Source: a bacterium (GTDB lineage Bacteria > Patescibacteriota > Minisyncoccia > Moranbacterales > UBA2206). From it: a stretch of 64,000 nucleotides of DNA. The first letter of the stretch is position 1. The number at the start of each line of letters is the position of its first letter. Where the stretch lies: assembly GCA_021777675.1 (NCBI GenBank), contig JAJYDG010000001.1, positions 4,997 to 68,996 of the forward strand, written 5' to 3'. Under the pieces are notes generated by a model, which did not search any database, had not been told where the DNA came from, and saw nothing but the letters and a program-made list of their open reading frames with translations. Positions 1 through 64,000 of this stretch are shown here, piece by piece. Both the position numbers and the translations under genes were made by a program.

Positions 1-278
1 AAGCTAGGGAAGCATTGGAAATGATTGATGTCGATCAGATTGGATTGGAGCCGGCGGATAAATACATTCTACGCACAATCATCGAGAAGTTTTCCGGTGG
101 TCCGGTTGGCCTTTCCACGATTGCCGCTGCCACGTCGGAAGAAATCAAAACCATTGAAGATGTTTATGAACCATATCTTTTACAAATCGGTTTTTTGGCT
201 CGCACACCAAGAGGAAGAATTGCCACAAAGTCAGCCTATGATCATTTGCGCATTGATTATCCGAACGATGATATTTAA
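1..278 (+). CDS. ruvB: Holliday junction DNA helicase RuvB, C-terminal fragment (5' end outside window)
   Basis: ORF 15-278 translation (…[40 protein letters not shown]…[13 protein letters not shown]…) matches the conserved RuvB C-terminal winged-helix region; reading frame is open from nt 1. Confidence 0.8.
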
Positions 279-308
279 AAACAATTAATTAATTTTTATT
301 TTTTATTT

Positions 309-548
309 ATGCTTCCAATTATTTATGGCGTCTACATTTTCGCGATTTTTATGCTTAGTCTAATTTGTTTTTTCATCATTTATCACTTAATTAAGTATTC
401 TATTAATGCTCGTTTTAGTCGACTGTTTTCTTTGTTTTTTGCGGTTACTTCTTTTATACTGATTGTTTCCAATATTATTTTGTTTTCCGCAATTGATTGG
501 AAAACAATCACATCAAGCGTTGCTTTTAATAATTTTAATTCTTTTTAG
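309..548 (+). CDS. small hydrophobic membrane protein (79 aa), unknown function
   Basis: ORF with 2-3 predicted TM helices immediately upstream of the PH-domain membrane protein; no recognisable motif. Confidence 0.35.
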   Translation: MLPIIYGVYIFAIFMLSLICFFIIYHLIKYSINARFSRLFSLFFAVTSFILIVSNIILFSAIDWKTITSSVAFNNFNSF

Positions 549-549
549 T

Positions 550-1137
550 ATGGAAAATTTCAATCAGTTTCATTTTAAAGGTCAAAAACCCGGTGAAACA
601 ATTTTAATGGTGATTCACCGTCATTGGTTTAATATTTTAAGTAAATTTTTTATATTATTCATCTTGCTGGTACTTTTGTTTTTTAGTTTTTTTTCCAATT
701 TTTTTATTCCAACCGCTCTTCTTAGCGATTCAAGCGCAAATTTGATTTCTTTTTTTCAAAATTCTTTTTTTATTTTTATTTGGCTATTTTTCTTTATTAC
801 TTGGATTGATTATTATTTTGACGTCTGGATTGTTACTAATGAAAGAATTGTTAATATCAACCAAAAAGGACTTTTTTCTCGCGAAGTCAGCGAATTGGAA
901 ATGGAAAAAATTCAGGATATTACCGTTGAAGTGCTTGGCATTATCCCGACTTTCTTCAACTACGGCAATCTCTATATACAAACAGCGGGAGAAACTGAAC
1001 GTTTTATTTTTGCCCGCGTTCCCAATCCATATGCAATAAAAGATCTGATTATGAATCTCCAAAAAGACTATGAAAAAGCGGAAGCGGAAAATCTCGGATC
1101 GGTCATTCGTAAAGAAATTCACGAGGAGTTGCAATAG
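550..1137 (+). CDS. bacterial PH-domain (YdbS/YdbT-like, bPH_2) membrane protein
   Basis: ORF track 463-1137; likely start is the internal ATG at 550 (MENFNQFHFKGQKPGETILMVIHRHWF…, typical bPH_2 N-terminus) followed by 2 TM helices and the conserved …YIQTAGE…F..V.NPY… region. Confidence 0.55.
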   Translation: MENFNQFHFKGQKPGETILMVIHRHWFNILSKFFILFILLVLLFFSFFSNFFIPTALLSDSSANLISFFQNSFFIFIWLFFFITWIDYYFDVWIVTNERIVNINQKGLFSREVSELEMEKIQDITVEVLGIIPTFFNYGNLYIQTAGETERFIFARVPNPYAIKDLIMNLQKDYEKAEAENLGSVIRKEIHEELQ

Positions 1138-1173
1138 TTTTTGGCTGTAAAATAAAAAGTGTAAAATAAAAAA

Positions 1174-3126
1174 ATGAAAACAAAAATAATTTTGCTTTTA
1201 GTTTTTGCTTTGCTTCTATTTGCGTTTTTTTTGAAAGAAAAAGTTTTTGCATCGGCTATTCCCATTATTATCAGTGCAATTCAAACAAGCGGAGACACAA
1301 CTGATGATGATTTTATAGAGCTCTATAATGATTCCTGTGAAGATATTGATTTATCAGGCTGGAAAATATTTAGAAAAACCAAGTCATCTACCAAGCAAAT
1401 ATCAATTGGAACACTAAAAAAAATTATTCCGGCTAAGGGATATTTTCTTTGGAAAAATACAACATCCAATACTAATGGAGGTCCTGATTATGCAACAAAA
1501 ACATATTATTTAGCAGATGATTATAGCATCGCTCTTTTTGACAAAACTGAAAAGCAAATAGATTCTATTACTTGGGGCGCCAACCAAAATCCATTTCCAA
1601 ACACAATTGCATATCCAGATAATTTAGATGATTTTGAAGTGCTAAAAAGAAATACCAGCAACAACTTATCTATTAAAAAAAATTATTCTCCAAAAAATTC
1701 ATCTTTTATTGAAACAACTGAAATTGCTTTGTGCCAAAAAAACGAGCCCCCGCAATTGCCAAAAACATATTCCGACAAAATAATTATTAGCGAACTTTTT
1801 CCTGCGCCGTCAAACAATTCCGGAAAAGAAGAATTCATTGAACTTTACAATCCGGATGAAAAAAACAATGATATTTCCGACTGGATTTTGCGCGACTCAT
1901 CAAAAAATGGAAAATATATTTTTCCCAAAAACACAAACATAAAAGCAAGTAACTTTTTTGTCGTCTATAAAAAAGATTTTAAATTCGCCTTGAATAATTC
2001 CGGCGGAGAAAAAGTTTCCCTCTTTGATCCGACAGAAAAAGAAATTGCGCAAGCCGGCTATTCTTCATCTGCCAAAACAGATTATGCCTATGCTTTTGAC
2101 GGATCCACTTGGCATTGGACGCCATATTACACTCCGGGAGAAGAAAATATTTTTGCGGAAATTATTTCCGGAGAAATCAAAAAAGATAAAAAAATTTACT
2201 CGGGCATATATGCAAATTTCGAAGCTGCCTCAGATAAAAAAGCCGAAAAATTCACTTGGGATTTTGGCGACGGACATAAAAGCTATTCAAGAAAAGCCAA
2301 ACACAAATATGAAAAATCCGGCGAATATAAAGCTAGCCTTAAAATTAGCGGAAACGGTGAAGATAACTTAATTGAATTTCAAGTTAAGGTGGAAAAATTC
2401 GGCAAACCAAAGGTGCGCATCATTTCCCTTTTCGCCAATCCTGCGGGAAAAGACACAAAAAACGAATGGCTGGAATTAATCAATAAAACCAATAAAAAAA
2501 TCAATCTCAAAAATTGGTCAATCGCTTCCGGATGGAAAAAACTCTATAACCATCCCGTTCGTGAAGATTTTATTTTAAAGCCCGGAAAAAGCAAAAAATT
2601 AATGAGTGATATCTGCGCTTTCAGTCTGGGAAATGAAAAATCAAAAATAGAATTGCGCTATCCTGATGGAAAAGTGGCGGACAAAATCAAATATAATCGG
2701 GAAAAAGATCCGATTTTGGAAGATGAACTCTATCAAAAAATTGAAAAATCCGGCTGGAGTTGGCACAAAATACAAACCGCAAAAACAACACCATCCGCGA
2801 CAAAAGATCTGCCCGAAGTTTTAAGCGATTCTGTTTCAACGGAAAATAATCCATCTAATATCGAGTTGCCAATAAATGTCCGTTCAACAAAAAATCCGAT
2901 TTGGGAAATCAAACAAAAGCGACAGATAGTATTGCTTTTTGCCAAAACAAAGATTGATCCGGAAAAATTTCTTGCAAAAAATCCGGGACTACTTTTAAAA
3001 ATCGCCATAACCACCCGCTTTTCAAATATTAGCACAAAAGAAAAAAAGACACCCTTATTTTTCTCGCCTTCTTTTTTTTGGAGAACAATCAATGCCCGAT
3101 TAAATCAACTTATTTTAAAATTTTAA
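1174..3126 (+). CDS. secreted lamin-tail-domain (LTD) repeat protein with a PKD domain
   Basis: N-terminal signal peptide; three LTD-like repeats (…SGWKIFRKTKSS…, …DWILRDSSKNGKYIFP…, …NWSIASGWKKLYNHP…) and a PKD-like segment (FTWDFGDGHKS…YEKSGEYKASLKISGNG). Confidence 0.7.
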   Translation: MKTKIILLLVFALLLFAFFLKEKVFASAIPIIISAIQTSGDTTDDDFIELYNDSCEDIDLSGWKIFRKTKSSTKQISIGTLKKIIPAKGYFLWKNTTSNTNGGPDYATKTYYLADDYSIALFDKTEKQIDSITWGANQNPFPNTIAYPDNLDDFEVLKRNTSNNLSIKKNYSPKNSSFIETTEIALCQKNEPPQLPKTYSDKIIISELFPAPSNNSGKEEFIELYNPDEKNNDISDWILRDSSKNGKYIFPKNTNIKASNFFVVYKKDFKFALNNSGGEKVSLFDPTEKEIAQAGYSSSAKTDYAYAFDGSTWHWTPYYTPGEENIFAEIISGEIKKDKKIYSGIYANFEAASDKKAEKFTWDFGDGHKSYSRKAKHKYEKSGEYKASLKISGNGEDNLIEFQVKVEKFGKPKVRIISLFANPAGKDTKNEWLELINKTNKKINLKNWSIASGWKKLYNHPVREDFILKPGKSKKLMSDICAFSLGNEKSKIELRYPDGKVADKIKYNREKDPILEDELYQKIEKSGWSWHKIQTAKTTPSATKDLPEVLSDSVSTENNPSNIELPINVRSTKNPIWEIKQKRQIVLLFAKTKIDPEKFLAKNPGLLLKIAITTRFSNISTKEKKTPLFFSPSFFWRTINARLNQLILKF

Positions 3127-3235
3127 GTTAGACATTTTGATTCTTTGACTTTTTTGTGCTATTGGCTGTATTATCTTATTAAAGCTGGTCCAGCTTGTCA
3201 TTTTTTTAAAACACTCAAAAAAAGGAGAAAAATTA

Positions 3236-3396
3236 TGACATTGACATTTGAAGAGAAAATCGTTCTTTTATTTTTTATTAACCTGATCACTGTTGTCATT
3301 TCTATTTTTGCCTTAAAAATGACCATTAAAATCTTTTACTCCGAAGAAGATTGCGATAACACTTCTGAATTAGAGTCAAAATCAGAAGGAAATTAA
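3236..3396 (+). CDS. small membrane protein (53 aa), hypothetical
   Basis: ATG at 3236 preceded by AAAAGGAGAAAAATT Shine-Dalgarno; single TM helix; followed by intrinsic terminator. Confidence 0.3.
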
Positions 3397-3423
3397 ATAA
3401 TGAACAACAAACAATTTAAGCTA

Positions 3424-3452
3424 AGCCAGGCATATTGATCCTGGCTTTTTTA
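3424..3452 (+). terminator. rho-independent terminator (AGCCAGG-N9-CCTGGCT + T-run)
   Basis: perfect 7-bp GC-rich stem followed by TTTTTTAT directly seen in sequence. Confidence 0.6.
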
Positions 3453-3534
3453 TTTATATTTTTTCTTGAGTTTCTCTTTTTTAAGTGCTAAACTAGAAAC
3501 AGTTAAGAAATAATTTTAATCCTATTTTAAAACT

Positions 3535-4251
3535 ATGTCCGGACATTCGCATTGGGCGGGAATAAAACAAAGAAAAGGCATAAACGACGCAAAACGCGGA
3601 AAGATTTTCACCAAATTTGGAAAATTGGTTACAATTGCGGCGCGTGATGGCGGAGGAAAAATTGAAACTAATTTTCAACTCAGAATGGCAGTTGATCGCG
3701 CGCGAGAAATGAATATGCCCAAAGAAAACATCGAAAGAGCAATCAAGCGCGGTACGGGAGAAATAAAAGGCGCAATGATTGAGGAAGTTCTCTATGAAGC
3801 AATCGGACCGGGTGAGCTTATGCTTCTTATTTCCTGTACAACCGACAATAAAAATCGAACGGTTTCTGAAATAAAAACGATTCTTACCAAAAATAATTCG
3901 AAATTAGGTGAAAAAGGCTCAGCAATGTGGAATTTCGAACAAGTCGGAAGTATTGGCATTGAAATTAAAGATGGGAATCTTGATGAAACCGAGATGCTCG
4001 CCATTGAACTTGGAGCAAAAGACACCGCATTGGAAGATGATTTATTGAATATCATTACGGAACCAAAAGATTTTGCCGGCATACGCCAAAATATTGAAAA
4101 CTCCGGCCTTAAAATTCTTGATTCCGGACTCATTTATTTACCCAAAACAACCATTACCGTCAATGAAAAAACTCGCTTAAGCATTGAAAATCTCATGGAA
4201 ATTCTTGATGATCACGATGATGTAAATGAAATTTATAATAACTTGGCATAA
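3535..4251 (+). CDS. yebC: YebC/PmpR family probable transcriptional regulator
   Basis: MSGHSHWAGIKQRKG…KRGKIFTKFGKLVTIAARDGGG… is the canonical YebC N-terminus; immediately upstream of ruvC as in many bacteria. Confidence 0.9.
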   Translation: MSGHSHWAGIKQRKGINDAKRGKIFTKFGKLVTIAARDGGGKIETNFQLRMAVDRAREMNMPKENIERAIKRGTGEIKGAMIEEVLYEAIGPGELMLLISCTTDNKNRTVSEIKTILTKNNSKLGEKGSAMWNFEQVGSIGIEIKDGNLDETEMLAIELGAKDTALEDDLLNIITEPKDFAGIRQNIENSGLKILDSGLIYLPKTTITVNEKTRLSIENLMEILDDHDDVNEIYNNLA

Positions 4252-4253
4252 CC

Positions 4254-4748
4254 ATGAAAATCCTCGGCATTGATCCAGGCACGGCCACAACCGGCTGGGC
4301 AATTATTGAAATTAAAGGCGATAAATTTATCCCCCTAGCCTTTGGACACATTAGCACATCAAAAGATAATAATGATGATGAACGCCTTTTAGAAATTTCC
4401 GACGACTTGGTAAAAATAATCCAAAAACATAATCCAGATGAAGCCGCTATTGAAAGTCTTTTCTTTTTCAAAAACCAAAAAACAGTTATCCAAGTCGCTC
4501 AATCCCGCGGAGCAATCCTCTTGACTTTAAGGCAAAATAATGTTAAAGTGTTTAATTACACACCCCTCCAAGTCAAGCAAGCATTAACCGGCTATGGACG
4601 AGCGGAAAAAAAACAAATGCAACTAATGGTAAAAAATATTTTACATTTAAAATCCTTACCCGAGCCTGATGACGTGGCTGATGCGCTAGCAATCGCTGTG
4701 TGCCACGCCAACAGTCGAATTTTAATTAATTTAAAAAATGCGTCATGA
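4254..4748 (+). CDS. ruvC: crossover junction endodeoxyribonuclease RuvC
   Basis: MKILGIDPGTATTGWAIIE… RuvC N-terminal catalytic motif; 164 aa. Confidence 0.9.
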   Translation: MKILGIDPGTATTGWAIIEIKGDKFIPLAFGHISTSKDNNDDERLLEISDDLVKIIQKHNPDEAAIESLFFFKNQKTVIQVAQSRGAILLTLRQNNVKVFNYTPLQVKQALTGYGRAEKKQMQLMVKNILHLKSLPEPDDVADALAIAVCHANSRILINLKNAS

Positions 4749-5410
4749 ATGAAATTAATTTCAATATCAGTCCTCTCTTGACTTTCTTTCTTAATGAGGG
4801 CGTGCCCTTTGAAACAATCAAATTAATTCTAATGCTTCCAATTATTGCAACATTAATCGCCTTCTTACGCCAAGTGGTTGGAATTAAAGCTTTTGGAATT
4901 TACACGCCATTGCTTGTTACTTTTGCTTTTTTAGCTACTAACGGATTGAGGTATGGAATTGCTATTTTCATCACTATCATCTTAATTGGAATGCTTACGA
5001 GAGTCGCACTTAAATCTTTTCGTCTGCTCTACCTCCCTCGCGTCGCTATCATGCTCACAATCGTCGCTCTTTCCATTCTTATAATGTTAGTTATTGGGGG
5101 CAGTCTTAAAAGAACGGGATTAGCTTCTGTTTCAATTTTCCCTATTCTCATTATGATTACATTGGTAGAGAAATTTATTGCCGTGCAAATTGAAAAAGGC
5201 GACCGCGCCGCCATTCTTTTGGCCGCTGAAACACTAATTATTTCCATTTTGGGATTTTATATTGCCAGCTGGGAAACTCTTGTTCATTTTATCGCTTTTT
5301 ATCCATGGATCATTCTTCTCACCATTCCTCTTAATATTATTTTAGGCAAATGGACGGGACTGCGACTTAGTGAATATTTTCGCTTTGGAGAAATAATAAA
5401 AAGAAAATAG
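4745..5410 (+). CDS. 7-transmembrane membrane protein (7TM_transglut-like module without a transglutaminase domain)
   Basis: 221 aa, seven predicted hydrophobic helices; start overlaps ruvC stop (ATGA); directly precedes a RimK-related ATP-grasp gene, the arrangement described for 7TM_transglut / alpha-L-glutamate-ligase-related gene pairs. Confidence 0.55.
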   Translation: MNEINFNISPLLTFFLNEGVPFETIKLILMLPIIATLIAFLRQVVGIKAFGIYTPLLVTFAFLATNGLRYGIAIFITIILIGMLTRVALKSFRLLYLPRVAIMLTIVALSILIMLVIGGSLKRTGLASVSIFPILIMITLVEKFIAVQIEKGDRAAILLAAETLIISILGFYIASWETLVHFIAFYPWIILLTIPLNIILGKWTGLRLSEYFRFGEIIKRK

Positions 5411-5414
5411 TTTT

Positions 5415-6842
5415 ATGTTTGATTTTTTAAAAAAATTTTCTATTTACCTAAATGCCCGCCGCGATATTCTTGGAATGAACGCTAGAAATTTGAAGTATAT
5501 TCGACCATATAATCGCACAAATGCCAAAAGAATTGCCGATGATAAATTACTCAGTAAACGCATCTTGAAAAAAAACGGAATTGCCGTTCCAAAATTAATC
5601 GGGAAAATTATTTCTCAAGAAAATTTGGATAATTTCAATTGGCAAACACTTCCCGATAGCTTCGTGTTAAAACCAAATAAAGGTTTTGGCGGTGAAGGTA
5701 TTATTGTTGTTTATGGTCGCAAAAAAAACAGTATGGACACATGGATTAAGGCTGATGGGTCATTGATTACGATTGAAGATCTAAAAAACCACGCCAGAAA
5801 CATCATTGATGGATCATATTCCCTGTCCGGCGTTCCCGATATTGCTTTTTTTGAAGAGCGTCTAAAACTTTTAAAACTCTTTAAGCCATACGCCTTTAAA
5901 GGCATTCCTGATATTCGCATTATTGTCTTTAATAAAATGCCTGTTATGGCAATGCTCCGCCTTCCCACAAAAGAATCTCATGGCAAAGCAAATCTCACGC
6001 AAGGAGCAATCGGAGTTGGAATTGATCTTGCGTCAGGAATTACCACTACCGCCGTTATGGGAAAACAAAAAATAATCGAGTATTTGCCGGGCACAAAATT
6101 ACTTCTTTCCGGAATTAAAATTCCCTATTGGACAGATATTCTAACCCTTGCTGTTCGTTCGCAAGAAATTTCGGGCTTAGGTTTTTTGGGTGCGGATATT
6201 GCCATCGACAAAGAATTAGGACCGGTTATTTTGGAATTAAACGCACGCCCGGGACTCGCCATTCAAATTGCCAATCTTGACGGGCTAAAGTGGCGACTAA
6301 AAAAAGCGGCCGGTATTAAAATTAAAACAGTCAAAAAAGGCATTCGTGTCGGCATGGATCTTTTTGGCGGTGAAATTGAAGAAGAATTGGAAGAAATTTC
6401 CGGAAAAAAAGTAATTGGAACAGTGGAAAAAGTGAAATTGATCGGAAAAGATGGCAAGGAAATTGAAGTGGAAGCAAAGATTGATACGGGGGCACATTCA
6501 ACTTCGATTGACACAGAAATTGCCAAAGAATTGGGGTTTGCAGGAGTTATAGAATTTTTTAATTCCTTAGAATTGCCAAAAAACTTTAAACGCGAGGATA
6601 TTAAACAAATCGAGGAGCACCTGCGAAAAAAATATATTCATCAGCATCCCGACCTAGCTGATATCTCCGCCATATATTCATCACATGGTGTTTCAATTAG
6701 ACCGAAAATAATACTTAAGTTGATTTTAAATAATATTGAGCTTGTCACGCAGGTAAACGTGACTGAAAGAAAAGAGTTAGCAAAAGAAATCATTGTTGGT
6801 CGAAAAAACTTAAATAAATTCTTAATTGATGTTTCCAAATAA
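5415..6842 (+). CDS. alpha-L-glutamate-ligase-related ATP-grasp protein fused to a C-terminal retropepsin-like (clan AA, DTGA) aspartic protease domain
   Basis: N-terminus MFDFLKKFSIYLNARRDILGMNARNLKYIRPYNRTNAKRIADDKLLSKRIL…GIAVP…FVLKPNKGFGGEGIIVV matches the RimK-related ligase (TIGR02291 / ATPgrasp_ST type) pattern; C-terminal third contains …KIDTGAHSTSIDTEIAKELG…, a clan AA aspartic protease (RimB / PF05618-like) active-site motif. Confidence 0.7.
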   Translation: MFDFLKKFSIYLNARRDILGMNARNLKYIRPYNRTNAKRIADDKLLSKRILKKNGIAVPKLIGKIISQENLDNFNWQTLPDSFVLKPNKGFGGEGIIVVYGRKKNSMDTWIKADGSLITIEDLKNHARNIIDGSYSLSGVPDIAFFEERLKLLKLFKPYAFKGIPDIRIIVFNKMPVMAMLRLPTKESHGKANLTQGAIGVGIDLASGITTTAVMGKQKIIEYLPGTKLLLSGIKIPYWTDILTLAVRSQEISGLGFLGADIAIDKELGPVILELNARPGLAIQIANLDGLKWRLKKAAGIKIKTVKKGIRVGMDLFGGEIEEELEEISGKKVIGTVEKVKLIGKDGKEIEVEAKIDTGAHSTSIDTEIAKELGFAGVIEFFNSLELPKNFKREDIKQIEEHLRKKYIHQHPDLADISAIYSSHGVSIRPKIILKLILNNIELVTQVNVTERKELAKEIIVGRKNLNKFLIDVSK

Positions 6843-7854
6843 GCATATGTTCACAAAATATTTCATAAAATTATCGACTACAAACATAAAAGACTTAAAG
6901 GGTTCTTCTTTTCAAATACTAAAATATGCCCTAAGTAGAGATATTGAAGTATATAGAGTTTTTTCTGACAAAAGAATTCTCGTCCTAAAAAAAGACTCAA
7001 AGCAAGTTTGGATAGACACCTCTCTCACTTCAAAAACAAATCCCGTAGGTATGAGAATAGCAAGAAATAAACATCTCTCAAAGAAATTTTTAAAAAAACT
7101 GGGGTATCCCGTCGCACCAAGCATAAACATGCAAAGTAATGACGACTGCACTCAAATCAGTAATCAAGCAATATCGGAAATAGGCTTTCCATTAGTGGTT
7201 AAGCCGCTAAGAGCTGCTGAGGGAAAGGGCATTACAACTAACATCAATAATAAAGATCTCCTTTTAAATTCGATTCAATCAGCTTTAAAATTTGATAAAA
7301 AAATAATGATCGAAAAACATATTGCCGGTGATTATTACAGAATAACTTATGTGGCAGATGGTGCCTATGCGGTTACAAAAAATCTTCCGGCATATATTAC
7401 TGGAAATAATTCCAACACCATCAGGGAGCTAATTTCAATAGAAAACATTAACAATAAAGAAAGACGCGGAAGGGGAAAATTAAAAAAAATTAAAATTTCA
7501 GAAAAAACTGAAAGATTTTTAGCATCTGCCGGATATACATTTGATTCAATTCTGCCTAAGAATATTAAAATACCTCTTTGCTTCAGCGGATTTGATGGTG
7601 GAGAATATATAAATGTGACAAAAAAAGCTCACCCGTATTTCATAGAAATAAGCAAACAAATATCTGAAAGCCTAGGCTTGCCAATAGTCGGCATTGATAT
7701 TGTCTCACAAGCTATAAATATTCATCCAAAATTAAACAATGGAGTTATAATTGAAATAAATGGCACATACCCAGATATTCTATTTCACAATAAACCAACT
7801 TACGGGGAGGCCACTAGCCTCATCCCTAATCTTATTGATTACTTGTTTTCTTAA
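6829..7854 (+). CDS. ATP-grasp ligase, cyanophycin-synthetase-like ATP-grasp domain (no Mur-ligase domain)
   Basis: …GFPLVVKPLRAAEGKGITTNINNKDLL…EKHIAGDYYRITYVADGAYAVTKNLPAYITGNNSNTIRELISIENINNKERRG…LGLPIVGIDIVSQ… parallels the CphA N-terminal ATP-grasp region; start ambiguous (ATG 6829 or 6847; ORF track used TTG 6826). Confidence 0.65.
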   Translation: MFPNKHMFTKYFIKLSTTNIKDLKGSSFQILKYALSRDIEVYRVFSDKRILVLKKDSKQVWIDTSLTSKTNPVGMRIARNKHLSKKFLKKLGYPVAPSINMQSNDDCTQISNQAISEIGFPLVVKPLRAAEGKGITTNINNKDLLLNSIQSALKFDKKIMIEKHIAGDYYRITYVADGAYAVTKNLPAYITGNNSNTIRELISIENINNKERRGRGKLKKIKISEKTERFLASAGYTFDSILPKNIKIPLCFSGFDGGEYINVTKKAHPYFIEISKQISESLGLPIVGIDIVSQAINIHPKLNNGVIIEINGTYPDILFHNKPTYGEATSLIPNLIDYLFS

Positions 7855-7879
7855 TTTTTTATTTTTAATCACCATTTCT

Positions 7880-8764
7880 ATGAAACTAAAATTTCTAATC
7901 GTTAGTTCGCGAATCAGCCAGCTCTCGCAAGATTTAATTGACGAAATACTAATAAAAGGGCATACTTTTGCATTTTCCACTACGCAAGATTTTATTTTCG
8001 AAATAGAAAATGGTCATTTTAAAGCAAGCACCCCAAATATTCCCAATCTTTTTGATTTTGATATATATATCCTAAGATCATTTTCCAAAAATATGGCCAA
8101 TTCCAAAATATTTACCGAGGAACTTAGATTAAAAAATAAAATAGTAATCGAAGAGTGTATTTCAGATAATTATATCAATAGTAAATTTGCAGAAGGCGTA
8201 CGCCTTACGCGTAGCGGTCTCAACTATCCGATTTCTTATCAAATTCCCAATATAGAAAATATTGAAAAAATTCCTGATAACATTTTTCCAGCAATAGTTA
8301 AACCAACCAATGGTTCCAGGGGTCGCAATATCTCAATAATTGAAAATAAGAAAGACCTTGCTAATTTTATACAAAAAAATCCCGAGGATCTCTTGGTACA
8401 AGAATATTTACCCATTGAATGGGATATTCGAATTTTTGTTGTTGGCAATAAAGTTTTGGGTGGAATAAAAAGATATGTTTTGGAAGGCGATTGTCGTTCC
8501 AACGCATCTTTAGGATCTCAAACTGAGCCTTTCGAAGTTGCGCCAGAAATTGAAGAAATAGCGCTAAAAGCCACAAAAACATTACACTATTCAGTTGCTG
8601 GCGTCGATCTTGCTTGGGCAAAAAATAAGCAAAATTGGTTTGTAATTGAAGTAAACATATCTCCCCAATGGCACGCATTTAAAGCTATAACCAAAATCAA
8701 TCCGGCTATTCATATTATTCAGCACGCGATTGATTTGTATGTCAAGAAAAACGCTCAGAAATAA
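7880..8764 (+). CDS. RimK-family alpha-L-glutamate ligase (ATP-grasp)
   Basis: ORF track 7760-8764; probable start ATG 7880 (MKLKFLIVSS…); …FPAIVKPTNGSRGRNISIIENKKDL…VQEYLPIEWDIRIFVVGNKVLGGIKRYVLEGDCRSNASLGSQTEPFE…AGVDLAW…FVIEVNISPQW typical RimK ATP-grasp core. Confidence 0.7.
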   Translation: MKLKFLIVSSRISQLSQDLIDEILIKGHTFAFSTTQDFIFEIENGHFKASTPNIPNLFDFDIYILRSFSKNMANSKIFTEELRLKNKIVIEECISDNYINSKFAEGVRLTRSGLNYPISYQIPNIENIEKIPDNIFPAIVKPTNGSRGRNISIIENKKDLANFIQKNPEDLLVQEYLPIEWDIRIFVVGNKVLGGIKRYVLEGDCRSNASLGSQTEPFEVAPEIEEIALKATKTLHYSVAGVDLAWAKNKQNWFVIEVNISPQWHAFKAITKINPAIHIIQHAIDLYVKKNAQK

Positions 8765-8898
8765 ATGCAAAAAATTTTCGCCTAAACAACAAAACTGAGA
8801 TTATTTTTTATATATTATATTTTACCCAGATCCCTATTGATTTTTTCCCGAAATTAGACTAAGCTATAGACACTTCAAGAATAGTTTAATTTTATTTT

Positions 8899-11514
8899 AT
8901 GCGCAATCGTTTTTTTTCAAAAATTCACAGCATTTTCACACGAAATAACAATCCCGCTAAAAATACCGCTAATGGCTGGAAAAAAATTTTTAATTGGAAA
9001 TTTCTTCTTAAGTTTTTTGGAATTGGTTTTGGCTTAGTTGTTTTATTTATTGCAGGAGTTTTCGCTTATTTTTACAAAGAACTTCCAAATCCGGACAATA
9101 TCAATATGCGCTTTATCGCCGAATCCACCAAAATTTACGATCGCACCGGAACACATTTGCTCTATGATGTTCATGGAGAAGAAAAACGCACCCAAATTCC
9201 CTACGAACAAATGCCTGATACGCTCAAATACGCAACCATCTCACTGGAAGATCAAAATTTTTATCACCATCCGGGCATAGAATTGTCCGCTGTTGCCAGG
9301 GCGGCAATTGCCGATATTTTACATCGCGGAGCCTCGCAAGGAGCTTCAACAATAACACAGCAACTAATCAAACAATCCGTTCTTACTCCGGAAAAAACCC
9401 TTTCGAGAAAAATTAAAGAAGTAATTCTTTCTCTTGAGCTGGAGAGAAAATTTTCTAAAAATGAAATTTTGGCAATGTATCTCAATCAAATCCCCTACGG
9501 ATCAAATGCTTATGGAGTCGAGGCTGCTGCGCAAACTTTTTTTGGAAAACACGCCAAAGACCTTACTTTAGACGAATCAGCAATGCTAGCTTCATTGCCA
9601 CAGGCACCCTCCTACTATTCTCCCTACGGAAACCACAAGGACGCACTGAAAGGTCGCCAAGAATATGCCCTGAATCAAATGGCTAAACTTGGCTATATTA
9701 CTCAAGATCAAGCTAATCAAGCAAAAAGCGTTGATATTTTCGCCAAAATAAAACAAAGTTCTGAAAATATTTCCGCCCCTCATTTTGTAATGTATGTTAA
9801 AGAATACTTGGAAAAAAAATATGGCACACAAACAGTGGAACAGGGGGGATTAAAAGTTTATACAACACTAGATTGGGATAAGCAACAAATTGCCGAAAAA
9901 GCCGTTGCTGACGGAGCTGACAAAAACTCCAAACTCTATAATTCGGGAAATGCGGCTCTTGTCGCAATGGATCCAAAAACAGGACAGATCTTAGCTATGG
10001 TTGGCAGTAAAAGCTATTTCAAGCCAAGCGAACCCACCGGTTGCACGCCAGGAAAAAATTGCGTTTTTGAACCAAATGTTAATATTGCAACTGCGCTGTT
10101 GCAGCCAGGATCATCCTTTAAGCCCTATGTCTATCTCACTGCTTTTGAAAAAGGTTACACCCCGGAAACAAATATTTGGGATGTTGACACTAATTTCAGC
10201 ACCGACAGCGGAGCCGTCTATGATCCAAAAAATTATGACGGAAAAAATAGTGGCCTTATGCAAATGAAAGACGCGCTTGCCAGATCATTAAATGTTCCAT
10301 CCGTCAAGACGCTTTATCTTGCTGGAGTAAAAGATTCTATTGCTACGGCTCATAAAATGGGCATTACAACCCTTAATCAGCCAGATAGCTATGGACTCTC
10401 TTTGGTGCTTGGCGGAGGAGAGGTAAAATTACTTGATCATGTTAATGCCTTTTCTACATTTGCCACTGATGGTTTTCATCATGACACAACAGCAATTTTA
10501 CGCATTGAAGATAGTAAGGGCAATATTCTGGAAAAATACACTCAAAATGATGGGGAAAAAGTGGTGGATGAAAAATATATCGCAATGATTGATTATATTC
10601 TTTCCACAAACAGCCTTCGAGCGCCTGTTTTTGGAGACAAAAATCCGCTTAGTTTTGATAATCGTCCGGTTGCCGCAAAAACAGGAACCACTAATGATTG
10701 GCGAGATGGTTGGACAATTGGCTATACCCCTTCTATTGCTGTTGGGGTTTGGGCAGGTAATAATGATCACTCCAAAATGAAACCGGGAGCCGATGGAATA
10801 TTTGTTGCCGCACCAATTTGGCGCAGTTTTATGGATCAAGTCTTATCAAACTACGCAGTTGAACAATTTCCCACCTACACACCAGAAACAACAGGAAAGG
10901 ATGTTTTAGACGGAAAACTAGAAATGAAAAAAGAATTAAAGGTTTGCAAAATTCCAGGAACTAAAAATGATTATTGCTTAGCAACTTCCGCTTGTCCTAA
11001 TAGTGAGGTGGAAAAAAAGAAATTTTCCGATGCGCATAGTATTCTTTATTATGTCAACAAAGACGATCCTCGTGGCAATCCACCAAAAGATCCCTCAACC
11101 GACCCACAATTTAATAATTGGGAAACCGGTGTTACTAACTGGCTAAAGGATAATAAATACTCAACCGATCCAATTCCAACTGATGATTGTAAATCAAAAG
11201 ATTTTTCAAAATACAATCTTCAAATAGATTCTATTTCTCCTTCTGATGGGCAAACAGTAACATCATCACCACTCAACATATCCGTTAAAATCAATGCTCC
11301 ATATGGAGTTAAAAATGCCTCAATAAGCGTTGATGGATCAACAATTGCTTCTCAGGGCTCTGATTCTTTTGGTGCATCCTATTCCATTCCGGATAGCAAA
11401 AAAAATTCCAGCATAACTATTAGCGTTAATGCAACAGATAATAATGGAAATTCAGACTCAAAAAGCGTTAAAGTTAATATCAACATTCCGACATCAACAG
11501 TAACTACACCATAG
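8899..11514 (+). CDS. mrcA: class A penicillin-binding protein (PBP1A; transglycosylase + transpeptidase) with C-terminal Ig-like repeats
   Basis: N-terminal TM, GT51 motifs (…ISLEDQNFYHHPGIEL…RGASQGASTITQQL…) and transpeptidase SxxK/KTGT (…AAKTGTTNDWRDGW…); 871 aa. Confidence 0.9.
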   Translation: MRNRFFSKIHSIFTRNNNPAKNTANGWKKIFNWKFLLKFFGIGFGLVVLFIAGVFAYFYKELPNPDNINMRFIAESTKIYDRTGTHLLYDVHGEEKRTQIPYEQMPDTLKYATISLEDQNFYHHPGIELSAVARAAIADILHRGASQGASTITQQLIKQSVLTPEKTLSRKIKEVILSLELERKFSKNEILAMYLNQIPYGSNAYGVEAAAQTFFGKHAKDLTLDESAMLASLPQAPSYYSPYGNHKDALKGRQEYALNQMAKLGYITQDQANQAKSVDIFAKIKQSSENISAPHFVMYVKEYLEKKYGTQTVEQGGLKVYTTLDWDKQQIAEKAVADGADKNSKLYNSGNAALVAMDPKTGQILAMVGSKSYFKPSEPTGCTPGKNCVFEPNVNIATALLQPGSSFKPYVYLTAFEKGYTPETNIWDVDTNFSTDSGAVYDPKNYDGKNSGLMQMKDALARSLNVPSVKTLYLAGVKDSIATAHKMGITTLNQPDSYGLSLVLGGGEVKLLDHVNAFSTFATDGFHHDTTAILRIEDSKGNILEKYTQNDGEKVVDEKYIAMIDYILSTNSLRAPVFGDKNPLSFDNRPVAAKTGTTNDWRDGWTIGYTPSIAVGVWAGNNDHSKMKPGADGIFVAAPIWRSFMDQVLSNYAVEQFPTYTPETTGKDVLDGKLEMKKELKVCKIPGTKNDYCLATSACPNSEVEKKKFSDAHSILYYVNKDDPRGNPPKDPSTDPQFNNWETGVTNWLKDNKYSTDPIPTDDCKSKDFSKYNLQIDSISPSDGQTVTSSPLNISVKINAPYGVKNASISVDGSTIASQGSDSFGASYSIPDSKKNSSITISVNATDNNGNSDSKSVKVNINIPTSTVTTP

Positions 11515-11531
11515 AAATAGATTTTTTTATT

Positions 11532-11813
11532 TTATTTCAACTTAATTTTTTCAACCGTATCATCTCCAATTTCTTTATTGATTAGTTTTATAATCTTTCC
11601 TTGATTGGACCAAAGTTCACTAGCCCAAGTCGCACTTTCTGCTTTAATGAAAAGTGTTTTATTGGCAAAATAATCCGGAATAAATTTTTCCATACCCAAA
11701 TTACCAAATTCAATACGAATTATTTTTTTAAACACAAAAAAGATTGTCTCACTATCAACTACAACTTTCTTTTCAAAGCTTTTTTTATTTAGGATTTCTT
11801 TTAGCGCTCTCAT
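11532..11813 (-). CDS. DUF721 / DciA-like protein downstream of dnaN
   Basis: 93-aa protein immediately 3' of dnaN on the same strand; DUF721 (DciA) proteins characteristically sit in the dnaA-dnaN-recF neighbourhood; sequence MRALKEILNKK…WASELW… fits this small family. Confidence 0.55.
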   Translation of the reverse strand: MRALKEILNKKSFEKKVVVDSETIFFVFKKIIRIEFGNLGMEKFIPDYFANKTLFIKAESATWASELWSNQGKIIKLINKEIGDDTVEKIKLK

Positions 11814-11823
11814 TTCACTAAAT

Positions 11824-12987
11824 TTAGTTTTTTATTGGCATAACTATATAAGTAAAACCATCAACAAAACTTTTTTTATCCGGAAGCACTTCTTTTAGTG
11901 CCACAGGTGAAGAATCGCTATTTGCCAATAAAGCTAAGTTTTCAGTGGCAATTACATTAATTCCATCTAATAAGTATTTTAAATTAAAAACAATATTCTG
12001 AGACTCTCCATGAGCTTCAAATTTAACTTCTGTTGAGTTTTCACCAGTCTCAGCACTAATTGTATCAATAAAAACGGTCATCGCTTGTGTGTCAATTTTC
12101 AACACAACTTCTCGTGATTTTCCATCAGCAAAAACACTCGCCATTTTTAAAGCGTTTTGTAATATTTTTTTTTCTCCAATAATTGTTGTTTTGTATTTTT
12201 CCGGCATAATATGCTTATATTCCGGATATTTTCCATTAATCAGGCGGGAAACAATCTTAATTCCATCCAGTTCAAAAAAAATCTGGCCATCTTCGATAAA
12301 AACATTTACTAAAACATTATTCTCAAATCCATTGGAAATAATTTTATTTAATTCCAATAATGTATTCAATGGGATAATAATATTACTATTTTTAGCAAAA
12401 AAATCAGCATAATAATTGTCATTAATATTAAACTCTTTCAACATTAAAAAACGTTCAGACAAACGAAACCCATCTGTAGCGGCAAAAGCTATTTTATCCG
12501 CAAAAAAAACAACGTTTACACCGGATAATTCTTGTCTTGCGTCATTATGCGCTACAGAAACAATAATTTTATTAAAAATATCTTTTAATTTCAAAACAGA
12601 AATTCCAAAAACAAAATCAGTATTTTTTTGTGGAATTAAAGGAAATTCATCAGAAGAAAATCCTTTAATATTAGCTTTTGTCAAGCCATTTTTAATTTTA
12701 AGATTATATCCATCAACCTCAATATCAATATTCTCTCCTCCAATAAGATTGGTGGAAAAATTACCAAGAAGCTTAGCTGGAATAGCAATACTTCCTTCTT
12801 TCTCAACTTTCGCTCCTATTTTTATTTTTATACCTATTTCCAAATTTGTCGCAATAATATTTAAAAAACCTTTTTCCGCTTCCAATAATATATTATTTAA
12901 AATCGGTAAAGTGTTTTGTTTTGAAACAATATGTTCAGCGTTGTTTATGGCTTTTTTAAAATTTTCTTGGGTACAAGTTAATTTCAT
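11824..12987 (-). CDS. dnaN: DNA polymerase III beta sliding clamp
   Basis: MKLTCTQENFKKAINNAEHIVSKQNTLPILNNILLEAEKGFLNIIATNLE… canonical DnaN N-terminus; 387 aa; downstream of dnaA. Confidence 0.9.
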   Translation of the reverse strand: MKLTCTQENFKKAINNAEHIVSKQNTLPILNNILLEAEKGFLNIIATNLEIGIKIKIGAKVEKEGSIAIPAKLLGNFSTNLIGGENIDIEVDGYNLKIKNGLTKANIKGFSSDEFPLIPQKNTDFVFGISVLKLKDIFNKIIVSVAHNDARQELSGVNVVFFADKIAFAATDGFRLSERFLMLKEFNINDNYYADFFAKNSNIIIPLNTLLELNKIISNGFENNVLVNVFIEDGQIFFELDGIKIVSRLINGKYPEYKHIMPEKYKTTIIGEKKILQNALKMASVFADGKSREVVLKIDTQAMTVFIDTISAETGENSTEVKFEAHGESQNIVFNLKYLLDGINVIATENLALLANSDSSPVALKEVLPDKKSFVDGFTYIVMPIKN

Positions 12988-13262
12988 ATGAGTAGAGTGA
13001 TTAATTAAATTATTTATAAATATATAAAATTGATATTACTATTACTATAAAATAGATAGTTGTGGATAAATAGATATTTTATTTTTAAATGGTTGATTTA
13101 ACTTTTTTTATCTTGTGGATAATTTATGTTTTATTTGAAATTGATGCGTGGATAATTTTATGTGATGAATTTATTTTAATTTATTTTGACAGGGAATTAA
13201 CAGTATATAATATTAATTTTTGATGTTTTTACAGGGTTTTTAAATAGGATATTAACAGGTTA
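12988..13262. other. probable oriC: AT-rich dnaA-dnaN intergenic region with DnaA boxes
   Basis: perfect DnaA boxes TTATCCACA (as TGTGGATAA) at 13061-13069 and 13114-13122, a 8/9 box at 13147-13155 (CGTGGATAA), plus extremely AT-rich stretch 13010-13060 (candidate DUE). Confidence 0.6.
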
Positions 13263-14675
13263 TCAGACTATTTTATATAATTGTTCTTGTATGGTGATTA
13301 TTTCTTTTTGTAATTTCTCATCTGTGAGTAATAATTTGGTTATTTTTTCGTATGCATGAATAGCTGTCGTATGATCTCGCCCACCCATTTTTTCTCCAAT
13401 ACCAGGAAAGGAAAATTCCAATTCGTTGCGCAAAAGATACATAACCACTTGCCTTGGTTTAACAATTTCTTTTTTGCGGTTTTTTGCAATCAAATCATCC
13501 GGATTTATTTCATAAAAAGAAGATACGGTTTTGATTATATGTTTATGTGTGACGCCTTTCTTTTTTCCGCTTGAAATTATTTCTGATAATTGTCCGACGG
13601 CAAAATCTTTGGTTATTTCCGCATTAGTTAGTTGAGACGCAACTATTATGCGATTTAAAGCACCTTCTAGTTCTCGAATATTGTTTTTAATGTTTGTGGC
13701 AATAAAGAGCAGTGTTTCGTCGTTGATTTGAATGTTTTCAGTAAAAGCTTTTTTCTTAAGAATGGCTATTCTTGTTTCCAGGTCAGGATTGGAAACATCA
13801 GCAATCATTCCTCCTTCAAAACGCGATCTTAAGCGTTCCTCCAGAATTTGTATTTCTTTGGGTGGTCGGTCGCTACTTAGAACGATTTGTTTGTTAAGCT
13901 GATAAAGATAATTAAAAATATGAAAAAATTCTTCTTGAGTTTTTTCTTTGCCGGAAATAAATTGAATATCATCAATAATGAGAATGTCTATTTTTTGGTA
14001 ATATTCCTTGAATTCATTAATTTTTTGGTTTTGTAGAGCATCAATCAGTGTTGCGGTAAATCTTTCTGATGTAATATATTTTACGCGAAAGTTGGGATCT
14101 CTTTTTAGAATCTCATTACCAATTGATTGGATAAGGTGAGTTTTCCCCAGACCTACTCCGCCATAAAGAAAAAGAGGGTTGTAAATTTTTCCCAAATTTT
14201 GTGAAACAGCAAAGCAAGCGGCGCGAGCTAATTCATTATTTCCTCCAACGACAAAGTTTTCGAAAGTGTATTTTGGATTAAGGTTATTTTCAATGTTTAT
14301 CTGTTGAATTGGCTGGGTGGAATAAGTGGGATTTATAACAGTAGTCTTTTGGTTTTGTGTGATTTGATGTTGTTTTTGTGGGGCAACAATAGCATCAACC
14401 ATCGCTTCTCTGCGCAAAACAGTGTCTTTTGGTGTTGCGATAACGCAAGAAATTGAGCGAATGTCGTTTTGTAGGTTCTTTAAGGAATGTAAAATGTGGG
14501 AATTAAATTTGTTTTCTAGCCATTCTTTAGCAAAACCGTTGGGAACGCTAATGGTAATGTGTCCATTTATGTTCGATTGTATGGATGTTTGCTTAAACCA
14601 TGTGATAAAATTAGCTCTAGAAATAGAAAGTTCTATTTCTGAAAGGGCAGCTTGCCACAATTCTTCATTAGTCAT
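13263..14675 (-). CDS. dnaA: chromosomal replication initiator DnaA
   Basis: ORF track 13263-14846; likely start ATG at 14675 (MTNEELWQAALSEIELSISRANFITWF…); Walker A GGVGLGKTHL, DnaA signature and C-terminal DNA-binding domain. Confidence 0.9.
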   Translation of the reverse strand: MTNEELWQAALSEIELSISRANFITWFKQTSIQSNINGHITISVPNGFAKEWLENKFNSHILHSLKNLQNDIRSISCVIATPKDTVLRREAMVDAIVAPQKQHQITQNQKTTVINPTYSTQPIQQINIENNLNPKYTFENFVVGGNNELARAACFAVSQNLGKIYNPLFLYGGVGLGKTHLIQSIGNEILKRDPNFRVKYITSERFTATLIDALQNQKINEFKEYYQKIDILIIDDIQFISGKEKTQEEFFHIFNYLYQLNKQIVLSSDRPPKEIQILEERLRSRFEGGMIADVSNPDLETRIAILKKKAFTENIQINDETLLFIATNIKNNIRELEGALNRIIVASQLTNAEITKDFAVGQLSEIISSGKKKGVTHKHIIKTVSSFYEINPDDLIAKNRKKEIVKPRQVVMYLLRNELEFSFPGIGEKMGGRDHTTAIHAYEKITKLLLTDEKLQKEIITIQEQLYKIV

Positions 14676-14894
14676 TTTGTTTAATAAAAGAATTAGCGTT
14701 TTAATTTGTCCCCTTGAGAAAAAGTATAGCATAAGAAAAAAATAAATAATAAGTTGATAGCGGATAATATTGTGTATAAGCTGTGGATTGGTGTGGATAA
14801 TCGTATTTATTCCAAGGTGGCAGGTTTTAATGTTAGTGCTTGACAAAAAAAATGGCTATGCTAGACTTTTCAGTCAATATTAATTATCTAATAA
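14676..14894. promoter_or_regulatory. dnaA upstream region with DnaA box(es) (autoregulation / origin flank)
   Basis: perfect DnaA box TGTGGATAA at 14792-14800 and a degenerate copy (CTGTGGATT) at 14781-14789 upstream of the dnaA start. Confidence 0.45.
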
Positions 14895-14903
14895 GTGATA
14901 AAT

Positions 14904-15857
14904 ATGAAGCCAAATCTAAATGAAATTAATTGGAAAAGAGTGTTTATTGTTTTCGCGCTTTTAGCAATTTCATTGCCTTTTTTCAGCTTTGCCGGACATA
15001 ATAAAAAAATTTATGTTGATTCTAATGCGGGAAGTGAGCAAGATGGTAGCTTGACGCATCCCTATAAAACAATCGGAAAAGCGCTGGAAAAAGCCAAGGA
15101 TAATACGGAAATTCATATAAGCAATGGAACATATAAGGAAAATTTGGAAATCCCGAGCGGAGTCGATATTTATGGTCAAAATAGCGATAAAACAATTATA
15201 AAAGCAAGAAATGGAGGTAAAGCTGTTATTTCGCTTAAGGGAAGCGCCAAATTGGTTGACTTAACAATAAGAGAGGGAAAAAATGGGATTAAAATTGCCA
15301 ACGCCGGACGAGTAAAGATATTCAGTTGTAATATTGAAAAAAATGATGATGATGGAATCTTGATTTATTCCGGATCCAGCAAGCGAAGCATTGAAGATAA
15401 TAATCAAGTAATGCTTAGCCAGGTAAAAATCGATCACAATGGAAAAGCAGGGATATATAGCGAAAAAAGAAGCCTGATTATTTATAAAAGCAATATCTCG
15501 GACAATAAAAGCGACGGAGTTTCTTTTGCTTCCGGCGTAAAGGCGTGGATTGGATCAAGTACTTTTGTATCTAATTCCGGCAGTGGAGTGGCTGTAGTTT
15601 TGGATGGAGCGCAAATTTATACCAAAAACAATGTTTATTCCAACAACAAACGAGAGGGTATTGAAATTGTCGCTTATGGTGCTGGTGGTCGAATTGATAT
15701 TAATAAATCAAAAATAAGAAATAATGGGAATTATGGCATATCTCGTGTGGATAAAAAAGCCGTAAATCAAGGAATATGGGGCGGGCTAACTGTTGAAAAT
15801 ACGACTTATCTTTATACAAACAAGGGGCAACTTTCTCCTATCTTTAGAATTTATTAA
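14904..15857 (+). CDS. secreted right-handed parallel beta-helix repeat protein
   Basis: signal peptide then repeated …NG.Y.E.L.I… / …N.I..N..DGI.I… beta-helix repeat segments (ORF track start 14895 is a GTG; ATG at 14904). Confidence 0.6.
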   Translation: MKPNLNEINWKRVFIVFALLAISLPFFSFAGHNKKIYVDSNAGSEQDGSLTHPYKTIGKALEKAKDNTEIHISNGTYKENLEIPSGVDIYGQNSDKTIIKARNGGKAVISLKGSAKLVDLTIREGKNGIKIANAGRVKIFSCNIEKNDDDGILIYSGSSKRSIEDNNQVMLSQVKIDHNGKAGIYSEKRSLIIYKSNISDNKSDGVSFASGVKAWIGSSTFVSNSGSGVAVVLDGAQIYTKNNVYSNNKREGIEIVAYGAGGRIDINKSKIRNNGNYGISRVDKKAVNQGIWGGLTVENTTYLYTNKGQLSPIFRIY

Positions 15858-15879
15858 AGCGATTTTTTTATAATAAATT

Positions 15880-16794
15880 ATGAGCAACCGACAAATTTGG
15901 GGCAAAAAAATTGGTATTGGAGCAGTTTTGTTTTTTGCGATATTGATTTTCAATATTAACAAAAATAGCGTCTATGAATCAGAAATAAACGTTTTGGTTT
16001 TGCCAAAAAATGAATTGCTTGCAAAAGAAACTGATTTGATTAGGGGAAATTTCAAGCAAATAATGCAATCATTGGCTTTTTGTGATGAAGTGGCGCAACA
16101 AAATGAAAGTCTTTCTGTTATGCAAGATTTATCAAACTATAAAAGAAAAGAATTTTGCAATTCCAAGCTGGAAGTTTCTCTGGTGGAAAAAACCGCAATA
16201 ATTAGCGTGAAAAATTTTGATAAAAATAGCACTTTAGCGCGAGAACTGAATTCTGATACGGTAGAAAAGCTTATTGCATCTGCAGGAAAATATTACAATA
16301 TAAATACTGATATGGAATTGCGAATCATAGACGGACCGATTATTAAGTTGGATAGTTTTCGAAATAGTCTTTGGATTTTTGAGGAAAGTCTTTTTTTGAC
16401 GTTGGTTGTTTGCGTAGGATTATTTTTTTTAGTCCCCTTTATTTTTATCAAAAAGAAAAAAACAAACTTGCCGATTTTGAAAAATAAGTTTTCTTCAAAA
16501 ACGCCACTTGAAAAAATGGTAGCCATTTTTCCCGAAACAGAAAATTATTTTTCCGATAAAAAATTTTTTCCAACAAAAAAAGTCGAGCCATCTGTCGGAA
16601 AAAAAGCCCCAATACCGGTTAATTTGCCTGTAAATGAAGAAACTGTTCCGGATATTTTTCTCGATAAAAAAGCTTTTGTTAAAAATGATATGTTGGAAAA
16701 AAAAGAAAATGAAAGCGAGGATTATATTTCTCGTGAGGCTACTTCCGATGAAGTTAAGGAAAGATTGAATAAACTACTTCGTGGCGGAAAATAA
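15880..16794 (+). CDS. membrane protein, two-TM Wzz-like topology, hypothetical
   Basis: N-terminal TM (…GAVLFFAILIFNI…), ~150 aa hydrophilic domain, second TM (…LTLVVCVGLFFLVPFIFI…), charged C-terminal tail; no clear motif. Confidence 0.5.
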   Translation: MSNRQIWGKKIGIGAVLFFAILIFNINKNSVYESEINVLVLPKNELLAKETDLIRGNFKQIMQSLAFCDEVAQQNESLSVMQDLSNYKRKEFCNSKLEVSLVEKTAIISVKNFDKNSTLARELNSDTVEKLIASAGKYYNINTDMELRIIDGPIIKLDSFRNSLWIFEESLFLTLVVCVGLFFLVPFIFIKKKKTNLPILKNKFSSKTPLEKMVAIFPETENYFSDKKFFPTKKVEPSVGKKAPIPVNLPVNEETVPDIFLDKKAFVKNDMLEKKENESEDYISREATSDEVKERLNKLLRGGK

Positions 16795-16837
16795 AAAATC
16801 AGAAATATTTTTAATAAGAATCATATTTTTATGCTTT

Positions 16838-17035
16838 CTAGATTCCGTATGCCGAAGTTAGAGTTTTGAGAAAAAATGGAATAGCAAAAGCAAGTCCGAG
16901 TAATGGAAGAACAATAGTGCCGATGGTAATTATCATTGTCCAGAAAAAATATTTGCGCATTTTTTCAATTGAGATGTAGATTTGATCAAGTTTTTTATCT
17001 TGTTCGGCTAGTTTTTGAGCGATTTCTTGGTCCAT
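16838..17035 (-). CDS. small membrane protein (65 aa), hypothetical
   Basis: charged N-terminus followed by a single long hydrophobic helix; sits between two real genes. Confidence 0.35.
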   Translation of the reverse strand: MDQEIAQKLAEQDKKLDQIYISIEKMRKYFFWTMIITIGTIVLPLLGLAFAIPFFLKTLTSAYGI

Positions 17036-17073
17036 AAATTTTTTTTAAATTAAAATTAAGCAGAGTGTTTTTT

Positions 17074-18363
17074 TTATTCTATCCCCAGAGGCAAATCTTT
17101 AATAATTTCCGGCGCGGGCAATTCTTGGACTTTATTTAATTTTTTTTCAATTGTGCGGCTTTTTTTTGTTGCCAAATCAATGTTGTCGCTAGCCTCCCTT
17201 AATTTTTTATTGGTTTTCTCCAGGATATCGCCAAAAGTGGTGAATTCCTTTTTAATTGAGCCTAAGAGCGTCCAGACTTCACCGGATCTTTTTTCAATAG
17301 CAAGCGTGCGAAATCCCATTTGCAAACTATTAAGAATAGCGGCGATGGTAGTTGGTCCTGTTATGATTACTTTATAATCTCTTTGCAATGTATCAGCTAA
17401 TCCCGGTCTGCGTAGCACTTCTGCATAAAGGCTTTCAATCGGTAGAAATAAAATGCCAAAATCAGTGGTATAGGGCGGATCAAGATATTTTTCGCGAATA
17501 TCTTTCGCTTCTGATTTAATTCTGTTTTCCAGGGCCTTTCCTAGCGCTAAAATGGAAATCGTGTCATTTTTTTCTTCGGCATCAATTAGGTTTTGAAAAT
17601 CTTCCAAAGGAAATTTGGCGTCAATCGGTAGCCAAAGATTCTTAACCTTATCATCTTTGGCGGGAATTTTAATGGCAAACTCTACGCGATCATTGGAGCC
17701 CTTTTTTGTGGCAACATTTTTTTCGTATTGTTCAATGGACATAATTTGATCAAGCAAGGTGCTTAACTGAACCTCTCCCCATGTTCCGCGAGTTTTAACG
17801 TTTTGCAAAACTTTTTTCAAATCTCCAACTCCGGTTGCAAGCGTTTGCATTTCCCCCAAGCCTTTATGCACTTGTTCCAGTCGATCACTTACAAGTTTAA
17901 ATGATTCGCTTAGGCGTTTTTCCAGGGTGGCATGCAATTTTTCATCCACTGTTTCGCGCATTTTTTCTAATTTTTCACCATTATCGCGCTGAATATTTTC
18001 CAATCTTTTTTCGATTGTTGTGCGCATGTATTCTATTTTTTTGTCATTTCTGTCGATAACCTCACTTAATTTATCGGAAAATAAAGAGAAATTTTTATTT
18101 TGCCCTTCTGTTAATGTAAAAATACGCTTATCAATTGAGTCGCCAAAATTTTTAATTGTTTTGGCGAGTTCTTCGCGTGTTTCTTTGGCGGAAAGAGAGT
18201 TGTCATTGCGATTAATTGACATTTCTTCACGCAATACCCTAGTTATTTTTTCATTTGATTCGCCAATTAAATTTGAATCAATCCCGCTTTTTCTAGAGAG
18301 CAAAATAAACAAAACAATAAGATTAATAACAAGAAAAGCAAATAAGACAATAGAAATGGTCAT
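17074..18363 (-). CDS. rmuC: DNA recombination protein RmuC
   Basis: N-terminal TM, long coiled-coil region and C-terminal …ITGPTTIAAILNSLQMGFRTLAIEKRSGEVW… RmuC domain. Confidence 0.8.
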   Translation of the reverse strand: MTISIVLFAFLVINLIVLFILLSRKSGIDSNLIGESNEKITRVLREEMSINRNDNSLSAKETREELAKTIKNFGDSIDKRIFTLTEGQNKNFSLFSDKLSEVIDRNDKKIEYMRTTIEKRLENIQRDNGEKLEKMRETVDEKLHATLEKRLSESFKLVSDRLEQVHKGLGEMQTLATGVGDLKKVLQNVKTRGTWGEVQLSTLLDQIMSIEQYEKNVATKKGSNDRVEFAIKIPAKDDKVKNLWLPIDAKFPLEDFQNLIDAEEKNDTISILALGKALENRIKSEAKDIREKYLDPPYTTDFGILFLPIESLYAEVLRRPGLADTLQRDYKVIITGPTTIAAILNSLQMGFRTLAIEKRSGEVWTLLGSIKKEFTTFGDILEKTNKKLREASDNIDLATKKSRTIEKKLNKVQELPAPEIIKDLPLGIE

Positions 18364-18383
18364 AGTTTCAAAAATTAAATTTA

Positions 18384-19436
18384 TTATAATTTTTCAATTT
18401 CTTCTAGGAGAGCGTTGAGAATATCTTTTTCCTGAACAGATTTAATTACTTTGCCTTTTCGAAAAATTGCGCCCATGCCTTTTCCGCCAGCTACTCCGAT
18501 ATCCGCTTCTCGCGCTTCGCCAGGTCCATTAACAACACAGCCCATAACAGCAATATGCAAATCTTTATCAATATTTTTTACTACATCTTCAACCTGATTA
18601 GCTAATTTAATGAGATCAATTTGGGTTCTGCCACAAGTGGGACAACTGGTTACGGTTATGCCTTTTTTACGCAGTTTTAGCGATTTTAGAATTTCCCAAG
18701 CCACTTTCATTTCTTCAACCGGATCAGCAGTAAGGGAAACGCGCAGTGTTGCTCCAAGTCCTTCATAAAGCAAAATACCTAATCCAATGGAAGACATAAC
18801 TGTTCCGCGAAAAATTGTGCCTGCTTCCGTTATGCCAATATGCAAAGGATAGTCAACTTTTTTTGCCAAAAGACGATAAGCCTCAACCGTTCTTTCAATA
18901 TCGGAAGCCTTAAGAGAAATTAAAATATCCTTAAAATTATGTTTTTCTAGAATGCGAATATGCCGCATCGCCGATTCAACCATTCCTTGTGCCGTAACCT
19001 TGTTTTTGTATTTTTTTAAAATTTCTTTTTCCAGGGATCCGCCATTAATTCCAATACGAATTGGCACTTTATTTTTTTTGCATGCCAAGACAACCGCTTT
19101 GACTTTTTCTTCCGATCCGATATTGCCCGGATTGATTCGAACTTTATCGATACCTTGTTCGATTGTTTCCAGTGCCAGCTTATAATCAAAATGAATATCA
19201 GCCACCAAAGGAATGTGAATTTGTCTCTTAATCGTTCCAATGGCTTTGGCGGCAATCATATCAGGAACGGCAACCCGCACAATTTCACAACCGGCTTTTT
19301 CCAATGCCAATATTTGCATGACAGTCGCTTTGGTGTCGCGCGTATCGGTATTGCACATTGACTGGACGCGCACCGGATTTTTTCCGCCTAATTTATATTG
19401 ACCAACTTTAACTGTGCGAGATTGATATTTTTTCAT
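18384..19436 (-). CDS. ispG: 4-hydroxy-3-methylbut-2-en-1-yl diphosphate synthase IspG (GcpE)
   Basis: ORF track 18384-19520; likely start 19436 (MKKYQSRTVKVGQYKLGGKNPVRVQSMCNTDTRD…); C-terminal CPxCGR Fe-S motif (VTSCPTCGRTQ). Confidence 0.9.
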   Translation of the reverse strand: MKKYQSRTVKVGQYKLGGKNPVRVQSMCNTDTRDTKATVMQILALEKAGCEIVRVAVPDMIAAKAIGTIKRQIHIPLVADIHFDYKLALETIEQGIDKVRINPGNIGSEEKVKAVVLACKKNKVPIRIGINGGSLEKEILKKYKNKVTAQGMVESAMRHIRILEKHNFKDILISLKASDIERTVEAYRLLAKKVDYPLHIGITEAGTIFRGTVMSSIGLGILLYEGLGATLRVSLTADPVEEMKVAWEILKSLKLRKKGITVTSCPTCGRTQIDLIKLANQVEDVVKNIDKDLHIAVMGCVVNGPGEAREADIGVAGGKGMGAIFRKGKVIKSVQEKDILNALLEEIEKL

Positions 19437-19599
19437 AAAATAAAAAATAGAAATATTATTTTTAGTAACTCTACCCGAATTGTAGCGAAATTTGACATTG
19501 AAAGCAAACGCTATTGACAAATTTTAAAATAAGCCTACAGTAAATAGTTAGATTTAATTTTGAATCTAATTTTCTTTAACAATCAAAGGAGGTTTGATA

Positions 19600-20801
19600 T
19601 GCTAAATTTTATTCTGTTTCCTTTTTTTTGGTTGGGGGCAAGACTGATTAGATTCGGTCTGTGTATGTTTGGTTTTAAAAAAGTAGTTGCGGTGCAAATA
19701 TCCAATTACCGTGACGAAGCCGATGTCCGGCTGTTTGGTTTTTGGAATATCGAAAAAGCTCCGCGTGTTCTTTCATGGACTCAGTATGCATGGGAAGGAA
19801 TACGTGGAAAACTTTTTATGATCCGCGTTACGACGGATCAGATAAAGAAAGCCTTGGAGAATGCAGCGTCATCGCCAAGAGAGTTATTGCGCATCCGTGA
19901 ATTATTTATGGAAGCGGTTGATGAAGCGATCAAGTTGGGTGTCAAAAACGTTCTATTGGCTGCCGCAACAAAGAGGCTTTTCAAGAAAGGAGAACTTGAA
20001 TTATTGTTTCCCGGAGTGATTTTTACTCTTGGGGATAATTTTACAGGCCTATTACTTGCTAGACGCATAAAGGATAATTTTCGGATATATGGATTGAATC
20101 CGAAAACATCCAGAGTGCTTGTGATAGCACCATATGGATTTTTAGGTAAGGTGGCGCTATGCACAGTTTGCGAACTTGGTTGCCAGGTTGTCGGTTTTGG
20201 AAACTCAAAAAGACCGGAACTGACAAATGGTTTGGCAAAAAAATTTGGCTTTTTTCCGGTATTTGATTTTTCGGATGTTGGAAAAGTTGATATGGTCATT
20301 GCTTGCAGCGAGGCAAGACCGGTTCAGTTAACTCCGGAAAGAGTAAAGATGATTCGCAAGGCGGGAAAAAAATTGATTGTTATTGATCCTTGCGAACCGG
20401 CAAATATGACGCCGGAAATGGTGAAAAAATGTCTCGGCGCAGTAACGCGTTTCGACGCCGGAAATGGATATAGCTCGAGATTGAAATATGTTCTCGGTTA
20501 TGTTTCATACCGGGTTTTGAGACTCACGAAAGGAGAAACGTGGGGCTGTTTTTGCGAAAATTTTTTAATCGCAAAACATGAAAATCTCCAACAAGAGGAG
20601 GATTGGTTTTCCGTGACGCCGGAGCGCATTGAGCGTCTAAAAAAATACTATGGCAATGGAATGGGGCAGTTTTGTTTGCCACCGGCAAGTTGTCATGGAA
20701 AAAGCATAACAACATTTCCCCTTTATTTTTCAGAGGGAAAAATAAAAAATAAAGGGGCTTTTAATCTCGTTTGGGATGGGATTAAAAGTATTTTTTTGTA
20801 A
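19600..20801 (+). CDS. hypothetical protein, possible Rossmann-fold (shikimate/amino-acid dehydrogenase-like) domain; locally GC-enriched
   Basis: ATG at 19600 preceded by AAAGGAGG SD; …VLVIAPYGFLGKVALCTVCELGCQVVGFGNS… resembles an NAD(P)-binding segment; GC visibly higher than flanks. Confidence 0.4.
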
Positions 20802-20811
20802 ACCGTTTATA

Positions 20812-20850
20812 GGGCTAAGTGAGAAAAATTTCTCACTTAGCCCGTTTTTA
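20812..20850 (+). terminator. rho-independent terminator (13-bp perfect stem GGGCTAAGTGAGA / TCTCACTTAGCCC + T-run)
   Basis: directly seen 11 nt after the stop of the 19600-20801 gene. Confidence 0.75.
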
Positions 20851-20866
20851 ATTATAAAATAAAAAA

Positions 20867-23191
20867 TTGATTTTGAAATTTAATAAAAAAATGCTAGAAT
20901 TAAAAAATAAAAATAGCTTAATTGCTTTTATGCACAACCTAAGTCTTTTGCAGGTTTATCCATTGATTAGTTTGATTTTTATATTAACTCTTGGATTGAT
21001 TGTGTTGAAAAAAAATAGGAAATCCAAAGTGGGGACATTATTTTTTTCGATTACTTGCCTTTTTTCAATTTGGCTATTTGGAACATTTAAAATGCTTACC
21101 TGCACAAGCGATAAAGATATTGTTTTTTGGGACAGATTTATTTATCTGGGAGTTGTTTTTATGCCGGCAATTCAATATCACTTTAGTTTAATTTTCACAA
21201 AAACAAATAAAATCAGGAAGGCATTGCTTATTGTTGCGTATGTTTTTTCGATAACCTTTTTATTTTTAAGTCGAACTGATTATTTTGTATCAGGTGTTTT
21301 TAGATATGCATGGGGTGTTCATACGCTAGCTCACATGGGACACGATTTTTTTATGGTTTTTTTCTTTTTTTATATTTTTGCTTTATTGTATAATTTTATT
21401 ATTCAATATGTAAATACTGGCATAAGAATTGAAAAGCGCAAGATAGTATTTTTAATTGCCAGTTTTTCCGTTTTAAATTTAATTGGAGGAATTGGGTATT
21501 TACCGGCGTATAAAATTTCTATCTATTCGCCAATTTCATTACTTGCCCCATTGGCTTTTTCTATAATGATGACTTATGCCATAATCGTGCATCGTTTAAT
21601 GGACATTAAATTGGTGATGCGCAGATATTCCGTTCGCCTGGTTTCCATAATTATAATTTTATCGGTAGCATTAGAAATGCGCAGTCTTGCCGGATTACAT
21701 TTTTCTACCTATGCGAATCTGGTTGATTTTTTGATTTTAATTTTTGCAGTCTTGACTTATGCGCCAATTAGGTCTGGTTGTTATCGTGTTGCCAATAAAT
21801 ATTTCTTTTCTTCGTTATATGATAGTCGTTATGTGATTGCCAAAATAAGCGATAAACTTAGATCAACATTGGAAATAAATAAAATCAGCGAAAGTATTTA
21901 TGACATGCTAAACAAAGCTTTTCATATGAAATCTTTTGCGGTTTTAACTTTTAATCAAAAAGAAAAATGCTACTATGTTCAATATAATAATGGATTTAAT
22001 CTTGGCACGAAAAAAAAGTTTTCCAGTGACAAATATTTATACGATAGATTCATTGCCGGAAATGAAATAATTCTTTTTGAGGAAATTAAAAATAAAGTTT
22101 ATGATGAGAACACAAAAAAACAAATCGACATACTCACGGCGTTGGATGTGGATGTTATTGCACCTCTAAATGTTAAAAATAAAACGATTGGATTGTTGGT
22201 TTTTGGCGCAAAAGAATCTGGCGATATATATAACGAAGAGGATTTGGAAGTTTTGGAAACCGTTGATGCTCAAGTGGCAATTGCAATTGAAAATGCCGCT
22301 CTCTATGAAGAAACAAAAAATTTCAATCTTAAGTTAAAAAAAGAAGTTGAAATGGCGACAAAGGAATTGCGATCAGCCAATGAGGAATTGAAAAAGCTCG
22401 ATCAAGCAAAAACAGATTTTCTCAACATTGCTTCGCATCAGCTCAGAACGCCAATATCGGTAATTAAAGGTGTGGCATCAATGTTTGCCGAAGGAGATAT
22501 GGACAATCTTCCGCCAGAAAAAAAACAAGATTTTTATCAAGCAATTATTGTTAAAAGCGAAAAATTGGAAATGATTGTGCATGATATTATGAATGCCACT
22601 TCACTTACCGCTAAAAAATATAGCGTAATGGACAAAGAAGCGGAAACAATTGATCTAAGAGAATTAATAGAAAATATTTTAAATGATTTCAATCTGGAAA
22701 TAGAAAAACGACAATTGATTGTTAAATTATTATCGGCGGAAGAAGCCACGCCTAAAATTAGAGGACAAAAAGAATACCTCAGAGAAGCATTTATAAATTT
22801 ATTGAGTAATGCCATAAAATATACTCCGTCTACCGGAATGACAAGCGATATCAGGAGTAAGCGAGACGAAAGAGGCGTGATTAAGATTAGTCTTGGAAGG
22901 GATCCAAAAAATGAAAATAATGTTTTAGTTAAAATAAAAGACAACGGAATTGGTATTCCCGCAGATGACTTGCCTAGATTGTTTAAGAAATTTTCTCGAG
23001 CAGAGAATGCTAAGAATATGTATACTGATGGGACAGGAATCGGCTTATTTGTTGTTAAGGAAGTAGTTGATGGTCACAATGGAAAAGTCTGGGTGGAAAG
23101 TGAACTGGGAAAAGGGTCGACATTTTTTGTCAGCTTGCCGATTTATTCCAAGGAAAAAGTAGATGTTAAAAAATATATTTTGACTAATTAG
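20867..23191 (+). CDS. sensor histidine kinase: multi-TM N-terminal domain, GAF domain, HisKA, HATPase_c
   Basis: ~8 hydrophobic helices in first 300 aa; H-box FLNIASHQLRTPISVIKG; N/G boxes …LLSNAIKYT… DNGIGIPADDLPRLFKKF… GTGIGLFVVK…. Confidence 0.85.
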   Translation: MILKFNKKMLELKNKNSLIAFMHNLSLLQVYPLISLIFILTLGLIVLKKNRKSKVGTLFFSITCLFSIWLFGTFKMLTCTSDKDIVFWDRFIYLGVVFMPAIQYHFSLIFTKTNKIRKALLIVAYVFSITFLFLSRTDYFVSGVFRYAWGVHTLAHMGHDFFMVFFFFYIFALLYNFIIQYVNTGIRIEKRKIVFLIASFSVLNLIGGIGYLPAYKISIYSPISLLAPLAFSIMMTYAIIVHRLMDIKLVMRRYSVRLVSIIIILSVALEMRSLAGLHFSTYANLVDFLILIFAVLTYAPIRSGCYRVANKYFFSSLYDSRYVIAKISDKLRSTLEINKISESIYDMLNKAFHMKSFAVLTFNQKEKCYYVQYNNGFNLGTKKKFSSDKYLYDRFIAGNEIILFEEIKNKVYDENTKKQIDILTALDVDVIAPLNVKNKTIGLLVFGAKESGDIYNEEDLEVLETVDAQVAIAIENAALYEETKNFNLKLKKEVEMATKELRSANEELKKLDQAKTDFLNIASHQLRTPISVIKGVASMFAEGDMDNLPPEKKQDFYQAIIVKSEKLEMIVHDIMNATSLTAKKYSVMDKEAETIDLRELIENILNDFNLEIEKRQLIVKLLSAEEATPKIRGQKEYLREAFINLLSNAIKYTPSTGMTSDIRSKRDERGVIKISLGRDPKNENNVLVKIKDNGIGIPADDLPRLFKKFSRAENAKNMYTDGTGIGLFVVKEVVDGHNGKVWVESELGKGSTFFVSLPIYSKEKVDVKKYILTN

Positions 23192-23208
23192 AATAAGCGT
23201 AAAAACAT

Positions 23209-23613
23209 ATGACAAGAGTATTGTTTGTTGAAGACGATCCTGATCAAATTATGATTTATGAAGTTAAATTTAGGCTGGAAGGTATCGATTTGACTGTTGC
23301 AACAGAAGAAAAAGAGGTGTTTGATGCTCTCGCAAAAGAAAAGATCGATTTGATTTTGTTGGATATTTTAATAAAAGAGCAAAACGGGCTTGATATTTTG
23401 GAGAAAATTAGAAAGGAAGCTGATTTCAAAAAACTTCCGGTAATTGTTTTTACAAATTTTGACAAAAAAGAAACGAGAGATAGGGCGGAAAGTCTTGGAG
23501 CGATTGATTATATTATTAAAGCACAAACATATCCTCGAGAGATGACGGAAAAAATAAAAGCTTTTGCAAAAACAGGGATTTATACTAAAGGAGTCAGCAA
23601 TAAAAGCGTTTAA
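23209..23613 (+). CDS. stand-alone response regulator receiver (REC) domain protein
   Basis: MTRVLFVEDDPDQ…LILLDILIKEQNGLDILEKIR…LPVIVFTNF… CheY-like fold with phospho-acceptor Asp; no output domain (134 aa). Confidence 0.85.
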   Translation: MTRVLFVEDDPDQIMIYEVKFRLEGIDLTVATEEKEVFDALAKEKIDLILLDILIKEQNGLDILEKIRKEADFKKLPVIVFTNFDKKETRDRAESLGAIDYIIKAQTYPREMTEKIKAFAKTGIYTKGVSNKSV

Positions 23614-23768
23614 TTTTTTGTTTTTCGTGTCATTCTCGCGAAGGCGGGAATCCATGTTTTATTAGTTTTAAATTAACGAGAAGCGAACCGTACACATACT
23701 AATCTGACTGTTTTTTTTGGAAACTGCTCTTTTAATTTCAGCTATATAAAATTACACCTCACACTCTG

Positions 23769-24464
23769 TCATTTCCTCACCAACTCCACCCGAATCCTTT
23801 TCGCCATAATTTTCCCATCATCGTCCCGATAATCTCCTTCTTCGGCCACTTTTTCAAAGCCCAGAAGTTTAACAATTTTATGCGACGGACCATTTTCCGG
23901 TACGTGCGCAATTAGTTTTTTTGCACCGCTAGAAAATTCTTTTTCCACAATTTCACGCAAAAAGTTTTCTCCGAAATAGAATTTTTGCAGAATCGGATCG
24001 ATATTCATCGCGCCCAAATAACGCTCGCCTTCCGGCAATGTTTCAATTTGCCCGTCGGATTTTACGAGGCAATTTGATGAACGCATAAAACCAACCATGT
24101 TTTCCAAAGACTTTTTTGGCTTGTCATTATTGTCTTTATCAAAATAGATCAAATAAAATTTGGGATTGTGCTTCTTGTGCGTTTCAAAATCAGTTAATAA
24201 CCGTGCCTGGTCTTCTTTGGATTTATGCTCAATGCTCGCGCGATACATCTCGGTGAGTTTTTCCACCAGTGCCGGATTTTTCACAAACCCCTCTTCACTG
24301 ACAGTTTCCATTTCCACCCCGCGAATATCTTCCAATTTTTGCCCCTCACCAGCTTTTTTGGTTGCAATCAAAAGCGCCGCCATAATCTCAATGTCGATCC
24401 GGCTTTTTTCCAAATCCATCAAAAGTTTTTGGATTTTTTCCTCGCTCGCCTTTCCGTTTTTCAA
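23769..24464 (-). CDS. hypothetical protein with possible C-terminal GNAT-like acetyltransferase fold
   Basis: 231 aa; C-terminal …QKFYFGENFLREIVEKEFSSGAKKLIAHVPENGPSHKIVKLLGFEKV… resembles GNAT motifs A/B; N-terminal half uncharacterised. Confidence 0.4.
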   Translation of the reverse strand: MKNGKASEEKIQKLLMDLEKSRIDIEIMAALLIATKKAGEGQKLEDIRGVEMETVSEEGFVKNPALVEKLTEMYRASIEHKSKEDQARLLTDFETHKKHNPKFYLIYFDKDNNDKPKKSLENMVGFMRSSNCLVKSDGQIETLPEGERYLGAMNIDPILQKFYFGENFLREIVEKEFSSGAKKLIAHVPENGPSHKIVKLLGFEKVAEEGDYRDDDGKIMAKRIRVELVRK

Positions 24465-24536
24465 TTCATTCGCAAATTGTAGGATTATACCATGAGCTTT
24501 TCTGAGTAGCTCCGTCCAAATATCCGCCGGAATTTT

Positions 24537-26114
24537 TTATTCTTTGTTCTTGAAAATAATTCCGGCCAGACTTTCGCTTTTTTGTTGAGCCAAGTCAACA
24601 ATACCGGATACTTTTTGAAAAATTTTCATCGCGTCCACTGAATCAATCTTTTCTCCTATCTTCAATATATTTTTCCCATTTTCAATATCAAATTCGCAAG
24701 TCAGGAATGTTTTTAAGCCGGAAAGCCCATATTTTTTAGTAAAATCTAACAATTGTTCTTTTTGTCCTTGCGTACTCAACTCAAAAGCGGCAGCGGCCAA
24801 CCACTGTTGTTCCTTCCAACTAAGATTATGAATTCCAATGCCACTTTTTTGGGAAAATTCATCACTTATTTTTTGAAGATAATTATAATCACCCAATAAA
24901 CTTACCCGTTCGGCATATTGCTCCGGCGATTCTTCTCTTTTTTTCTGGCTTTCCTTTGTTCGCAACCACGGACGAATCCTCTCGTTCATTTCTCTCTTAT
25001 TCAAAAATGTTCTGGCGGAAAGTTCACTACTCGAACTGTTGGGAAATTTTTCTTGCACTTCCGCTTTTTTTTCTTCTTTTTCTTTTTCGCTCAGTAATGG
25101 AAAGATATATTTTATTTCCTCTTTACCATCAGTTCGCACTACTACTCCCACCGTTTCTCGATCAAGCAGAACGGTTTTGATGTTTTCTGTCGGATATTTT
25201 TTGCCTTCAAAGATAAAGCCCTCTCTGCCCAGATAATATTTAACCCCGCCATGGGAGAAAAAATTAGCTTCTCCTTTTTTCATTTCCTTTTTTTCTCGCA
25301 ACAATTCTCCGCTCGACCCGGTTGCTATCACCCCAAAATCATCCATACGCAACATTCCATTAGCCAAAAGATGCGGGCATTCTTTCCGTAAAAATCGATG
25401 GATGGAAGATTTCATTTCCGTGAAAGAAAAATTGCCCATATTCTCCTCCAGCCAATCGATACTTAACGGACGATAAGCCTCTCTTTTTTTATCAAATACC
25501 AATAATTTTCCGTCCTTATTCCGCTTCGCGCCATATTCCCGATAAAGCTTGGTAGTTAAAGCAAATTCTTTCGGATTTATTTCCTCTCCATTTTTTGCTT
25601 GAAATTTAAAATTATTCCAAGATGTTTTCTTACTGATATCCCAAAAATTCAAATGATATTTTTTGGCCTTTAGCTTTTCTTCATTAAAAGATTCTTCTAT
25701 GCTATCCGGAACATTGAAAAGTGGCGTGGCGACAATATCTTTTCCCCCCTCACTTTTTTGCTGATACTCCTGCGGAGTTACGACATACAAATCACGCAAA
25801 GCATCAAATAATTCTTGCTTGCTTGATCGTAAAGTAAGCCTAGCGATTTCACTTGCATCCGCTTTTTTTGTCTTTTTTTCATCTTTCAAGGAAATTTCTA
25901 CCAAAAAACGTTCCACATCAAAAACAGCTAATTCATTTTCAAATTTCAAAATTCCGTCTTTTTCCAAAGCGGAAAAAACTTTTTCCCTCAAAGAATTGTT
26001 TTCTTTGTTTTCTAATCTATTTCCTGACACATTGAAATCAACTTTTTCATCCGCCTTTTTCTTGCTACCCACTGGCGTTTTGAAATAACCCTCTCCTTCT
26101 TCATATTTTCGCAT
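24537..26114 (-). CDS. large hypothetical protein (525 aa), no recognisable domain
   Basis: long uninterrupted ORF with balanced, Lys/Glu-rich composition typical of this genome; co-oriented with and 72 nt upstream of the GNAT-like gene. Confidence 0.6.
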   Translation of the reverse strand: MRKYEEGEGYFKTPVGSKKKADEKVDFNVSGNRLENKENNSLREKVFSALEKDGILKFENELAVFDVERFLVEISLKDEKKTKKADASEIARLTLRSSKQELFDALRDLYVVTPQEYQQKSEGGKDIVATPLFNVPDSIEESFNEEKLKAKKYHLNFWDISKKTSWNNFKFQAKNGEEINPKEFALTTKLYREYGAKRNKDGKLLVFDKKREAYRPLSIDWLEENMGNFSFTEMKSSIHRFLRKECPHLLANGMLRMDDFGVIATGSSGELLREKKEMKKGEANFFSHGGVKYYLGREGFIFEGKKYPTENIKTVLLDRETVGVVVRTDGKEEIKYIFPLLSEKEKEEKKAEVQEKFPNSSSSELSARTFLNKREMNERIRPWLRTKESQKKREESPEQYAERVSLLGDYNYLQKISDEFSQKSGIGIHNLSWKEQQWLAAAAFELSTQGQKEQLLDFTKKYGLSGLKTFLTCEFDIENGKNILKIGEKIDSVDAMKIFQKVSGIVDLAQQKSESLAGIIFKNKE

Positions 26115-26168
26115 AGTTCTAATCTTAATCTACTTATAGCCAATACTCATATTTTATACTATTTTAGG

Positions 26169-26210
26169 AAAAATAAAAAAGCCGTACATTGGGTGGTGAC
26201 CAAATGACGG
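26169..26210 (-). terminator. intrinsic terminator-like hairpin for a minus-strand transcript (GCCGTCAT…ATGTACGGC then U-run on minus strand)
   Basis: imperfect 8-9 bp stem 26181-26210 followed on the minus strand by TTTTTTATTTTT (A-run 26169-26180 on plus). Confidence 0.45.
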
Positions 26211-26653
26211 CTTTACGTTCGTGGTTGCGAACTGATTTTGCCCATCCTATTGCCGGGACCAGCTAGCAGGGATTCACGCGTTTACCGACTGCTTTGCGAC
26301 CGTTTGAGACTAGCAAAAAAACTAGTGAGTCTAGGATTTTAGACCCCAACCGGGTCAAACTTGACTGGTTGCCATCGGCAAGGGCAACCTTCTGGCCCCG
26401 AGAGGGGACCAGAAGGATGATCCTGCATCGTATGTTCTACGATGCAGGACACTTCCTTTCACAAATGTGAAAGAAAATGCCCTTCTTACTACATACTCAT
26501 GCTGGGGATCCTCCCAGCGAAGGCACAGACATTCGCCTGTACCTTCAATGACACCACTCCTAAAAAGGAATGGCATCAAAAAATTTAATTCTTCGGAGAT
26601 CCACATTGATCCTCCCCTGCCCGACTTACGCTTCGGGTCCGAGCGTTTTTTTT
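26181..26653. ncRNA. candidate large structured RNA (unidentified): GC-rich (~50%) run of near-perfect hairpins bounded by outward-facing hairpin+U-run structures
   Basis: hairpins seen directly: CCTTCTGGCCCC-GAGA-GGGGaCCAGAAGG (26396-26424), TCCTGCATCGTA-TGTTC-TACGATGCAGGA (26430-26458), TTTCAC-AAAT-GTGAAA, GCTGGG-GATCCT-CCCAGC, GAAGG…CCTTC; right end hairpin + TTTTTTTT at 26622-26653 (plus strand); strand undetermined. Confidence 0.35.
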
Positions 26654-26895
26654 GATTGTTTTTTCCGATCGCCATTTCAATTTTTGATTTTTTCAAAAAC
26701 TCAAACGGCAACCGGAAATGTAAACAACCTTTTTTAAACAACTTTCTTTCTCAAATCACAAACTATTTTATGATCTGGGATAAAAGCAGGAGAAAGCGCT
26801 TGGTGGCGTGGTGCGCCGTCGGCGTTGCGTGCGCTCTCTCCTCTATTTTGTGGTTGGCCGGTTTTTGTCAAAGACTGGAGCCGGCTTTCTCCGTT

Positions 26896-27330
26896 TTATC
26901 TGATTCCGAGAAAAATCTTCTCGAAATCAGCACAGAAAGGCCTCGGGACATAGTCCCAAGCCTTCCATTGTGCTTCCCAATTACTGGTGCTATTGCACCA
27001 GTAATAAAACTTGGAAAGCGCTTCTTTTTTTGCCACTAGTTCCTCGACCGAGGAACCCATGGCGTCGAGGACTATTTGCATAGCCCTCCCTATATCCGCC
27101 CCGTACGCGTGCGCATACGAGTAGAGAACACTCGAATCATTCCGGATGTTCTCTTCTGGTCTGATCCATATGTGGCCGTTGGCCACAAAATAGATCAATT
27201 TTTCTTCAAATTTTTTTTTGCTCTCACAGAAATCCGTGAGAGCATTTCCATTCCAACCTTCCACTGGATCGCTCCAGTTTCCGGCTGACGCCCTTCCGAG
27301 AAACTCGAAAGGGTTTAATTTTATTTCCAT
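26896..27330 (-). CDS. orphan GC-rich hypothetical protein (145-174 aa) inside the GC-rich block
   Basis: ORF track 26896-27420; internal ATG at 27330 (MEIKLNPFEFLGRASAGNWSDPVEGWNGNALTDF…); non-repetitive, Trp/Tyr-rich protein-like composition unlike the rest of the window; could also be a chance ORF in GC-rich structured DNA. Confidence 0.35.
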   Translation of the reverse strand: MEIKLNPFEFLGRASAGNWSDPVEGWNGNALTDFCESKKKFEEKLIYFVANGHIWIRPEENIRNDSSVLYSYAHAYGADIGRAMQIVLDAMGSSVEELVAKKEALSKFYYWCNSTSNWEAQWKAWDYVPRPFCADFEKIFLGIR

Positions 27331-27378
27331 TTCAACTCCCGTCCCATTTCTACCCCGCCAGACGTAGCGGCTAAAACA

Positions 27379-27550
27379 TTTACCACTAATAAAACTTAGT
27401 GGTATCCGGTTATTGACCATCGGAACCGGAAATTCCTATCCCCATTTTAGCTGGGGAATACTGGGTCAGTTCGCATCATTGCTCGTAATGAGTGGCGAAC
27501 CGAAAACTTATTCCCGGGGGACGAAGCGCTGATCCCCGGGTGTTTTTTTT
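27379..27550 (+). ncRNA. candidate small structured RNA or leader: five consecutive hairpins ending in a strong intrinsic terminator
   Basis: ACCACTAA-N6-TTAGTGGT, TCCGGTT…AACCGGA, CCCCA…TGGGG, GTTCGC[ATCATT…AATGA]…GCGAAC, then CCCGGGGG-N13-CCCCGGG + TTTTTTTT (27513-27550); no downstream plus-strand gene for ~800 nt. Confidence 0.3.
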
Positions 27551-28187
27551 GACTTTTCCCCAGAAAATTCCAGATTAAATGAATCCTAGATATTCGATGT
27601 CCATTATGGACATTAAATGTCTTTGTGCCCGGAATCTTTTGGGAAAAAGCCAAAGTATTTATTTTTTAACGAACTCTACGAACTAGCTCTTCTTTTCTAA
27701 TTCACAAAAATGCCAGTGATAATTTACATTTAATTTTCGAAGAAGAGAGATTTTGACGAAAAATCAAATTATATTCTCATCACTAGCATTTTTCTAAAGA
27801 TGATTCATAATCATCTCTAGCTCTCTTCTTTTTATTCGTAATCAAATGCACTTCTAGACTCTCTTCTATTGGAAAGCCTGCTTCCGATTTCAAAAATAAA
27901 TTGAAACCGGAGACCACTTTCCATCTCGCGATGGCTCGCGAAATGTGAAACGAATTTGTTTGCCTTGTCCTAGCCAACCAATCCATAACCCTACAAAAAA
28001 TTAATGGATTGCCTATCTCTCTCTACTAAGACTTTGGTATGCCTTTTCGTTTCTTGTGCCATTCAATGATCCTTTTCGTCTTGAACATCTTTTTTTCTTT
28101 CGAAAATTAGAAAATTTCAGGACAATCGTGATACATTATTTGATTGAAAGAACTTTGTTTTGTTAAGTGAAGATTCTCTCTTCTTCG

Positions 28188-28208
28188 ATTGCCAATCTCT
28201 CTGGCAAT
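28188..28208. promoter_or_regulatory. palindromic candidate operator ATTGCCA-N7-TGGCAAT upstream of the TrmB-like regulator gene
   Basis: 7-bp perfect inverted repeat with 7-nt spacer, ~80 nt upstream of the -35 element. Confidence 0.3.
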
Positions 28209-28290
28209 TCATCTTAACAAGCAAGTATAGCATCTTTTAAGCTAACTGTCAATTATACTCGACTTATTTTGCTTATTTTTATTTTATAAA

Positions 28291-28319
28291 TCCTAAATTG
28301 TTGACAATTTAAGCCATAT
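28291..28319 (+). promoter_or_regulatory. sigma70-type promoter: TTGACA - 17 nt - TATACT
   Basis: consensus -35, 17-nt spacer, near-consensus -10; ~60 nt upstream of the 28379 start codon. Confidence 0.6.
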
Positions 28320-28378
28320 TTGCTATACTTAACTTGTCGTCGCTTTTATTCGACATCTAGGCTTTTTTAGTCAATATC

Positions 28379-29131
28379 ATGAACCTATCTGACCAACTAA
28401 TCCAATTCGGGCTCAACAGAAACCAAGCAGAGACTTATCTGGCACTTTTGGAATTGGGACAATCCGGCGTTATTCCGCTTGCCAAAAAGACCGGCATCAA
28501 GCGGACGACACTCTATGACATCTTGGTGGAACTCGAGAAAAAACAACTGGTAGCGCAGACAAAAAAGGCCACAAGAAGGCTTTTTATTGCGCTTGAGCCA
28601 TCGAATCTGGAGAAGGTTTTAGAAGAAAAACGCGAAAGACTAGAAAGTTTGATGCCGGCACTAAAAGCCCTGGTCAACACGACCGGAACCAAACCCGTAA
28701 TCCGCTACTATGAAGGCTTGGAAGGCATCAAGGAAGTCTATCGTGACACCTTGAGTTATAGCGGAGAACTTTTGGCCTTTGTGGCGGAAAACATCTTTGA
28801 CAAGCTAGGCAAGGAGTTTGCTGATGAGTATAAAACCAAGCGCAAAAAGGCTCAGATTGGCGTGCGCATTTTGGTGCCGGAAACACCGGAACTCAAAAAA
28901 GAGCTGGTTACGGTCAAGGAAGACTTGCGCATCTATCGCTTTGTCCCGAAAGAAAAATATCCCTTCACAATGGAAATGAATCTTTATGGCAACAAAATGG
29001 CGCTAATGTCCTTTCAAGAAGAATTGGGCGTGATCATTGAAAGCAATGAAATCAGCCAAAACCTGCGCTATCTTTTTGAGCTAGCATGGACTGGTGCTAA
29101 ACCAAAAGGGGAAGAGGAAAATTATTGGTAA
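28379..29131 (+). CDS. TrmB-family (sugar-responsive) transcriptional regulator
   Basis: N-terminal winged HTH …LNRNQAETYLALLELGQSGVIPLAKKTGIKRTTLYDILVELEKKQLV… typical of HTH_TrmB, with a C-terminal TrmB-like effector domain; GC higher than genome background. Confidence 0.7.
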   Translation: MNLSDQLIQFGLNRNQAETYLALLELGQSGVIPLAKKTGIKRTTLYDILVELEKKQLVAQTKKATRRLFIALEPSNLEKVLEEKRERLESLMPALKALVNTTGTKPVIRYYEGLEGIKEVYRDTLSYSGELLAFVAENIFDKLGKEFADEYKTKRKKAQIGVRILVPETPELKKELVTVKEDLRIYRFVPKEKYPFTMEMNLYGNKMALMSFQEELGVIIESNEISQNLRYLFELAWTGAKPKGEEENYW

Positions 29132-29168
29132 TTTATGCTATAATTCATTAAATCTTTAGCTTAATCAT

Positions 29169-31904
29169 ATGTCTGACAATAAACCCAAAAAACTCGTTCT
29201 TATCGACGGCAATGCTATCATTCATCGGTCATACCACGCTCTTCCGCCGTTCACCACTAAAAATGGCGAATTAGTGAATGCAGTCTATGGCTTTGCTTCG
29301 ACTTTGCTTTCCATCATTTCAAAATTCGAACCGAAATATATCATCGCCACATTTGATTTGGCCGGTCCGACTTTTCGCCATATTGAATATGCAGATTATA
29401 AGGCTACTCGCGTGAAAGCCGATGATGCGCTCTATGCTCAAATTCCTCGTGTTAAAGAAGTAACTGAAGCGTTTGGCATTCCAATCTATGCTGTTAGCGG
29501 TTTTGAAGCGGATGATGTAATTGGAACATTGGCAAAACAAGCGAAAGAAAATCATGCTGAGCTAGAAATCATTATTATTACAGGCGATATGGACACATTG
29601 CAACTCGTTGATGATGCGACTTTGGTCTACACAATGCGCCGAGGATTGACTGACGCCGTGCTCTATGGCAAAGCAGAAATTTTTGAACGCTATTCCTTGT
29701 TGCCAGAACAATTAACTGATTATAAGGGTCTTCGTGGTGATCCATCTGATAATATTCCCGGAGTGAAAGGGATCGGCGAGAAAACAGCTATCGAGCTTTT
29801 GAAAACTTATGGCACATTGGAAAATGTCTATGCCCATTTGAATGATATTAAAAAACCAGTGCGGGAAAAATTGGAAAAAGACAAAATAATTGCTATTCAG
29901 AGCAAAAAGCTTGCCACAATTTCTCGCGAAGTACCAGTCATGCTCGATTTGGAAAAAGCATTGACGAAAGATTTTAATAAAGAAAAACTGATTGCGCTTT
30001 TCACCCAGCTGAATTTTCATAGTCTCAAAAAGCGCTTGCTTGGAAACATTGGAGTGGCTAAATTAAATAAAGCCGGCGCTAAAAATATTTCTCCAAAACA
30101 GTCTGACGAAATCAAGGATTTTAAATTTGAAATAGCTGATAGTAAAAATTATCAAGCATTATTAGAAAATCTTGAAAGTCAAAAAGAGCTTTCCATAAAG
30201 CTAAAAACCAATGGTACGGCTGTGCACGCCAGTATGCTTTCCGGCATTGCTATTGGCTATAAAACGGGGCGCGCAGTCTATTTTGATTTGGAAAATAAAA
30301 CAATATTTTTGCAAATAAAAACACTCCTGGAAAATTCGGAAACGGAAAAAATTTGCTTTGATCTCAAAAGCGATTTAGAAATTTTGCAAAATGCCGGTAT
30401 TAATTTGGCTGGAAATTATTTTGATATCTTGCTTAGTAGTTATGTTTTGAGTCCGGGAAGAAAAATAACCCTGTCTGATTTGGTGGCGGAATTTTTACAA
30501 GAAGATTTGATTGAAGATTCCAAAAAAGGACAGCTAGGTCTCGAGATTGAAAGCGTTGAAGATTTGGCTAGGAAAAATTGCGCTGTAGCGGACTATATTT
30601 TTAAACTCAAAAATATTCACAAAGAAGAACTGGAAAAAATCAGCGCTCAACAAATTGAAAACAATAATTCACCAAAACATACCCTGAATAAGGTTTTTAG
30701 TGAAGTGGAAATTCCGCTTGCCAAGGTTTTAGCTCAAATGGAAATGCGCGGCATTAAATTAAACACCCTAATTTTCGCTGGCATTTCTGAAACGATAACC
30801 AAACGCATTGCCAAGCTTGAAGAAAACATCTATGCATTGTCCGGCACAACTTTTAATATTGCCTCTCCCAAACAACTCTCGGAAGTTTTGTTTGAAAAAA
30901 TGCAATTGCCGATTGGAAATATCAAAAAAGGCAAATCCGGGGTTATTTCCACTGCTTCCGCGGAACTTGACAAATTGCGAGGTGAACACAAAATTATTGA
31001 AAAAATTGAAGAATACCGAGAAATTGCCAAACTCAAAAACACCTATCTTGATACGCTTCCCCAAATGGTCGATAAAAATTCACGTCTTCATTCCACTTTC
31101 AATCAAGCTATTACGGCAACCGGTCGACTCTCATCATCCGATCCGAATTTGCAAAATATTCCCGCACGTACTGATCTCGGACAGCTTTTACGCACCGCCT
31201 TTGTGGCAAAAGATGGTTATAAGCTGATTAGCGCCGATTATTCCCAGATTGATTTGCGTGTCGTGGCGCATGTGAGCGAAGATAAAAAAATGATCGAACT
31301 TTTTTTGAAAGGCGAAGATATTCATCGCGCCACGGCGGCTGAAATCAATAATCTTTCTCTTTCCCAGGTGACAGATAAAATTCGTCGTACTGCCAAGGAG
31401 TTAAATTTTGGCATCATTTATGGTATGGGTTCATTTGGCTTTTCTATGCGTGCCGGAATTTCGCGCGATGACGCTAAGAAATTTATTAATGCTTATTTTG
31501 AAAAATTTCAAGGTGTGGCAAAGTATATGCGTGAGATTCGTGAGTTTGCCAAAAAAAATGGCTATGTTGAAACAGAGATTGGCCGTCGTCGTTATATTCC
31601 GGAGATTAATTCTTCCAATTTTCAGTTGCAAAGTGCGGCTGAACGCATGGCAATTAATATGCCCATTCAAGGCTTAGCATCGGATATTATGAAAATTGCA
31701 ATGCTTAATGTCGCTAAAGAATTTGAAAATAATGCCTCTGTTGCAATGCTTTTGCAAGTACATGATGAAATCATTTTGGAAGTGCGCGAGGACTTGGCAG
31801 AAGAAGCGGCGCAAAAAATCAAAAATATTCTTGAAAATGCCTACAAACTCAAGGTTCCTCTTGTGGCTAATATTTCGATCGGTGATAATTGGGGGGAATT
31901 GTAA
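29169..31904 (+). CDS. polA: DNA polymerase I
   Basis: 5'-3' exonuclease N-terminus (…LVLIDGNAIIHRSYHAL…), degenerate 3'-5' exo region and polymerase motifs (…DYSQIDLRVVAH…, …QVHDEIILE…); 911 aa. Confidence 0.9.
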   Translation: MSDNKPKKLVLIDGNAIIHRSYHALPPFTTKNGELVNAVYGFASTLLSIISKFEPKYIIATFDLAGPTFRHIEYADYKATRVKADDALYAQIPRVKEVTEAFGIPIYAVSGFEADDVIGTLAKQAKENHAELEIIIITGDMDTLQLVDDATLVYTMRRGLTDAVLYGKAEIFERYSLLPEQLTDYKGLRGDPSDNIPGVKGIGEKTAIELLKTYGTLENVYAHLNDIKKPVREKLEKDKIIAIQSKKLATISREVPVMLDLEKALTKDFNKEKLIALFTQLNFHSLKKRLLGNIGVAKLNKAGAKNISPKQSDEIKDFKFEIADSKNYQALLENLESQKELSIKLKTNGTAVHASMLSGIAIGYKTGRAVYFDLENKTIFLQIKTLLENSETEKICFDLKSDLEILQNAGINLAGNYFDILLSSYVLSPGRKITLSDLVAEFLQEDLIEDSKKGQLGLEIESVEDLARKNCAVADYIFKLKNIHKEELEKISAQQIENNNSPKHTLNKVFSEVEIPLAKVLAQMEMRGIKLNTLIFAGISETITKRIAKLEENIYALSGTTFNIASPKQLSEVLFEKMQLPIGNIKKGKSGVISTASAELDKLRGEHKIIEKIEEYREIAKLKNTYLDTLPQMVDKNSRLHSTFNQAITATGRLSSSDPNLQNIPARTDLGQLLRTAFVAKDGYKLISADYSQIDLRVVAHVSEDKKMIELFLKGEDIHRATAAEINNLSLSQVTDKIRRTAKELNFGIIYGMGSFGFSMRAGISRDDAKKFINAYFEKFQGVAKYMREIREFAKKNGYVETEIGRRRYIPEINSSNFQLQSAAERMAINMPIQGLASDIMKIAMLNVAKEFENNASVAMLLQVHDEIILEVREDLAEEAAQKIKNILENAYKLKVPLVANISIGDNWGEL

Positions 31905-31937
31905 TTTTCTTGCTTATTTTTTTTAAAATTCAAATTT

Positions 31938-32798
31938 ATGCCCGAACTTCCTGAAGTTGAAACAATCGTAAATGATCTAAATCAAAAAATTAAAGGTTTG
32001 ATTATTTTGAAATTTTGGTCGGATTTTCCATCTGCCGTGAAAGGCGCAACGTTCAAAAAATTTCAAGCGGAAATGAAAAACAAAAAAATTCTCTGTGCTG
32101 AACGAGTGGGGAAAAATATTTTTTTGCGTCTTTCCGGTGGAAAATCGTTGCATATTCATTTGCGAATGACCGGACATCTTTTAGTAAAAAATCAAAATGC
32201 AAAATTCAAAAATCAAAATTATTTTGATGATAAAGTCAATCAATATATTCATCACATTTGGTATTTGAATAAAAATAAAACTCTGGAATTTTCCGATTTA
32301 CGCAAATTTGCCACAATTCGCTCAATAGACACTAAAAATATGGAAAAATATCTGACAGAAAAAAAGATCGGGATTGATGCAATGAATGATAAATTTACAA
32401 TAAAAAAATTCAATGAATTGCTTGATAAAAAACCAAAAATGCTAATCGGAATTTTTCTGCTTGATCAAGGCATAATCTCGGGTATTGGCAATATTTATCG
32501 CAGTGAAATTTTGTTTTCCGCCGGCGTTTTGCCGGAACGCGAAAATGAAACGCTCACTAAAGACGAGCGCAAAAAAATATTTTTAGCAATTAAAAAAATT
32601 CTAAAACTTGCCATTAAAATGCGTGGCACATCGGATAGCGATTATCGCGACTCGGATGGTGCGCCGGGACATTTTCAAGAGATGCTTAAAGTTTATCGTC
32701 GAGATAAGTTGCTTTGTCTCAAAAAATGCGGTGGAAAAATCTTGCGTAAAAAAATGGCGCAAAGAAGTGTTTTTTATTGTGAAAGATGCCAGAGATAA
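31938..32798 (+). CDS. mutM: formamidopyrimidine-DNA glycosylase (Fpg/MutM)
   Basis: MPELPEVETI… catalytic N-terminus and C-terminal zinc finger C..C…C..C. Confidence 0.9.
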   Translation: MPELPEVETIVNDLNQKIKGLIILKFWSDFPSAVKGATFKKFQAEMKNKKILCAERVGKNIFLRLSGGKSLHIHLRMTGHLLVKNQNAKFKNQNYFDDKVNQYIHHIWYLNKNKTLEFSDLRKFATIRSIDTKNMEKYLTEKKIGIDAMNDKFTIKKFNELLDKKPKMLIGIFLLDQGIISGIGNIYRSEILFSAGVLPERENETLTKDERKKIFLAIKKILKLAIKMRGTSDSDYRDSDGAPGHFQEMLKVYRRDKLLCLKKCGGKILRKKMAQRSVFYCERCQR

Positions 32799-32799
32799 A

Positions 32800-33093
32800 T
32801 CAAGCTAAGAGTGTCTTTAGACGACGAACTTCTTCTTTTAGTGCTCCATCATTTCCATATTCTCCATGATGTCTCGTATTGTCGCCATAGGTTTCTTTTT
32901 TTGCATCCAAATGAATATTTATCAGCATATCTGTCCCGTTCATTTTTACATACATATGAAATCTTGGATAACCGGCTGAGGCGAGTGGACGCACAAAACT
33001 CATCTCATTGCCTTCATATCTTTGAAATGAATAGCCAAGTCGGCGTAAATTATTTATAGGATTACCCATTATGTTTTTTACTTCTAATTGCAT
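32800..33093 (-). CDS. small hypothetical protein (97 aa)
   Basis: ORF between mutM and folD with balanced composition (…YPRFHMYVKMNGTDMLINIHLDAKKETYGDNTRHHGEYGNDG…); no motif recognised. Confidence 0.35.
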   Translation of the reverse strand: MQLEVKNIMGNPINNLRRLGYSFQRYEGNEMSFVRPLASAGYPRFHMYVKMNGTDMLINIHLDAKKETYGDNTRHHGEYGNDGALKEEVRRLKTLLA

Positions 33094-33108
33094 ATGATTT
33101 TTAAAAAT

Positions 33109-33954
33109 TTAAATTTGATTTTCTGTTGCTAAAATTACATTTTTCATTAACATTGCAATGGTCATTGGGCCAACTCCACCAGGAACGGGCGTGATATGGC
33201 TTGCTTTATTGTAAACATTAGCATAATCAACATCTCCCACTAGATCTCCTTTTGCGTTGCGACTAACTCCAATATCAACTATGACAGCATTTTGCTTTAT
33301 CATATCAGCACAAATTAGCTTGGCATGTCCTGTGGCAGAAATTAAAATATCCGCTTGAGATGAAAATTTTTGCAAATTTTTTGTCTTGGAATTGCAAATC
33401 GTCACCGTTGCTCCGAGATTAATAAGCATTATTGCAAGTGGTTTTCCGACAATATTACTTCTTCCAATAATTACAATATGCTTTCCTTCAATTGAAATAT
33501 CGCTTTTTTTTAGTAGCTCAATAACTCCTATTGGTGTGCAAGGCGAAAAACGTGTATCATTAACCATCATCCGTCCTATATTTTCCGGATTAAAACAATC
33601 CACATCTTTTTTTGAATCGATTAAATTAAAGATTTTCTTTGTATCAATTTGTTTTGGTAGAGGCAATTGGACTAAAATTCCATGGATTTTTTTATCTGCA
33701 TTATATTGAAAAATCAATTTTTCCAATTTTTTTTGTGAAGTTTCCGACGGCATTTTTATAATTTGCGAATTTATTCCCAGCTCTTTTGCCACCCGTTCTT
33801 TGTTTTTAACATATATCTGCGAAGCATTATCATTTCCAATTAAAATCACAGCCAGCCCTGGTTTAATACCTTTTTTTGCCAAAGCTAAAACCCTGCTTTT
33901 CAGTTTTTTCTTAATTTCTTCTGAAATTTTTTTTCCGTCAATTATTTTTTCCAT
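33109..33954 (-). CDS. folD: bifunctional methylenetetrahydrofolate dehydrogenase/cyclohydrolase FolD
   Basis: MEKIIDGKKISEEIKKKLKSRV…GLAVILIGNDNASQIYVKNKERVAKELGI… and C-terminal …PVPGGVGPMTIAML…. Confidence 0.9.
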   Translation of the reverse strand: MEKIIDGKKISEEIKKKLKSRVLALAKKGIKPGLAVILIGNDNASQIYVKNKERVAKELGINSQIIKMPSETSQKKLEKLIFQYNADKKIHGILVQLPLPKQIDTKKIFNLIDSKKDVDCFNPENIGRMMVNDTRFSPCTPIGVIELLKKSDISIEGKHIVIIGRSNIVGKPLAIMLINLGATVTICNSKTKNLQKFSSQADILISATGHAKLICADMIKQNAVIVDIGVSRNAKGDLVGDVDYANVYNKASHITPVPGGVGPMTIAMLMKNVILATENQI

Positions 33955-34052
33955 ATATCTGATTATAGCATACCTAAAAAAAATTCTCGATTGTCAAGCT
34001 TGACAGCCAAGTGATATACTGGTTTATAGAATTAATTGCTCAGACAAATATT

Positions 34053-35231
34053 ATGCCAACTCCCCTTTCTGATTTTATTCGCCCGACAACACTTGCTGAT
34101 TTTTTTGGTCAGAAAAAGCTTGTTGAAAAAAACTCTTATCTTTTTCGTGCGATTGAAAGTGATAATATTCCGTCAATGATTCTTTGGGGTCCGCCCGGAT
34201 CGGGAAAAACCACCCTTGCCCATATTATCGCCACTGTTACAAAATCAGAATTTCTCAAAATTAGCGCCGTTTCATCGGGTAAAAAAATACTTTTGGAAAT
34301 CATTGCCAAAGCCAACGAGAACAATTTTCAAAATAAAAAAACAATTCTTTTTATCGATGAAATCCATCGCTGGAGCAAAGCTCAGCAAGATGTCCTTTTG
34401 CCATATGTCGAAAATGGCACAATTATTCTTATTGGCGCAACTACTGAAAATCCCAGCTTCGAGGTCAATTCAGCTTTAATTTCTCGCATGCGTGTTTTTG
34501 TCTTGGAAAAACTTAAACCAGATGATTTAGAAAAAATTATAAAGCGTGCTTTGGAAAAAATCAAATCTAAGAAAAAAATTAAAATAGCTTCTGACACGAT
34601 AAAACTCCTTGCTAATCTTTCCAGCGGTGATGCTCGTATGGCGCTTAATACGCTAGAAGCTTGCGTCAATCAAGCAGTAAATATTACATCGGAACTTGTT
34701 CATGAAGTTTTGCAAAAATCGCATTTGTTTTATGATAAATCCGGTGAAGAGCATTATAATATTATTTCCGCTCTTCACAAATCAATGCGCGGTGGCGATC
34801 CGAATGCCTCAGTTTATTGGCTTGCTCGGATGATCGAAGGTGGTGAAGATCCGCTTTACATTGCTCGTCGCCTCATACGTTTCGCTAGTGAAGATATCGG
34901 TCTTGCCAATAACACAGCCATTGTTCTTGCCAATGCCACTTTCGATGCCTGCCATAAGCTAGGGCTCCCGGAGTGCAATGTTCATCTTACGCAATGCGTG
35001 ATTTATATGGCAAAATCCAAAAAAGATATAACTGCCTATGGCGCTTATAGTAAAGCCAAAAAAGATGTGGAAAAATTTGGTAATCTCCCTGTTCCGCTTC
35101 ACCTTAGAAATGCATCAACAAAATTGATGAAGGAGTTAGATTATGGCAGAAACTATAAATATACCCCGCTTGAGGATAGTGCCGAACAAAATTATTTTCC
35201 GGATGAATTGAAAGATTCTAATTATTTATAA
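34053..35231 (+). CDS. rarA: replication-associated recombination protein A (RarA/MgsA AAA+ ATPase)
   Basis: ORF track 34011-35231; likely start 34053 ([20 protein letters not shown]…); Walker [18 protein letters not shown]; C-terminal MgsA-specific domain. Confidence 0.85.
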
Positions 35232-35248
35232 AAGATTTTTTGTTTTTA

Positions 35249-35914
35249 TTATCTGATAATTTTATTTTTAACATCCGATAGGGTTCTTTCCACCGTTTTA
35301 TTTTTTTTTAATTCTAAAATTTTTACCATTATTTCGTTAACATCAGGCGCTAATTTAGGAGATTTGCTTAAAAAAATACGTATTGTTTTTATGTTTACTT
35401 TTTTTTCGATATATTTTGCCAAAATTGCGTACCACAAAACAAATGTTTTTCTGTCGACTAGATTATTTAATTCAACAAATGGTGGATTGCGAAAATAACC
35501 AGATAATTTCTCCCAATTATCATATTCATCATATAAAAGTTCATCTTCCAATAATTTCGCCGGACGACCGTCTAACTCGGTTGTTTTTTGCAGTTTATAA
35601 AAACCATACTCATTAAGAATTTCTTCGCGTCGCATATCGCAGTAAAGATGAAACTTCCAGCCAGCTTCAAAAGAAGTTAATCCGGAAAAATTCAAATCGA
35701 TGCAGTTAAATTTGAGATGCGTATCTTTTCTTTTAATCTTTGAGTCAATAACGCGAATATCCGGAAAAACCACACCTAAAATAAATTCATCCCTATTTAT
35801 TTTATGGTTGCCTTCTATTTTTTTCTCATCAAGAAAATCATCGATAATCTTTCCATTTTCAATTGAATCAAAATATTTTTTTGCATAAACAATATGCGCT
35901 ATCTGTGAAGCCAT
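35249..35914 (-). CDS. hypothetical protein (221 aa)
   Basis: long ORF co-oriented with the CCA-adding enzyme gene, no recognisable motif. Confidence 0.5.
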   Translation of the reverse strand: MASQIAHIVYAKKYFDSIENGKIIDDFLDEKKIEGNHKINRDEFILGVVFPDIRVIDSKIKRKDTHLKFNCIDLNFSGLTSFEAGWKFHLYCDMRREEILNEYGFYKLQKTTELDGRPAKLLEDELLYDEYDNWEKLSGYFRNPPFVELNNLVDRKTFVLWYAILAKYIEKKVNIKTIRIFLSKSPKLAPDVNEIMVKILELKKNKTVERTLSDVKNKIIR

Positions 35915-35946
35915 TTGTTTTAATTTTATTTTTTTTCAAAACCTTA

Positions 35947-37437
35947 TTAAACTTTGTGTTTTTTCTTAATTAAGCCCTCTTCTTTTTTTTGTTCTGCTTT
36001 AATTTTCTCCTCCGCCATCTTGCGCAAATCTTCCACTTTGCTTTTCGTTAACTCTTTTGCCAACTCGATCAGCTTCTCTTTTATATTTTGTGTTGGGTCA
36101 TCAATTACCTGTGAAAGTAATACAGCTAAAATTGCCCCAATTTTTGGCCCCGGTTCCACGCCCAGTTCGGACATCAGATCATTGCCATTCAATTTTAGTT
36201 GTTTCACTGAAATTGGATCATGCGAAACTTTTTCTACCATAAATTGAAAATGACGCAACTTATAGGGCACTGCTTTTGGCACACCGCTTCCCAGTCGATC
36301 GGCAATGCGCACATCAATGAGGTCGCTAATATTTTCCAAACCGATTTTTTGTACCACACGGCGTACGCCTGATTCGCCAACCTCATCGACATTGTAATAA
36401 AACATGTGGTTGCGCACAAGAAGGGTTGTTTTATTGGTTATTTCTCTTGAAAACTTCAAGCGCTCCAAAATATTTTTTGCTATTCGTTCCCCAATATATT
36501 CATGATTATAAAATGTTGCATTTTCCCCTTCCCCTCTTTTTGCTTGTGGTTTTCCTATGTCATGAAGAAACGCCGCCAAACGTACCTCTAATTTTTTTGA
36601 TGGACATTTTTCCAAAGATGCCACAAGATGCTTATAAACCGTATTATACGGACCATGATAATGGTGATGGCTTTGCATCACATTAATTCCATTTTCGATT
36701 TCCGGCAAAATAATTTTCAAAATTCCCGCTTCTTGCAAAAGTTCAATGCCTTTAGCTGGAGCAGGCGATAAAATAATTTTCACGAATTCATCTCGAATAC
36801 GTTCTGGCGAAATGTGTTTTAAATTTTCGGCGTTCTTTCTAATTGCGGATAAGGTTTTTTCTTCAATCGCAAAACCAAACACAACCGAAAAACGGATTGC
36901 TCGCATAATTCTAAGCGCATCCTCACCAAACCTTTCATTAGCATCGCCTACTGCCCGGATTAATTTATTTTTTAAATCTTTTTGTCCGCTATATAAATCA
37001 ACGATTTCAACTTCCTTATTTTTTACCACCTTTAAAGCAATGGCGTTAATCGTAAAATCACGTCTAGATAAATCCTCCCTCAAAGTTTTGGCAAATTTCA
37101 CCTCATCCGGGTGTCTTTTGTCAGAATATTTTGATTCGATGCGATAAGTTGTAATTTCAACAATAGTTGTTATTTTATTGTTATCCACAGCTTCTCCCCT
37201 GATTTTAACACCAACTGTTCCAAATTTATTTTCATAGACTGAATCAGGAAAAAGATGCCGGATATTTTTAGGCTGTGCGTTTGTGGCAATATCCCAATCT
37301 TTTGGTGTCAATCCTAGTAATAAATCACGCACGCATCCGCCAACAAGATAAGCTTCAAAAGATGATTTTTCCAGCTCCTTCATCACCAAAAGGATATGCA
37401 TGGGAATGTTAAAATTTAAATCTTTTTCTTTTTGCAT
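35947..37437 (-). CDS. cca: CCA-adding tRNA nucleotidyltransferase with C-terminal HD domain
   Basis: …YLVGGCVRDLLLGLTPKDWDIATNAQPKNI… polyA-polymerase head domain; HD motif …AAFLHDIGKP…. Confidence 0.85.
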   Translation of the reverse strand: MQKEKDLNFNIPMHILLVMKELEKSSFEAYLVGGCVRDLLLGLTPKDWDIATNAQPKNIRHLFPDSVYENKFGTVGVKIRGEAVDNNKITTIVEITTYRIESKYSDKRHPDEVKFAKTLREDLSRRDFTINAIALKVVKNKEVEIVDLYSGQKDLKNKLIRAVGDANERFGEDALRIMRAIRFSVVFGFAIEEKTLSAIRKNAENLKHISPERIRDEFVKIILSPAPAKGIELLQEAGILKIILPEIENGINVMQSHHHYHGPYNTVYKHLVASLEKCPSKKLEVRLAAFLHDIGKPQAKRGEGENATFYNHEYIGERIAKNILERLKFSREITNKTTLLVRNHMFYYNVDEVGESGVRRVVQKIGLENISDLIDVRIADRLGSGVPKAVPYKLRHFQFMVEKVSHDPISVKQLKLNGNDLMSELGVEPGPKIGAILAVLLSQVIDDPTQNIKEKLIELAKELTKSKVEDLRKMAEEKIKAEQKKEEGLIKKKHKV

Positions 37438-37592
37438 ACTGATATTCTAACAAAAAAAATCTGAAATAGCGAATTTATTTTTCTCGACAGCTTATTTTTA
37501 TCGTGCTAATATATCTATGCAAACTGGACATGGTCTAGATTTTGTGTGTTTTTATGTAAAATATTTGCTAATTTCTATTCAAAAATAAACCT

Positions 37593-38252
37593 ATGAATAT
37601 ACAATATTATGGTCATTCTTGCTTTAAAATAACCATTAAACCGGCAGGCAGAGGACAAGAAGAAGTAAGTTTATTTATTGATCCGTTTGATAAAGCTGTT
37701 GGTCTTCGTCCTCCACAGGGACAAGCTGATATTGCTCTAATTTCTCACCATCATCATGATCACGATAATGTGGAAGCACTCAAGGGTGACCCGCGAATTA
37801 TTGATTTGCCGGGAGAATATTCCATTAAGGGCGTGAATATTATAGGTATTCAAGCATATCATGATTCTGTTTTAGGTAAAGAAAGAGGTGCAAATACTAT
37901 CTATGTGATTGATAGCGAGGATATAAGAGTTTGCCACTTAGGAGACTTGGGACACGATCTTAATGAAAAACAATTGGAAAAAATTGGCAGTGTTAATGTG
38001 TTAATGGTTCCAATTGGAGGAAGATATACGCTTGATCATAAAAAAGCGATTGAAAATATTAAAAAAATTGAACCGAACATTATTATCCCAATGCATTTCA
38101 GGCTGAAAAATTCTACTGCTGATATTGACGATGAAAAAGATTTCTGCTTAGAAATAGGAAATTGTTTAGCGGAAAGACCGTCCAAATTAAATTTAAAAAG
38201 TAAAGATTTTGAAAATAAAAGTATGCAAGCGATCGTAATGAATATTGAGTGA
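37593..38252 (+). CDS. MBL-fold metal-dependent hydrolase (UPF0173-like)
   Basis: …ADIALISHHHHDHDN… metallo-beta-lactamase HxHxDH motif; 219 aa. Confidence 0.8.
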   Translation: MNIQYYGHSCFKITIKPAGRGQEEVSLFIDPFDKAVGLRPPQGQADIALISHHHHDHDNVEALKGDPRIIDLPGEYSIKGVNIIGIQAYHDSVLGKERGANTIYVIDSEDIRVCHLGDLGHDLNEKQLEKIGSVNVLMVPIGGRYTLDHKKAIENIKKIEPNIIIPMHFRLKNSTADIDDEKDFCLEIGNCLAERPSKLNLKSKDFENKSMQAIVMNIE

Positions 38253-38288
38253 TTTGTTTAAATAGGACAAAAATAAGAAAATTTTGAA

Positions 38289-38606
38289 ATGAATTGTTTA
38301 TTTAAAATTGAGCGAAAAATTGAAGAAATAAGAGAAAAGCCGGAGCATATTCGAGTGCGTTATATCTATGGAATAATAGTTGTTTTTATGGTTTTTGTTG
38401 TTGTTTTGTGGTTTTTTTCATTTTTTACGAATACAAGACAAAATGATGCAGTTAGTAAATTAAATGCCCAAAAAATTATAAATGATTTTCAGGTGCAAAA
38501 AAAATCATTGCAAGATATTGAAAATGCTGCCAAAAATTCAATAAACAGCTTAAATAATGTTTCTCCGCAAGCAAGCACTAACACAGCTCCGACACCAACA
38601 AATTAG
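38289..38606 (+). CDS. small membrane protein (105 aa), hypothetical
   Basis: single TM (…IIVVFMVFVVVLWFFSFF…) then a hydrophilic tail. Confidence 0.4.
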   Translation: MNCLFKIERKIEEIREKPEHIRVRYIYGIIVVFMVFVVVLWFFSFFTNTRQNDAVSKLNAQKIINDFQVQKKSLQDIENAAKNSINSLNNVSPQASTNTAPTPTN

Positions 38607-38657
38607 GAATTAGGCCTTTTGTTGGTTTTTTAATTCTTAAACTAGAATCATATCAAA

Positions 38658-41105
38658 ATGGAAATGAAGATTGAACTGGAAAATATCCAGTCGCAAGAAA
38701 TAACAAAAGAAATCCAACAATCATATTTGGATTATGCGATGAGCGTAATTGTTGCACGTGCGCTTCCCGATGTACGCGATGGAATGAAGCCGGTGCATAG
38801 AAGAATTCTTTATTCTATGTGGAATACTGGTCTTCGCGCTAATGCAAAGTTTCGAAAATCAGCAACGGTGGTTGGAGAGGTTTTGGGAAAATACCATCCA
38901 CATGGTGATGCGGCTGTTTATGAATCAATGGTGCGCATGGCGCAAGATTTTTCTTTACGCTACCCCCTGGTTAAAGGGCAAGGAAACTTTGGCTCGATGG
39001 ATGGAGATGGTGCGGCAGCTTATCGTTACACGGAAGCCAAATTATCTGCGATTGCTGAAGAAATGCTTATTGATATTGAAAAAAATACCGTGGATTTTGT
39101 TCCTAATTTTGACGGACAACACAAAGAACCGACCGTTTTACCATCCAATCTCCCGCAATTACTCCTCAATGGATCAATGGGTATTGCTGTTGGCATGGCT
39201 ACTAATATTCCGCCACATAATCTCGGTGAATTGGTTGATGGTATTAATCATCTAATTGATAATCCCGATGCAACAATCGAAGATTTGTGTGAATTTGTAA
39301 AAGGTCCTGATTTTCCAACCGGTGGAATTATTTACAATAAAAAAGATATCATTGAAGCCTATAAAACCGGTCGCGGAAAGATTTTAACTCGTGCTAAAGC
39401 TGATATTCATGAAACTAAGGCTGGCGCTTTTCAGATTATTATCACTGAAATGACTTACGCTACAAACAAATCAACCATGATTGAAAGAATGGCGGATCTT
39501 GTTAAGGAAGGGAAAATTGTGGGTATCCGTGATATTCGTGATGAGTCAGATAAGGATGGTGTTCGTCTTGTAATTGAGCTGAAAAAAGATGCCTATCCGC
39601 AAAAAGTGCTTAATAAATTATTTGAATTAACGGATCTTCAAAAAAATTTCGGAGTCAATATGTTGGCTTTGGTTGATGGAATCGAGCCAACTGTTTTGAA
39701 TATAAAATCCATTTTTGAGTACTACATAAAACATCGCAAAGAAGTTATTACTCGTCGTACCAAATTTGATTTGGAAAAAGCCAAAGATCGTGCGCATATT
39801 TTGGAAGGTCTAAAAAAAGCGTTGGATTTTATTGATGCTGTTATTGATACGATCAGAAAATCAAAAACAAAAGAAGAAGCGCATATAAATCTAATAAAAA
39901 GATTTGAATTTTCCGAAAAACAAGCAACAGCCATATTGGAAATGCGCTTGCAAACATTGGCGGGACTTGAAAGAAAGAAAATCGAAGATGAATTAGCTGA
40001 AAAATTAAAACTAATCGCCCAATTAGAAGCAATTCTTAAAAGTGAAAAAAAGATTTTTTCTATAATCAAGGATGAACTTACGCGAATCAAAGAAAAGTTT
40101 GGAGATGAAAGACGTACGAGAATAATAAAATCGGGACTAACCGAGTTTCGTCAAGAAGATTTAATACCAAACGAAGAGGCAATCATAACAATTTCAAAGG
40201 AAGGCTATATTAAACGAATGAATCCGACCGTCTATAAAGTTCAAAAACGTGGAGGAAAGGGCGTGATTGGTGCTTCAATTAAAGAAGGAGATGAAGTAGA
40301 AAAATTGCTTGGTGTGATGACGCATGATAATCTTTTGTTTTTTACTAATAATGGAAAAGTATTTCAAACAAAATCTTATGAAATACCGGAATCATCTCGC
40401 ACATCCAAGGGCCAATCAATTGTAAATTTTTTGCAACTTTCTCAAGAAGAAAAAGTAACCGCCATTATTGCATTCAATAAGGATGATAGCTATAAGTATC
40501 TCTTTATGGCGACCGAAATGGGTACAGTTAAAAAAACCACACTTGAAGAATTTGAAAATGTTCGTCGCTCTGGTCTTATTGCCATTAAGCTTGACAAGGG
40601 AGATGCTTTACGCTGGGTTTGTGCAACAACAGGAACGGATGAGGTGCTCATTTCCAGTGCGCTTGGACAAGCAATTCATTTCAAAGAAAGTGATGTGAGA
40701 TCGATGGGTCGTTCAGCAACGGGTGTGCGTGGAATCAAATTGAAAAAAGCAGATGCAGTTATTGGAATGGATATTTTGCCTAAAGGACAAAAAGGAAATC
40801 AGTTGCTTGTTATTACTGAAAATGGTTATGGAAAAAGATCAGAAATTAAATATTATAAAATTCAAAAGCGTGGCGGATCCGGAATAAAAACCGCTTCAAT
40901 TACTTCGAAAACCGGAAAATTAGTTGGAGCTAATATTGTTAATTCTGAAAATGATCTTGAAGATGATTTAATTCTAACTTCAGAAAAAGGTCAAATTATT
41001 CGCATTCCGCTGAAAAGCATTTCTTTGCTTGGTCGCGCAACGCAAGGAGTGAGAGTGATGCGACCACAAACAGGAGGTAGGGTTTCTGCCACCACTAAGC
41101 TATAA
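38658..41105 (+). CDS. gyrA: DNA gyrase subunit A
   Basis: …[31 protein letters not shown]… active-site region and C-terminal beta-pinwheel repeats; 815 aa. Confidence 0.95.
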
Positions 41106-41129
41106 AAGTTTAATAATTTCTTATATTAA

Positions 41130-41161
41130 AAAAAGAGCGGGTCACAAACTCGTTCTTTTTT
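41130..41161 (+). terminator. possible intrinsic terminator after gyrA (AAAGAGCG…CGTTCTTT + T-run)
   Basis: imperfect AT-rich stem followed by TTTTTT. Confidence 0.35.
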
Positions 41162-41241
41162 AATGATTAATTGTGAGTGATTAATAACGATAAAAATATT
41201 ATAAAATAAAAATGATAATTAGTCAAGTAGTTTTTATGTTT

Positions 41242-42897
41242 TTATTTTATGTTTTTAGAATTTTTTATTTTATTCATCGGCTCAATATGAAATAATTTCC
41301 ATAAAAACAAAATAAACAAAACCAATCCAATGATTCCCCATTCCGACCAAATCAAGAGAAAGATGTTATGTACCGGTTGATATTGCCAAGTCTCTAAATT
41401 GGGAAATGTTTTTGTGGCGTTTGTAATAAATTGTCCCTCACCTATCCCAATAAGAGGGCTATTTAAAATGGTTTGCTTTGAAATAAAAAAATAGAGGTAT
41501 CTTTCATTGAGTGATTTGATGAATAGTGTGTAAAAGTCCACTTTAAGAAAGTGTAAGATGAAAAAGGCCGTTCCAAGTAATGTTATTAGTAATAATGTGA
41601 GTTTAAAAGGCTTTATTTTTGCCATGATAACACTTTTATATTTAGCGGACAGTGTTTCACGTGAAACATTTACATATAAAATGGCTAACAATAAAGCTAG
41701 TATTGCTGATTTTGAAAAACTTAATATAAGTGCAAATATTTCTATTACTAAGATGATGTAAATAAAAAAAGATGTTTTTCTTTGTTTCACGTGAAACAAA
41801 TTTCTATACAGGATTGTTAGCATAATTAAGAAAAATAAAAAACCTGCAAAAATATTTGGATGAGGAAATAAACCATATGCACGAATTAAGGGATGCTGAT
41901 TAACGATTATTTTGGCCACGCCGGCAATTTTTTCACTGATTAAGCTTTCTTTTAGCCAAAATAATCCCAAAGAACTTTGTCTGAAAAATTGAATTATTCC
42001 AATAATTGCTTGCGATGTTCCCATAAAGATAAATAAATTTATAAAAGCGAAAAATGGAATAGTATTGTATTTAGTTATTCTATTGCTATTTAACAATTGA
42101 TTATTTGAATCTTTAGTGGGTATTTTTAGGTAGGAACCATTGGCGTTTTTGTTTTTAGCATATAAAAAATTGCCAAAAAGAACACCCATTGTCATCCAAA
42201 ACAGAATCTGACCTTGCCAAATGTCCCATAAATAATGGTCAAATAGGCCAATAAATAAAAGCCCAAATAAGATTGCGCGAAAAAACAAATGTATTTTTGA
42301 GATAATTAATTTTTCTTGCTCGAAATTTTCTAAACTTGTTTCACGTGAAACAAGTTGGTTTTTATGCTCATTTAGATTGATTGGAAACTCTTGTTTATTC
42401 GTGAGGATGGATTTTTTCTTGATAGACATCCAGCAATAAGGAAAAAATCTTAGTGTTACATAAAGAAAAAGAAGATATAATTCAAAGAATTTACCTGATC
42501 TGTAGAGACTGATTATTTTGTTTTCAGACCAAAAAGCAGAAAATAGTGACCAGAAAAACAAAACTAATGGAATAAAAAAAATGTTTAAATTAAGAGCGTT
42601 ATTTCTTTTTTTCCAATAAGTAAAAAAAGACGATGCTTTTATTGACAAATATGACTTTTCATTGTTTAATATTAAAACGATCCATGGTAATATTGTGAAA
42701 AATAAAAACAAATCAGAAAGGTAGATGTATGTCCCATTATATTCATTGAAAGTGTTTTTTATGGGAAGAAACCAAACAACCTTTCGTATTTCGAGAGAAA
42801 ATGTTAATAAAAAAAGATAAAAAAAACATAAATCAATTGGACAATTCCATTTTGTCCTTTTTTGTTTTTTTTGAGTAAAAGAAAAATTGAAAAGCAT
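41242..42897 (-). CDS. O-antigen ligase-like (Wzy_C family) polytopic membrane protein carrying three in-frame palindromic insertions
   Basis: ~12 predicted TM helices, large loop typical of O-antigen polymerase/ligase family; 551 aa. Confidence 0.65.
   Translation of the reverse strand: MLFNFSFTQKKQKRTKWNCPIDLCFFYLFLLTFSLEIRKVVWFLPIKNTFNEYNGTYIYLSDLFLFFTILPWIVLILNNEKSYLSIKASSFFTYWKKRNNALNLNIFFIPLVLFFWSLFSAFWSENKIISLYRSGKFFELYLLFLYVTLRFFPYCWMSIKKKSILTNKQEFPINLNEHKNQLVSRETSLENFEQEKLIISKIHLFFRAILFGLLFIGLFDHYLWDIWQGQILFWMTMGVLFGNFLYAKNKNANGSYLKIPTKDSNNQLLNSNRITKYNTIPFFAFINLFIFMGTSQAIIGIIQFFRQSSLGLFWLKESLISEKIAGVAKIIVNQHPLIRAYGLFPHPNIFAGFLFFLIMLTILYRNLFHVKQRKTSFFIYIILVIEIFALILSFSKSAILALLLAILYVNVSRETLSAKYKSVIMAKIKPFKLTLLLITLLGTAFFILHFLKVDFYTLFIKSLNERYLYFFISKQTILNSPLIGIGEGQFITNATKTFPNLETWQYQPVHNIFLLIWSEWGIIGLVLFILFLWKLFHIEPMNKIKNSKNIK
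41653..41668. repeat. palindromic element copy 1 (TGTTTCACGTGAAACA)
   Basis: perfect 16-bp palindrome inside the 41242-42897 gene. Confidence 0.8.
41781..41800. repeat. palindromic element copy 2 (TTTGTTTCACGTGAAACAAA)
   Basis: perfect 20-bp palindrome inside the same gene. Confidence 0.8.
42333..42356. repeat. palindromic element copy 3 (AACTTGTTTCACGTGAAACAAGTT)
   Basis: perfect 24-bp palindrome inside the same gene, in a different reading frame from copies 1 and 2. Confidence 0.8.
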
Positions 42898-43030
42898 ATG
42901 TTTTTTAAATAGAAGCTTCTTATAGTGTAATGTTTTTTATTTTTGCTCGCAAATGTATGGAAAAAATTGACCGAAGATTTGCTAACTGATATTATTGATT
43001 CGGAGTTTGAGAATTTTTTTGCAAAACAAT

Positions 43031-43103
43031 GGGCCCGTAGCTTAGTTGGTAGAGCGCTTCCATGGCATGGAAGAGGTCAGGAGTCCGAGTCTCCTCGGGT
43101 CCA
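43031..43103 (+). tRNA. tRNA-Ala (GGC)
   Basis: cloverleaf folded by hand: acceptor GGGCCCG/CGGGTCC with G3:U70 Ala identity pair, D-arm GCTTAGTTGGTAGAGC, anticodon loop AT-GGC-AT, T-arm GGTCAGGAGTCCGAGTCTCC…; CCA not encoded. Confidence 0.8.
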
Positions 43104-43142
43104 CCTTAAAATTAAAAAATAAACCGCAAAAAGATCATTTTC

Positions 43143-43213
43143 TCTCCATAGCTCAATGGATAGAGCAAATCCGTCCTAAGGATGAGATGTAGGTTCGATT
43201 CCTACTGGGGAGA
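43143..43213 (+). tRNA. tRNA-Arg (CCU)
   Basis: acceptor CTCTCCA/TGGGGAG (one G-U), D-arm GCTCAATGGATAGAGC, anticodon loop GT-CCT-AA, T-arm GTAGGTTCGATTCCTAC. Confidence 0.75.
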
Positions 43214-43443
43214 CGAAAAAAAATATGTTTGTATGAACTTGCCAAAATAAAGAATATCTGCTAATCTGCAAAAGTAGTGAATGGGCGAAGAATAACTATT
43301 AAGAAAATAGAATAGGAAAATGCTTTAATTTTCTTCTTTGAAACTTCTTGATAATTTTTTTCGAGAATTTTTTTGTTTGTAGAGCGCATTAATTATTAAA
43401 GATAAAACGGTTTTGCGCGAACCGAGAAATAATTTTAAGTAAT

Positions 43444-44787
43444 ATGAGTGATATTTTAACGAAATTGGCAAGCGAAGTTGATAAATTGTCAGAGAGAAAA
43501 GTAAAAAGCGGAAGTGTTAAAAATAAAAAAGTTTTGAATGTAGTAAGCAAAATAGCTGACAAGCAGTCAATCATGGATAAGCTGTTATCGGAAAATGTGG
43601 TTGAATTTCCTTCTGTAGGGGAAACTCTAATTGGAAAAGTTATTGATGTGTCATCAAGTGAAATGTATTTAGATCTTGGTCCTTTTGGGACAGGGTTGGT
43701 TATGGGAAAGGAAATTAAGGATGGGATGGGGACGCAAAAAATAAAAATCGGGGATATCGTGTCGGCAACCATAACAGATATGGAAAATGAAGAAGGATAT
43801 ATAGAGTTGTCTATTCGTGAAGCGTCTTATGAAAAAGCGTGGGATGATATTGAAAGAAAAAAAGAAATTCAAGAGAAGATTAAAACTAAAGTTATTAATG
43901 CAAATAAAGGCGGTTTGCTAATTGAAATCAATGGAATAGCAGGTTTTTTACCAGTTTCTCAGCTTTCCAGTCAAAATTATCCTCGCGTGGAAGATGGTGA
44001 TAAAAATAAAATTCTTAATTTGCTTAAAAAATTAGTTGGTAAAGAATTGGAAGTCTGTATTTTGGATATTGATCGAGAAGCGGAAAAATTAATTGCCAGC
44101 GAAAAAATAGCTCAAAGCGAAAAAGATAAAGAGGTTATTTCTAGTTTTAAAGTTGGGGATGTTGTTTCCGGAGAGGTTAGCGGAGTGGTTGATTTTGGGG
44201 CTTTTGTGAAATTTCCGCAGAAATCGCAAAATAATAGCGAGGAGAAGAAGATAGAGGGGTTGGTGCATATTTCTGAATTAGCCTGGCAATTAATTGAAAA
44301 TCCACGTGTGATTGTCAAGGTCGGCGATAAAGTTGATGCAAAAATTATCGGTATTGATAATGACAAAATTTCATTATCAATACGTGCGTTACAAACGGAT
44401 CCATGGGGTGATGTTGCAAAAAAATATAATATTGGAGATGTTGTCAAAGGGAAGGTGCATAAAATAAATCATTTTGGTGCGTTTGTTTATCTCGATCAAG
44501 ATATTCATGGATTAGCACATATTAGCGAAATGCTGGAAACTTATTCAGGAAAAAATATCAACGAGCTTATTAAGGTCGGAGAAGAATATAGCTGGAAAAT
44601 TCTTTCAATAGAAGCGAGAGATCATCGTATGGGCTTGGTTTTGGTTAATGAAAAAGATAATTCTTCCAAAATTAATGATCAGTCAAAAGTTAAAAAAGAA
44701 AAAAAGGAAAAAATAAGTGAAAAGAAGGTTGTTAAAAAAGAAGAAAAGCAGAAAAAAGCAGAAAAAAAATCGGTTGATAAAGAATAA
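43444..44787 (+). CDS. rpsA: 30S ribosomal protein S1 (four S1 domains, Lys-rich C-terminal tail)
   Basis: repeated S1 OB-fold segments (…GKVIDVSSSEMYLDLG…, …GEVSGVVDFGAFVKF…, …GKVHKINHFGAFVYLD…). Confidence 0.8.
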   Translation: MSDILTKLASEVDKLSERKVKSGSVKNKKVLNVVSKIADKQSIMDKLLSENVVEFPSVGETLIGKVIDVSSSEMYLDLGPFGTGLVMGKEIKDGMGTQKIKIGDIVSATITDMENEEGYIELSIREASYEKAWDDIERKKEIQEKIKTKVINANKGGLLIEINGIAGFLPVSQLSSQNYPRVEDGDKNKILNLLKKLVGKELEVCILDIDREAEKLIASEKIAQSEKDKEVISSFKVGDVVSGEVSGVVDFGAFVKFPQKSQNNSEEKKIEGLVHISELAWQLIENPRVIVKVGDKVDAKIIGIDNDKISLSIRALQTDPWGDVAKKYNIGDVVKGKVHKINHFGAFVYLDQDIHGLAHISEMLETYSGKNINELIKVGEEYSWKILSIEARDHRMGLVLVNEKDNSSKINDQSKVKKEKKEKISEKKVVKKEEKQKKAEKKSVDKE

Positions 44788-44804
44788 CCTATTTTTTTAA
44801 AAAT

Positions 44805-45365
44805 ATGTCAAAAATATTTATTATTTCCGGACCATCCGGTGCGGGAGAGGATAGTATTATTTCTGGTTTGCGCAATAAGTTTTCTATTGAAAGAATAATT
44901 ACTACCACTACGCGAAAAATGCGCGAAGGAGAATCTCAGGGAGAGCCATATTATTTTGTTACAAAAGAAGATTTTGAAAGAAAAATAGAACAAGATGAAT
45001 TGGCGGAATGGGCGCAAGAATACAATGCTAATTTTTATGGCGTTACTAAGAAAGAGTTGAAAAGAGTTATGGATTGTCCAAGAATCGGTCTTTGGAAGAT
45101 AGAATACAAAGGCGTGATGACAGCCAAAAAACAATTTCCAGAAATTAAATCTATTTATATCGCGCCGCCATCTTTAGAGATTTTGAGAAAAAGAATTAAA
45201 CAACGCGATCCGTTTATTACGGAAGAATATTTAAATGCTCGAATGGAATATACTCGCGAATGGATAAAGTATGAATATATTTATGATTACAAGGTCATAA
45301 ACGAAGAAGGTAAATTAAATGAGGCAATTGAAAAAGTTGCAAATATTATAGAAAAAAATCTTTAA
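44805..45365 (+). CDS. gmk: guanylate kinase
   Basis: MSKIFIISGPSGAGE…TTTTRKMREGESQGEPYYFV… P-loop and GMP-binding motifs. Confidence 0.8.
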   Translation: MSKIFIISGPSGAGEDSIISGLRNKFSIERIITTTTRKMREGESQGEPYYFVTKEDFERKIEQDELAEWAQEYNANFYGVTKKELKRVMDCPRIGLWKIEYKGVMTAKKQFPEIKSIYIAPPSLEILRKRIKQRDPFITEEYLNARMEYTREWIKYEYIYDYKVINEEGKLNEAIEKVANIIEKNL

Positions 45366-45372
45366 CTAAAAC

Positions 45373-46329
45373 ATGGTTGCGTTTGTTAAAAAGGTTCAAA
45401 ACGATATCTCGGAATATGCTTTTTTAAAAAAGGATCGCAAGTTTGTTTTGGGGGTTTCCGGTGGTCCGGATAGTTCGGTTATGCTGGATGTTTTTTTAAA
45501 GTTAAAGCAAAAATATTCCCTAGAGTTGATTATTGCGCATGTAAATTACAATCTTCGTGGTGACGATAGTGAAAAAGATGAAGAATTTGTTAGAAAACTT
45601 GCCCGAAAAAATGGATTGCCAATAGCCGTATTAAAGCTTAAAAAAAATCAAAAAAAAGCCATTTCAGAAGAGAAATTACGAAATATTCGCTATACTTTTT
45701 TTGAAGAAGTTCGCATGAAGCATGGTTTTGATTTTATTTCTGTTGGGCATACGCTTGATGATCAAGCGGAAACTGTTTTGATGCGATTGATTCGAGGATC
45801 GGGATTGAAGGGGTTGCGGGCAATGCAAATTAAAAATGGAAAAATTATTCGCCCAATGCTTAATATTAGTCGGAAAGAAATTTTAGAATATATTAAAGAA
45901 AATAAATTAAAATACAGAATTGATAAGAGCAATAATGAAACAGTTTTTTTTAGAAATAAAATCAGAAATGATTTAATTCCTCAAATTGAAAAAAAATACA
46001 ACCCTAAAATTAAAGGAAATCTTGCTAACATGGCGAAATTTTTTTCGGAAGACTTTGCGGCAATTGAATATTTTGTTGATGATTTGTGGAAAAAAGAAGC
46101 GGTTTGGGGGGTGGAAAAAATTTTAAAATTGCCTCTGGCAATGCAAAAAAGAATTTTGGAAAAAATTTTATTAAAAAAAAATCCCAAATTGCAACTTGCT
46201 GATTTTTCCCAAATAGATAGTTTTATTAGGGCTTTGCATAGTGTTAAGGGAAAAAATCAAAGCGTGATTTGTGCAAATTTGAAAATGATACGCAAAGGTG
46301 ATAAGATTGATGTGCGTTTTGTGAATTAA
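45373..46329 (+). CDS. tilS: tRNA(Ile)-lysidine synthetase TilS
   Basis: PP-loop LGVSGGPDSSVML; tilS-ftsH synteny conserved. Confidence 0.85.
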   Translation: MVAFVKKVQNDISEYAFLKKDRKFVLGVSGGPDSSVMLDVFLKLKQKYSLELIIAHVNYNLRGDDSEKDEEFVRKLARKNGLPIAVLKLKKNQKKAISEEKLRNIRYTFFEEVRMKHGFDFISVGHTLDDQAETVLMRLIRGSGLKGLRAMQIKNGKIIRPMLNISRKEILEYIKENKLKYRIDKSNNETVFFRNKIRNDLIPQIEKKYNPKIKGNLANMAKFFSEDFAAIEYFVDDLWKKEAVWGVEKILKLPLAMQKRILEKILLKKNPKLQLADFSQIDSFIRALHSVKGKNQSVICANLKMIRKGDKIDVRFVN

Positions 46330-46374
46330 CTCGAATTTTGTTTTTTTGTCATAATTATTTAAAAGTGTTTTATT

Positions 46375-48222
46375 ATGAAAAATTTATTGAAAAATATTAG
46401 CATCGTTCTTCTTGTTTTCCTTTTTATAGCGGGAATTGCGACGCTTCTTGGATCTCCGGAGAAAAAACCGGAAGATGTTTCTCTTTCTGCATTGGTTTCG
46501 CAGATAAATAATCAACAAATAAAAGAAATCTCAGTAAGCAGTGATGATTTGGCAATAACAACCCAAGATGGAAAAACAGAGAAGGCAATTAAGGAGAAAG
46601 AATCGGGCATAATTGAAACATTAAAAAATTATGGTGTTGATCAGGAAAAACTTAAAAATGTCAATATAATCGTTAAAGGAGATTCGGCTTCCAACGTTTG
46701 GATTGGAACAATATTGCCTTTTCTTTTGCCTTTTCTCTTGATTGCCGGATTTATTTGGTTTATGCTTCGTCAAGCTCAAAGAGGCAATAATCAAGCACTT
46801 TCCTTTGGTATGTCCAAAGCGCGCGTGCTTGATCCAAAAGATAAAAAAAATCGCATTGTTTTTGCTAATGTTGCCGGAGCAAAAGAAGCCAAAGAAGAAT
46901 TATATGAGATAGTGGAGTTTTTAAAGAATCCTAAGAAATTTTTAAGCTTGGGAGCTAAAATTCCCAAAGGCGTTTTGCTTTTAGGTTCTCCCGGGACTGG
47001 CAAGACTTTGATTGCCAAGGCTGTGGCAGGAGAAGCGAATGTGCCATTTTTTAATATTTCCGGTTCGGAATTTGTGGAAATGTTTGTTGGAGTTGGAGCG
47101 AGTCGGGTAAGAGATCTTTTTAAGCAAGCTAAAAAAAATTCTCCAGCAATTGTTTTTATTGATGAGATTGATGCTGTCGGTCGTCATCGTGGCGCAGGGC
47201 TTGGCGGAGGGCATGATGAAAGAGAACAGACACTTAATCAAATTTTGGTTGAAATGGATGGTTTTGATACTAATGTTAATGTGATTGTTATTGCGGCGAC
47301 AAATCGTCCAGATGTTCTTGATCCGGCCCTGCTTCGTCCTGGTCGTTTTGACCGGCGTGTTGTTATGGACTTGCCCGACATTGAGGAAAGAAAGGCTATT
47401 TTGGAAATTCATGCCAAAAATAAACCACTTGCCAAAGGAATAAATTTGCGTGTAATAGCGCAAAGAACGCCAGGATTTTCCGGTGCTGACCTTTCTAACT
47501 TGTTAAATGAAGCAGCTATTCTTTCTGCTAGAAGAGGAAAAAAAATTATTGAAATGCCTGAATTAACAGATTCAATTGAGAAGGTGATTCTTGGACCGGA
47601 AAGAAAAAGCCGACGAATAGATGAGGATGAGAAGAAAATTATCGCTTATCATGAAGCAGGTCATGCGCTTATCGCCTCTAACTTAAAACATGCCGATCCA
47701 GTTCAAAAGGTTTCTATTATTTCACGAGGAAATGCTGGTGGATATACGCTAAATGCCCCAACAAAAGATAAAAGTTTGCATTCGCGCAACTATTTTATCG
47801 ATGAATTATCAGTATTTTTAGGAGGGTATATTAGTGAAAAAATTACTTTTAACGATGTTACTACTGGCGCTTCTAATGATTTGGAGCGGGCAACAGCAAT
47901 TGCTAGAAATCTAGTTACGCGTTATGGAATGAGTGATCTTGGACCAAGAACATTCGGACATAAGGAAGAGCTGGTTTTCCTAGGAAAAGAAATGCACGAA
48001 GAGAAGAATTATTCAGAAGAAACATCACGAGAAATTGATCGACAGGTAACGAAATTTATTAATAATGCTTATTCTGTTGCGGAAAAGATTATATTGGAAA
48101 AAAGGGAATTGCTTGACATTATTTCAAATACGCTCTTGGAAAAAGAAACCATTGAACAGGCCGAATTTAATAAAATAGTTGGAATTGCAGAAGAGGAAGC
48201 GGAAATGAAAGCTAAAGAATAG
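46375..48222 (+). CDS. ftsH: ATP-dependent zinc metalloprotease FtsH
   Basis: two N-terminal TMs, AAA Walker [22 protein letters not shown], zinc motif HEAGHAL. Confidence 0.95.
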
Positions 48223-48256
48223 AAAGAAATTGGCATAAAATGATAAATAAAAAACA

Positions 48257-49270
48257 ATGAGTGATAAAAAAATAGTGTCAAAAATAGATTATTTGGAGAT
48301 ATTTTCCGATGCTTTTAGAATTGTTCTGAAAAACCGTTTTTTATGGTGGTTTGGTTTTTTTCTAGTCATAAATGTTGTTTTTGATCCTAATTATATCCAA
48401 AATGAAAATATTAAAAGAATTTTTTTAGGTGCATTTCTCTCGAAAAAAATAGCATTAACATCTGTTGCTGCAATGATATCTTCAATTATTTTTTTTATAT
48501 CATTAATTCTATTGCTTATTGCTAAAGGAGCATTAATGAAGACTACTCAACATATACTTGAAAAAAAAGCGACTTCCTTTGTTCATAGTTGGAAAGAAGG
48601 AAAAAAATATTTTTGGATTAATTTCAAGATTAGTTTTTTTTCTTCGGTGGTTTTCTTTTTTTGCATTTTTATTCTATGGATTCCTGTTTTAACAGCTTTT
48701 TATCCGGGAACACATTTTATTGCTATTGCTTTAGCGATTTTGGCAATTTTGATCAGTATCCCATTACTTGTTTTATATAAATTTATTCAAACCTATGCTT
48801 GTTTTTATGCAACACTGGCAAATTTAAATATCTGGTTGGCGTTAGAAAATGCTTATGCGTTGTTTAAAAAAAATATTTTTAATAGTCTTATTATGCTTTT
48901 GTCGATTATTATACTAGAATTTTTTTCCTTTTTAGCTGTTATTATTGTTTCAATACCGTTTATTTTCGTTTTTCGCTTAATGGAGATTATTTTTTATTCC
49001 GCTATGTATAAAAATAGCACGTCGATTGTTTATTCTGTTGCAATAATCTTGTTTGCTTTAAGTATTTTTGTGTTTTATTCTATATTTAGTGCTGTTTTGC
49101 AGGTTGCTTGGACTTTGTTTTTTTATGAAATTGCTGCACAAAAAAAAGAAAAGAAAATAGAAGAGTCCATCTTGGAGTCGGAAGGTCAACTTAATGAACC
49201 GATAGTGGTCAATTCTGTGAAAACTATTAAGACGACGGATAACGATTTTGACGAGAACAATAAATGTTAG
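48257..49270 (+). CDS. polytopic membrane protein, hypothetical
   Basis: 337 aa, 6-7 hydrophobic helices, acidic C-terminal tail. Confidence 0.5.
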   Translation: MSDKKIVSKIDYLEIFSDAFRIVLKNRFLWWFGFFLVINVVFDPNYIQNENIKRIFLGAFLSKKIALTSVAAMISSIIFFISLILLLIAKGALMKTTQHILEKKATSFVHSWKEGKKYFWINFKISFFSSVVFFFCIFILWIPVLTAFYPGTHFIAIALAILAILISIPLLVLYKFIQTYACFYATLANLNIWLALENAYALFKKNIFNSLIMLLSIIILEFFSFLAVIIVSIPFIFVFRLMEIIFYSAMYKNSTSIVYSVAIILFALSIFVFYSIFSAVLQVAWTLFFYEIAAQKKEKKIEESILESEGQLNEPIVVNSVKTIKTTDNDFDENNKC

Positions 49271-49303
49271 TAAACTTATTTTATAAATGCTTTTTTAAAA
49301 CTT

Positions 49304-49379
49304 GGTTGCTTAGCTCAGTTGGTTAGAGCGTCACATTGACATTGTGAAGGTCAGTGGTTCGAGTCCACTAGCGACCACA
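49304..49379 (+). tRNA. tRNA-Val (GAC)
   Basis: acceptor GGTTGCT/AGCGACC, D-arm GCTCAGTTGGTTAGAGC, anticodon stem TCACA/TGTGA loop TT-GAC-AT, T-arm AGTGGTTCGAGTCCACT. Confidence 0.8.
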
Positions 49380-49385
49380 AAAAAC

Positions 49386-49460
49386 GGGACCATAGCTCAG
49401 CGGTAGAGCAGGGGACTCATAATCTCTTGGTCGCTGGTTCGAATCCAGCTGGTCCCACCA
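49386..49460 (+). tRNA. tRNA-Met/Ile2 (CAU anticodon), CCA encoded
   Basis: acceptor GGGACCA/TGGTCCC, D-arm GCTCAGCGGTAGAGC, anticodon loop CT-CAT-AA, T-arm GCTGGTTCGAATCCAGC, terminal ACCA. Confidence 0.8.
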
Positions 49461-49465
49461 AAATA

Positions 49466-50401
49466 CTATTTTTTTCTTTTTGAATGAAATGTTTGGTGTA
49501 TTTCTTTTAATCGCTTGTTGGTAACGTGTGTATAAACTTGCGTCGTTGTAATAGATGAATGTCCAAGCATTGCTTGCACACTACGGATATCCGCTCCATT
49601 GGCAAGCAAATCTGTGGCAAAAGAATGCCTTAGTGTGTGAGGATGAACGTCTTTTATTATCCCTGCTTTTTTGGCATATTTTTTTACTATTCTTTGAATT
49701 GATCTTGAGGTTAATCTTAAGTTATCCACAGTTTTTTCACCAGCTTTTTTCTTAAGTTGAGACAATCCAGTATAATCTCTTATGAAAAGCGCTTGATCAA
49801 AATCAGTTCTTTTTTCTAAGTAATTTTTAATAGCAACGGCTGCATCATCGGAGATGAAAACCACGCGCAATTTATCTCCTTTTCCGCGTACACTTAATTC
49901 GCGTGATTTTAAATCTATTTTTTCTTTGTTGATATTTACCAATTCGGAAACACGGAGACCGGCGGAAAACAGTAGTTCTAATATTGCTAAATCGCGCAAT
50001 GATTTGATATCCTTTCCATTTGCTTCAGCCAAAATTCGTTCAACTTCTTCAATTGTCAAAAATTCTACTTCTCGTGATTCGTTTTTGCTGATTTCAATTT
50101 TTTCCGCTTGTAATGACGATATGTCTTTCTTGGCTAAAAATTTCAAAAAACTGCGTATGGCGATAATATAAAAACCTTGGGTAACTCTTTTCAGTTTTTT
50201 TTTATCTTTAGCTTCATATCGATTAAGATAAATTCTAAAATTTCCGATAAGCTCGGCTGTTATTTGTTCAGGAGCGTCTATTTTTGCCCAATCCAAAAAT
50301 CGATCGAGATAGTGATCGTAATTTTCAATGGTTTTTTGAGAGCGACCTCGTTCAATTTCCATATATTCTAAAAAACGGGTCTTTAATTTTCTGATTTGCA
50401 T
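49466..50401 (-). CDS. xerC: tyrosine site-specific recombinase XerC/XerD family
   Basis: N-terminal SAM-like domain (…FLEYMEIERGRSQKTIENYDHYLDRFLDW…) and catalytic R…HxxR…Y (…HPHTLRHSFATDLLANGADIRSVQAMLGHSSITTTQVYTHV…). Confidence 0.85.
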   Translation of the reverse strand: MQIRKLKTRFLEYMEIERGRSQKTIENYDHYLDRFLDWAKIDAPEQITAELIGNFRIYLNRYEAKDKKKLKRVTQGFYIIAIRSFLKFLAKKDISSLQAEKIEISKNESREVEFLTIEEVERILAEANGKDIKSLRDLAILELLFSAGLRVSELVNINKEKIDLKSRELSVRGKGDKLRVVFISDDAAVAIKNYLEKRTDFDQALFIRDYTGLSQLKKKAGEKTVDNLRLTSRSIQRIVKKYAKKAGIIKDVHPHTLRHSFATDLLANGADIRSVQAMLGHSSITTTQVYTHVTNKRLKEIHQTFHSKRKK

Positions 50402-50427
50402 AGTTTTATTCTATACCAAAAACGCAA

Positions 50428-50456
50428 TTGACAAAAATACTGAAATAGCCTATACT
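50428..50456 (+). promoter_or_regulatory. sigma70-type promoter TTGACA - 17 nt - TATACT
   Basis: consensus -35, 17-nt spacer and near-consensus -10, ~190 nt upstream of the LysM/CHAP ORF. Confidence 0.55.
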
Positions 50457-50644
50457 ATCTTCCAGATAAAAATTAAGGTTTTAGTTTTGAGATTTGATCG
50501 ATTTAGCGATTAAGAAAGGGTTAAATTCTCACTGAAACCACCTGAAAGGTTAATTGTATTAGTAATCTAATTCAAAAAACACAGAACACTTTTTTTTGTC
50601 GGAAAAATCTAAAGAATATAATTACCACGACTCATCGAGCGCAA

Positions 50645-51754
50645 ATGAGAGTGGTTTTTTTTATAAAAAAACATCGCACAATAAAAATTTTGCATATTTT
50701 TAGAAATTATGCTTCTTTTATTGTTGTCATTTCCTGTTCCGTGCTTGTTTCAGCTACAAATCTTTCCGCCGGACGCGGATCAAGCGGTTTTTTATTTGGC
50801 TATTTCGAAAATAATGATGACTATTCTAATCCATTGAAAAATAAAATATTTTTAAATTCAAACAAGAGGACTTCTTTGGCGCTAGCGCCTTTAGCTGAGG
50901 CCAAGACTGTTCCTGATCCATCGCTTATGAACAGTAATAAAGATTCTTCGGATCCGTTGCCTATGGATGGAAAAGCATTGGCATCAGTAAATAGTCCCGT
51001 ATTGAAAGATCCGGAAGTTGATGGGGGTGTGGCTATCTATGAAGTAAAACAAGGTGATACTGTAAGCTCAATAGCCGCAACGAATCATATTAGTGTGAAT
51101 ACAATTCTTTGGGCTAATGCATTGGATAATGTCGATTCAATTATGCCGGGAGATAAATTATTTATCCTACCTCTTTCCGGACTTTCCTATACTGTAAAGA
51201 AAGGAGATAATATTGATAGTGTCGCCAAACAATTTAAAGCGGATAAAGATAAGATAATTGCCTTTAATTCGCTTCACGCCGATGGGAAATTAAAAGAAGG
51301 TCAAGAAATTATCATTCCTGACGGGCAAAAAGATATGCCGGCGCCAGCGCCAAAACCAATAAGTAATAGCGGATTAAATATTGCTACTCGTCCATATGAA
51401 GCATTTGAATCCACCGGAAAGATGCTTAATGGAAATGGAGGAGACAGTCATCGTTTTCCTTATGGTTATTGCACTTGGTACGTTGCTCAAAAAGTAAACG
51501 TTCCATGGTCTGGCAATGCCGGAACTTGGCTTTATCATGCTAAAGCGGCGGGATATGCGACAGGAAGAACGCCAAGAGTTGGCTCTATTATGGTTACCTC
51601 AGAATCTTGGTGGGGCCATGTTGCTTATGTGGAAAGCGTAAGAGGAGGGGAATTTACAGTTTCCGAAATGAATTATAAAGCTTGGGGCAAGAAAGATTTA
51701 AGAACTGTTGATGCAGGCAGTCGTGTAATCAAAGGTTTTATCTATTCAAAATAA
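50645..51754 (+). CDS. secreted peptidoglycan hydrolase: two LysM domains + C-terminal CHAP amidase/peptidase domain
   Basis: LysM repeats (YEVKQGDTVSSIAATNHISVNTILWAN; YTVKKGDNIDSVAKQFKADKDKIIAFN) and CHAP region (…YGYCTWYVAQK…GSIMVTSESWWGHVAYVESV…). Confidence 0.8.
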   Translation: MRVVFFIKKHRTIKILHIFRNYASFIVVISCSVLVSATNLSAGRGSSGFLFGYFENNDDYSNPLKNKIFLNSNKRTSLALAPLAEAKTVPDPSLMNSNKDSSDPLPMDGKALASVNSPVLKDPEVDGGVAIYEVKQGDTVSSIAATNHISVNTILWANALDNVDSIMPGDKLFILPLSGLSYTVKKGDNIDSVAKQFKADKDKIIAFNSLHADGKLKEGQEIIIPDGQKDMPAPAPKPISNSGLNIATRPYEAFESTGKMLNGNGGDSHRFPYGYCTWYVAQKVNVPWSGNAGTWLYHAKAAGYATGRTPRVGSIMVTSESWWGHVAYVESVRGGEFTVSEMNYKAWGKKDLRTVDAGSRVIKGFIYSK

Positions 51755-51778
51755 AAAAACTATTTTTTAATAAGTTTT

Positions 51779-53956
51779 CTATTTTAATATTTTTATTGGA
51801 GCAAGCGAGGCCGAAAGTTTTTTTAGTCCAAAAGTTTTGAAAGCTACCGTAATCGTATCTCCGCTGGAGGCAATGATTAGACCTTCTCCAAATTCCGAAT
51901 GTTGAATGCGAGCACCATCTTTGTAGGTGCTTTTCTGATATTTTGATTGATTGGCTGGCTGAGGATTGGTTCTTGTTTTTTTTAGCAAAGTGTTTGATAG
52001 TGAAATATCAAGATATTCAAGTAATTTATCGGGAATATCATTAAGAAATCGCGATGGAGGATTGGCTTGACTTGAGCCAAAAATAGTTCTGGTTCTTGCA
52101 AATAGCAAGTAAACTCCTTGTTTTGCGCGAGTAATTCCCACATACATCAATCGTCTTTCTTCTTCCATTTCTGATTCAGAAAGCATACTACGAGAATGAG
52201 GCAAAATTCCTTCTTCAAGCCCGACAATAAAAACATATTTGAATTCCAGTCCCTTAGCACTGTGTAGAGTCATTAAATGCACAGCTTTTTTTGACTGATC
52301 AATGTCGTCCGTATCGGAAATAAGCGCTATCTCTTCAAGAAATGAAATTAATCCCGCGCCATTTTCAAGTTCATTATATTTTTTTGCCACTGTAAGCAGT
52401 TCTTTTATATTTTCAAAGCGCATATATCCATCTTCTGTTCCGTCCAGTATGTATGTTTTGTAGCCACTTTTTTCAAATATTTTTTGAATAAGTTCAGTCA
52501 GATTCAGCTCACTTTTTAGTTGATTCATTTCCTCAATAAATTTACAAAAAGCAAAAATAGCTTCCATTTTGCCTTCTTTTAGCGTGGAGGGCGTTTGTTG
52601 ATTATTTTTTTTATCAAAAAAAATTTTTCCAAAATCAAGCGGATTCATATTTTTTTCTTTGGATAATATGAGCCATTTTTCAAAAGTTTTTTCTCCGATT
52701 CCGCGTTTTGGTTCGTTGATTATTCTTTCCAGCGAAATTTCATCCGCATAATTCTCTATTAAACGCAAATAAGCAATTAAATCCTTAATTTCTTTTCGTT
52801 GATAAAATTTCAGACCGCCGATAATGCGATAAGGCAAGGAATTTGAAATTAAAACCTCTTCGATTATGCGTGATTGAGCATTAGTTCGATATAAAACAAC
52901 TATTTCGTTCAAATCTATTCTTTTATCAAACAGTTTTTTTATTTCATTGGCAACAAATTGCGCTTCGTTTTTTTCATCTTCTGCTTCAAAAGCCAAAAGA
53001 AGTTCGCCTTTTTTATTTTCCGTCCAAATCTTTTTGTCTTTTCGCTTAATATTTTTTGAAATTACTCCGTAAGCAGCATCCAGTATTTGTTGGGTTGAAC
53101 GATAATTTTGTTCCAATTTTATTACTTTTGTTTCCGGGTAATCTTTTTCAAAGTCCAAAATATTTTGAATATTTGCTCCGCGCCAAGAATAAATCCCTTG
53201 CCAATCATCTCCCACGACGCAAATATTTTTGTGCTTATTTGCCAACATTTTGATTAAGGTGTATTGTGCATGATTGGTATCTTGATATTCATCCACCATA
53301 ATATAGCGAAATTTTTTTTGGTATTTTTCCAATGTTTCAGGAAAATCTTGAAATATTTTAATTAAAAGCATTAAGATATCATCAAAATCCAGTGCGTTAT
53401 TGGTTTTTAATTTTTGTTCATAATTTGTGTATATCTTTGAAATAATTTCCTCCCAATAGCCGTGAGTATTTTTTTTGAACATCTCGGCACTAATTAATTC
53501 ATTTTTTGCTTTGGATATTGTCCCTAAAACAGCTTGCGGACGGAACTGTGCAACATCAATGCCGAGCTCTTTCAAGATTTTTTTTATCAAAGATTGTTGA
53601 TCTTGAGTATCGAAAATGTTGAAATTGTTTTTATATCCGATTTTTTCAATTTCAGAGCGTAAGATTTTGGCGCAAATGGAATGAAAAGTGCCAACTAGCG
53701 GAATATCGCCACGAAAATTATTTTCCAAAAGTAACTGAGAAATGCGATTCCTCATTTCCTTGGCGGCTTTATTTGTAAAAGTAACTGCCAGAATTTGCCA
53801 TGAGGGAATGCTTTTTTCGCAAATTAAATAGGCGGTGCGAAAAGTCAGTACTCGTGTTTTTCCTGAACCGGCACCGGCGATTACAAGTACCGGACCATTG
53901 ATCGTTTCCACCGCTTCTCTTTGAGATGAATTTAAATTTTTTAATAAAGTTGCCAT
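51779..53956 (-). CDS. pcrA: ATP-dependent DNA helicase PcrA/UvrD
   Basis: ORF track 51779-54076; likely start 53956 (MATLLKNLNSSQREAVE…VIAGAGSGKTRVL…); UvrD helicase motifs throughout. Confidence 0.9.
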   Translation of the reverse strand: MATLLKNLNSSQREAVETINGPVLVIAGAGSGKTRVLTFRTAYLICEKSIPSWQILAVTFTNKAAKEMRNRISQLLLENNFRGDIPLVGTFHSICAKILRSEIEKIGYKNNFNIFDTQDQQSLIKKILKELGIDVAQFRPQAVLGTISKAKNELISAEMFKKNTHGYWEEIISKIYTNYEQKLKTNNALDFDDILMLLIKIFQDFPETLEKYQKKFRYIMVDEYQDTNHAQYTLIKMLANKHKNICVVGDDWQGIYSWRGANIQNILDFEKDYPETKVIKLEQNYRSTQQILDAAYGVISKNIKRKDKKIWTENKKGELLLAFEAEDEKNEAQFVANEIKKLFDKRIDLNEIVVLYRTNAQSRIIEEVLISNSLPYRIIGGLKFYQRKEIKDLIAYLRLIENYADEISLERIINEPKRGIGEKTFEKWLILSKEKNMNPLDFGKIFFDKKNNQQTPSTLKEGKMEAIFAFCKFIEEMNQLKSELNLTELIQKIFEKSGYKTYILDGTEDGYMRFENIKELLTVAKKYNELENGAGLISFLEEIALISDTDDIDQSKKAVHLMTLHSAKGLEFKYVFIVGLEEGILPHSRSMLSESEMEEERRLMYVGITRAKQGVYLLFARTRTIFGSSQANPPSRFLNDIPDKLLEYLDISLSNTLLKKTRTNPQPANQSKYQKSTYKDGARIQHSEFGEGLIIASSGDTITVAFKTFGLKKLSASLAPIKILK

Positions 53957-54166
53957 AAAAGTATTGTAGCATAATTGCGTTAGAGACGCGTACTTGTTTG
54001 GCAGGCAGAGATTGTGATAAATTTCCATAAATAATATTTCAGCCAAAAATAACCTAAAAACTTGCCAAAACTTCAATTTTGGTATACATTTTATTTATAA
54101 TCATTTAGTATTAGCAAACAGCAGTTGACGTGATAATACGCAACCTCTGTTTTGCCTCAAAATTTT

Positions 54167-54436
54167 ATGGCGCTTACGGGAAAGCAAAAAGAAAAAGTTA
54201 CGAAAGAAGTTAAAAGGCATGATAAAGATACCGGTTCTCCGGAATATCAAATCGCTCTTTTTACAGAACAAATCAAGAAATTAACCAGTCATCTTAAAAA
54301 AAATCCAAAAGATTTTCATTCTCGTCGCGGTTTGCTTAAAATGGTTTCAAAAAGAAGAAGATTGTTGGATTATTTTAAGAAAACCAATGAAAAAGAGTAT
54401 AAAGCTTTAATAAAAAAATTAGGTCTTAAAAACTAG
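54167..54436 (+). CDS. rpsO: 30S ribosomal protein S15
   Basis: ORF track 54152-54436; MALTGKQKEKV…GSPEYQIALFTEQIKKLTSHLKKNPKDFHSRRGLLKMVSKRRRLLDY… canonical S15. Confidence 0.85.
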   Translation: MALTGKQKEKVTKEVKRHDKDTGSPEYQIALFTEQIKKLTSHLKKNPKDFHSRRGLLKMVSKRRRLLDYFKKTNEKEYKALIKKLGLKN

Positions 54437-54442
54437 TTGTTA

Positions 54443-54471
54443 AAAACAAGATCAAGATGGTCTTGTTTTTA
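54443..54471 (+). terminator. rpsO intrinsic terminator (AAAACAAGA-N9-TCTTGTTTT + T)
   Basis: 9-bp stem directly after the rpsO stop; classic rpsO-pnp arrangement. Confidence 0.55.
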
Positions 54472-54488
54472 CTTTAATAAATCAAAAT

Positions 54489-54986
54489 ATGAGCATCTAT
54501 AAAGAACAACGCATTGGTGTCTTAGTAGACATTCAAAATCTTTATTATTCGGCAAAAGTATTGCATCAAAAAAAAGTTAATTTTGATCAAATATTGAAAT
54601 CGGCAGTCGGGGATAGAAAATTAATTCGTGCTATTGCATATGGCATTAAAACGTCTGAAGGACAAGAAGAGAAATTTTTTGAGGCATTAGAAAAGGTTGG
54701 ATATGAAGTTAAAACTAAAGATTTGCAAATTTTTCCCGGTGGAGCAAAAAAAGGTGATTGGGATGTGGGAATCGCAGTTGATGCAATCAAGATGTCAAAA
54801 AGTCTTGATGCGATTGTGTTAGTTTCCGGCGATGGAGATTATATTCCGCTTGTTAAATATATCCAAAGTACAACTGGTTGTCGTGTTGAAGGTGTGGCTT
54901 TTATGGAATCAACCAGCAACAAATTAGTTGAGGAGCTGGATAATTTTATTAATTTAAGTGAGAATAAGAAAAAATATTTGATTTAA
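54489..54986 (+). CDS. NYN-domain (LabA/DUF88-like, PIN-fold) predicted RNase
   Basis: MSIYKEQRIGVLVDIQNLYYSAK…IRAIAYG…VKTKDLQ…KKGDWDVGIAVDAI…DAIVLVSGDGDYIPLV… with the conserved acidic residues of NYN/LabA domains. Confidence 0.75.
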   Translation: MSIYKEQRIGVLVDIQNLYYSAKVLHQKKVNFDQILKSAVGDRKLIRAIAYGIKTSEGQEEKFFEALEKVGYEVKTKDLQIFPGGAKKGDWDVGIAVDAIKMSKSLDAIVLVSGDGDYIPLVKYIQSTTGCRVEGVAFMESTSNKLVEELDNFINLSENKKKYLI

Positions 54987-55239
54987 AAAAAATAAAAACG
55001 AAGCAATTAAGTATTTTAAGGGAGCGGGTGATTGATATTTTTCTTGCAAAAAAGATAAAAGTAAGGTAAGCTTGAGTTATTAAACAATAATAAGAAGTTT
55101 TATTTTGAGGTGTAAAAATGCCAAGCTATGAAGATTTATGAATTAGGGTTTGCAAATAATTGCCGGTCTTAATTCGTAAATCATCGTCATATTCTTTTTA
55201 TGATTTTTCGCTCCAAATAGGGCTTCATAATAAAATCAG

Positions 55240-57348
55240 ATGGATCAAAAAAAATGGTCGCTCCAAATTGGAGGACGAATTTTGGAAATTGAAACCGGAT
55301 TGCTTGCCGGACAAGCTAACGGCGCTGTTACCGTGCGTTATGGTGATACTGTTGTGCTTGCGACAGCAGTTATGAGTAAAAACGCCTCGCGCGTTAGTGG
55401 ATATTTTCCTCTTATGGTAGATTTCGAAGAGCGTTATTATGCAGCTGGAAAAATTAAAGGTTCGCGCTTTATTAAACGTGAAGGTCGTCCATCGGATGAT
55501 GCTATTCTTTCCGGTCGAGCAGTTGATCGCACAATACGACCGCTTTTCAATCATAGAATGCGTAATGACGTCCAGGTAATTATAACCGTACTCTCTTATG
55601 ATGGAGAAAATGATCCGGATGTGGTGGCCATCATTGCCGCTTCAACAGCATTAACTATCTCCAATATCCCTTGGAGCGGTCCTGTTGCCGCTGTGCGAGT
55701 GGGAAAAGTGGGAGAAGAATTCGTGCTCAATCCGGTTTTAAATGGAGAATTGTCCGATGGTGAACTTGATTTGCTTATTTCCGGAAGCGTAGACAAAATC
55801 AACATGATTGAAAGTGGCGCAATGGAGATTTCTGAAGAAGAAATGATTAAAGCTTTTGTTTTTGGTCAAGAAGCCATTAAAAAAATCGCAAATTTTATTT
55901 TAGAAATCCAAAAAGAAGTTGGCAAAGAAAAAAGTGCACCAGCTCTTGTTGTCGGGACAGCTGAATTTGAGGCAAAAATAAAAGAAATTTTATTAGCTGA
56001 AAATTTAGCTGAAGCACTTTATAATAAGGATAAAAAGGTGATTGAAGAAAAGATTGGCGCTATTCAAAATAAAGTTAAAGAATATATCAAAAACACTTTC
56101 CCTGAAGATGTAGAAAAATTGAAGGAAGTGGCAGAAATTGTGTTTGAAGAAGTGTCTGATGAAATTGTTCATCAGAATATTCTAGAGAAAGAGTTGCGTC
56201 CGGATGGTCGAAAATTGGATGAAATTCGCTACATTGAATGTCGCACGGGAATCTTGCCAAGAACACACGGAACCGGACTTTTCACTCGCGGTGAAACTCA
56301 GGCGCTTACAGTTACCACGCTTGGTTCGCCTGGAGATCAGCAAATTATTGATACTATGGAAGTGGATATGAAAAAGCGCTATATCCACCACTATAATTTT
56401 CCTCCATATTCAGTTGGAGAGGTTCGTCCGATGAGGGGTCCGGGAAGGCGTGAAGTGGGGCATGGCGCTTTGGCTGAAAAAGCGCTTGTACCGGTTTTGC
56501 CATCTAGAGAAACTTTTCCCTATACAATTCTTTTAGTTTCCGAGATTCTTTCGTCAAATGGTTCTTCTTCAATGGCGGCAACATGCGGATCGACACTTTC
56601 TCTTATGGATGCCGGTGTACCGATTAAGCGTCCTGTTTCCGGAATTGCGATGGGAATTATTGTTGGAGAAAACGATAAATTTAAAATTCTTACAGATATT
56701 CAAGGATTGGAAGATCATTATGGCGATATGGATTTTAAAGTTGCGGGAACAGAAAAGGGGATCACCGCTATGCAAATGGATGTAAAAGTAGCCGGAGTTA
56801 CATTGGAAATGCTTTCAGCCGTTCTTGCTCAATCGCATCAAAATCGTTTGGAGATTTTGAAAAAAATTACGGATACGATTTTCGAGCCTCGAGCTGAAAT
56901 GTCTCAATATGCGCCAAGAATTATTACAATGCAAATCAATCCGGAAAAAATTAGAAATGTTATTGGCACAGGCGGGAAAATCATTAATGAAATTATTGAT
57001 GAAACAGGAGTGCAAATTGATATTGAAGATAGTGGTATAATTTTTATCACTTCTCCGGATGGATCTTCCGCTCAAAAAGCCAAGCAATGGATCGATAATC
57101 TTACCCATGAAGTCAGAGCGGGAGAATTGTTTAGTGCTAAAATTACGCGTATTATGACTTTTGGAGCTTTTGCTGAAATTCTTCCCGGTCAGGAGGGGCT
57201 TATTCATATTTCCGAGATAGCCGATCGTCGAATTGAAAAAGTTGAAGATGTTCTGAAAATCGGGGATATTGTTCCGGTTAAGGTAAAAGAAATTGATTCA
57301 CAAGGAAGAATTAATCTTTCAATGAAAGCGGCTAGAAAAATTGAATAA
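55240..57348 (+). CDS. pnp: polynucleotide phosphorylase
   Basis: two RNase PH domains, KH and S1 domains; 702 aa. Confidence 0.95.
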   Translation: MDQKKWSLQIGGRILEIETGLLAGQANGAVTVRYGDTVVLATAVMSKNASRVSGYFPLMVDFEERYYAAGKIKGSRFIKREGRPSDDAILSGRAVDRTIRPLFNHRMRNDVQVIITVLSYDGENDPDVVAIIAASTALTISNIPWSGPVAAVRVGKVGEEFVLNPVLNGELSDGELDLLISGSVDKINMIESGAMEISEEEMIKAFVFGQEAIKKIANFILEIQKEVGKEKSAPALVVGTAEFEAKIKEILLAENLAEALYNKDKKVIEEKIGAIQNKVKEYIKNTFPEDVEKLKEVAEIVFEEVSDEIVHQNILEKELRPDGRKLDEIRYIECRTGILPRTHGTGLFTRGETQALTVTTLGSPGDQQIIDTMEVDMKKRYIHHYNFPPYSVGEVRPMRGPGRREVGHGALAEKALVPVLPSRETFPYTILLVSEILSSNGSSSMAATCGSTLSLMDAGVPIKRPVSGIAMGIIVGENDKFKILTDIQGLEDHYGDMDFKVAGTEKGITAMQMDVKVAGVTLEMLSAVLAQSHQNRLEILKKITDTIFEPRAEMSQYAPRIITMQINPEKIRNVIGTGGKIINEIIDETGVQIDIEDSGIIFITSPDGSSAQKAKQWIDNLTHEVRAGELFSAKITRIMTFGAFAEILPGQEGLIHISEIADRRIEKVEDVLKIGDIVPVKVKEIDSQGRINLSMKAARKIE

Positions 57349-57382
57349 AAAATTAGTCAAAAATAAAAATATGTTGTATAAT

Positions 57383-57415
57383 AGAAGCGGATAGTTTATT
57401 CGCTTCTATTTTGTT
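57383..57415 (+). terminator. pnp intrinsic terminator (AGAAGCG-N10-CGCTTCT + T-rich)
   Basis: perfect 7-bp stem 35 nt after the pnp stop followed by ATTTTGTTT. Confidence 0.6.
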
Positions 57416-57442
57416 TATTTAATTAAAATTAAAAATAAAAAA

Positions 57443-58831
57443 ATGTTTGGCATTAAGACTGATTTTTTATCACCAAAAACAAAAGTTGCAACTGTTCCGG
57501 TAAATTTAAATCAAAAAAATAATTTAAGTGTTGATGACTTGCCTGTGCATACTATGGCCGAGGATATTGCTCGAGTAAAAAATCCTGATGCATTCAAGGC
57601 TCCTATTGTCGAAACGAAAACAGTTGCGCCGGAAACATTAACGCCCAAACAAAAAACCAGTCCATTTTTGGGATTTGATGATGATTACTCCAATCAAGAA
57701 TCTTTGAAAAAAATAGAAAATAATCCGGTTGCTCCCCAGCCTTCGCAACAAAAAAACAGTTCTTCGGAGAGTGTTGATATCGCTGGTGCAATAGCGAGTT
57801 TTGCTCCAAAGCCAATCCAAAATGTCGGACAGGTTCCCGCACTGCCAAAGAAAAATTCCCCAGTTAAATTTAATTGGAAAATCGTTTCTTTGTCAGTTTT
57901 GTCGTTTATTTTATTGGTTGGATTGGTTTTTTCCGGTTTTATTTTGTTAAAGAGAAAAAATATTCAACCGACAAAAACAACTTCTGAGGTGAAAACAACG
58001 CCTAATTCAGAAAGCAATAATAATACGCAAACCGTTCCGGAAACAACGCCGGTTGCGACGCAGACATTTTCTTATTCACAAGATAGTCCCAATTATCTCT
58101 TTATTGACGCAAGTTATGACAGTGTAGATAAGATTAGAAGTTTAATGCAACAGTATATTCAAAAAGTTGCTCAAGAAGGCTATGTAAAACCCGTAGAGTT
58201 TATTATTACTGACGAAACTAACGCCCCAATGTCTTTTGGCATATTTTCCGGTAAGCTTGGTTTGAATATTTCACAAAGTGTTTTGCTTAATTTAAACAAT
58301 AACTTTCGACTTTTTATTTATAATGATGGCGCAGTAACAAAAGTTGGGTTAACAATAGATTCTAAAAATGATACTGCTCTCACAAAGGCATTATTGGGAG
58401 AAGAAAAAAATTTAGCGGATGAATTAAGCCCAATTTTCTTTACAAACGATTACAAAAAAGATAAACTTTTTGGCGACAGTGCGTATGGAGGGGCAAAAAT
58501 TCGTTATCAAAATATCATTTCTCCGGAAAATCTTTCTGTCGATTATACAGTCTATAAAAATAAATTAATTATCGGTACGACGAAATTAACTTTACGCGCT
58601 ATTATCGATAAAATAAATGCCATTGCCATATCGTCTGTGCCAAGTACATCCATAAATACAAACATTTCAATTACCGCGCCAAGCGTTCCTGCTACCGCTA
58701 ACTTACCCAACATAACAAATCCGCCAATAGTTCAACAATCAACAAATAATGTTCCGACTACCCCGATTCCCACGACTACGCAAAAAACAGCGGTGCCATT
58801 GCCACCCATAGTAAATACTCCAATAAAATAG
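57443..58831 (+). CDS. hypothetical membrane-anchored protein with Pro/Thr/Gln-rich low-complexity ends
   Basis: 462 aa; central TM (…IVSLSVLSFILLVGLVFSGFILL…), low-complexity N- and C-terminal regions. Confidence 0.5.
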   Translation: MFGIKTDFLSPKTKVATVPVNLNQKNNLSVDDLPVHTMAEDIARVKNPDAFKAPIVETKTVAPETLTPKQKTSPFLGFDDDYSNQESLKKIENNPVAPQPSQQKNSSSESVDIAGAIASFAPKPIQNVGQVPALPKKNSPVKFNWKIVSLSVLSFILLVGLVFSGFILLKRKNIQPTKTTSEVKTTPNSESNNNTQTVPETTPVATQTFSYSQDSPNYLFIDASYDSVDKIRSLMQQYIQKVAQEGYVKPVEFIITDETNAPMSFGIFSGKLGLNISQSVLLNLNNNFRLFIYNDGAVTKVGLTIDSKNDTALTKALLGEEKNLADELSPIFFTNDYKKDKLFGDSAYGGAKIRYQNIISPENLSVDYTVYKNKLIIGTTKLTLRAIIDKINAIAISSVPSTSINTNISITAPSVPATANLPNITNPPIVQQSTNNVPTTPIPTTTQKTAVPLPPIVNTPIK

Positions 58832-58978
58832 TTTTTTGTTTTTTTGGTATGAAAAATAAATGTTTATTTGAGCCATTAAAAAGTAAATTACTTTTTAATT
58901 GATAAAAATAAAGACAAAAATTTTCTTAAAAAAATAAAAAATAAAATCGCTGTTATACGGGCAAAATTGATTTAGCGT

Positions 58979-59007
58979 TGACTCAACTTGAAATTCTTGC
59001 TATAATA
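58979..59007 (+). promoter_or_regulatory. sigma70-type promoter TTGACT - 17 nt - TATAAT
   Basis: near-consensus -35 and consensus -10 in a 670-bp ORF-free spacer; ~35 nt upstream of the 22-bp inverted repeat. Confidence 0.5.
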
Positions 59008-59044
59008 AATACATTAGAACATTAAAAAAATAAAAATAAAAACG

Positions 59045-59099
59045 GTAAAACAATTTTCAATCACAATTTCCCCCTATTTGTGATTGAAAATTGTTTTAC
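59045..59099. repeat. 22-bp perfect inverted repeat (GTAAAACAATTTTCAATCACAA / TTGTGATTGAAAATTGTTTTAC) with 11-nt loop
   Basis: directly seen; would form a very stable hairpin at the 5' end of any transcript from the upstream promoter. Confidence 0.75.
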
Positions 59100-59386
59100 T
59101 GTTCAAGTGTTTTGGCCAACGTGTCAAAGCCGCTTCGATTTCTGACATCGGAGACCCAAAATAAAAACAAAAATTATTTATACAAAATAAAAAAATAAAT
59201 AATAAAAAAATAGTTCTTTCAAATTCAAAGGTGAAAAATCACCAGAGAATGGTAAAACAAAATTTCTAGAGTCAGAATGGAAATAAACAAAAGTTATGTA
59301 TATAAAATACATGTTTGTTATAACATTGATGCCACTCACCCGGCTAAAATGTTTCCGCATAGCATGTTAATACATGACAAACACTG

Positions 59387-59475
59387 GGGCGTTCCAGCCA
59401 AATTTTTTATTTATTGGGCGTTGAACGCCCTGGTTTCCAAACCGTTTGTTTTTTAGGAAAACCAGAGGCACCAAA
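59387..59475 (+). promoter_or_regulatory. hairpin cluster upstream of yraN resembling a terminator/antiterminator (attenuator-like) arrangement
   Basis: GGGCGTTC…GAACGCCC (59387-59430), TGGTTTCC-AAACC + TTTGTTTTTT, and overlapping alternative pairing TGGTTTCC…GGAAAACCA; followed by a T-run at 59477-59488. Confidence 0.3.
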
Positions 59476-59521
59476 GAAAGGGTGTTTTTTTGTTTTTCTA
59501 AAAATTTGTTATACTAAGATT

Positions 59522-59914
59522 ATGGCACCTAAACTTACACCAAAAAAACAAATGGGAAATTTGGGAGAACGTATTGCTATGAATTATTTAAAAAAGAAAG
59601 GTTATCAAATAATTGAAAGGAATTATGTTAATACCAGAGGAGTAAAATTGGGAGAAATTGATATTATTGCCAATGATAATAAAAAAAATGAATTAATTTT
59701 TGTCGAAGTAAAGACGCGGGAATTTAAAAAATACGGAAATACTTTACCAGAAGAAAATGTTAACTATCAAAAAATGCGTAAATTGGAACGAATTGCCTGT
59801 TTTTATTTACAGCAAAAGAAACTATTGAATCAAAATTATCGCTTTGATGTAGTTGCTATTTGGGTTAATTGGCAGACAAGGACTGCCAAAGTGAAGCATA
59901 TCAAGTCTATCTAG
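59522..59914 (+). CDS. yraN: YraN family (UPF0102) predicted endonuclease
   Basis: ORF track 59414-59914; likely start 59522 (MAPKLTPKKQMGNLGERIAMNYLKKKGYQIIERNY…GEIDIIA…LIFVEVKTR…). Confidence 0.75.
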   Translation: MAPKLTPKKQMGNLGERIAMNYLKKKGYQIIERNYVNTRGVKLGEIDIIANDNKKNELIFVEVKTREFKKYGNTLPEENVNYQKMRKLERIACFYLQQKKLLNQNYRFDVVAIWVNWQTRTAKVKHIKSI

Positions 59915-60015
59915 TTAGTATTGAAAAAAGATAGAATTAAAATAAGAAGCAGATGGACAGGAAGAGGCTTATTTGTTATACTGAAATAGTCAATATAATC
60001 TTTAAAATAATGCAT

Positions 60016-60363
60016 ATGGACAAAAAATTTTTAATTGAATTCAAATCGCTTTTATTAAATGAAAAGGCAGAGTTGGAAAAAAGTTTAGAACGGATTGCTA
60101 AGCCAATCAATAAAGAAAGGGGCGATTATGAAACTACTTTTGAAGAAATCGGTACGGATAGAGAGGATAATACAACAGAGGTTGAAGAGTATGCGGAAAA
60201 TCTTCCGGTAGAAATGGCATTGGAAAAAAAATTGCAAGATGTTATTTTAGCCCTGGATCGTGTAGAAAGTGGAACTTATGGATTTTGCGAAAATTGCCAA
60301 AAAGAAATTGAAATTGATCGCTTAAGAGCTAATCCTAGCGCTAAAACTTGTATTAAATGTTAG
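60016..60363 (+). CDS. DksA/TraR-family C4 zinc-finger protein
   Basis: coiled-coil N-terminus and C-terminal C..C-x17-C..C (…GFCENCQKEIEIDRLRANPSAKTCIKC); upstream of lspA as in several Gram-positive lineages. Confidence 0.65.
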   Translation: MDKKFLIEFKSLLLNEKAELEKSLERIAKPINKERGDYETTFEEIGTDREDNTTEVEEYAENLPVEMALEKKLQDVILALDRVESGTYGFCENCQKEIEIDRLRANPSAKTCIKC

Positions 60364-60773
60364 TTTTTTCGCAAGTAAAAAAATATAATCTTATCTTATG
60401 TTATTGTATTTTTTTGTTTAGTTTGATTTTTATTGATCAACTCAGCAAATACATTATTCGTTCACGAGAATTATTTTTTATTTGTAATTTTGGAATTTCT
60501 TTTGGCATTAAAGTTTCATTGGTTGTTTTTTATTTTTGTTGGTTTTTTGTTGTAAGCGGATTGATTTATTTGTTATTTAAGAAACGACAAATATATACAT
60601 ATGCCGTATTGTTAATATTAGCCGGAGCATTTTCTAATTTAATTGATCGATTTTATTTTGGTTGTGTGGTTGATTTTATTGATTTTAAATTTTGGCCAGT
60701 GTTTAATTTGGCCGACAGCTTCATTTTTTTAGGGGCGCTGATTTTGGCTGTCCAAATCAATCTTAAAAAATAA
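60357..60773 (+). CDS. lspA: lipoprotein signal peptidase (signal peptidase II)
   Basis: 4 TMs and conserved …NLIDRF…VVDFIDF…FNLADSFI… LspA motifs; start overlaps preceding stop. Confidence 0.75.
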   Translation: MLVFSQVKKYNLILCYCIFLFSLIFIDQLSKYIIRSRELFFICNFGISFGIKVSLVVFYFCWFFVVSGLIYLLFKKRQIYTYAVLLILAGAFSNLIDRFYFGCVVDFIDFKFWPVFNLADSFIFLGALILAVQINLKK

Positions 60774-60778
60774 AAAAT

Positions 60779-62305
60779 ATGTCATCAAAAGTTGTTTCTG
60801 CTGCCGTTATTGGATTAAAAAGCGAGCTGGTTGAAGTGGAGGTGGATACGATTTCTGCCGGAATGCATCATTTTACTATTGTTGGACTGCCAGATACTGC
60901 CATAAAAGAAGCTCAAGACAGGGTCGGATCGGCAGTAAAAAATAGTGGATACACTCCTCCGCATCGTTCCGGTCGCATTACGGTTAATTTGGCCCCAGCT
61001 GATTTACCAAAAGTCGGACCGCTTTATGATCTGCCTATTGCGCTTGGATTCCTTTTGGCAACCAATCAATTAAAATTTGATTATGCGAATAAATTATTTT
61101 TAGGCGAGCTTTCGCTGGATGGAAGAATTCGTCCAATCAAAGGGGTTTTGCCGATTGCTCTTTTAGCAAGAGAAAAAAATATCGATACGCTTTTCGTTCC
61201 AAAAGAAAACGCTTTGGAGGCTTCTGTTATTTCGGGGATAAAAATTATTGCCGTTTCCACGCTAAAAGAATTGGTTGATTATTTGGAAAATAGAATTGAG
61301 CTTGATTATGTTTTGCCGATTGATTTGAAAAAAATTTTTGAAAAAGAAAATAGTCCATTTGATATGAAATTTATAAAAGGTCAGGAGCACGCCAAACGAG
61401 CAATGGAGATTGCCGCTGCCGGTGGACATAATATTTTGCTCAGCGGACCTCCCGGATCGGGAAAAACATTATTGGCCAAAGCAATGCCATCGATATTGCC
61501 TCGTCTAAGCATAGAGGAGGCATTGGAAGTTACGAAAATATTTTCTGTTGCCGGTTATCTCACAAAGGATGCTGGAATTATTACTAAAAGACCGTTTCGC
61601 GCTCCGCATCATAGTGCCAGTGCGGCATCTCTAGTTGGTGGAGGCACAATCCCAAAGCCGGGAGAGATAAGCTTGGCGCATCGAGGAATTCTTTTTTTGG
61701 ATGAATTTTCTGAATTTTCTCGTGCAGTGCTTGAAAATTTAAGGCAACCATTGGAAAATGGACAAATTACTATTTCTCGAGCACGTGGAACATTAGAATT
61801 TCCGGCGAGATTTACACTCGTTGCCGCCATGAATCCCTGCCCATGTGGGAATGCAACTGATCCGGAAAAGGTTTGTTCTTGCAGCCCGGCTAGTATTATT
61901 CGATATCAGGCTAAAATTTCCGGACCAATTCTTGATCGCATAGATTTACATATTGAAGTTCCACGCTTAAAATTTGAAAAACTTTCAGAAGATGTTCAAC
62001 CGGAAGATTCTGAAATCATCAGGAATCGCGTAGAAAAAGCACGTCAAATTCAAGCAGAACGCTTTTTAAATCTGAATATTATTACTAATAGCGAGATGGA
62101 AAATGAACAAATAAAAGAACATTGTCAACTTGATGATGCCGGTTTAGATCTTATGAAAAGCGCTCTTTCCAAGTTTTATCTTAGTGCCCGTTCTTATTTT
62201 AGAATAATTAAGGTTGCCAGAACAATTGCTGATTTGGAACAATCTTCGCAGATTAAGTCCGCACATATCGCAGAAGCTATCCAATATCGCTTTAAAACAG
62301 AGTAA
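60779..62305 (+). CDS. comM: YifB/ComM family Mg-chelatase-like AAA+ ATPase
   Basis: N-terminal Lon-protease-like domain, Walker [17 protein letters not shown]-terminal ChlI-type domain. Confidence 0.85.
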   Translation: MSSKVVSAAVIGLKSELVEVEVDTISAGMHHFTIVGLPDTAIKEAQDRVGSAVKNSGYTPPHRSGRITVNLAPADLPKVGPLYDLPIALGFLLATNQLKFDYANKLFLGELSLDGRIRPIKGVLPIALLAREKNIDTLFVPKENALEASVISGIKIIAVSTLKELVDYLENRIELDYVLPIDLKKIFEKENSPFDMKFIKGQEHAKRAMEIAAAGGHNILLSGPPGSGKTLLAKAMPSILPRLSIEEALEVTKIFSVAGYLTKDAGIITKRPFRAPHHSASAASLVGGGTIPKPGEISLAHRGILFLDEFSEFSRAVLENLRQPLENGQITISRARGTLEFPARFTLVAAMNPCPCGNATDPEKVCSCSPASIIRYQAKISGPILDRIDLHIEVPRLKFEKLSEDVQPEDSEIIRNRVEKARQIQAERFLNLNIITNSEMENEQIKEHCQLDDAGLDLMKSALSKFYLSARSYFRIIKVARTIADLEQSSQIKSAHIAEAIQYRFKTE

Positions 62306-62321
62306 TTGCACTATTTCTGTT

Positions 62322-63293
62322 ATGCAAAAAAAAGGTTTTAAATTATTTTTGAGGTTTATTTTTTTTACATCTTTTTTGTTGTTGATCATTTTTTTAATCA
62401 AATCGAGATTGTATTTTTTATTTCCGTCGCGTGAACTTAATTTTGAAAATTCTTCCAATAAAATAATCACTCTTTCTGATAATGGACTGGAGTTTAGTTT
62501 AAGTACTGATGCAAAAACTGTGGATAACTTGTTGACGGAGCAAAAAATTAATCTTTCCGAACATGATATAGTTTTTCCCGAAAAAGAAAGTCCGCTTTTA
62601 TCGGGAAGTTTTGTTGAAATACGGCGTGCGGAAAAAATTACCATTTTTGTTGATGGAAAAAAAATTGAAAACTATACATTAGCGCATGACATTACTAATG
62701 TGCTTTCTGAAAATAATATTTTTCTTAATCCTTTAGATAAGGTTGATCCGGATAAGAATAGTTTGATTGAAAATAATTTAGAAATTAAAATTACTCGTAT
62801 TAATGTTGAAGAAAAAGTGGTTTCTGAAGATATTCCTTTTAAAACAACGGTTAAAATGGATGATGCGCTTGGTTGGCGCGAAAAAAAGGTTCAGCAAGCA
62901 GGAGTTAATGGAACTGTAAATGTAACATATAAAATAACTTATAAAAATGGGAAAGAAATTTCACGTGTTCCTGAAAAAAAAGAGATTGTTGAAAGTCCCG
63001 TAACAGAAATAGATGTTCAAGGAACATTTATTAAAACTGGCAAAGCCACTTCCGGTCAAGGTTCTTGGTATGCTTTTCAGGGCGGATTATTTGCTGCTAG
63101 CAGAGTTATTCCAAGGGGTAGCTATGCCCGCGTAACGAATACTGCCAATGGAAAATCAATTGTGGTTCAAATAAATGATTATGGTCCGCAAGGCAAAGGT
63201 CGCATTATTGATTTGGACAAGGTAGCTTTTCAAAAAATCGCATCGCTTGGCGATGGACTGATTGGCGTTAAAGTGGAAGAAGTGTTAAATTGA
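62322..63293 (+). CDS. cell-wall-associated protein with G5 domain and C-terminal RlpA-like double-psi beta-barrel (3D) domain
   Basis: ORF track 62214-63293; likely start 62322 (MQKKGFKLFLRFIFFTSFLLLIIFLI… signal/anchor); G5-like …VNVTYKITYKNGKEISRVPEKKEIVESPVTEIDVQGT…; C-terminal …GQGSWYAFQGGLFAASRVIPRGSYARVTNTANGKSIVVQINDYGPQGKGRIIDL…. Confidence 0.6.
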   Translation: MQKKGFKLFLRFIFFTSFLLLIIFLIKSRLYFLFPSRELNFENSSNKIITLSDNGLEFSLSTDAKTVDNLLTEQKINLSEHDIVFPEKESPLLSGSFVEIRRAEKITIFVDGKKIENYTLAHDITNVLSENNIFLNPLDKVDPDKNSLIENNLEIKITRINVEEKVVSEDIPFKTTVKMDDALGWREKKVQQAGVNGTVNVTYKITYKNGKEISRVPEKKEIVESPVTEIDVQGTFIKTGKATSGQGSWYAFQGGLFAASRVIPRGSYARVTNTANGKSIVVQINDYGPQGKGRIIDLDKVAFQKIASLGDGLIGVKVEEVLN

Positions 63294-63296
63294 TTT

Positions 63297-64000
63297 TATG
63301 CCAACAAAATTTGGTCAAAATTTTCTTAGAGATAAAACGGTTTTGGATAACATTGTCAAAGCCGCTAATTTAGGCGCGGACGATTTCATATTGGAAATTG
63401 GACCGGGCGAGGGAGTTTTAACAGAAAGATTAATAAAGCAGGCGAGAAAAGTGGTTGCTGTTGAGATTGATAGGGATTTGGCGGAAAAGTTACAAAAAAA
63501 ATTTAAAAATATTAAAAATAAAAACATTATAAATGCGGATATTTTGAAAATTAATTTGCCGGAAGTGTTGGTGCAAAATAATTTTCCAAATTCGGATTAT
63601 AAGATTGTCGCCAACATTCCTTACTATATCACTTCGCCGATTATCAGATTATTTCTGGAAACAGTTTATCCACCAAAGGAAATGCTTCTTATGGTGCAAA
63701 AAGAGGTGGCTGAGCGAATTTGCGCGAAAGCCGGAAATCTGAGTATTCTTGCTTTGTCGGTGCAATACTATGCCAATGCGGAGTTGCTTTTTTTAGTACC
63801 GAAAAAAGCTTTTTTTCCTGTTCCGGAAGTGGATAGCGCAGTGATTAGAATAACTTTAAAAACAAAACATGGAGAAAGAGAGTTTGTTAGAAAGTTTTTT
63901 AGAGTTGTCAAGGCCGGATTTTCAGCTAAAAGAAAAACGCTTGTAAACAATCTTTCAAGCAGTCTGCAATTGGAAAAAACTTTTGTGAAAGAAATTCTAA
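63297..64000 (+). CDS. rsmA: 16S rRNA (adenine1518-N6/adenine1519-N6)-dimethyltransferase RsmA/KsgA, 3' end beyond window
   Basis: MPTKFGQNFLRDKTVLDNIVKAANLGADDFILEIGPGEGVLTERL… SAM-binding motif; frame open to the window end. Confidence 0.85.

What the first reader, a model, noticed from the sequence alone, without database searches (positions are those of the whole stretch)
26150..27560. GC-rich, ORF-poor, hairpin-dense ~1.4 kb block bounded by outward-facing terminators: candidate novel structured RNA(s) or foreign insertion
Surrounding genes are ~30-35% GC, whereas this segment is visibly ~45-50% GC. It consists of back-to-back near-perfect hairpins: a 12-bp stem with GAGA loop, a perfect 12-bp stem with UGUUC loop, and many 5-8 bp stems. 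The structured core 26181-26645 is flanked on the left by A12-then-hairpin (a terminator for a minus-strand transcript) and on the right by hairpin-then-T8 (a terminator for a plus-strand transcript). A second hairpin cluster at 27379-27550 ends in a strong plus-strand terminator (CCCGGGGG…CCCCGGG TTTTTTTT) with no gene downstream. In AT-rich reduced genomes, GC-rich islands of this kind are usually stable RNAs (RNase P RNA, tmRNA, SRP RNA, large ornate RNAs) or acquired DNA. I could not find the diagnostic motifs of tmRNA (tRNA-like 3' end), RNase P (P4 strands in the right places) or SRP helix 8 (GGAA tetraloop). Only partial similarities appear (CCCGACUUAC resembles the RNase P P4 3' strand; UGCCGGGA..AGCU.GCAGGG resembles an SRP helix-5 strand), so this may be an undescribed RNA class or a degraded mobile insert. 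The only ORF-track ORFs here are a 128-aa minus-strand frame that overlaps the hairpin run and a 174-aa orphan frame; neither resembles the native proteins.
Basis: seen in the sequence. Interest (0 to 1): 0.75.

Follow-up and report, generated by a model that had tools for sequence, protein, structure and literature searches.

The report
Hairpin-packed mRNA of variable small genes
The GC-rich, hairpin-dense block is not a stable non-coding RNA: it is the body of a minus-strand operon of small, fast-changing protein genes in a Moranbacteria (CPR) genome, and its messenger RNA is folded into conserved stem-loops almost end to end, coding regions included, which is unusual and has no described counterpart that I could find.

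Summary
The block at 26150-27560 is 45-51% GC against about 31-36% in the flanks, and it is the strongest folding outlier in the 64-kb window. Two corrections apply. The structure lies on the minus strand. G·U against A·C wobbles in stems run 28:7, where the background is about 1:1, and local folding gives -547 kcal/mol for the minus strand against -450 for the plus.

The block is also not ORF-poor. It is the distal part of a roughly 2-kb minus-strand transcription unit, running from a promoter at 28252-28224 to a terminator at 26212-26167. The unit holds a 555-nt conserved leader and two ORFs preceded by Shine-Dalgarno (SD) sequences. Gene A (144 aa) has four homologues, a third-codon-position substitution bias and only in-frame indels. 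Gene B (83 aa) has no homologue and sits in a hypervariable slot.

The "outward-facing" plus-strand terminators are an A-run plus a GC hairpin inside conserved modules that sit just upstream of each start codon.

Related Moranbacteria carry the same layout: a TrmB-family regulator, divergent promoters, an array of small ORFan cassettes, then a large GNAT protein. Cassette coding sequences (CDSs) fold with z = -4 to -13, while ordinary genes sit near 0. Substitutions in gene A preserve its hairpins.

There is no Rfam match, no recombinase and no attC site. The function of the hairpins is inferred, most likely RNA stabilisation and processing.

The parts
28224..28252 (-). Promoter of the cassette operon: TTGACA, 17 nt, TATACT with an upstream TG. 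It is divergent from the TrmB-gene promoter at 28301-28329.
   Evidence: The scan gives 11 of 12 matches. The same promoter and transcript start (TTAAGATGAATT) are conserved in L016, L018 and L042, with a similar one in L044 and L021.
27661..28215 (-). Conserved non-coding leader of about 555 nt, with repeated GAAGAGAG / CTCTCTTC motifs.
   Evidence: It aligns with L016, L018 and L007 (A4). A 10-nt indel in L007 destroys the 67-aa ORF, so the leader is non-coding. Folding z is -6.7 sense and -3.3 antisense. Rfam at E <= 1 returns only chance matches.
27467..27649 (-). Pre-cistron module 1. It holds a long hairpin (27649-27553), an A8 run (27550-27543), a GC hairpin (27542-27513) and a further hairpin (27502-27467).
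   Evidence: It is 90% identical to L007 7361-7554, the best-conserved DNA in the block. The architecture was read from the sequence.
27331..27466 (-). Short hairpins and the gene A translation initiation region. A CCGCTACGTCTGGCGG hairpin is followed by the SD GGGAG at 27340-27336.
   Evidence: Homology to L014 and L015 begins at 27366, 36 nt upstream of the ATG.
26896..27330 (-). Gene A, a 144-aa protein of unknown function (MEIKLNPFEF...). Its coding sequence is made of consecutive conserved hairpins.
   Evidence: Homologues are P0001 (identical), P0002 (78% identity), P0003 (77%) and P0005 (E = 1.8e-38). There is a third-position substitution bias and only in-frame indels. Folding z is -13.2. 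The hairpins are kept by compensatory change. There are no Pfam, PHROG, PADLOC or PDB sequence matches.
26607..26895 (-). Intercistronic region with repeated modules. These are a post-stop hairpin (AAAACGGAGAAAGCCGG...CCGGC), further hairpins, a 25-bp AU-rich long hairpin (26718-26662), an A8 run (26653-26646), a GC hairpin (26646-26628) and the SD GGAGG.
   Evidence: It is 92% identical to L015 921-1117. The same unit occurs three or four times between cassettes in L014 and also in L021. The long hairpin is paired in 98.9% of cells across 7 copies, and variation runs through G·U pairs (A5). In 5 genomes homology stops exactly at the ATG (A2).
26355..26606 (-). Gene B slot: an 83-aa ORFan ORF (MWISEELNF...). 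It contains the most perfect hairpins, including the 12-bp stems.
   Evidence: SD plus ATG are conserved in 5 genomes, but the ORF that follows is unrelated in each: 83 aa here, 182 aa in L015, 106 aa in L007, 118 aa in L014 and 137 aa in L021. The only database match is itself. GC by codon position is flat at 0.48/0.49/0.45, so translation is uncertain. Folding z is -8.8.
26165..26354 (-). Conserved 3' tail ending in the operon's intrinsic terminator: stem 26212-26181, then a T-run at 26180-26167.
   Evidence: It is 85-87% identical to L015, L016, L018 and L019. Homology resumes at the stop codon / TAAAATCCTAG. The hairpin followed by T6AT5 on the minus strand was read from the sequence.

Best explanation
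The block is the coding and intercistronic body of a roughly 2.05-kb minus-strand operon. It belongs to a locus type conserved in Candidatus Moraniibacteriota (CPR/Patescibacteria). In that locus a TrmB-family regulator gene faces a consensus promoter. The promoter drives a long leader and then an array of small ORFan gene cassettes that are often swapped between relatives. A gene for a large protein with a C-terminal GNAT domain follows.

Shown:
- The transcript is selected to fold into back-to-back local stem-loops along nearly its whole length, including inside the coding sequences.
- Each cassette is preceded by conserved RNA modules: a roughly 25-bp AU-rich hairpin, an A-run, a short GC hairpin and the SD.

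Inferred mechanism:
- The long intercistronic hairpins act as processing or stabiliser signals. The pattern resembles RNase III sites in polycistronic mRNAs. The resulting 3' hairpins would block exonucleases, and the GC hairpin next to the SD would protect the new 5' end.
- The dense short hairpins in the coding sequences leave little single-stranded RNA for endonucleases or for Rho. This would give long-lived, insulated messages for each cassette.
- Cassettes are exchanged by homologous recombination in the conserved modules, because homology breaks exactly at the start and stop codons.
- The high GC content is a consequence of selection for stems. It is not a signature of foreign origin.
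For: Strand:
- Local fold of 26165-27560 gives -546.8 kcal/mol on minus and -449.8 on plus.
- Wobbles in strand-symmetric stems are G·T:A·C = 28:7 on minus, against background values of 67:71 and 102:77. L014 gives 64:14 and L007 gives 21:9.

Transcription unit:
- Promoter, SD plus ATG and terminator, and a conserved leader.

Coding:
- Gene A has homologues at 77-78% identity plus P0005 at E = 1.8e-38.
- Substitutions by codon position are 15/15/32, 23/19/45 and 26/24/48, and all indels are in frame.

Structure under selection:
- The hairpins of gene A occupy the same positions in three homologues.
- Substitutions between the window and L014 break 18 pairs, where permutation gives 34.3 +/- 3.7. 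Double compensatory changes number 8 against 2.2 expected (P = 0.001). One-sided G·U-type changes number 21 on the sense strand and 6 on the antisense strand.
- RNAalifold predicts 106 pairs, 20 of them with both sides changed and the pair kept.

Generality:
- Cassette CDSs in the window, L014, L015, L007, L041, L042 and L044 fold with z = -4 to -13. TrmB, PolA, the response regulator, the 525-aa gene and the slot genes of L003 and L001 fold with z between -1.7 and +2.2.

Array architecture:
- Repeated intercistronic units in L014.
- TrmB, promoter and cassettes in L021, L016, L042 and L044.
- Mosaic replacement of cassettes between relatives that are 85-92% identical.
- Module homology ends at the ATG.

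Long hairpin:
- 25 bp, paired in 98.9% of cells across 7 copies.

GC:
- 0.545 in paired positions and 0.32 in unpaired positions.
Against: - There is no expression data. The promoter, the transcript ends, any processing and translation are all inferred from sequence.
- Gene B has no homologue and no codon-position GC periodicity, so part of the block may be non-coding RNA.
- The stabilisation, RNase III and anti-Rho roles are untested, and I did not check whether this genome encodes RNase III or Rho.
- Some cassettes are only weakly structured. Three of the four L021 cassettes (87, 206 and 90 aa) give z = -2 to -3 while the fourth (137 aa) gives -5.8, and the L044 97-aa and 106-aa genes give about -1.5.
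- The distant gene A homologue in L040 keeps only some hairpins in register.
- G·T asymmetry would also arise if one DNA strand folded as ssDNA.
- The A-run plus GC hairpin elements are good plus-strand terminators, so antisense transcripts cannot be excluded.
- No cassette protein has a recognisable function, and the AlphaFold model of gene A was unusable at pLDDT 40.7.
Confidence: 0.7

Rival explanations
1. The primary product is a new large structured non-coding RNA, or several of them, and the ORFs are incidental or secondary. A dual-function RNA is a softer version of the same idea.
For: - Folding z-scores are extreme.
- In gene A, hairpin-preserving changes alter amino acids on both arms. 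AMGSSVEELVA becomes AIDVSVEALVA.
- Gene B has no homologue and flat codon-position GC.
- L042 has about 0.9-kb stretches with z = -7.8 and -13.6 that hold only short ORFs.
- No Rfam family matches, so it would be new.
Against: - Gene A is a real protein family kept across genomes with 46-50% and 35% GC in the CDS. It shows a third-position bias, in-frame indels and a conserved SD plus ATG.
- Every cassette slot between modules is filled by an SD-led ORF in 6 or more genomes.
- The fold is a chain of independent local hairpins whose sequences are not conserved between slots. There are no conserved junctions or long-range helices.
Confidence: 0.12
2. This is an integron-like or rAID-like cassette platform. 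The hairpins would be single-stranded-DNA recombination sites (attC-like), and cassettes would move by site-specific recombination.
For: - The array holds same-orientation, promoterless, small ORFan cassettes behind one promoter, with repeated structured intergenic elements and skewed GC.
- Cassette content differs between close relatives.
- A one-strand bias of the hairpins is also a property of attC sites.
- rAID-1 clusters are described with the same hallmarks (10.1101/471110, read).
Against: - No tyrosine recombinase appears among the ORFs from 17 to 37 kb of the window, nor in L041, L042/43 or L044 by precomputed Pfam.
- No R''(RYYYAAC)...R'(GTTRRRY) pair at attC spacing occurs anywhere in the window or the arrays.
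- Hairpins fill the coding sequences, not only the junctions.
- Homology breaks at the start and stop codons rather than at a core site.
- The hairpins sit on the sense strand together with the SD sites.
Confidence: 0.08
3. This is a foreign insertion, prophage remnant or degraded mobile element, and its GC content and palindromes are compositional relics.
For: - GC is higher than in the host genes.
- The array is absent from the same slot in L001 and L003.
- MITE-like insertions lie in the leader of L007 and L018.
- One L021 cassette hits a PHROG of unknown function.
Against: - The same architecture, with the same promoter, sits next to TrmB in Moranbacteria whose anchor protein is only 37-46% identical.
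- Viral contigs give no true match.
- There are no integrase or transposase genes.
- The hairpins are maintained by compensatory change and carry a strand-specific wobble bias, so they are under selection rather than decaying.
Confidence: 0.05
4. The hairpins are a mutational by-product with no function, for example from template-switching that perfects quasi-palindromes.
For: Many stems are perfect over 9-12 bp. Template switching yields multi-base 'compensatory-looking' changes in one step (established knowledge, not tested here).
Against: - Template switching makes Watson-Crick palindromes that are symmetric between strands. The stems here carry a 4:1 excess of G·U over A·C on the sense strand in four genomes.
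- One-sided changes through G·U number 21 on the sense strand and 6 on the antisense strand.
- The effect is confined to the cassette operon and is absent from neighbouring genes of equal GC. TrmB has GC 0.45 and z = -1.6.
Confidence: 0.05

Closest known systems
Integron cassette arrays and CALINs (attC-separated cassettes)
   Same: One promoter is followed by same-orientation, promoterless, mostly ORFan small cassettes. Structured repeats separate them, and cassette content differs between close relatives.
   Different: There is no IntI. There are no R''/L''/L'/R' boxes. The hairpins are on the sense (mRNA) strand and extend through the coding sequences. Cassette boundaries fall at the start and stop codons. 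The neighbouring conserved gene is a TrmB-family regulator, not a recombinase.
rAID-1 (recombinase-associated acquired interbacterial defence) clusters of Bacteroidales (Ross et al., bioRxiv 10.1101/471110)
   Same: [quoted passage not shown]
   Different: rAID-1 is defined by a XerD-family recombinase and by homology to immunity genes. Neither is found here. Hyper-structured coding sequences are not a described feature of rAID-1.
Intercistronic processing and stabiliser hairpins in polycistronic mRNAs: RNase III sites of the phage T7 early region, REP/BIME in malEFG, and the puf operon (own knowledge, not re-read here)
   Same: Conserved long hairpins lie between cistrons, and hairpins abut the 5' and 3' ends of each cistron. 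This is the mechanism I think most likely.
   Different: In those systems the structure is confined to the intergenic regions. Here the coding sequences are also built from conserved hairpins, and the cistrons themselves are hypervariable.
Large ornate bacterial ncRNAs (OLE, GOLLD, ROOL, HEARO, raiA) and housekeeping RNAs (RNase P, SRP, tmRNA, 6S)
   Same: It is a GC-rich, strongly folding island in an AT-rich genome.
   Different: No covariance-model match appears even at E <= 10. It has no multi-helix junction architecture. It is protein-coding, with SD sites. The sequence is not conserved between slots.
Rickettsia palindromic elements inserted in frame in protein genes (own knowledge)
   Same: Palindromic, hairpin-forming sequence lies inside open reading frames of a reduced genome.
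   Different: RPEs are copies of one repeat family. Here every hairpin is unique, they tile the whole gene, and they are maintained by compensatory substitution.

Membership tests
Known Rfam RNA families (RNase P, tmRNA, SRP, 6S, OLE, GOLLD, ROOL, HEARO, raiA, group I/II introns, riboswitches) | Covariance-model score at or above the family's gathering threshold | tested here: not met
   Across the whole window only 4 tRNAs pass. At E <= 10 on 26000-27700 and E <= 1 on 27500-28300, the only matches are eukaryotic miRNA or snoRNA models far below threshold. ARAGORN finds no tmRNA.
Protein-coding gene (gene A, 26896-27330, minus strand) | An ORF kept open in homologues, excess third-position substitution, in-frame indels and an SD plus start codon | tested here: met
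   Four homologues of 123-147 aa. Substitutions by codon position are 15/15/32, 23/19/45 and 26/24/48, and all indels are multiples of 3. The SD GGGAG lies 5 nt before the ATG.
Protein-coding gene (gene B, 26355-26606, minus strand) | Homologues or a codon-position signal, in addition to an SD plus start codon | tested here: inconclusive
   The conserved SD plus ATG, and an ORF that exactly fills the slot, support coding. Against that, the only database match is itself and GC1/2/3 is flat at 0.48/0.49/0.45.
Integron / CALIN | An IntI tyrosine recombinase next to the array (integron proper) | tested here: not met
   No Phage_integrase hit appears among the ORFs at 17074-37437 of the window, nor among the called genes of L041-L044.
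Integron / CALIN | attC sites: imperfect palindromes of 57-141 nt bounded by RYYYAAC and GTTRRRY | tested here: not met
   There are zero such pairs in the window, on either strand, and zero in the arrays of L007, L014, L015 and L021. This was a simple consensus scan and not the IntegronFinder covariance model.
Integron / CALIN | Same-orientation promoterless cassettes separated by related structured repeats | tested here: met
   L014 has 3-4 copies of a roughly 240-bp unit between cassettes. The window has one such unit between genes A and B.
rAID-1 clusters | A conserved XerD-family recombinase and immunity-gene homology | tested here: not met
   No recombinase was found. Of the 18 different cassette proteins scanned across, each against at least one library, none has a Pfam or PADLOC hit and the only PHROG hit is of unknown function; six L014 and L021 cassettes went to Pfam only and two to PHROG only.
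RNase III-type intercistronic processing sites | A conserved intercistronic RNA helix of about two turns (20 bp or more) | tested here: met
   The helix is 25 bp, is paired in 98.9% of cells across 7 copies from 5 loci (4 distinct genomes), and carries conserved G·U pairs on the sense strand (A5).
RNase III-type intercistronic processing sites | Cleavage in vivo, and presence of rnc in the genome | not testable with these tools
   No transcript-end data are available, and the genome outside the window was not examined.
Intrinsic (Rho-independent) terminator bounding the unit | A GC-rich stem followed by a U-run on the transcribed strand | tested here: met
   On the minus strand the stem is 26212-26181 and is followed by T6AT5. 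It is conserved in L015. The elements at 26628-26655 and 27513-27550 meet the definition only on the plus, antisense strand.

The most novel reading that the evidence does not exclude
Moranbacteria carry a previously undescribed kind of gene-cassette platform. Hypervariable small genes are expressed from 'hyper-structured' mRNAs, and the RNA hairpins are co-selected with the protein code, at times overriding it. Conserved pre-cistron RNA modules would serve both as expression and processing signals and as the recombination handles for cassette exchange. In a stronger version, the hairpin RNA itself has a function: a dual-function RNA, a decoy for or protection against RNA-targeting nucleases, or an RNA or ssDNA intermediate in cassette transfer.
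Probability: 0.3. Interest if true: 0.8.

Novelty: new variant of a known kind. Interest (0 to 1): 0.6.

Why it matters
If correct, this shows that a CPR lineage keeps a dedicated, regulated slot for rapidly exchanged ORFan genes without any recognisable recombinase. It also shows that selection for RNA secondary structure can dominate whole bacterial coding sequences. Stems are preserved by paired substitutions that change the protein.

That would matter in four ways:
- It gives a natural test case for how mRNA structure controls message lifetime, Rho and RNase access, and translation in reduced genomes.
- It warns that scans for GC-rich, strongly folding islands, the standard route to new ncRNAs in AT-rich genomes, can pick up structured mRNAs.
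- It marks out a set of unknown small proteins, and a large GNAT-domain partner, that may act in the interactions of these episymbionts with hosts or phages.
- For annotation, it corrects 'intergenic structured RNA' to 'operon of two small genes with conserved RNA modules'.

Tried and rejected
- **Rfam.** I ran gathering thresholds on the whole window and E-value mode on 26000-27700 and 27500-28300. Only tRNAs and chance miRNA or snoRNA matches appeared. ARAGORN found no tmRNA.
No covariance-model score supports either.
- **Cassette protein function.** There are no Pfam, PHROG, PADLOC or PDB-sequence matches, apart from one PHROG of unknown function for an L021 cassette.
- **AlphaFold2 of gene A.** With 3 sequences the model reached pLDDT 40.7, so I ran no fold search.
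- **Metagenome scan.** The conserved module pattern gave one true locus (L021) and one chance hit in a high-GC organism (L022).
- **Viral contig scans.** One returned nothing. The other returned 13 hits, none of which extends beyond a roughly 30-nt match when compared with the arrays.
- **Window 174-aa ORF against L007 141-aa ORF.** They are unrelated, which first suggested non-coding DNA. The explanation is that slot 1 holds different cassettes in the two genomes.
- **attC consensus scan.** It returned nothing.
- **More module copies elsewhere in the window.** None were found.
- **Literature.** Searches for CPR integrons and for Moranbacteria structured RNAs found nothing relevant.
- **Technical.** A first z-score scan timed out and was rerun in parallel.
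Full report
**1. Checking the observation**

GC rises to 0.45-0.51 across 26200-27550, against 0.31-0.36 on both sides. There is a perfect 12-bp stem with a TGTTC loop at 26421-26449. Perfect stems of 7-11 bp lie at 26367, 26456, 26980, 27039, 27171, 27219 and 27381.

The segment 26165-26655 folds far better than dinucleotide shuffles on both strands. The plus strand gives -184.9 kcal/mol (z = -7.9) and the minus strand gives -208.1 kcal/mol (z = -9.6). None of 100 shuffles is as stable.

I scanned the whole window in 150-nt windows with 12 shuffles each. The minus strand of 26250-28050 is the strongest outlier, with z down to -10.5, and it is consistently more stable than the plus strand.

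A strand-symmetric hairpin count gives 10-11.5 hairpins per kb here, against 3.3 per kb in the rest of the window.

The physical observation is therefore real and well beyond chance.

**2. Which strand, and is it RNA?**

Folding with a 70-nt span limit gives -546.8 kcal/mol for the minus strand of 26165-27560 and -449.8 for the plus strand.

I then found stems with a rule that treats G·T and A·C alike. The rest of the window gives 67:71 and 102:77. Homologous arrays in other genomes show the same bias on the equivalent strand: L014 gives 64:14 and L007 gives 21:9.

The stems are therefore selected in a single-stranded copy of the minus, sense strand. With the promoter, SD sites and terminator all on that strand, RNA is the simplest reading.

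**3. Known RNA families**

Rfam 15 at gathering thresholds finds only four tRNAs in the window. E-value mode on 26000-27700 and on 27500-28300 returns only chance matches to eukaryotic miRNA and snoRNA models. ARAGORN finds no tmRNA.

**4. The block is not ORF-poor**

The organism is a Candidatus Moraniibacteriota (CPR), because its PolA is 84-87% identical to PolA in several such MAGs. Read on the minus strand, the region is laid out as follows:

| Coordinates (minus strand) | Feature |
|---|---|
| 28252-28224 | Consensus promoter, TTGACA-17-TATACT |
| 28215-27661 | Conserved leader |
| 27649-27467 | Module 1: long hairpin, A8 run, GC hairpin, further hairpin |
| 27330-26896 | Gene A, 144 aa, SD GGGAG |
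| 26895-26607 | Intercistronic region, ending in a 25-bp AU-rich hairpin, an A8 run, a GC hairpin and the SD GGAGG |
| 26606-26355 | Gene B, 83 aa |
| 26354-26165 | Conserved tail, ending in an intrinsic terminator (stem 26212-26181, then T6AT5) |

Gene A has the identical P0001, plus P0002 at 78% identity and P0003 at 77%. An exhaustive HMMER search adds P0005, 142 aa, at E = 1.8e-38. P0005 is encoded in a much more AT-rich genome with its own terminator (L040).

Substitutions between the three closer genes fall 15/15/32, 23/19/45 and 26/24/48 on codon positions 1/2/3, and every indel is in frame.

Gene B is less certain. Its SD and ATG are conserved in five genomes and the ORF fills the slot exactly. 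However, its only database match is itself, and its GC is flat across codon positions.

**5. What the terminators are**

The left element is the operon's own terminator on the minus strand. It is conserved in L015.

The two plus-strand 'terminators' at 26628-26655 and 27513-27550 are, on the sense strand, an A-run followed by a GC hairpin just upstream of an SD. Module 1 is the best-conserved DNA in the block, at 90% identity to L007.

The second module, (A)n-GCTCGGNCCCGAAGCG-TAAGTCGGGCAGGAGG-N5-ATG, is shared by the window, L015, L014, L021 and L007. Its homology stops exactly at the start codon (A2).

These elements could still terminate antisense transcription. I cannot exclude that.

**6. 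A variable cassette array**

BLAST against the syntenic locus L015, whose flanking genes are 85-89% identical, gives a mosaic:

- The leader, the 5' part of gene A, the intercistronic modules (92%) and the 3' tail are conserved.
- The window's gene B slot (260 nt) is replaced in L015 by a 540-nt segment encoding an unrelated 182-aa protein.
- The segment upstream of gene A differs between the two.

In L007, both slots hold unrelated ORFs of 141 and 106 aa, between the same modules.

L014 carries the gene A homologue inside an array of at least 9 small same-strand genes. A repeated unit of about 240 bp separates them, and it contains the same post-stop hairpin and the same long AU hairpin as the window.

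L021 shows the start of such an array: a TrmB gene on the opposite strand, a TTGACA-17-TATACT promoter, a leader, then four cassettes.

I used the adjacent 525-aa gene as an anchor. In L015 it is a single 776-aa gene, and its homologues carry a C-terminal GNAT domain. More distant loci show the same layout:

- L044 (Moranbacteria GW2011_GWF1_36_4) has TrmB, the promoter, five small genes with no Pfam match, each followed by a GGGCAAG...CTTGCC hairpin plus CTTCAATAAA, and then the 841-aa protein.
- L042 and L043 have TrmB, the same promoter and transcript start (TTAAGATGAATT), a 750-nt leader, and cassettes preceded by a long hairpin, a GC hairpin and an SD.

In L001 and L003 the same promoter slot holds a single ordinary gene.

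No recombinase is present in any of these loci. No attC-type R''/R' pair exists. Viral contigs give no true match. No further module copy occurs in the window.

**7. Hyper-structured coding sequences**

This is the unusual part. Folding z-scores, from 30 dinucleotide shuffles with an 80-nt span, are as follows:

| Sequence | z (sense strand) |
|---|---|
| Window gene A | -13.2 |
| Window gene B | -8.8 |
| L014 gene A | -9.9 |
| L015 gene A | -10.7 |
| L015 182-aa cassette | -10.2 |
| L014 198-aa cassette | -10.8 |
| L007 cassettes | -6.0 and -7.3 |
| L041 142-aa cassette | -7.1 |
| L042 324-aa cassette | -10.5 |
| L044 135, 169 and 212-aa cassettes | -4.7, -4.1, -5.9 |
| L040 gene A | -4.6 |
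| Controls: TrmB (same GC, 0.45), PolA, response regulator, 525-aa gene, slot genes of L003 and L001 | -1.7 to +2.2 |

A few cassettes are only weakly structured: three of the four in L021 and two in L044.

In gene A the hairpins occupy the same alignment positions in the window, L014 and L015. Changes on the two arms compensate even when they change the protein. For example, GCCAUGGGUUCCUCGGUCGAGGAACUAGUGGC (AMGSSVEELVA) corresponds to GCCAUCGACGUCUCGGUCGAGGCGUUGGUGGC (AIDVSVEALVA).

I took the structure predicted from one sequence and scored it in another. For the window against L014, substitutions break 18 pairs, where permuting the same substitutions gives 34.3 +/- 3.7. None of 2000 permutations is as low. 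There are 8 double compensatory changes against 2.2 expected (P = 0.001). One-sided G·U-type changes number 21 on the sense strand and 6 on the antisense strand.

RNAalifold on four sequences predicts 106 pairs, 20 of which have both sides changed with the pair kept.

The 25-bp intercistronic hairpin is paired in 98.9% of cells across 7 copies. Eight of its pairs vary through G·U and two by double change. The shuffle control there is not significant, because there is little variation.

GC is 0.545 in paired positions and 0.32 in unpaired positions. This fits the view that the GC excess is a by-product of stem selection. Control genes show a milder version of the same contrast, so this point is only supportive.

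**8. Mechanism**

Shown:
- A conserved transcription-unit architecture.
- Protein coding for gene A.
- Sense-strand RNA hairpins maintained by selection through both the coding sequences and the intergenic regions.
- Modular conserved elements in front of hypervariable ORFs.

Inferred:
- The roughly 25-bp intercistronic helices act as processing or stabiliser signals. Known cases are the RNase III sites of the T7 early mRNA, REP in malEFG and the puf operon. I cite these from my own knowledge.
- The GC hairpin next to the SD protects the downstream 5' end.
- The short hairpins in the coding sequences minimise single-stranded RNA that endonucleases or Rho could reach.
- Cassettes are swapped by homologous recombination in the modules.

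I put about 0.7 on 'structured polycistronic mRNA of a variable small-gene array'. I put only about 0.35 on the specific stabilisation and processing role.

**9. Rivals**

- **Pure non-coding or dual-function RNA (0.12).** Gene B and some long, nearly ORF-free structured stretches in L042 favour it. The gene A protein family argues against it.
- **Integron-like or rAID-like platform using ssDNA hairpins (0.08).** The architecture is strikingly similar. rAID-1 is described as having skewed GC, a XerD recombinase and integron-like repeated intergenic sequences (10.1101/471110). The defining recombinase and the attC boxes are absent here.
- **Foreign or degraded element (0.05), and mutational palindromes (0.05).** The conserved architecture, the compensatory changes and the strand-specific wobble bias argue against both.

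**10. Novelty and verdict**

I found no description of such a locus or of coding sequences tiled with conserved hairpins. No known RNA or protein family matches.

I classify it as a new variant of known kinds: a cassette array with repeated structured spacers, and a structured polycistronic mRNA. The possibility that it is a distinct system remains open. Its function, its expression and the role of the cassette proteins are unknown.

Noticed in passing
window 23769-26114 (minus strand): The 525-aa and 231-aa ORFs are one gene split by a single in-frame TAA at 24537-24539, where L015 has CAA (Gln). L015 encodes an intact 776-aa protein and L007 a 711-aa one. Homologues carry a C-terminal GNAT acetyltransferase domain. 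The stop is also present in independent assemblies (L036, L037), so it is a real nonsense allele, a read-through site or a genuine split gene.
   Followed up: partly
window 28224-28329: Two near-perfect divergent promoters, both TTGACA-17-TATACT with an upstream TG, lie back to back between the cassette operon and the TrmB-family regulator gene (28379-29131). The arrangement is conserved in L003, L016, L021, L042 and L044. This suggests that TrmB autoregulates and controls the slot.
   Followed up: partly
L018 about 740-1050 (alignment A4 columns 400-708) and L007 about 7555-7700: MITE-like insertions with terminal inverted repeats CCAGCACTAACTTT... sit at different positions of the conserved leader in two genomes. 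They are absent from the window.
   Followed up: no
window 27700-28200 (minus strand): The leader contains at least five copies of GAAGAGAG and the complementary CTCTCTTC, conserved in L007, L016 and L018. They could form alternative pairings or be protein-binding sites. No Rfam riboswitch matches.
   Followed up: partly
L014 926-946, 1935-1955, 2679-2699; L021 1838-1870, 3025-3055: The repeated intercistronic unit carries an SD-like GAGGTGG followed by a mini-ORF that begins MFFE(K/N) and runs 6-14 codons. It is conserved in five copies but is absent from the window's unit. It may be a leader peptide or a translational-coupling element.
   Followed up: no
window 58979-59105: A consensus promoter (TTGACT-17-TATAAT) is followed about 35 nt later by an inverted repeat of roughly 25 bp, essentially perfect (AAAACGGTAAAACAATTTTCAATCACAA...TTGTGATTGAAAATTGTTTTACTGTT), in a long AT-rich intergenic region. 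It is the second-strongest folding outlier in the window, with z = -9.4 on the plus strand.
   Followed up: no
window 20715-20850: Two strong hairpins lie around the 3' end (stop at 20801) of the 413-aa gene, the first inside the ORF's last codons. The first (CCCCTTTATTTTT...AAAAATAAAGGGG) is palindromic and could work on either strand. The second (GGGCTAAGTGAGAAAAATTTCTCACTTAGCCC, then a T-run) is an ordinary plus-strand terminator. Together they explain the z-score outlier there.
   Followed up: yes
L015 921-930 against window 27014-26801: In the L015 lineage a 213-nt deletion fuses gene A to the downstream intercistronic region. This gives a truncated 123-aa protein with a new C-terminus (SPAFIPDHKNSL). 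The same allele occurs in 7 contigs from different samples, so it is not an assembly error.
   Followed up: partly
L044 4090-4135, 4612-4655, 5040-5085, 6455-6500: In the distant Moranbacteria array, four of the five cassettes (97, 135, 106 and 212 aa) are followed by a GGGCAAG...CTTGCC-type hairpin (GGGAAAAG...CTTTCCCC after the 106-aa one) and then a conserved CTTCAATA(A/G)A-like motif; the hairpin after the 169-aa cassette (GGTGAACTTG...CAAGTTCACC) is different. This is a different inter-cassette repeat from the window's, in the same architectural position.
   Followed up: no

What the first reader, a model, noticed from the sequence alone, without database searches (positions are those of the whole stretch)
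41653..42356. Three copies of a perfect 16-24 bp palindrome (core GTTTCACGTGAAAC) inserted in-frame, in different frames, inside one O-antigen-ligase-like gene
TGTTTCACGTGAAACA (41653-41668), TTTGTTTCACGTGAAACAAA (41781-41800) and AACTTGTTTCACGTGAAACAAGTT (42333-42356) are perfect palindromes sharing a 14-bp core. They occur nowhere else in the 64 kb and are all inside one membrane-protein gene, translated as …VSRET… twice and …FHVKQ… once. Three perfect copies in 700 bp of coding sequence is far from chance in an AT-rich genome. It suggests a tiny palindromic mobile element (MITE-like or REP-like) that tolerates in-frame insertion into loops of a membrane protein. Alternatively the copies could be a protein-binding or recombination site set used for phase or antigenic variation of a surface-polysaccharide enzyme, or a recurrent restriction/HNH-endonuclease target.
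Basis: seen in the sequence. Interest (0 to 1): 0.6.

Follow-up and report, generated by a model that had tools for sequence, protein, structure and literature searches.

The report
Chromosome centromere (parS) sites inside a gene
The three palindromes are textbook parS sites, the DNA "centromere" that the ParB protein grips to segregate bacterial chromosomes; what is unusual is that in this bacterial lineage (Moranbacteria) the local parS cluster is written in-frame into the loops of one membrane-protein gene.

Summary
Three exact copies of TGTTTCACGTGAAACA lie at 41653, 41783 and 42337, inside a Wzy_C/O-antigen-ligase-like gene (41242-42897, minus strand). No other copy occurs in the 64 kb, even allowing 3 mismatches.

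This 16-mer is the canonical chromosomal parS, the ParB/Spo0J binding site (consensus TGTTNCACGTGAAACA). The sites lie 27-29 kb from dnaA, dnaN and a DnaA-box cluster, so they are origin-proximal, as expected for parS.

The source is a Candidatus Moranbacteria (Patescibacteria/CPR) genome. In 80 related genomes the orthologous gene carries 508 parS-like sites (0-16 per gene), against 6 in 1.1 Mb of flanking DNA. The sites are read in all three frames (CSTWN, FHVEQ/H, VPRGT) and sit in loops between conserved helices. Codon usage shows the constraint is on DNA: 162 of 164 VPRGT peptides use exactly the parS codons. Variants that would create an in-frame TGA never occur in that frame.

The mobile-element, phase-variation and restriction-target readings are not supported. 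The kind of element is well known. The organisation, an array confined to one ORF across a lineage, appears undescribed in the literature I could search.

Main gap: no ParB gene was found in the 84 kb I could inspect, and the rest of the genome could not be searched.

The parts
41653..41668 (.). parS site 1: TGTTTCACGTGAAACA, 16/16 match to the canonical parS. Encodes VSRET (aa 411-415) on the minus strand, in the loop after helix 396-410.
   Evidence: exact match; parS identity; frame and loop
41783..41798 (.). parS site 2: TGTTTCACGTGAAACA, within the 20-bp perfect palindrome 41781-41800. Encodes FHVKQ (aa 368-372) in the turn between helices 347-368 and 376-392. This is the most widely shared slot among orthologues.
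42337..42352 (.). parS site 3: TGTTTCACGTGAAACA, within the 24-bp perfect palindrome 42333-42356. Encodes VSRET (aa 183-187) in the long hydrophilic loop aa 169-185.
41242..42897 (-). Host gene: 551-aa polytopic membrane protein of the Wzy_C / O-antigen-ligase family. Its orthologues carry the parS array throughout Moranbacteria.
   Evidence: Pfam PF04932; orthologues and arrays; AlphaFold2 pTM 0.84
41279..41294 (-). Possible decayed fourth site (inference only): TATTTCATATTGAGCC, 9/16 to parS. It encodes ...KLFHIE... at the C-terminal slot where many orthologues have KLFHVEQ encoded by an intact parS.
   Evidence: C-terminal slot used in 15-35 genomes; sequence. At the DNA level alone it cannot be told from chance.
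13061..13155 (-). Context: cluster of three DnaA boxes (TTATCCACA twice, TTATCCACG once) in the dnaA-dnaN intergenic region, a candidate oriC about 28.5 kb from the parS cluster.
13263..14846 (-). Context: dnaA (dnaN lies at 11824-12987, minus strand). It shows that the window is origin-proximal.
38658..41105 (+). Context: gyrA, convergent with the host gene. It is the downstream, convergent neighbour in 37 of the 40 related loci where gyrA was detected.

Best explanation
The three palindromes are chromosomal parS sites, the centromere-like loading sites of the ParABS/SMC chromosome-segregation system, embedded in the coding sequence of a Wzy_C-family membrane-protein gene near the replication origin. 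The mechanism is inferred from what is established for parS elsewhere. A ParB dimer recognises each 16-bp palindrome through its helix-turn-helix. On binding CTP it closes into a sliding clamp that leaves parS and spreads over the neighbouring kilobases. Three sites within 700 bp act as a high-flux loading zone. The resulting ParB-DNA complex marks the origin region for segregation, through ParA if one is present, and for SMC loading. What is shown here: the sequence identity to parS, the origin-proximal position, the restriction to this one gene, strong DNA-level purifying selection across about 80 species, and the fitting of the motif into protein loops and permitted reading frames so that the gene stays translatable. 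What is inferred: that a Moranbacterial ParB binds these sites. The likely reason for the coding location is that parS was already in this gene in the common ancestor, the loops of this protein tolerate arbitrary short peptides, and intergenic space in these small genomes is scarce, so new copies accumulate there.
For: (1) The match to parS is 16/16. All 20 listed of the 27 papers that contain the string TGTTTCACGTGAAACA are ParB/parS/Noc or replication-origin papers. The review PMC7022226 gives the consensus as TGTTNCACGTGAAACA and lists this exact 16-mer for Hyphomonas and the CC/GG variant for Pseudomonas. (2) The window has three copies and no other within 3 mismatches. (3) The location is origin-proximal: dnaA, dnaN and a DnaA-box cluster lie at 11.8-14.8 kb, 27-29 kb away. 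(4) In 80 species-level relatives there are 508 sites in this gene against 6 in 1.11 Mb of flanks, roughly 560-fold denser. 119 of 120 metagenomic homologues carry the encoded peptides: 746 in total against 0.35 in shuffles. (5) Selection acts on DNA: 162/164 VPRGT, 106/108 CSTWN and 24/27 VSRET peptides are encoded by exactly the parS bases, where 0.3% is expected for VPRGT from background codon usage. All three frames are used (115/144/244). The TGA-creating variant never occurs in frame 0 (0/60 against 115/442, p = 9e-8). (6) Intragenic parS is normal: 9 of 10 sites in P. aeruginosa lie in coding sequence.
Against: No ParB (PF02195) or ParA gene was found in the window, in the 10 kb beyond each end, or within 10 kb of the array in 80 relatives. 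The rest of the genome could not be searched, so the cognate binding protein is assumed and not shown. There are no binding data. Whether further parS sites exist elsewhere in the chromosome is unknown.
Confidence: 0.9

Rival explanations
1. A miniature palindromic mobile element (MITE, REP, or like the Rickettsia palindromic elements) that inserts in-frame into coding DNA and spreads selfishly.
For: Copy number varies from 0 to 16 between orthologues, and the extra copies lie in indel-rich loops. The flanks are also conserved, giving a palindromic unit of about 22 bp. In orthologues, identical GC-rich inserts recur at several sites and in both orientations, which implies some copying process.
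Against: The motif is confined to one gene: 508 sites against 6 in 1.1 Mb, and none elsewhere in the 64-kb window. The window's sites 2 and 3 occupy slots shared by 51-53 of 81 genomes, so they are inherited and not recently inserted. The unit is only 16-24 bp, and the flank logo shows no sign of an element body or target-site duplication. The sequence is exactly the ParB binding site.
Confidence: 0.03
2. Recombination sites for phase or antigenic variation of a surface-polysaccharide enzyme, through inversion or deletion between the identical palindromes.
For: There are three identical repeats in a surface-related gene. A tyrosine recombinase gene lies 7 kb away (49466-50401).
Against: 16 contigs from independent assemblies encode the identical 551-aa protein, and five assemblies have identical gene DNA with all three sites. 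The recombinase has an ordinary integrase architecture (N-terminal SAM-like plus catalytic domains), is not adjacent, and was detected within 10 kb of the gene in only 7 of the 80 related loci. The sites are conserved across about 80 species in a fixed arrangement of slots.
Confidence: 0.02
3. Operator sites for some other DNA-binding protein (a transcription factor or a Noc-like protein) that regulates this gene, in a lineage that lacks ParB.
For: No ParB gene was located in the DNA available. The flanking bases (AAW...WTT) are conserved beyond the 16-bp core.
Against: The identity to canonical parS is 16/16 in both common variants, across hundreds of sites. Up to 16 copies spread through an ORF is not an operator layout. 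The position is origin-proximal.
Confidence: 0.03
4. A conserved peptide motif of the protein (VSRET/FHVKQ), with the DNA palindrome incidental; or a restriction-modification or HNH target centred on CACGTG.
For: The peptides recur at conserved positions in the protein.
Against: The three recurrent peptides are the three reading frames of a single palindrome. Synonymous codons are essentially never used: 162/164 against 0.3% expected. Conservation covers 16-22 bp, not 6.
Confidence: 0.01

Closest known systems
Chromosomal parS sites of the ParABS system (B. subtilis Spo0J sites, Lin & Grossman 1998; consensus TGTTNCACGTGAAACA, reviewed in PMC7022226)
   Same: The 16-bp palindrome is identical. 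The position is origin-proximal. There are several copies. The sites lie inside coding sequence, as most do in P. aeruginosa (9 of 10; PMC4368675). The CC/GG variant found in the orthologues is the Pseudomonas/Myxococcus form.
   Different: Here every detectable copy in about 84 kb lies in one ORF. In relatives up to 16 copies are packed into that same ORF in all three frames, at conserved loop positions. No parAB operon lies nearby, although parAB is usually origin-proximal.
Dense origin-proximal parS clusters (M. xanthus 22 sites, S. coelicolor 21, C. glutamicum 10; PMC7022226 Table 1)
   Same: Many parS copies are concentrated near the origin to build one large ParB complex.
   Different: From my own recollection, not checked here, those clusters extend over many kilobases and several genes. 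Here the array spans about 0.7-2 kb within a single gene, and that gene is the same one across a whole candidate phylum.
Rickettsia palindromic elements (RPEs; Ogata et al. 2000; cited from memory, not checked here)
   Same: Palindromic repeated DNA sits in-frame inside protein-coding genes, is translated, and is tolerated in surface-exposed or loop regions.
   Different: As I recall them, RPEs are roughly 100-150 bp, dispersed through many unrelated genes, and regarded as selfish DNA. The present repeats are 16-24 bp, confined to one gene, and identical to a known protein-binding site.
Noc-binding sites (NBS) of the ParB paralogue Noc (one search lists the Noc papers; the NBS sequence and its distribution are from memory)
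   Same: A 16-bp palindrome is bound by a ParB-family CTPase that spreads from its nucleation site.
   Different: The NBS sequence differs from parS, and NBS sites are spread around the chromosome away from the terminus, not clustered. The present sites match parS and not NBS.

Membership tests
Chromosomal parS (ParABS centromere) | 16-bp palindrome matching the consensus TGTTNCACGTGAAACA | tested here: met
   Three 16/16 matches. Consensus and exact-sequence precedents come from PMC7022226. The string is used in the ParB/parS literature.
Chromosomal parS (ParABS centromere) | Located in the origin-proximal part of the chromosome | tested here: met
   dnaN, dnaA and a DnaA-box cluster lie at 11.8-14.8 kb. 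The sites at 41.6-42.4 kb are 27-29 kb away. Cumulative GC skew rises steadily from about 38 kb onward.
Chromosomal parS (ParABS centromere) | Rare in the genome, far above chance locally, and absent from the surrounding DNA | tested here: met
   0.18 expected against 3 observed, with none elsewhere in 64 kb. In relatives, 6 sites in 1.11 Mb of flanks. Whole-genome counts could not be made.
Chromosomal parS (ParABS centromere) | Conserved as DNA, independently of the coding content | tested here: met
   All three frames are used. 162/164 VPRGT peptides use exactly the parS codons, against 0.3% expected. The stop-creating variant is excluded from frame 0.
Chromosomal parS (ParABS centromere) | A cognate ParB (ParBc domain plus HTH) is encoded by the same genome | tested here: inconclusive
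   None was found in the window, in the 10 kb beyond each end, or within 10 kb of the array in 80 relatives (Pfam scans; neighbour tables; motif scan; tblastn with Spo0J and Soj).
Chromosomal parS (ParABS centromere) | ParB binds and spreads from the site (ChIP, EMSA, CTP-dependent loading) | not testable with these tools
   This needs an experiment.
MITE / REP / RPE-like mobile palindromic repeat | Dispersed in many unrelated loci of the genome | tested here: not met
   All window copies are in one gene. 508 sites lie in the orthologous gene against 6 in 1.11 Mb of flanks.
MITE / REP / RPE-like mobile palindromic repeat | Presence/absence polymorphism at otherwise colinear positions, seen as alignment gaps in orthologues | tested here: inconclusive
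   Not met for the window's three copies, which sit in aligned, shared slots. Additional copies in orthologues do lie in indel-rich loops.
Phase-variable invertible or deletable segment | Alternative arrangements in the population and an adjacent dedicated recombinase | tested here: not met
   16 contigs encode the identical protein, and 5 assemblies have identical DNA. The nearest recombinase is an ordinary tyrosine integrase 7 kb away, detected near the gene in only 7 of 80 related loci.
Wzy_C / O-antigen ligase family (host gene) | Match to PF04932 above the curated threshold, and a polytopic helical membrane fold | tested here: met
   49.7 bits against a 31.7 cut-off. AlphaFold2 gives pTM 0.84 with many long helices. 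Hydropathy agrees. The enzymatic function was not tested.

The most novel reading that the evidence does not exclude
In Moranbacteria the origin-proximal parS array lies inside one polytopic membrane-protein gene, with up to 16 sites in three frames. That part is shown here, within the +-10 kb examined around the gene. The novel reading is that this placement is adaptive and not just tolerated. One possibility is that coupled transcription, translation and membrane insertion of the encoded protein tethers the ParB-parS complex to the membrane in tiny cells with no parA gene detected near the array. A second possibility is that the GC-rich hairpin inserts found exactly at the dyad of many sites in relatives are a new kind of parS-targeting mini-element, or a switch that silences individual sites.
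Probability: 0.1. Interest if true: 0.75.

Novelty: new member of a known kind. Interest (0 to 1): 0.4.

Why it matters
For the window itself, the value is annotation. The result marks the likely centromere and places the origin region of an uncultured CPR bacterium. It also removes a false lead, since the palindromes are not a mobile element and not a phase-variation system. Beyond the window, the lineage-wide pattern is a clean natural example of two codes sharing the same DNA. A protein-binding palindrome is held invariant while it is read in three frames as loop peptides, and the variant that would create a stop codon is avoided in the one frame where it matters. That could interest people who study ParB loading (how many sites, and how closely packed), dual-coding constraints, and chromosome segregation in ultra-small bacteria, where I found almost nothing published. 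The recurrent peptides CSTWN, FHVEQ and VPRGT are also a simple marker for finding these arrays in metagenomes.

Tried and rejected
(1) ParB and ParA. I ran Pfam on essentially all ORFs of 110 aa or more in the window, again at relaxed E-values on the unannotated ones, and looked 10 kb beyond each window end. None of these found ParB or ParA. I ran no further search on a Bacillus ParB query. Only the best 120 hits are listed and they would be close relatives of the query, so the search would say nothing about this genome.
(2) Literature. No paper links parS or ParB with Patescibacteria or Parcubacteria in any informative way, or with O-antigen ligase genes. Livny et al. 2007 is not held in the library.
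(3) Rfam on the whole window found only four tRNAs, so there is no RNA explanation for the palindromes.
(4) I considered and rejected a peptide-motif explanation (codon test), a restriction-site explanation (conservation spans 16-22 bp), a MITE (distribution) and phase variation (identical assemblies).
(5) The first regex for split sites produced 45 hits outside the gene. A stricter version left 4, all AT-rich and non-palindromic, so I treat them as chance.

Full report
OBSERVATION. The 14-bp core GTTTCACGTGAAAC occurs at 41654, 41784 and 42338 and nowhere else in the window with up to 2 mismatches. Chance expectation is 0.18, and none of 100 dinucleotide-preserving shuffles reached three matches. 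The 16-mer TGTTTCACGTGAAACA matches exactly at 41653, 41783 and 42337, with nothing else at up to 3 mismatches. Copies 2 and 3 extend to perfect palindromes of 20 and 24 bp. All three lie in a 551-aa ORF on the minus strand (41242-42897) that matches Pfam Wzy_C (O-antigen ligase) above its curated cut-off. They are read as VSRET, FHVKQ and VSRET.

WHAT THE SEQUENCE IS. TGTTTCACGTGAAACA is the canonical chromosomal parS, the binding site of ParB/Spo0J. A full-text search for the exact string returned 27 papers. The 20 listed are all about ParB, parS, the ParB paralogue Noc, or replication origins. The review PMC7022226 gives the conserved chromosomal parS as "mainly TGTTNCACGTGAAACA". Its Table 1 lists this exact 16-mer for Hyphomonas neptunium, GTTTCACGTGAAAC for Mycobacterium smegmatis, and the variant TGTTCCACGTGGAACA for Pseudomonas. 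The same table gives 2 to 22 sites per chromosome, mostly in the origin domain. In P. aeruginosa nine of ten parS sites lie within coding sequences (PMC4368675), so an intragenic position is ordinary in itself.

CONTEXT IN THE WINDOW. The window is origin-proximal. dnaN (11824-12987) and dnaA (13263-14846) are present. Three DnaA boxes cluster in the dnaA-dnaN spacer (13061-13155) and two more lie at the 5' end of dnaA. The parS cluster is 27-29 kb from there. Cumulative GC skew has minima near 13 kb and 37 kb and rises steadily from 38 kb onward. gyrA (38658-41105) is the convergent neighbour. Exact-protein look-ups place the locus in Candidatus Moranbacteria MAGs (GCA_027355905.1 and others; names; taxonomy).

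COMPARATIVE EVIDENCE. An alignment with twelve orthologues (29-66% identity in the search table) shows that the window's three peptides sit in aligned columns, where the orthologues have VPRGT or FHVEQ/H. The orthologues carry many more copies of three recurrent peptides: CSTWN, (L/M)FHVE(Q/H) and (N/I)VPRGT. These are the three reading frames of TGTTCCACGTGGAACA. I fetched the gene with 10-kb flanks from 80 species-level genomes and counted sites matching TGTTNCACGTGNAACA with at most one mismatch. There are 508 in the gene (0-16 per gene) and 6 in 1.11 Mb of flanks, which is 3.0 against 0.005 per kb. Only the most distant homologues have none. In an independent set of 120 metagenomic homologues, 119 carry the encoded peptides, with a median of 6 per protein and 746 in total, against 0.35 in shuffled sequences. 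The sites fall into a few discrete slots between conserved blocks. The window's sites at aa 368 and 411 occupy the most widely shared slots, each used in 51-53 of 81 genomes. The closest relative (66% amino-acid identity, about 79% nucleotide identity) has the same three sites plus one more. The window's copies are therefore inherited and are not recent insertions.

DNA-LEVEL OR PROTEIN-LEVEL SELECTION. I searched for the peptides first and then read the DNA that encodes them. 162 of 164 VPRGT peptides are encoded by exactly GTTCCACGTGGAACA, where background codon usage in the same genes predicts 0.3%. 106 of 108 CSTWN and 24 of 27 VSRET peptides behave the same way. 503 of 511 sites lie inside the ORF, in all three frames (115/144/244). 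The variant with A at position 12 would put TGA in frame 0, and it is never found in that frame (0 of 60, against 115 of 442 for the G variant; Fisher p = 9e-8). This explains why the window, which uses the TTTCAC/GTGAAA variant, shows only the VSRET and FHVKQ readings. The gene is kept open and the palindrome is kept intact, so both codes are under selection.

TOPOLOGY. Hydropathy analysis and an AlphaFold2 model built on 48 sequences (pTM 0.84) show a polytopic helical membrane protein. The three peptides lie in low-confidence linkers: the coil at aa 169-185, the turn at 369-375 between helices 347-368 and 376-392, and the loop at 411-417.

MECHANISM. What is shown here: sequence identity to parS, origin proximity, confinement to this gene, and DNA-level conservation. 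What is inferred from established ParABS biology: ParB dimers nucleate at each palindrome, bind CTP, close into sliding clamps and spread over the neighbouring kilobases (spreading of 16 kb is reported for V. cholerae ParB1 in PMC7022226). The resulting complex marks the origin region for segregation and SMC loading. Several sites within 0.7 kb would raise the loading rate. The coding location is most simply explained by inheritance from an ancestor in which parS already lay in this gene, by loops that tolerate short arbitrary peptides, and by the scarcity of intergenic DNA in these small genomes.

RIVALS. A MITE/REP/RPE-like element fails on distribution (one gene only), on shared ancient slots, and on the lack of an element body. 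Phase variation fails because 16 contigs from independent assemblies encode the identical protein and five assemblies have identical gene DNA. The only recombinase nearby is an ordinary tyrosine integrase 7 kb away. A peptide motif fails the codon test. A restriction target fails because conservation spans 16-22 bp. A different DNA-binding protein cannot be formally excluded while ParB remains unlocated, but it is unlikely given 16/16 identity in both standard variants.

THE GAP. I could not find ParB or ParA in the window, in the 10 kb beyond either end, or within 10 kb of the array in any of the 80 relatives. The tools do not allow a search of the rest of this genome. parAB need not be next to parS, and S. 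pneumoniae has ParB without ParA. Still, the cognate protein is assumed here and not shown.

COMPARISON AND NOVELTY. As a kind of element this is well known: canonical parS, origin-proximal, intragenic. The organisation appears to be undescribed in the literature I could search. Every detectable site in the region lies within one ORF, that ORF is the same one across a candidate phylum, and it holds up to 16 copies read in three frames. I file the window's feature as a new member of a known kind and give it moderate interest for the lineage-wide architecture.

SIDE OBSERVATIONS. In orthologues, though not in the window, 41 sites in 27 genomes are split exactly at the dyad by GC-rich inserts. 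These inserts are about 70% GC in genomes of about 35% GC. Typical lengths are 21, 30, 36, 42 or 45 nt, and 37 of 41 are multiples of three. The same insert classes recur across species, at several slots and in both orientations. They occupy the same slots as intact sites in other genomes. As single-stranded DNA they fold into long hairpins that continue the parS arms. ParB binding to half-sites is documented. What these inserts are remains unexplained. The conserved unit is also longer than 16 bp (AAW-parS-WTT): only 26% of exact sites show no palindromic extension, whereas I estimate roughly 70% would by chance in AT-rich DNA.

Noticed in passing
Orthologous loci only, e.g. L030:2631-2664, L007:11474-11517, L010:10374-10417, L012:10324-10367, L017:10636-10694, L031:1850-1905: 'Split' parS sites: GC-rich, hairpin-forming inserts of 21-45 nt (about 70% GC in roughly 35% GC genomes; 37 of 41 are multiples of 3) sit exactly at the parS dyad. 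They are translated in frame (VP-PSCAKASAGK-RGT, FH-LPRRQAG-VEH, CST-PACRSLSGGW-WN). The same insert classes recur across species, at several slots and in both orientations. There are 41 cases in 27 genomes and none in the window. Their origin (palindrome growth, gene conversion or a parS-targeting mini-element) and their effect on ParB are unknown.
   Followed up: partly
503 sites in L006-L085 plus the window (flank logo); in the window, 41781-41800 and 42333-42356: The conserved unit is longer than the 16-bp parS. Positions -3 to -1 are A (0.61/0.78/0.90) and positions +2 to +4 after the site are T (0.86/0.69/0.55), giving a palindrome of about 22 bp, AAW-parS-WTT. Only 26% of exact sites have no palindromic extension. 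This could reflect extra ParB contacts or the way new copies arise.
   Followed up: partly
window 41279-41294 (minus strand): A possible decayed fourth parS at the C-terminal slot. TATTTCATATTGAGCC (9/16) encodes ...WKLFHIE..., where many orthologues have WKLFHVEQ encoded by an intact site.
   Followed up: partly
all loci; window variant TGTTTCACGTGAAACA: Stop-codon constraint on the motif. Variants with A at position 12 would read TGA in the CSTWN frame, and they are never found in that frame (0/60 against 115/442). This shows that TGA is read as a stop in this lineage and that the host gene is kept translatable.
   Followed up: yes
window about 11532-11813 (minus strand), mapped from L086:20359-20640: A small dciA gene (PF05258) sits directly downstream of dnaN, next to the candidate oriC.
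   Followed up: no
window about 26000-28400: A stretch with raised GC (0.40-0.43 against about 0.35). It holds only short overlapping ORFs with no significant Pfam hit, and it gives no Rfam match. What it contains is unknown.
   Followed up: no
L088:15043-21527 (about 4-10 kb beyond the window's right end): A run of unannotated genes ending in PrgI-like and TraC-like genes, which suggests a type IV secretion or conjugation-like module just outside the window.
   Followed up: no
window 4745-8764: A cluster of a 7TM_transglut membrane protein with three ATP-grasp genes (ATPgrasp_ST, a D-Ala-D-Ala-ligase-like gene, and a RimK-like gene), upstream of a class A penicillin-binding protein.
   Followed up: no
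L006-L085 relative to the host gene: The neighbourhood is conserved. gyrA was detected in 40 of 80 loci and is downstream and convergent in 37 of them. cca (49 loci), an MBL-fold gene (46), an S1-domain gene (35) and tilS (31) also lie within 10 kb. dnaA lies within 10 kb in only one locus.
   Followed up: partly

Follow-up and report, generated by a model that had tools for sequence, protein, structure and literature searches.

A conserved spacer upstream of yraN in Candidatus Moraniibacteriota probably holds the gene for a ~480-nt structured RNA of a new family

In a genome of Candidatus Moraniibacteriota (CPR/Patescibacteria), 690 bp (58832–59521) separate the stop of a 462-aa gene from the ATG of yraN at 59522. 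What does so long a spacer encode? We analysed it within a 64,000-nt stretch of DNA (hereafter the window) and among related genomes. An ORF-free spacer of 660–930 bp lies between homologues of the 462-aa gene (hyp462) and yraN in all 12 species genomes first compared. The original prediction of 670 bp devoid of open reading frames holds for the spacer itself, although two mechanical ORFs of 59–60 aa lie inside it, one of which is annotated as a gene on some contigs. Neither found a match in Pfam. The commonest ORF start is shared by only 16 of 81 homologues, indels shift the reading frames among them, and the spacer ORFs of different species are unrelated. Since neither the position nor the frame of the ORFs is kept and Pfam is empty, we rejected a protein-coding gene or pseudogene.

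The spacer carries signals for transcription at both ends of a conserved structure (Table 1). The promoter TTGACT-17-TATAAT, located by the original prediction with an offset of one base, is present at 58978–59006; it matches 11 of 12 consensus positions in addition to its TG extension, and its 17-bp spacing recurs in at least 71 of the 81 homologues. A short hairpin with a T-run, also noticed earlier, proved to be an intrinsic terminator (59464–59489, then U7) with a GC core at 59469–59472/59481–59484. Automatic detection recovered a terminator-like hairpin and U-run in 64 of 81 copies, and in the remainder they are visible in the alignments. We infer that the near-consensus sigma-70 promoter drives the RNA and that the terminator ends it, its 5' end (59013) being placed by the −10 spacing and its 3' end by the terminator U-run. 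What lies between the conserved promoter and terminator would be one multi-domain RNA of ~480 nt. A kept promoter and terminator of its own around conserved structure are the marks of an independent non-coding RNA gene, and in its sequence this locus has them.

Table 1. Features of the spacer, with positions in the window
Feature	Position	Strand	Remarks
−35 hexamer TTGACT	58978–58983	+	TTGAC in 81/81 non-redundant homologues
Extended −10 TGCTATAAT	58998–59006	+	TATAAT in 65/81, TG extension in at least 71/81
Predicted ~480-nt non-coding RNA	59013–59492	+	full-length nhmmer matches in relatives
P1, 26-bp hairpin	59041–59103	+	stem 59041–59066/59078–59103; 20/26 pairs changed on both sides
Strand X	59041–59052	+	within the P1 region
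P1 apical loop UUUCCCCCUAU	59067–59077	+	identical in 47/81 copies; C-rich in nearly all
Strand X'	59092–59104	+	within the P1 region
P2 hairpin	59109–59130	+	stem 59109–59115/59124–59130; loop with conserved CAAYG
P3 hairpin	59133–59153	+	stem 59133–59139/59147–59153; 95% canonical
P3 loop UCUGAC	59141–59146	+	one partner in the kissing interaction
A-rich single-stranded linkers	59154–59172 (ACCCAAAAUAAAAACAAAAA) and 59204–59212	+	flank P4
P4, variable hairpin	59173–59181/59195–59203	+	expansion site; inserts of 60–90 nt in some members
Central hub	59213–59260	+	invariant GUUCUUU (59213–59219), P6, and strand X2 in CCAGAGAAUGGUAAAAC
P5 (candidate), GUUCUUU/AGAGAAY	59213–59219/59244–59250	+	99% canonical
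P6 hairpin	59230–59234/59239–59243	+	within the central hub
Strand X2	59247–59258/60	+	150 nt downstream of X'
K hairpin	59262–59284	+	stem 59262–59268/59278–59284; loop GUCAGA 59271–59276
Long irregular hairpin	59293–59378	+	P7–P10; z = −4.7
P7	59293–59301/59370–59378	+	within the long hairpin
P8	59309–59313/59363–59367	+	within the long hairpin
P9	59322–59327/59348–59353	+	within the long hairpin
P10	59331–59333/59342–59344	+	within the long hairpin
Apical loop ACUCACCC of the long hairpin	59334–59341	+	conserved
3' domain, GC-rich	59383–59434	+	P11 around P12 and a ~17-nt AU-rich loop
P11, 11–12-bp long-range helix	59383–59394/59423–59434	+	z = −4.0
P12	59397–59399/59417–59419	+	95–99% paired
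P13, lineage-variable hairpin (TGGTTTCC/GGAAAACCA)	59434–59465	+	core 59434–59438/59456–59460
Intrinsic terminator	59464–59491	+	stem 59464–59472/59481–59489, then U7
Extended −10 TGTTATACT of yraN	59507–59515	+	6 nt ahead of ATG 59522; outside the RNA

With nhmmer, the RNA was found at full length in each of the 14 related species genomes, always at this locus. A DNA pattern derived from the family picked out 94 metagenome loci, and all of them likewise contain it in full; a family-derived pattern had no match in viral contigs. The original prediction had asked for a comparative alignment, and among 81 non-redundant homologues (<95% identity) the hairpins are indeed kept with compensatory changes. 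Conserved as they are in these copies, promoter, hairpins and terminator greatly exceed what chance would produce. For the 5' half, 90.0% of cells are paired, against 37–49% with slid partners, 39 of 54 pairs have changed on both sides, and none of 500 shuffles reached the observed values; the corresponding figures for the 3' half are 91.0%, 26–50% and 20 of 27. Because G-U pairs in the helices far outnumber A-C mismatches (566 against 155, or 3.7-fold), the structure must be encoded as RNA on the + strand. This finding bears on whether the locus is a DNA-level element (a recombination site, as had been suggested, a MITE or other repeat, or a replication palindrome) or a decayed or small protein gene. 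A long perfect inverted repeat and the two short ORFs would suit such readings, yet the hairpin arm occurs just once in the 64-kb window (chance expectation, 0 matches), and the compensatory changes, together with the strand-specific G-U excess, place the selection at the RNA level. We find these readings barely credible, and reject the recombination site, since the element is single-copy and its G-U bias marks a + strand RNA.

The most prominent helix is P1. The perfect 22-bp stem of the original prediction (59045–59066/59078–59099) is real and extends to 26 bp with one G-U pair; it does not form immediately on transcription, as had been supposed, since P1 begins ~28 nt past the predicted start. 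Its folding energy is −32.8 kcal/mol (z = −10.5). Strand X', which pairs with X at the base of this hairpin, is equally complementary to the second site, X2. P1a and X':X2 (ALT) are each ~94% canonical with compensatory changes, six to seven pairs of the latter having changed on both sides, and in all 81 copies at least 9 of 12 positions are paired in both helices. Judged by this conservation, the pairings of the P1 3' strand, within P1 and with 59247–59258, amount to two conserved helices that exclude one another. By nearest-neighbour energies, full P1 is more stable than X':X2, the median difference being 7 kcal/mol; in this model the closed X':X2 state may be rare, or may depend on a factor or on processing.

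Downstream of P1, all seven pairs of P2 show compensatory changes, with 93% of cells canonical. The P3 loop pairs with the K loop in a 6-bp kissing interaction that is 98% canonical and whose covariants include CCUAAC/GUUAGG, UCUGGU/ACCAGA and UCUUAGC/GCUAAGA. The K motif sits within a stem, 4 bp or longer, in 81 of 81 copies, and the stem sequences are unrelated. Linker 1 keeps its sequence even among GC-richer members. The candidate helix P5 is unproven, because its pairing is invariant, for all its canonical bases, and is not reproduced in most of the compact relatives described below. The long hairpin adopts an identical minimum-energy fold in all members, with P7 and P8 93–98% paired, 13 of their 14 pairs changed on both sides, and an apical YUCACCC loop in 80 of 81 copies. 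In the 3' domain, an 8-bp GC stem that had been seen in the window is part of the long-range helix P11, which is 90% paired, with four of six counted pairs changed on both sides. P13 corresponds to the overlapping alternative pairing proposed by the original prediction. It does overlap P11, whose end competes with a P13 extension (59430–59433/59461–59465), but it is not a conserved switch: P13 occurs in many members and is missing in some, four have 7 nt or fewer at this position, and the overlap is better than in shuffled sequences in only 18 of 74. As the overlap is lost wherever P13 is missing, we discarded P11 versus P13 as a second switch. Read from aligned sequences, these comparisons establish an RNA gene together with its strand, boundaries, fold, kissing interaction and competing helices. 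At more than 400 nt, non-coding, and with many covarying helices and tertiary contacts, it has the features by which ornate large RNAs are recognized.

Does the RNA belong to a known class? The whole window and 22 related or outgroup loci were searched against Rfam 15 at the gathering threshold, which returned only tRNAs, elsewhere in these sequences. With E up to 10, five representatives ranging in GC from 25% to 48% gave chance hairpin hits that did not exceed 30 bits, where the gathering scores are 70–98. Permissive searches of the window and of GC-richer and compact members turned up nothing beyond such hairpins and tiny CrcZ hits. The RNA thus matches no Rfam 15 family, and the earlier statement that no annotated feature accounts for the spacer stands. 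Literature searches on non-coding RNAs of Patescibacteria, Moranbacteria or Parcubacteria, on yraN-associated non-coding RNAs and on the conserved strings found no description of such an RNA. We consider it a previously uncatalogued family, new in the sense that neither Rfam 15 nor the literature searched contained a homologue.

Two known RNAs invite comparison all the same. CrcZ and CrcY, sponges of Pseudomonas whose A-rich motifs sequester Hfq/Crc, are also RNAs of ~400–500 nt with a strong promoter and a terminator of their own, and the present RNA has conserved single-stranded A-rich tracts of AAN-repeat type (AAAACAAAAACAAAAA). CrcZ carries about six such motifs; here there are two, in an RNA that is for the most part tightly structured. 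CrcZ was the only sub-threshold Rfam match on the linkers, scoring 9.8–12.1 bits where the gathering score is 95, so the likeness is compositional only and no covariance-model homology was found. 6S RNA resembles our RNA in being a single-copy, housekeeping-like gene with a strong promoter, and the compact relatives have next to them a dksA-like gene, whose product is a factor that binds RNA polymerase. 6S RNA differs in size (~180 nt against 480 nt) and in shape, being one rod whose ends are paired and whose centre is a large bubble, and Rfam 6S models found nothing at E up to 10; 6S RNA was rejected because both the consensus and the minimum-energy folds are divided into five domains and leave the ends unpaired. 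More broadly, presence as a single copy in every genome examined, a strong and constitutive-looking promoter, and the atypical RNAs for which CPR genomes are known might point to a divergent housekeeping RNA (RNase P RNA, tmRNA, SRP RNA or 6S RNA) that Rfam misses in CPR. This is very improbable given that those models were unmatched at E up to 10 in five members spanning the full GC range, and that the consensus lacks RNase P P4 and CR-I to CR-V, a tRNA-like end, SRP domain IV and a 6S-type rod. For tmRNA in particular, ARAGORN detected four tRNAs in the window but no tmRNA, and the RNA has a terminator at its 3' end in place of CCA.

A compact RNA that is probably related, ~230 nt long, occurs in Azambacteria, where the gene after it is dksA or an inserted beta-lactamase-like gene, with no yraN at the locus. 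It keeps the kissing pair and has only the X':X2 helix, strand X being absent; its structure is 93.2% paired, against 38–47% when slid. Homology to the Moranbacteria RNA is probable and rests mainly on architecture and position, the sequence and covariance-model statistics being weak. nhmmer between the two groups gave E = 0.03–0.3. HMM comparisons were weak and collinear, with best E = 0.005–0.03 (0.005 in the reciprocal comparison) against E of at least 2.3 for shuffled controls. A covariance model of the 3' domain ranked locus L023 at the top with 20.5 bits (E = 0.15), among GC-rich terminator-like decoys. In Spechtbacteria (L033), a gap of 660 bp has a promoter resembling this one and contains a GUUCUUU...AGAGAAC motif, and its relatedness could not be shown.

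Is the RNA, then, a leader of the gene that follows? A gene in the same orientation always follows it directly; among the 92 loci where the sequence extends far enough, this gene is yraN in 89, and the operon downstream is yraN-dksA-lspA-comM. Because synteny of this block is conserved clade-wide, context cannot separate function from inheritance. A cis-acting leader (riboswitch or attenuator) of this operon, in which a signal would shift the folds and set passage through the terminator, would explain the position and shares with riboswitch and T-box leaders the intrinsic terminator at the RNA end and the conserved, mutually exclusive pairings. What it lacks is an antiterminator. Complementarity of the upstream 160 nt to the terminator 5' strand averages 4.29 nt, exactly as in shuffled sequences (4.29 nt), and is significant in one of 70 cases. 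As for the competing helices, more than 200 nt separate them from the terminator farther downstream, with which they make no contact. The terminator/antiterminator switching imagined in the original prediction thus dissolves into chance complementarity at the terminator and a variable, dispensable hairpin, TGGTTTCC/GGAAAACCA.

The downstream gene argues in the same direction. With just 6 nt between its extended −10 and its ATG, yraN should give a leaderless mRNA; a −10-like box stands 4–11 nt ahead of the ATG in 39 of 72 homologous loci, and the same layout precedes dksA at L023. The distance from RNA to ATG ranges from 2 to 345 nt. What follows the RNA varies with lineage (yraN, dksA, a beta-lactamase-like gene), and the RNA is present without yraN at L138/L091 and L167, with unrelated genes downstream at L138 and L167. 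A constant, promoterless downstream gene, as an attenuating leader would have, was not found, save perhaps in one subclade (including L121, L157, L173 and L103): there, the yraN ATG lies ~14–20 nt past the U-run with no obvious promoter, and read-through coupling into yraN is possible. The RNA is also, at 480–650 nt and five domains, two to five times larger than known leaders, and riboswitch, aptamer and T-box models of Rfam gave no match. On these grounds we set aside the attenuating leader of the original prediction and regard a cis-acting role of any kind as unlikely.

Its neighbour also brings to mind HEARO, the omega-RNA of IscB, for it too is a large structured RNA directly upstream of and co-oriented with a small nuclease gene, YraN/UPF0102 being a predicted small nuclease of the PD-(D/E)xK-like type. 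In contrast to that system, a terminator and a separate promoter stand between RNA and ORF, YraN has no extra domain, the RNA survives without yraN, and its probable relatives precede dksA. Neither transposon ends nor a variable guide-like segment are present, and we did not find the obligate co-occurrence or co-transcription with the nuclease gene that marks a nuclease guide RNA.

Among large RNAs, the closest in character are OLE, ROOL, GOLLD and raiA, which are likewise hundreds of nucleotides long, multi-domain, lineage-restricted and without an encoded protein, with covarying helices and long-range kissing. ROOL has a disordered, poorly conserved linker (PMC12286853), comparable to P4 and the linkers here. 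In ROOL and GOLLD, covarying kissing loops first read as tertiary contacts turned out to be intermolecular bridges (PMC12286853); covariation is blind to the distinction between intra- and intermolecular pairing, and given its comparable size and ornateness, our RNA might similarly assemble into an RNA-only particle, its kissing pairs and possibly X':X2 being intermolecular, and its linkers and P4 disordered. We consider this distinctly unlikely. Rfam shows no sequence or structure homology to these classes, and palindromic loop covariation, the proof of symmetric intermolecular contacts, was not seen. The compact 230-nt relative retains kissing pair and closing helix, which fits an intramolecular pseudoknotted fold. 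In contrast to the phage-associated ROOL and GOLLD, moreover, the gene resides as a single copy at a fixed chromosomal locus of CPR Parcubacteria, unlinked to phages or tRNA genes, and a conserved mutually exclusive helix pair sets it apart from all four classes.

The competing helices allow two further readings. P1 could be an RNase III-type stalk of a precursor, cutting of which would remove X and let X' pair with X2 in the mature core. A near-perfect duplex of 22–26 bp is long enough for RNase III, uncut P1 dominates thermodynamically, and the compact relative, without X, has only X':X2; against this, the P1 apical loop is among the most conserved parts of the RNA, which would be odd if the stalk were discarded. 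Quite improbable in our estimate, processing would in any case supply a mechanism for the switch and not another identity for the element. Alternatively, the RNA could be a new functional RNA machine of CPR bacteria, a ribozyme or a ligand- or protein-gated switch, with X':X2 and the P3-K kissing as its active core and X as a built-in inhibitor to be displaced or cleaved; a variant would make it the RNA cofactor of the YraN nuclease or of a DksA-like RNA-polymerase factor. This is conceivable, though we doubt it.

The explanation that we favour, and regard as probably correct, is that the spacer is a stand-alone gene on the + strand for a ~480-nt structured non-coding RNA of a new family, which would act in trans as an abundant, housekeeping-type molecule. 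The independent sRNA of the original prediction was in this sense the best of its options, with the amendment that the pieces it listed are the ends of one multi-domain RNA and not separate elements. Such an RNA would comprise the 5' domain P1–P3, a hub whose K hairpin is locked to P3 by the kissing loops, the long hairpin and the GC-rich 3' domain. Two apical loops, both C-rich and invariant (UUUCCCCCUAU and YUCACCC), would be exposed along with the two A-rich linkers, and these could bind protein or RNA partners in trans. The long-range helix X':X2 would close the conserved core. In Moranbacteria, the 5' extension would add the competitor X and sequester X' in P1; as X competes with X2 for X', there would be either two states or a maturation step needed for closure, and the choice between X and X2 might gate the activity of the RNA. 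Neither yraN nor dksA would then be a target; both would be neighbours. A search of the 64-kb window for targets of the C-rich loops found TAGGGGGAA-like sites at chance frequency, and seven CCGGGTGAG-like sites against 2.7 expected, a mild enrichment with no pattern at gene starts.

To our knowledge, large and intricately folded bacterial RNAs are rare, and nearly all of those with known function are ribozymes or the cores of ribonucleoproteins. Each of the classes OLE, GOLLD, ROOL, HEARO and raiA has opened a line of work, and HEARO, for one, is now recognized as IscB's guide RNA. For the family described here, 81 expanded and 7 compact sequences have been aligned, and this alignment, the coordinates and the helix model suffice for a covariance model, for the mapping of metatranscriptome reads and for a start on the biochemistry. 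Candidatus Moraniibacteriota are uncultivated CPR bacteria with small genomes, and a non-coding gene of ~0.5 kb with a near-invariant promoter, kept in all the genomes that we examined, points to an important role. A minimal core can be read from the compact form in Azambacteria; to the closing helix of that core one lineage added a competitor strand, and that strand offers a concrete hypothesis on how the conformation of an RNA may be controlled.

Comparative sequence analysis places a conserved, single-copy predicted RNA gene, encoded on the + strand and bracketed by a promoter and a terminator of its own, in the spacer upstream of yraN. The RNA is predicted to fold into several domains, and features a kissing interaction as well as two conserved helices that exclude each other. 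All elements listed in the original prediction were found in the window, including the TTGACT-17-TATAAT promoter; the 22-bp perfect inverted repeat is part of a longer one, of 26 bp with one G-U pair (folding z = -10.5). This repeat (59041-59066/59078-59103) occurs once in the window. The upstream 462-aa gene (hyp462) has no Pfam match, and neither of the two mechanical ORFs of 59-60 aa within the spacer matches any family. A hairpin rich in A and U, UUAAAAAGUAA-AUU-UUACUUUUUAA, lies at 58875-58899, 44 nt past the hyp462 stop; relatives carry a counterpart, AAAAAGU...ACUUUUU, at the same place, clearest in the related locus L015 (GAAGUC-AUCG-GACUUC, then U7). It is probably the terminator of hyp462, and the spacer would thus hold this terminator and an AT-rich upstream region in addition to the RNA gene and the promoter of yraN.

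Features of the spacer and of the predicted RNA, in window coordinates
Feature	Position	Strand	Detail
Spacer	58832-59521		between hyp462 stop and yraN start
Promoter	58978-59006	+	TTGACT-17-TATAAT; 11/12 consensus positions, TG extension
P1	59041-59103	+	conserved loop UUUCCCCCUAU
P2	59109-59130	+	
P3	59133-59153	+	loop UCUGAC
A-rich linker, P4, second A-rich linker	59173-59203 (P4)	+	P4 a variable hairpin
Hub		+	GUUCUUU, hairpin P6, then CCAGAGAAUGGUAAAAC
K hairpin	59262-59284	+	loop GUCAGA
Long irregular hairpin	59293-59378	+	apical loop ACUCACCC
P11/P12	59383-59434	+	
P13	between P11/P12 and terminator		variable hairpin
Intrinsic terminator	59464-59489	+	followed by U7
yraN (UPF0102)	start 59522	+	conserved ATG

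A PNPase-based scan of species-representative genomes assigned the window to Candidatus Moraniibacteriota (Patescibacteria/Parcubacteria group); the identical YraN protein was found on 18 public contigs, all from one strain-level population. Every related genome with a PNPase at least 67% identical has the gene order pnp, hyp462 homologue, ORF-free gap of 660-930 bp, yraN, dksA-like gene, lspA and comM. ORFs in the gap bear no relation between species, and alignment of the gap shows that promoter, hairpin and terminator are conserved, as are many internal blocks. An HMM built from this alignment matches the element full-length in 14 species genomes, and a three-block DNA pattern derived from it returned 94 metagenome loci, all of which carry the element. 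Where the contigs extend far enough, yraN lies directly downstream in 89 of 92 loci and a hyp462 homologue upstream in 64 of 66. Removal of copies at least 95% identical left 81 full-length sequences (489-678 bp including the promoter), in which TTGAC is invariant, the TG extension is present in at least 71 and TATAAT in 65. At L009 (5521-8130) two inserted genes, encoding a 357-aa Cys-rich repeat protein and a 374-aa ATPase, separate the hyp462 homologue from the RNA gene, which still adjoins yraN. At L037 (6001-8094) PNPase aligns as four pieces in differing frames, a pattern suggestive of frameshifts; these may be errors of long-read assembly and not the mark of a pseudogene.

Pairing was scored on a specified structure, with slid partners and 500 shuffles as controls. 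In the 34 diverse sequences scored for the 5' half, 90.0% of cells were paired versus 37-49% with slid partners, both sides change in 39 of 54 pairs, and none of the 500 shuffles reached the observed values; for the 3' half (31 sequences), the figures were 91.0% versus 26-50%, with 20 of 27 pairs changing on both sides. Separate pair counts over all 81 sequences agree with these scores. A stem encloses the K-loop motif in every copy (81/81), although the stem sequences are unrelated; the long hairpin adopts the same fold everywhere, with a YUCACCC apical loop in 80 of 81, and plain energy minimisation recovers P11/P12 in diverse members. Hairpin conservation and covariation in relatives, which the original prediction had proposed as a check, are seen: helices are conserved with compensatory changes in the 81-copy family. 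The P4 site is also a site of expansion, with extra well-paired hairpins of 60-90 nt in nine members (L016, L169, L134, L014, L121, L175, L172, L144 and L089).

The loops of P3 and K, about 130 nt apart, pair with each other (98% canonical) through covarying variants that include UCUGAC/GUCAGA, CCUAAC/GUUAGG, UCUGGU/ACCAGA, UCUUAGC/GCUAAGA, CCCUG/CAGGG and UCGAC/GUCGA. Strand X' (59092-59104), on the 3' side of P1, is complementary both to the 5' strand X (59041-52) and, equally, to the hub strand X2 (59247-58). In each of the two helices, X:X' and X':X2, about 94% of pairs are canonical and compensatory changes occur; each pairs at 9 or more of 12 positions in 81 of 81 copies. The change linking positions 59103 and 59248 is compensated in X':X2 only; by nearest-neighbour energies the full P1 is the more favourable, with a median margin of 7 kcal/mol.

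In most other CPR lineages pnp, the hypothetical gene and dksA sit close together, and both yraN and the gap are missing. Three Parcubacteria loci have an ORF-free gap at the same site, immediately upstream of dksA. In one, L023 (Azambacteria), the gap is predicted to fold as a compact RNA of about 230 nt on the same plan: a 5' strand pairs at 16 of 17 positions with a hub preceded by a small hairpin of GGC/GCC type, hairpins resembling P2 and P3 are present, the K-like loop GCAGA is complementary to the P3-like loop UCUGC, and a U-run follows a GC-rich closing helix that surrounds an inner helix and an AU-rich loop. Relatives fetched using L023 DksA place this form in six further distinct loci. 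Its alignment is 93.2% paired versus 38-47% with slid partners (closing helix 94.3%); pairing in the kissing interaction reaches 100%, where a UA-to-CG covariation divides the sequences 4 to 3, and both sides change in four of the six pairs of the K stem. The P1/X strand, P4 and the long hairpin are absent. At L192/L193 a beta-lactamase-like gene lies between the compact RNA and dksA. Sequence links between the expanded Moranbacteria form and the compact form are weak but collinear; from position, element order and near-identical kissing sequences, we consider homology quite probable. If so, X':X2 would be the ancestral closing helix, the Moranbacteria form an expansion to which X was added as a competitor strand, and the link to yraN secondary. 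The other two gaps, L033 10579-11238 (Spechtbacteria, 660 bp) and L022 7693-8269 (Portnoybacteria, 577 bp), each have a consensus-like promoter and a terminator and no Rfam match. L033 contains GUUCUUU...AGAGAAC, and L022 a P11/P12-like 3' domain, GAGGGGCAUUG...AGCC-AU-rich loop-GGCU...CGAUGCCCCUC; both are possible relatives of the family.

Among the alternatives, a cis-regulatory leader carries most weight. In one subclade the yraN ATG lies just 14-20 nt past the U-run with no clear promoter, so some read-through coupling is possible there. The attenuator reading is not supported, as a search for a segment complementary to the terminator stem showed that none exists. In the window an extended -10 element, TGTTATACT (59507-59515), ends 6 nt before the yraN ATG with no Shine-Dalgarno sequence, which implies a leaderless mRNA from which yraN appears to be translated. 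Boxes resembling -10 elements precede the ATG in 39 of 72 loci, the RNA-to-ATG distance ranges from 2 to 345 nt, and dksA in L023 has the same layout (TTTTTTGTTATTCT-N6-ATG). The RNA is also kept without yraN in rearranged loci, being followed by two predicted secreted or membrane proteins in L138/L091 and by an unrelated 187-aa protein in L167. A 166-aa TTG-started extension of yraN into the RNA 3' domain (59414-59914) was rejected as a mechanical artefact, the conserved start being the ATG. For the dksA-like gene the called ORF has 136 aa (59953-60363), and its homologues align from residue 1 of a 115-aa version starting at 60016; a promoter-like TGGACA-17-TATACT with TG (59954-59982) lies inside the called ORF, whose annotated start is probably too far upstream.

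Next in weight is an oligomer made of RNA alone, whose 'tertiary' pairs would be intermolecular, as was found for ROOL and GOLLD (PMC12286853), followed by a precursor matured through cleavage of P1, the long helix that the compact form lacks. A divergent housekeeping RNA ranks lower: Rfam 15 at gathering thresholds returned nothing for the element, either in the window or in any of 22 loci from relatives and outgroups, and at E up to 10 five representatives (25-48% GC) gave only chance hairpin matches and CrcZ at 10-12 bits, the latter falling on A-rich linkers. ARAGORN detected no tmRNA, and a literature search, including conserved sequence strings of the RNA, found no description. Least weight falls to a DNA element or small ORF. 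No ORF start is common to more than 16 of the 81 members, and across the helices, which compensatory changes maintain, G-U pairs outnumber A-C mismatches by 566 to 155, an excess expected only if the + strand transcript is what folds. Of the options first proposed, the independent sRNA was right in kind, but the element is one large RNA rather than separate small pieces.

We favour an RNA that would be abundant and trans-acting, whose conserved C-rich loops and A-rich linkers may bind partners and whose core may be gated by whether X' pairs with X or with X2. Lying outside every catalogued family, and conserved across at least one candidate phylum, with two or more being probable, the element is a strong candidate for a new class of structured RNA in bacteria.
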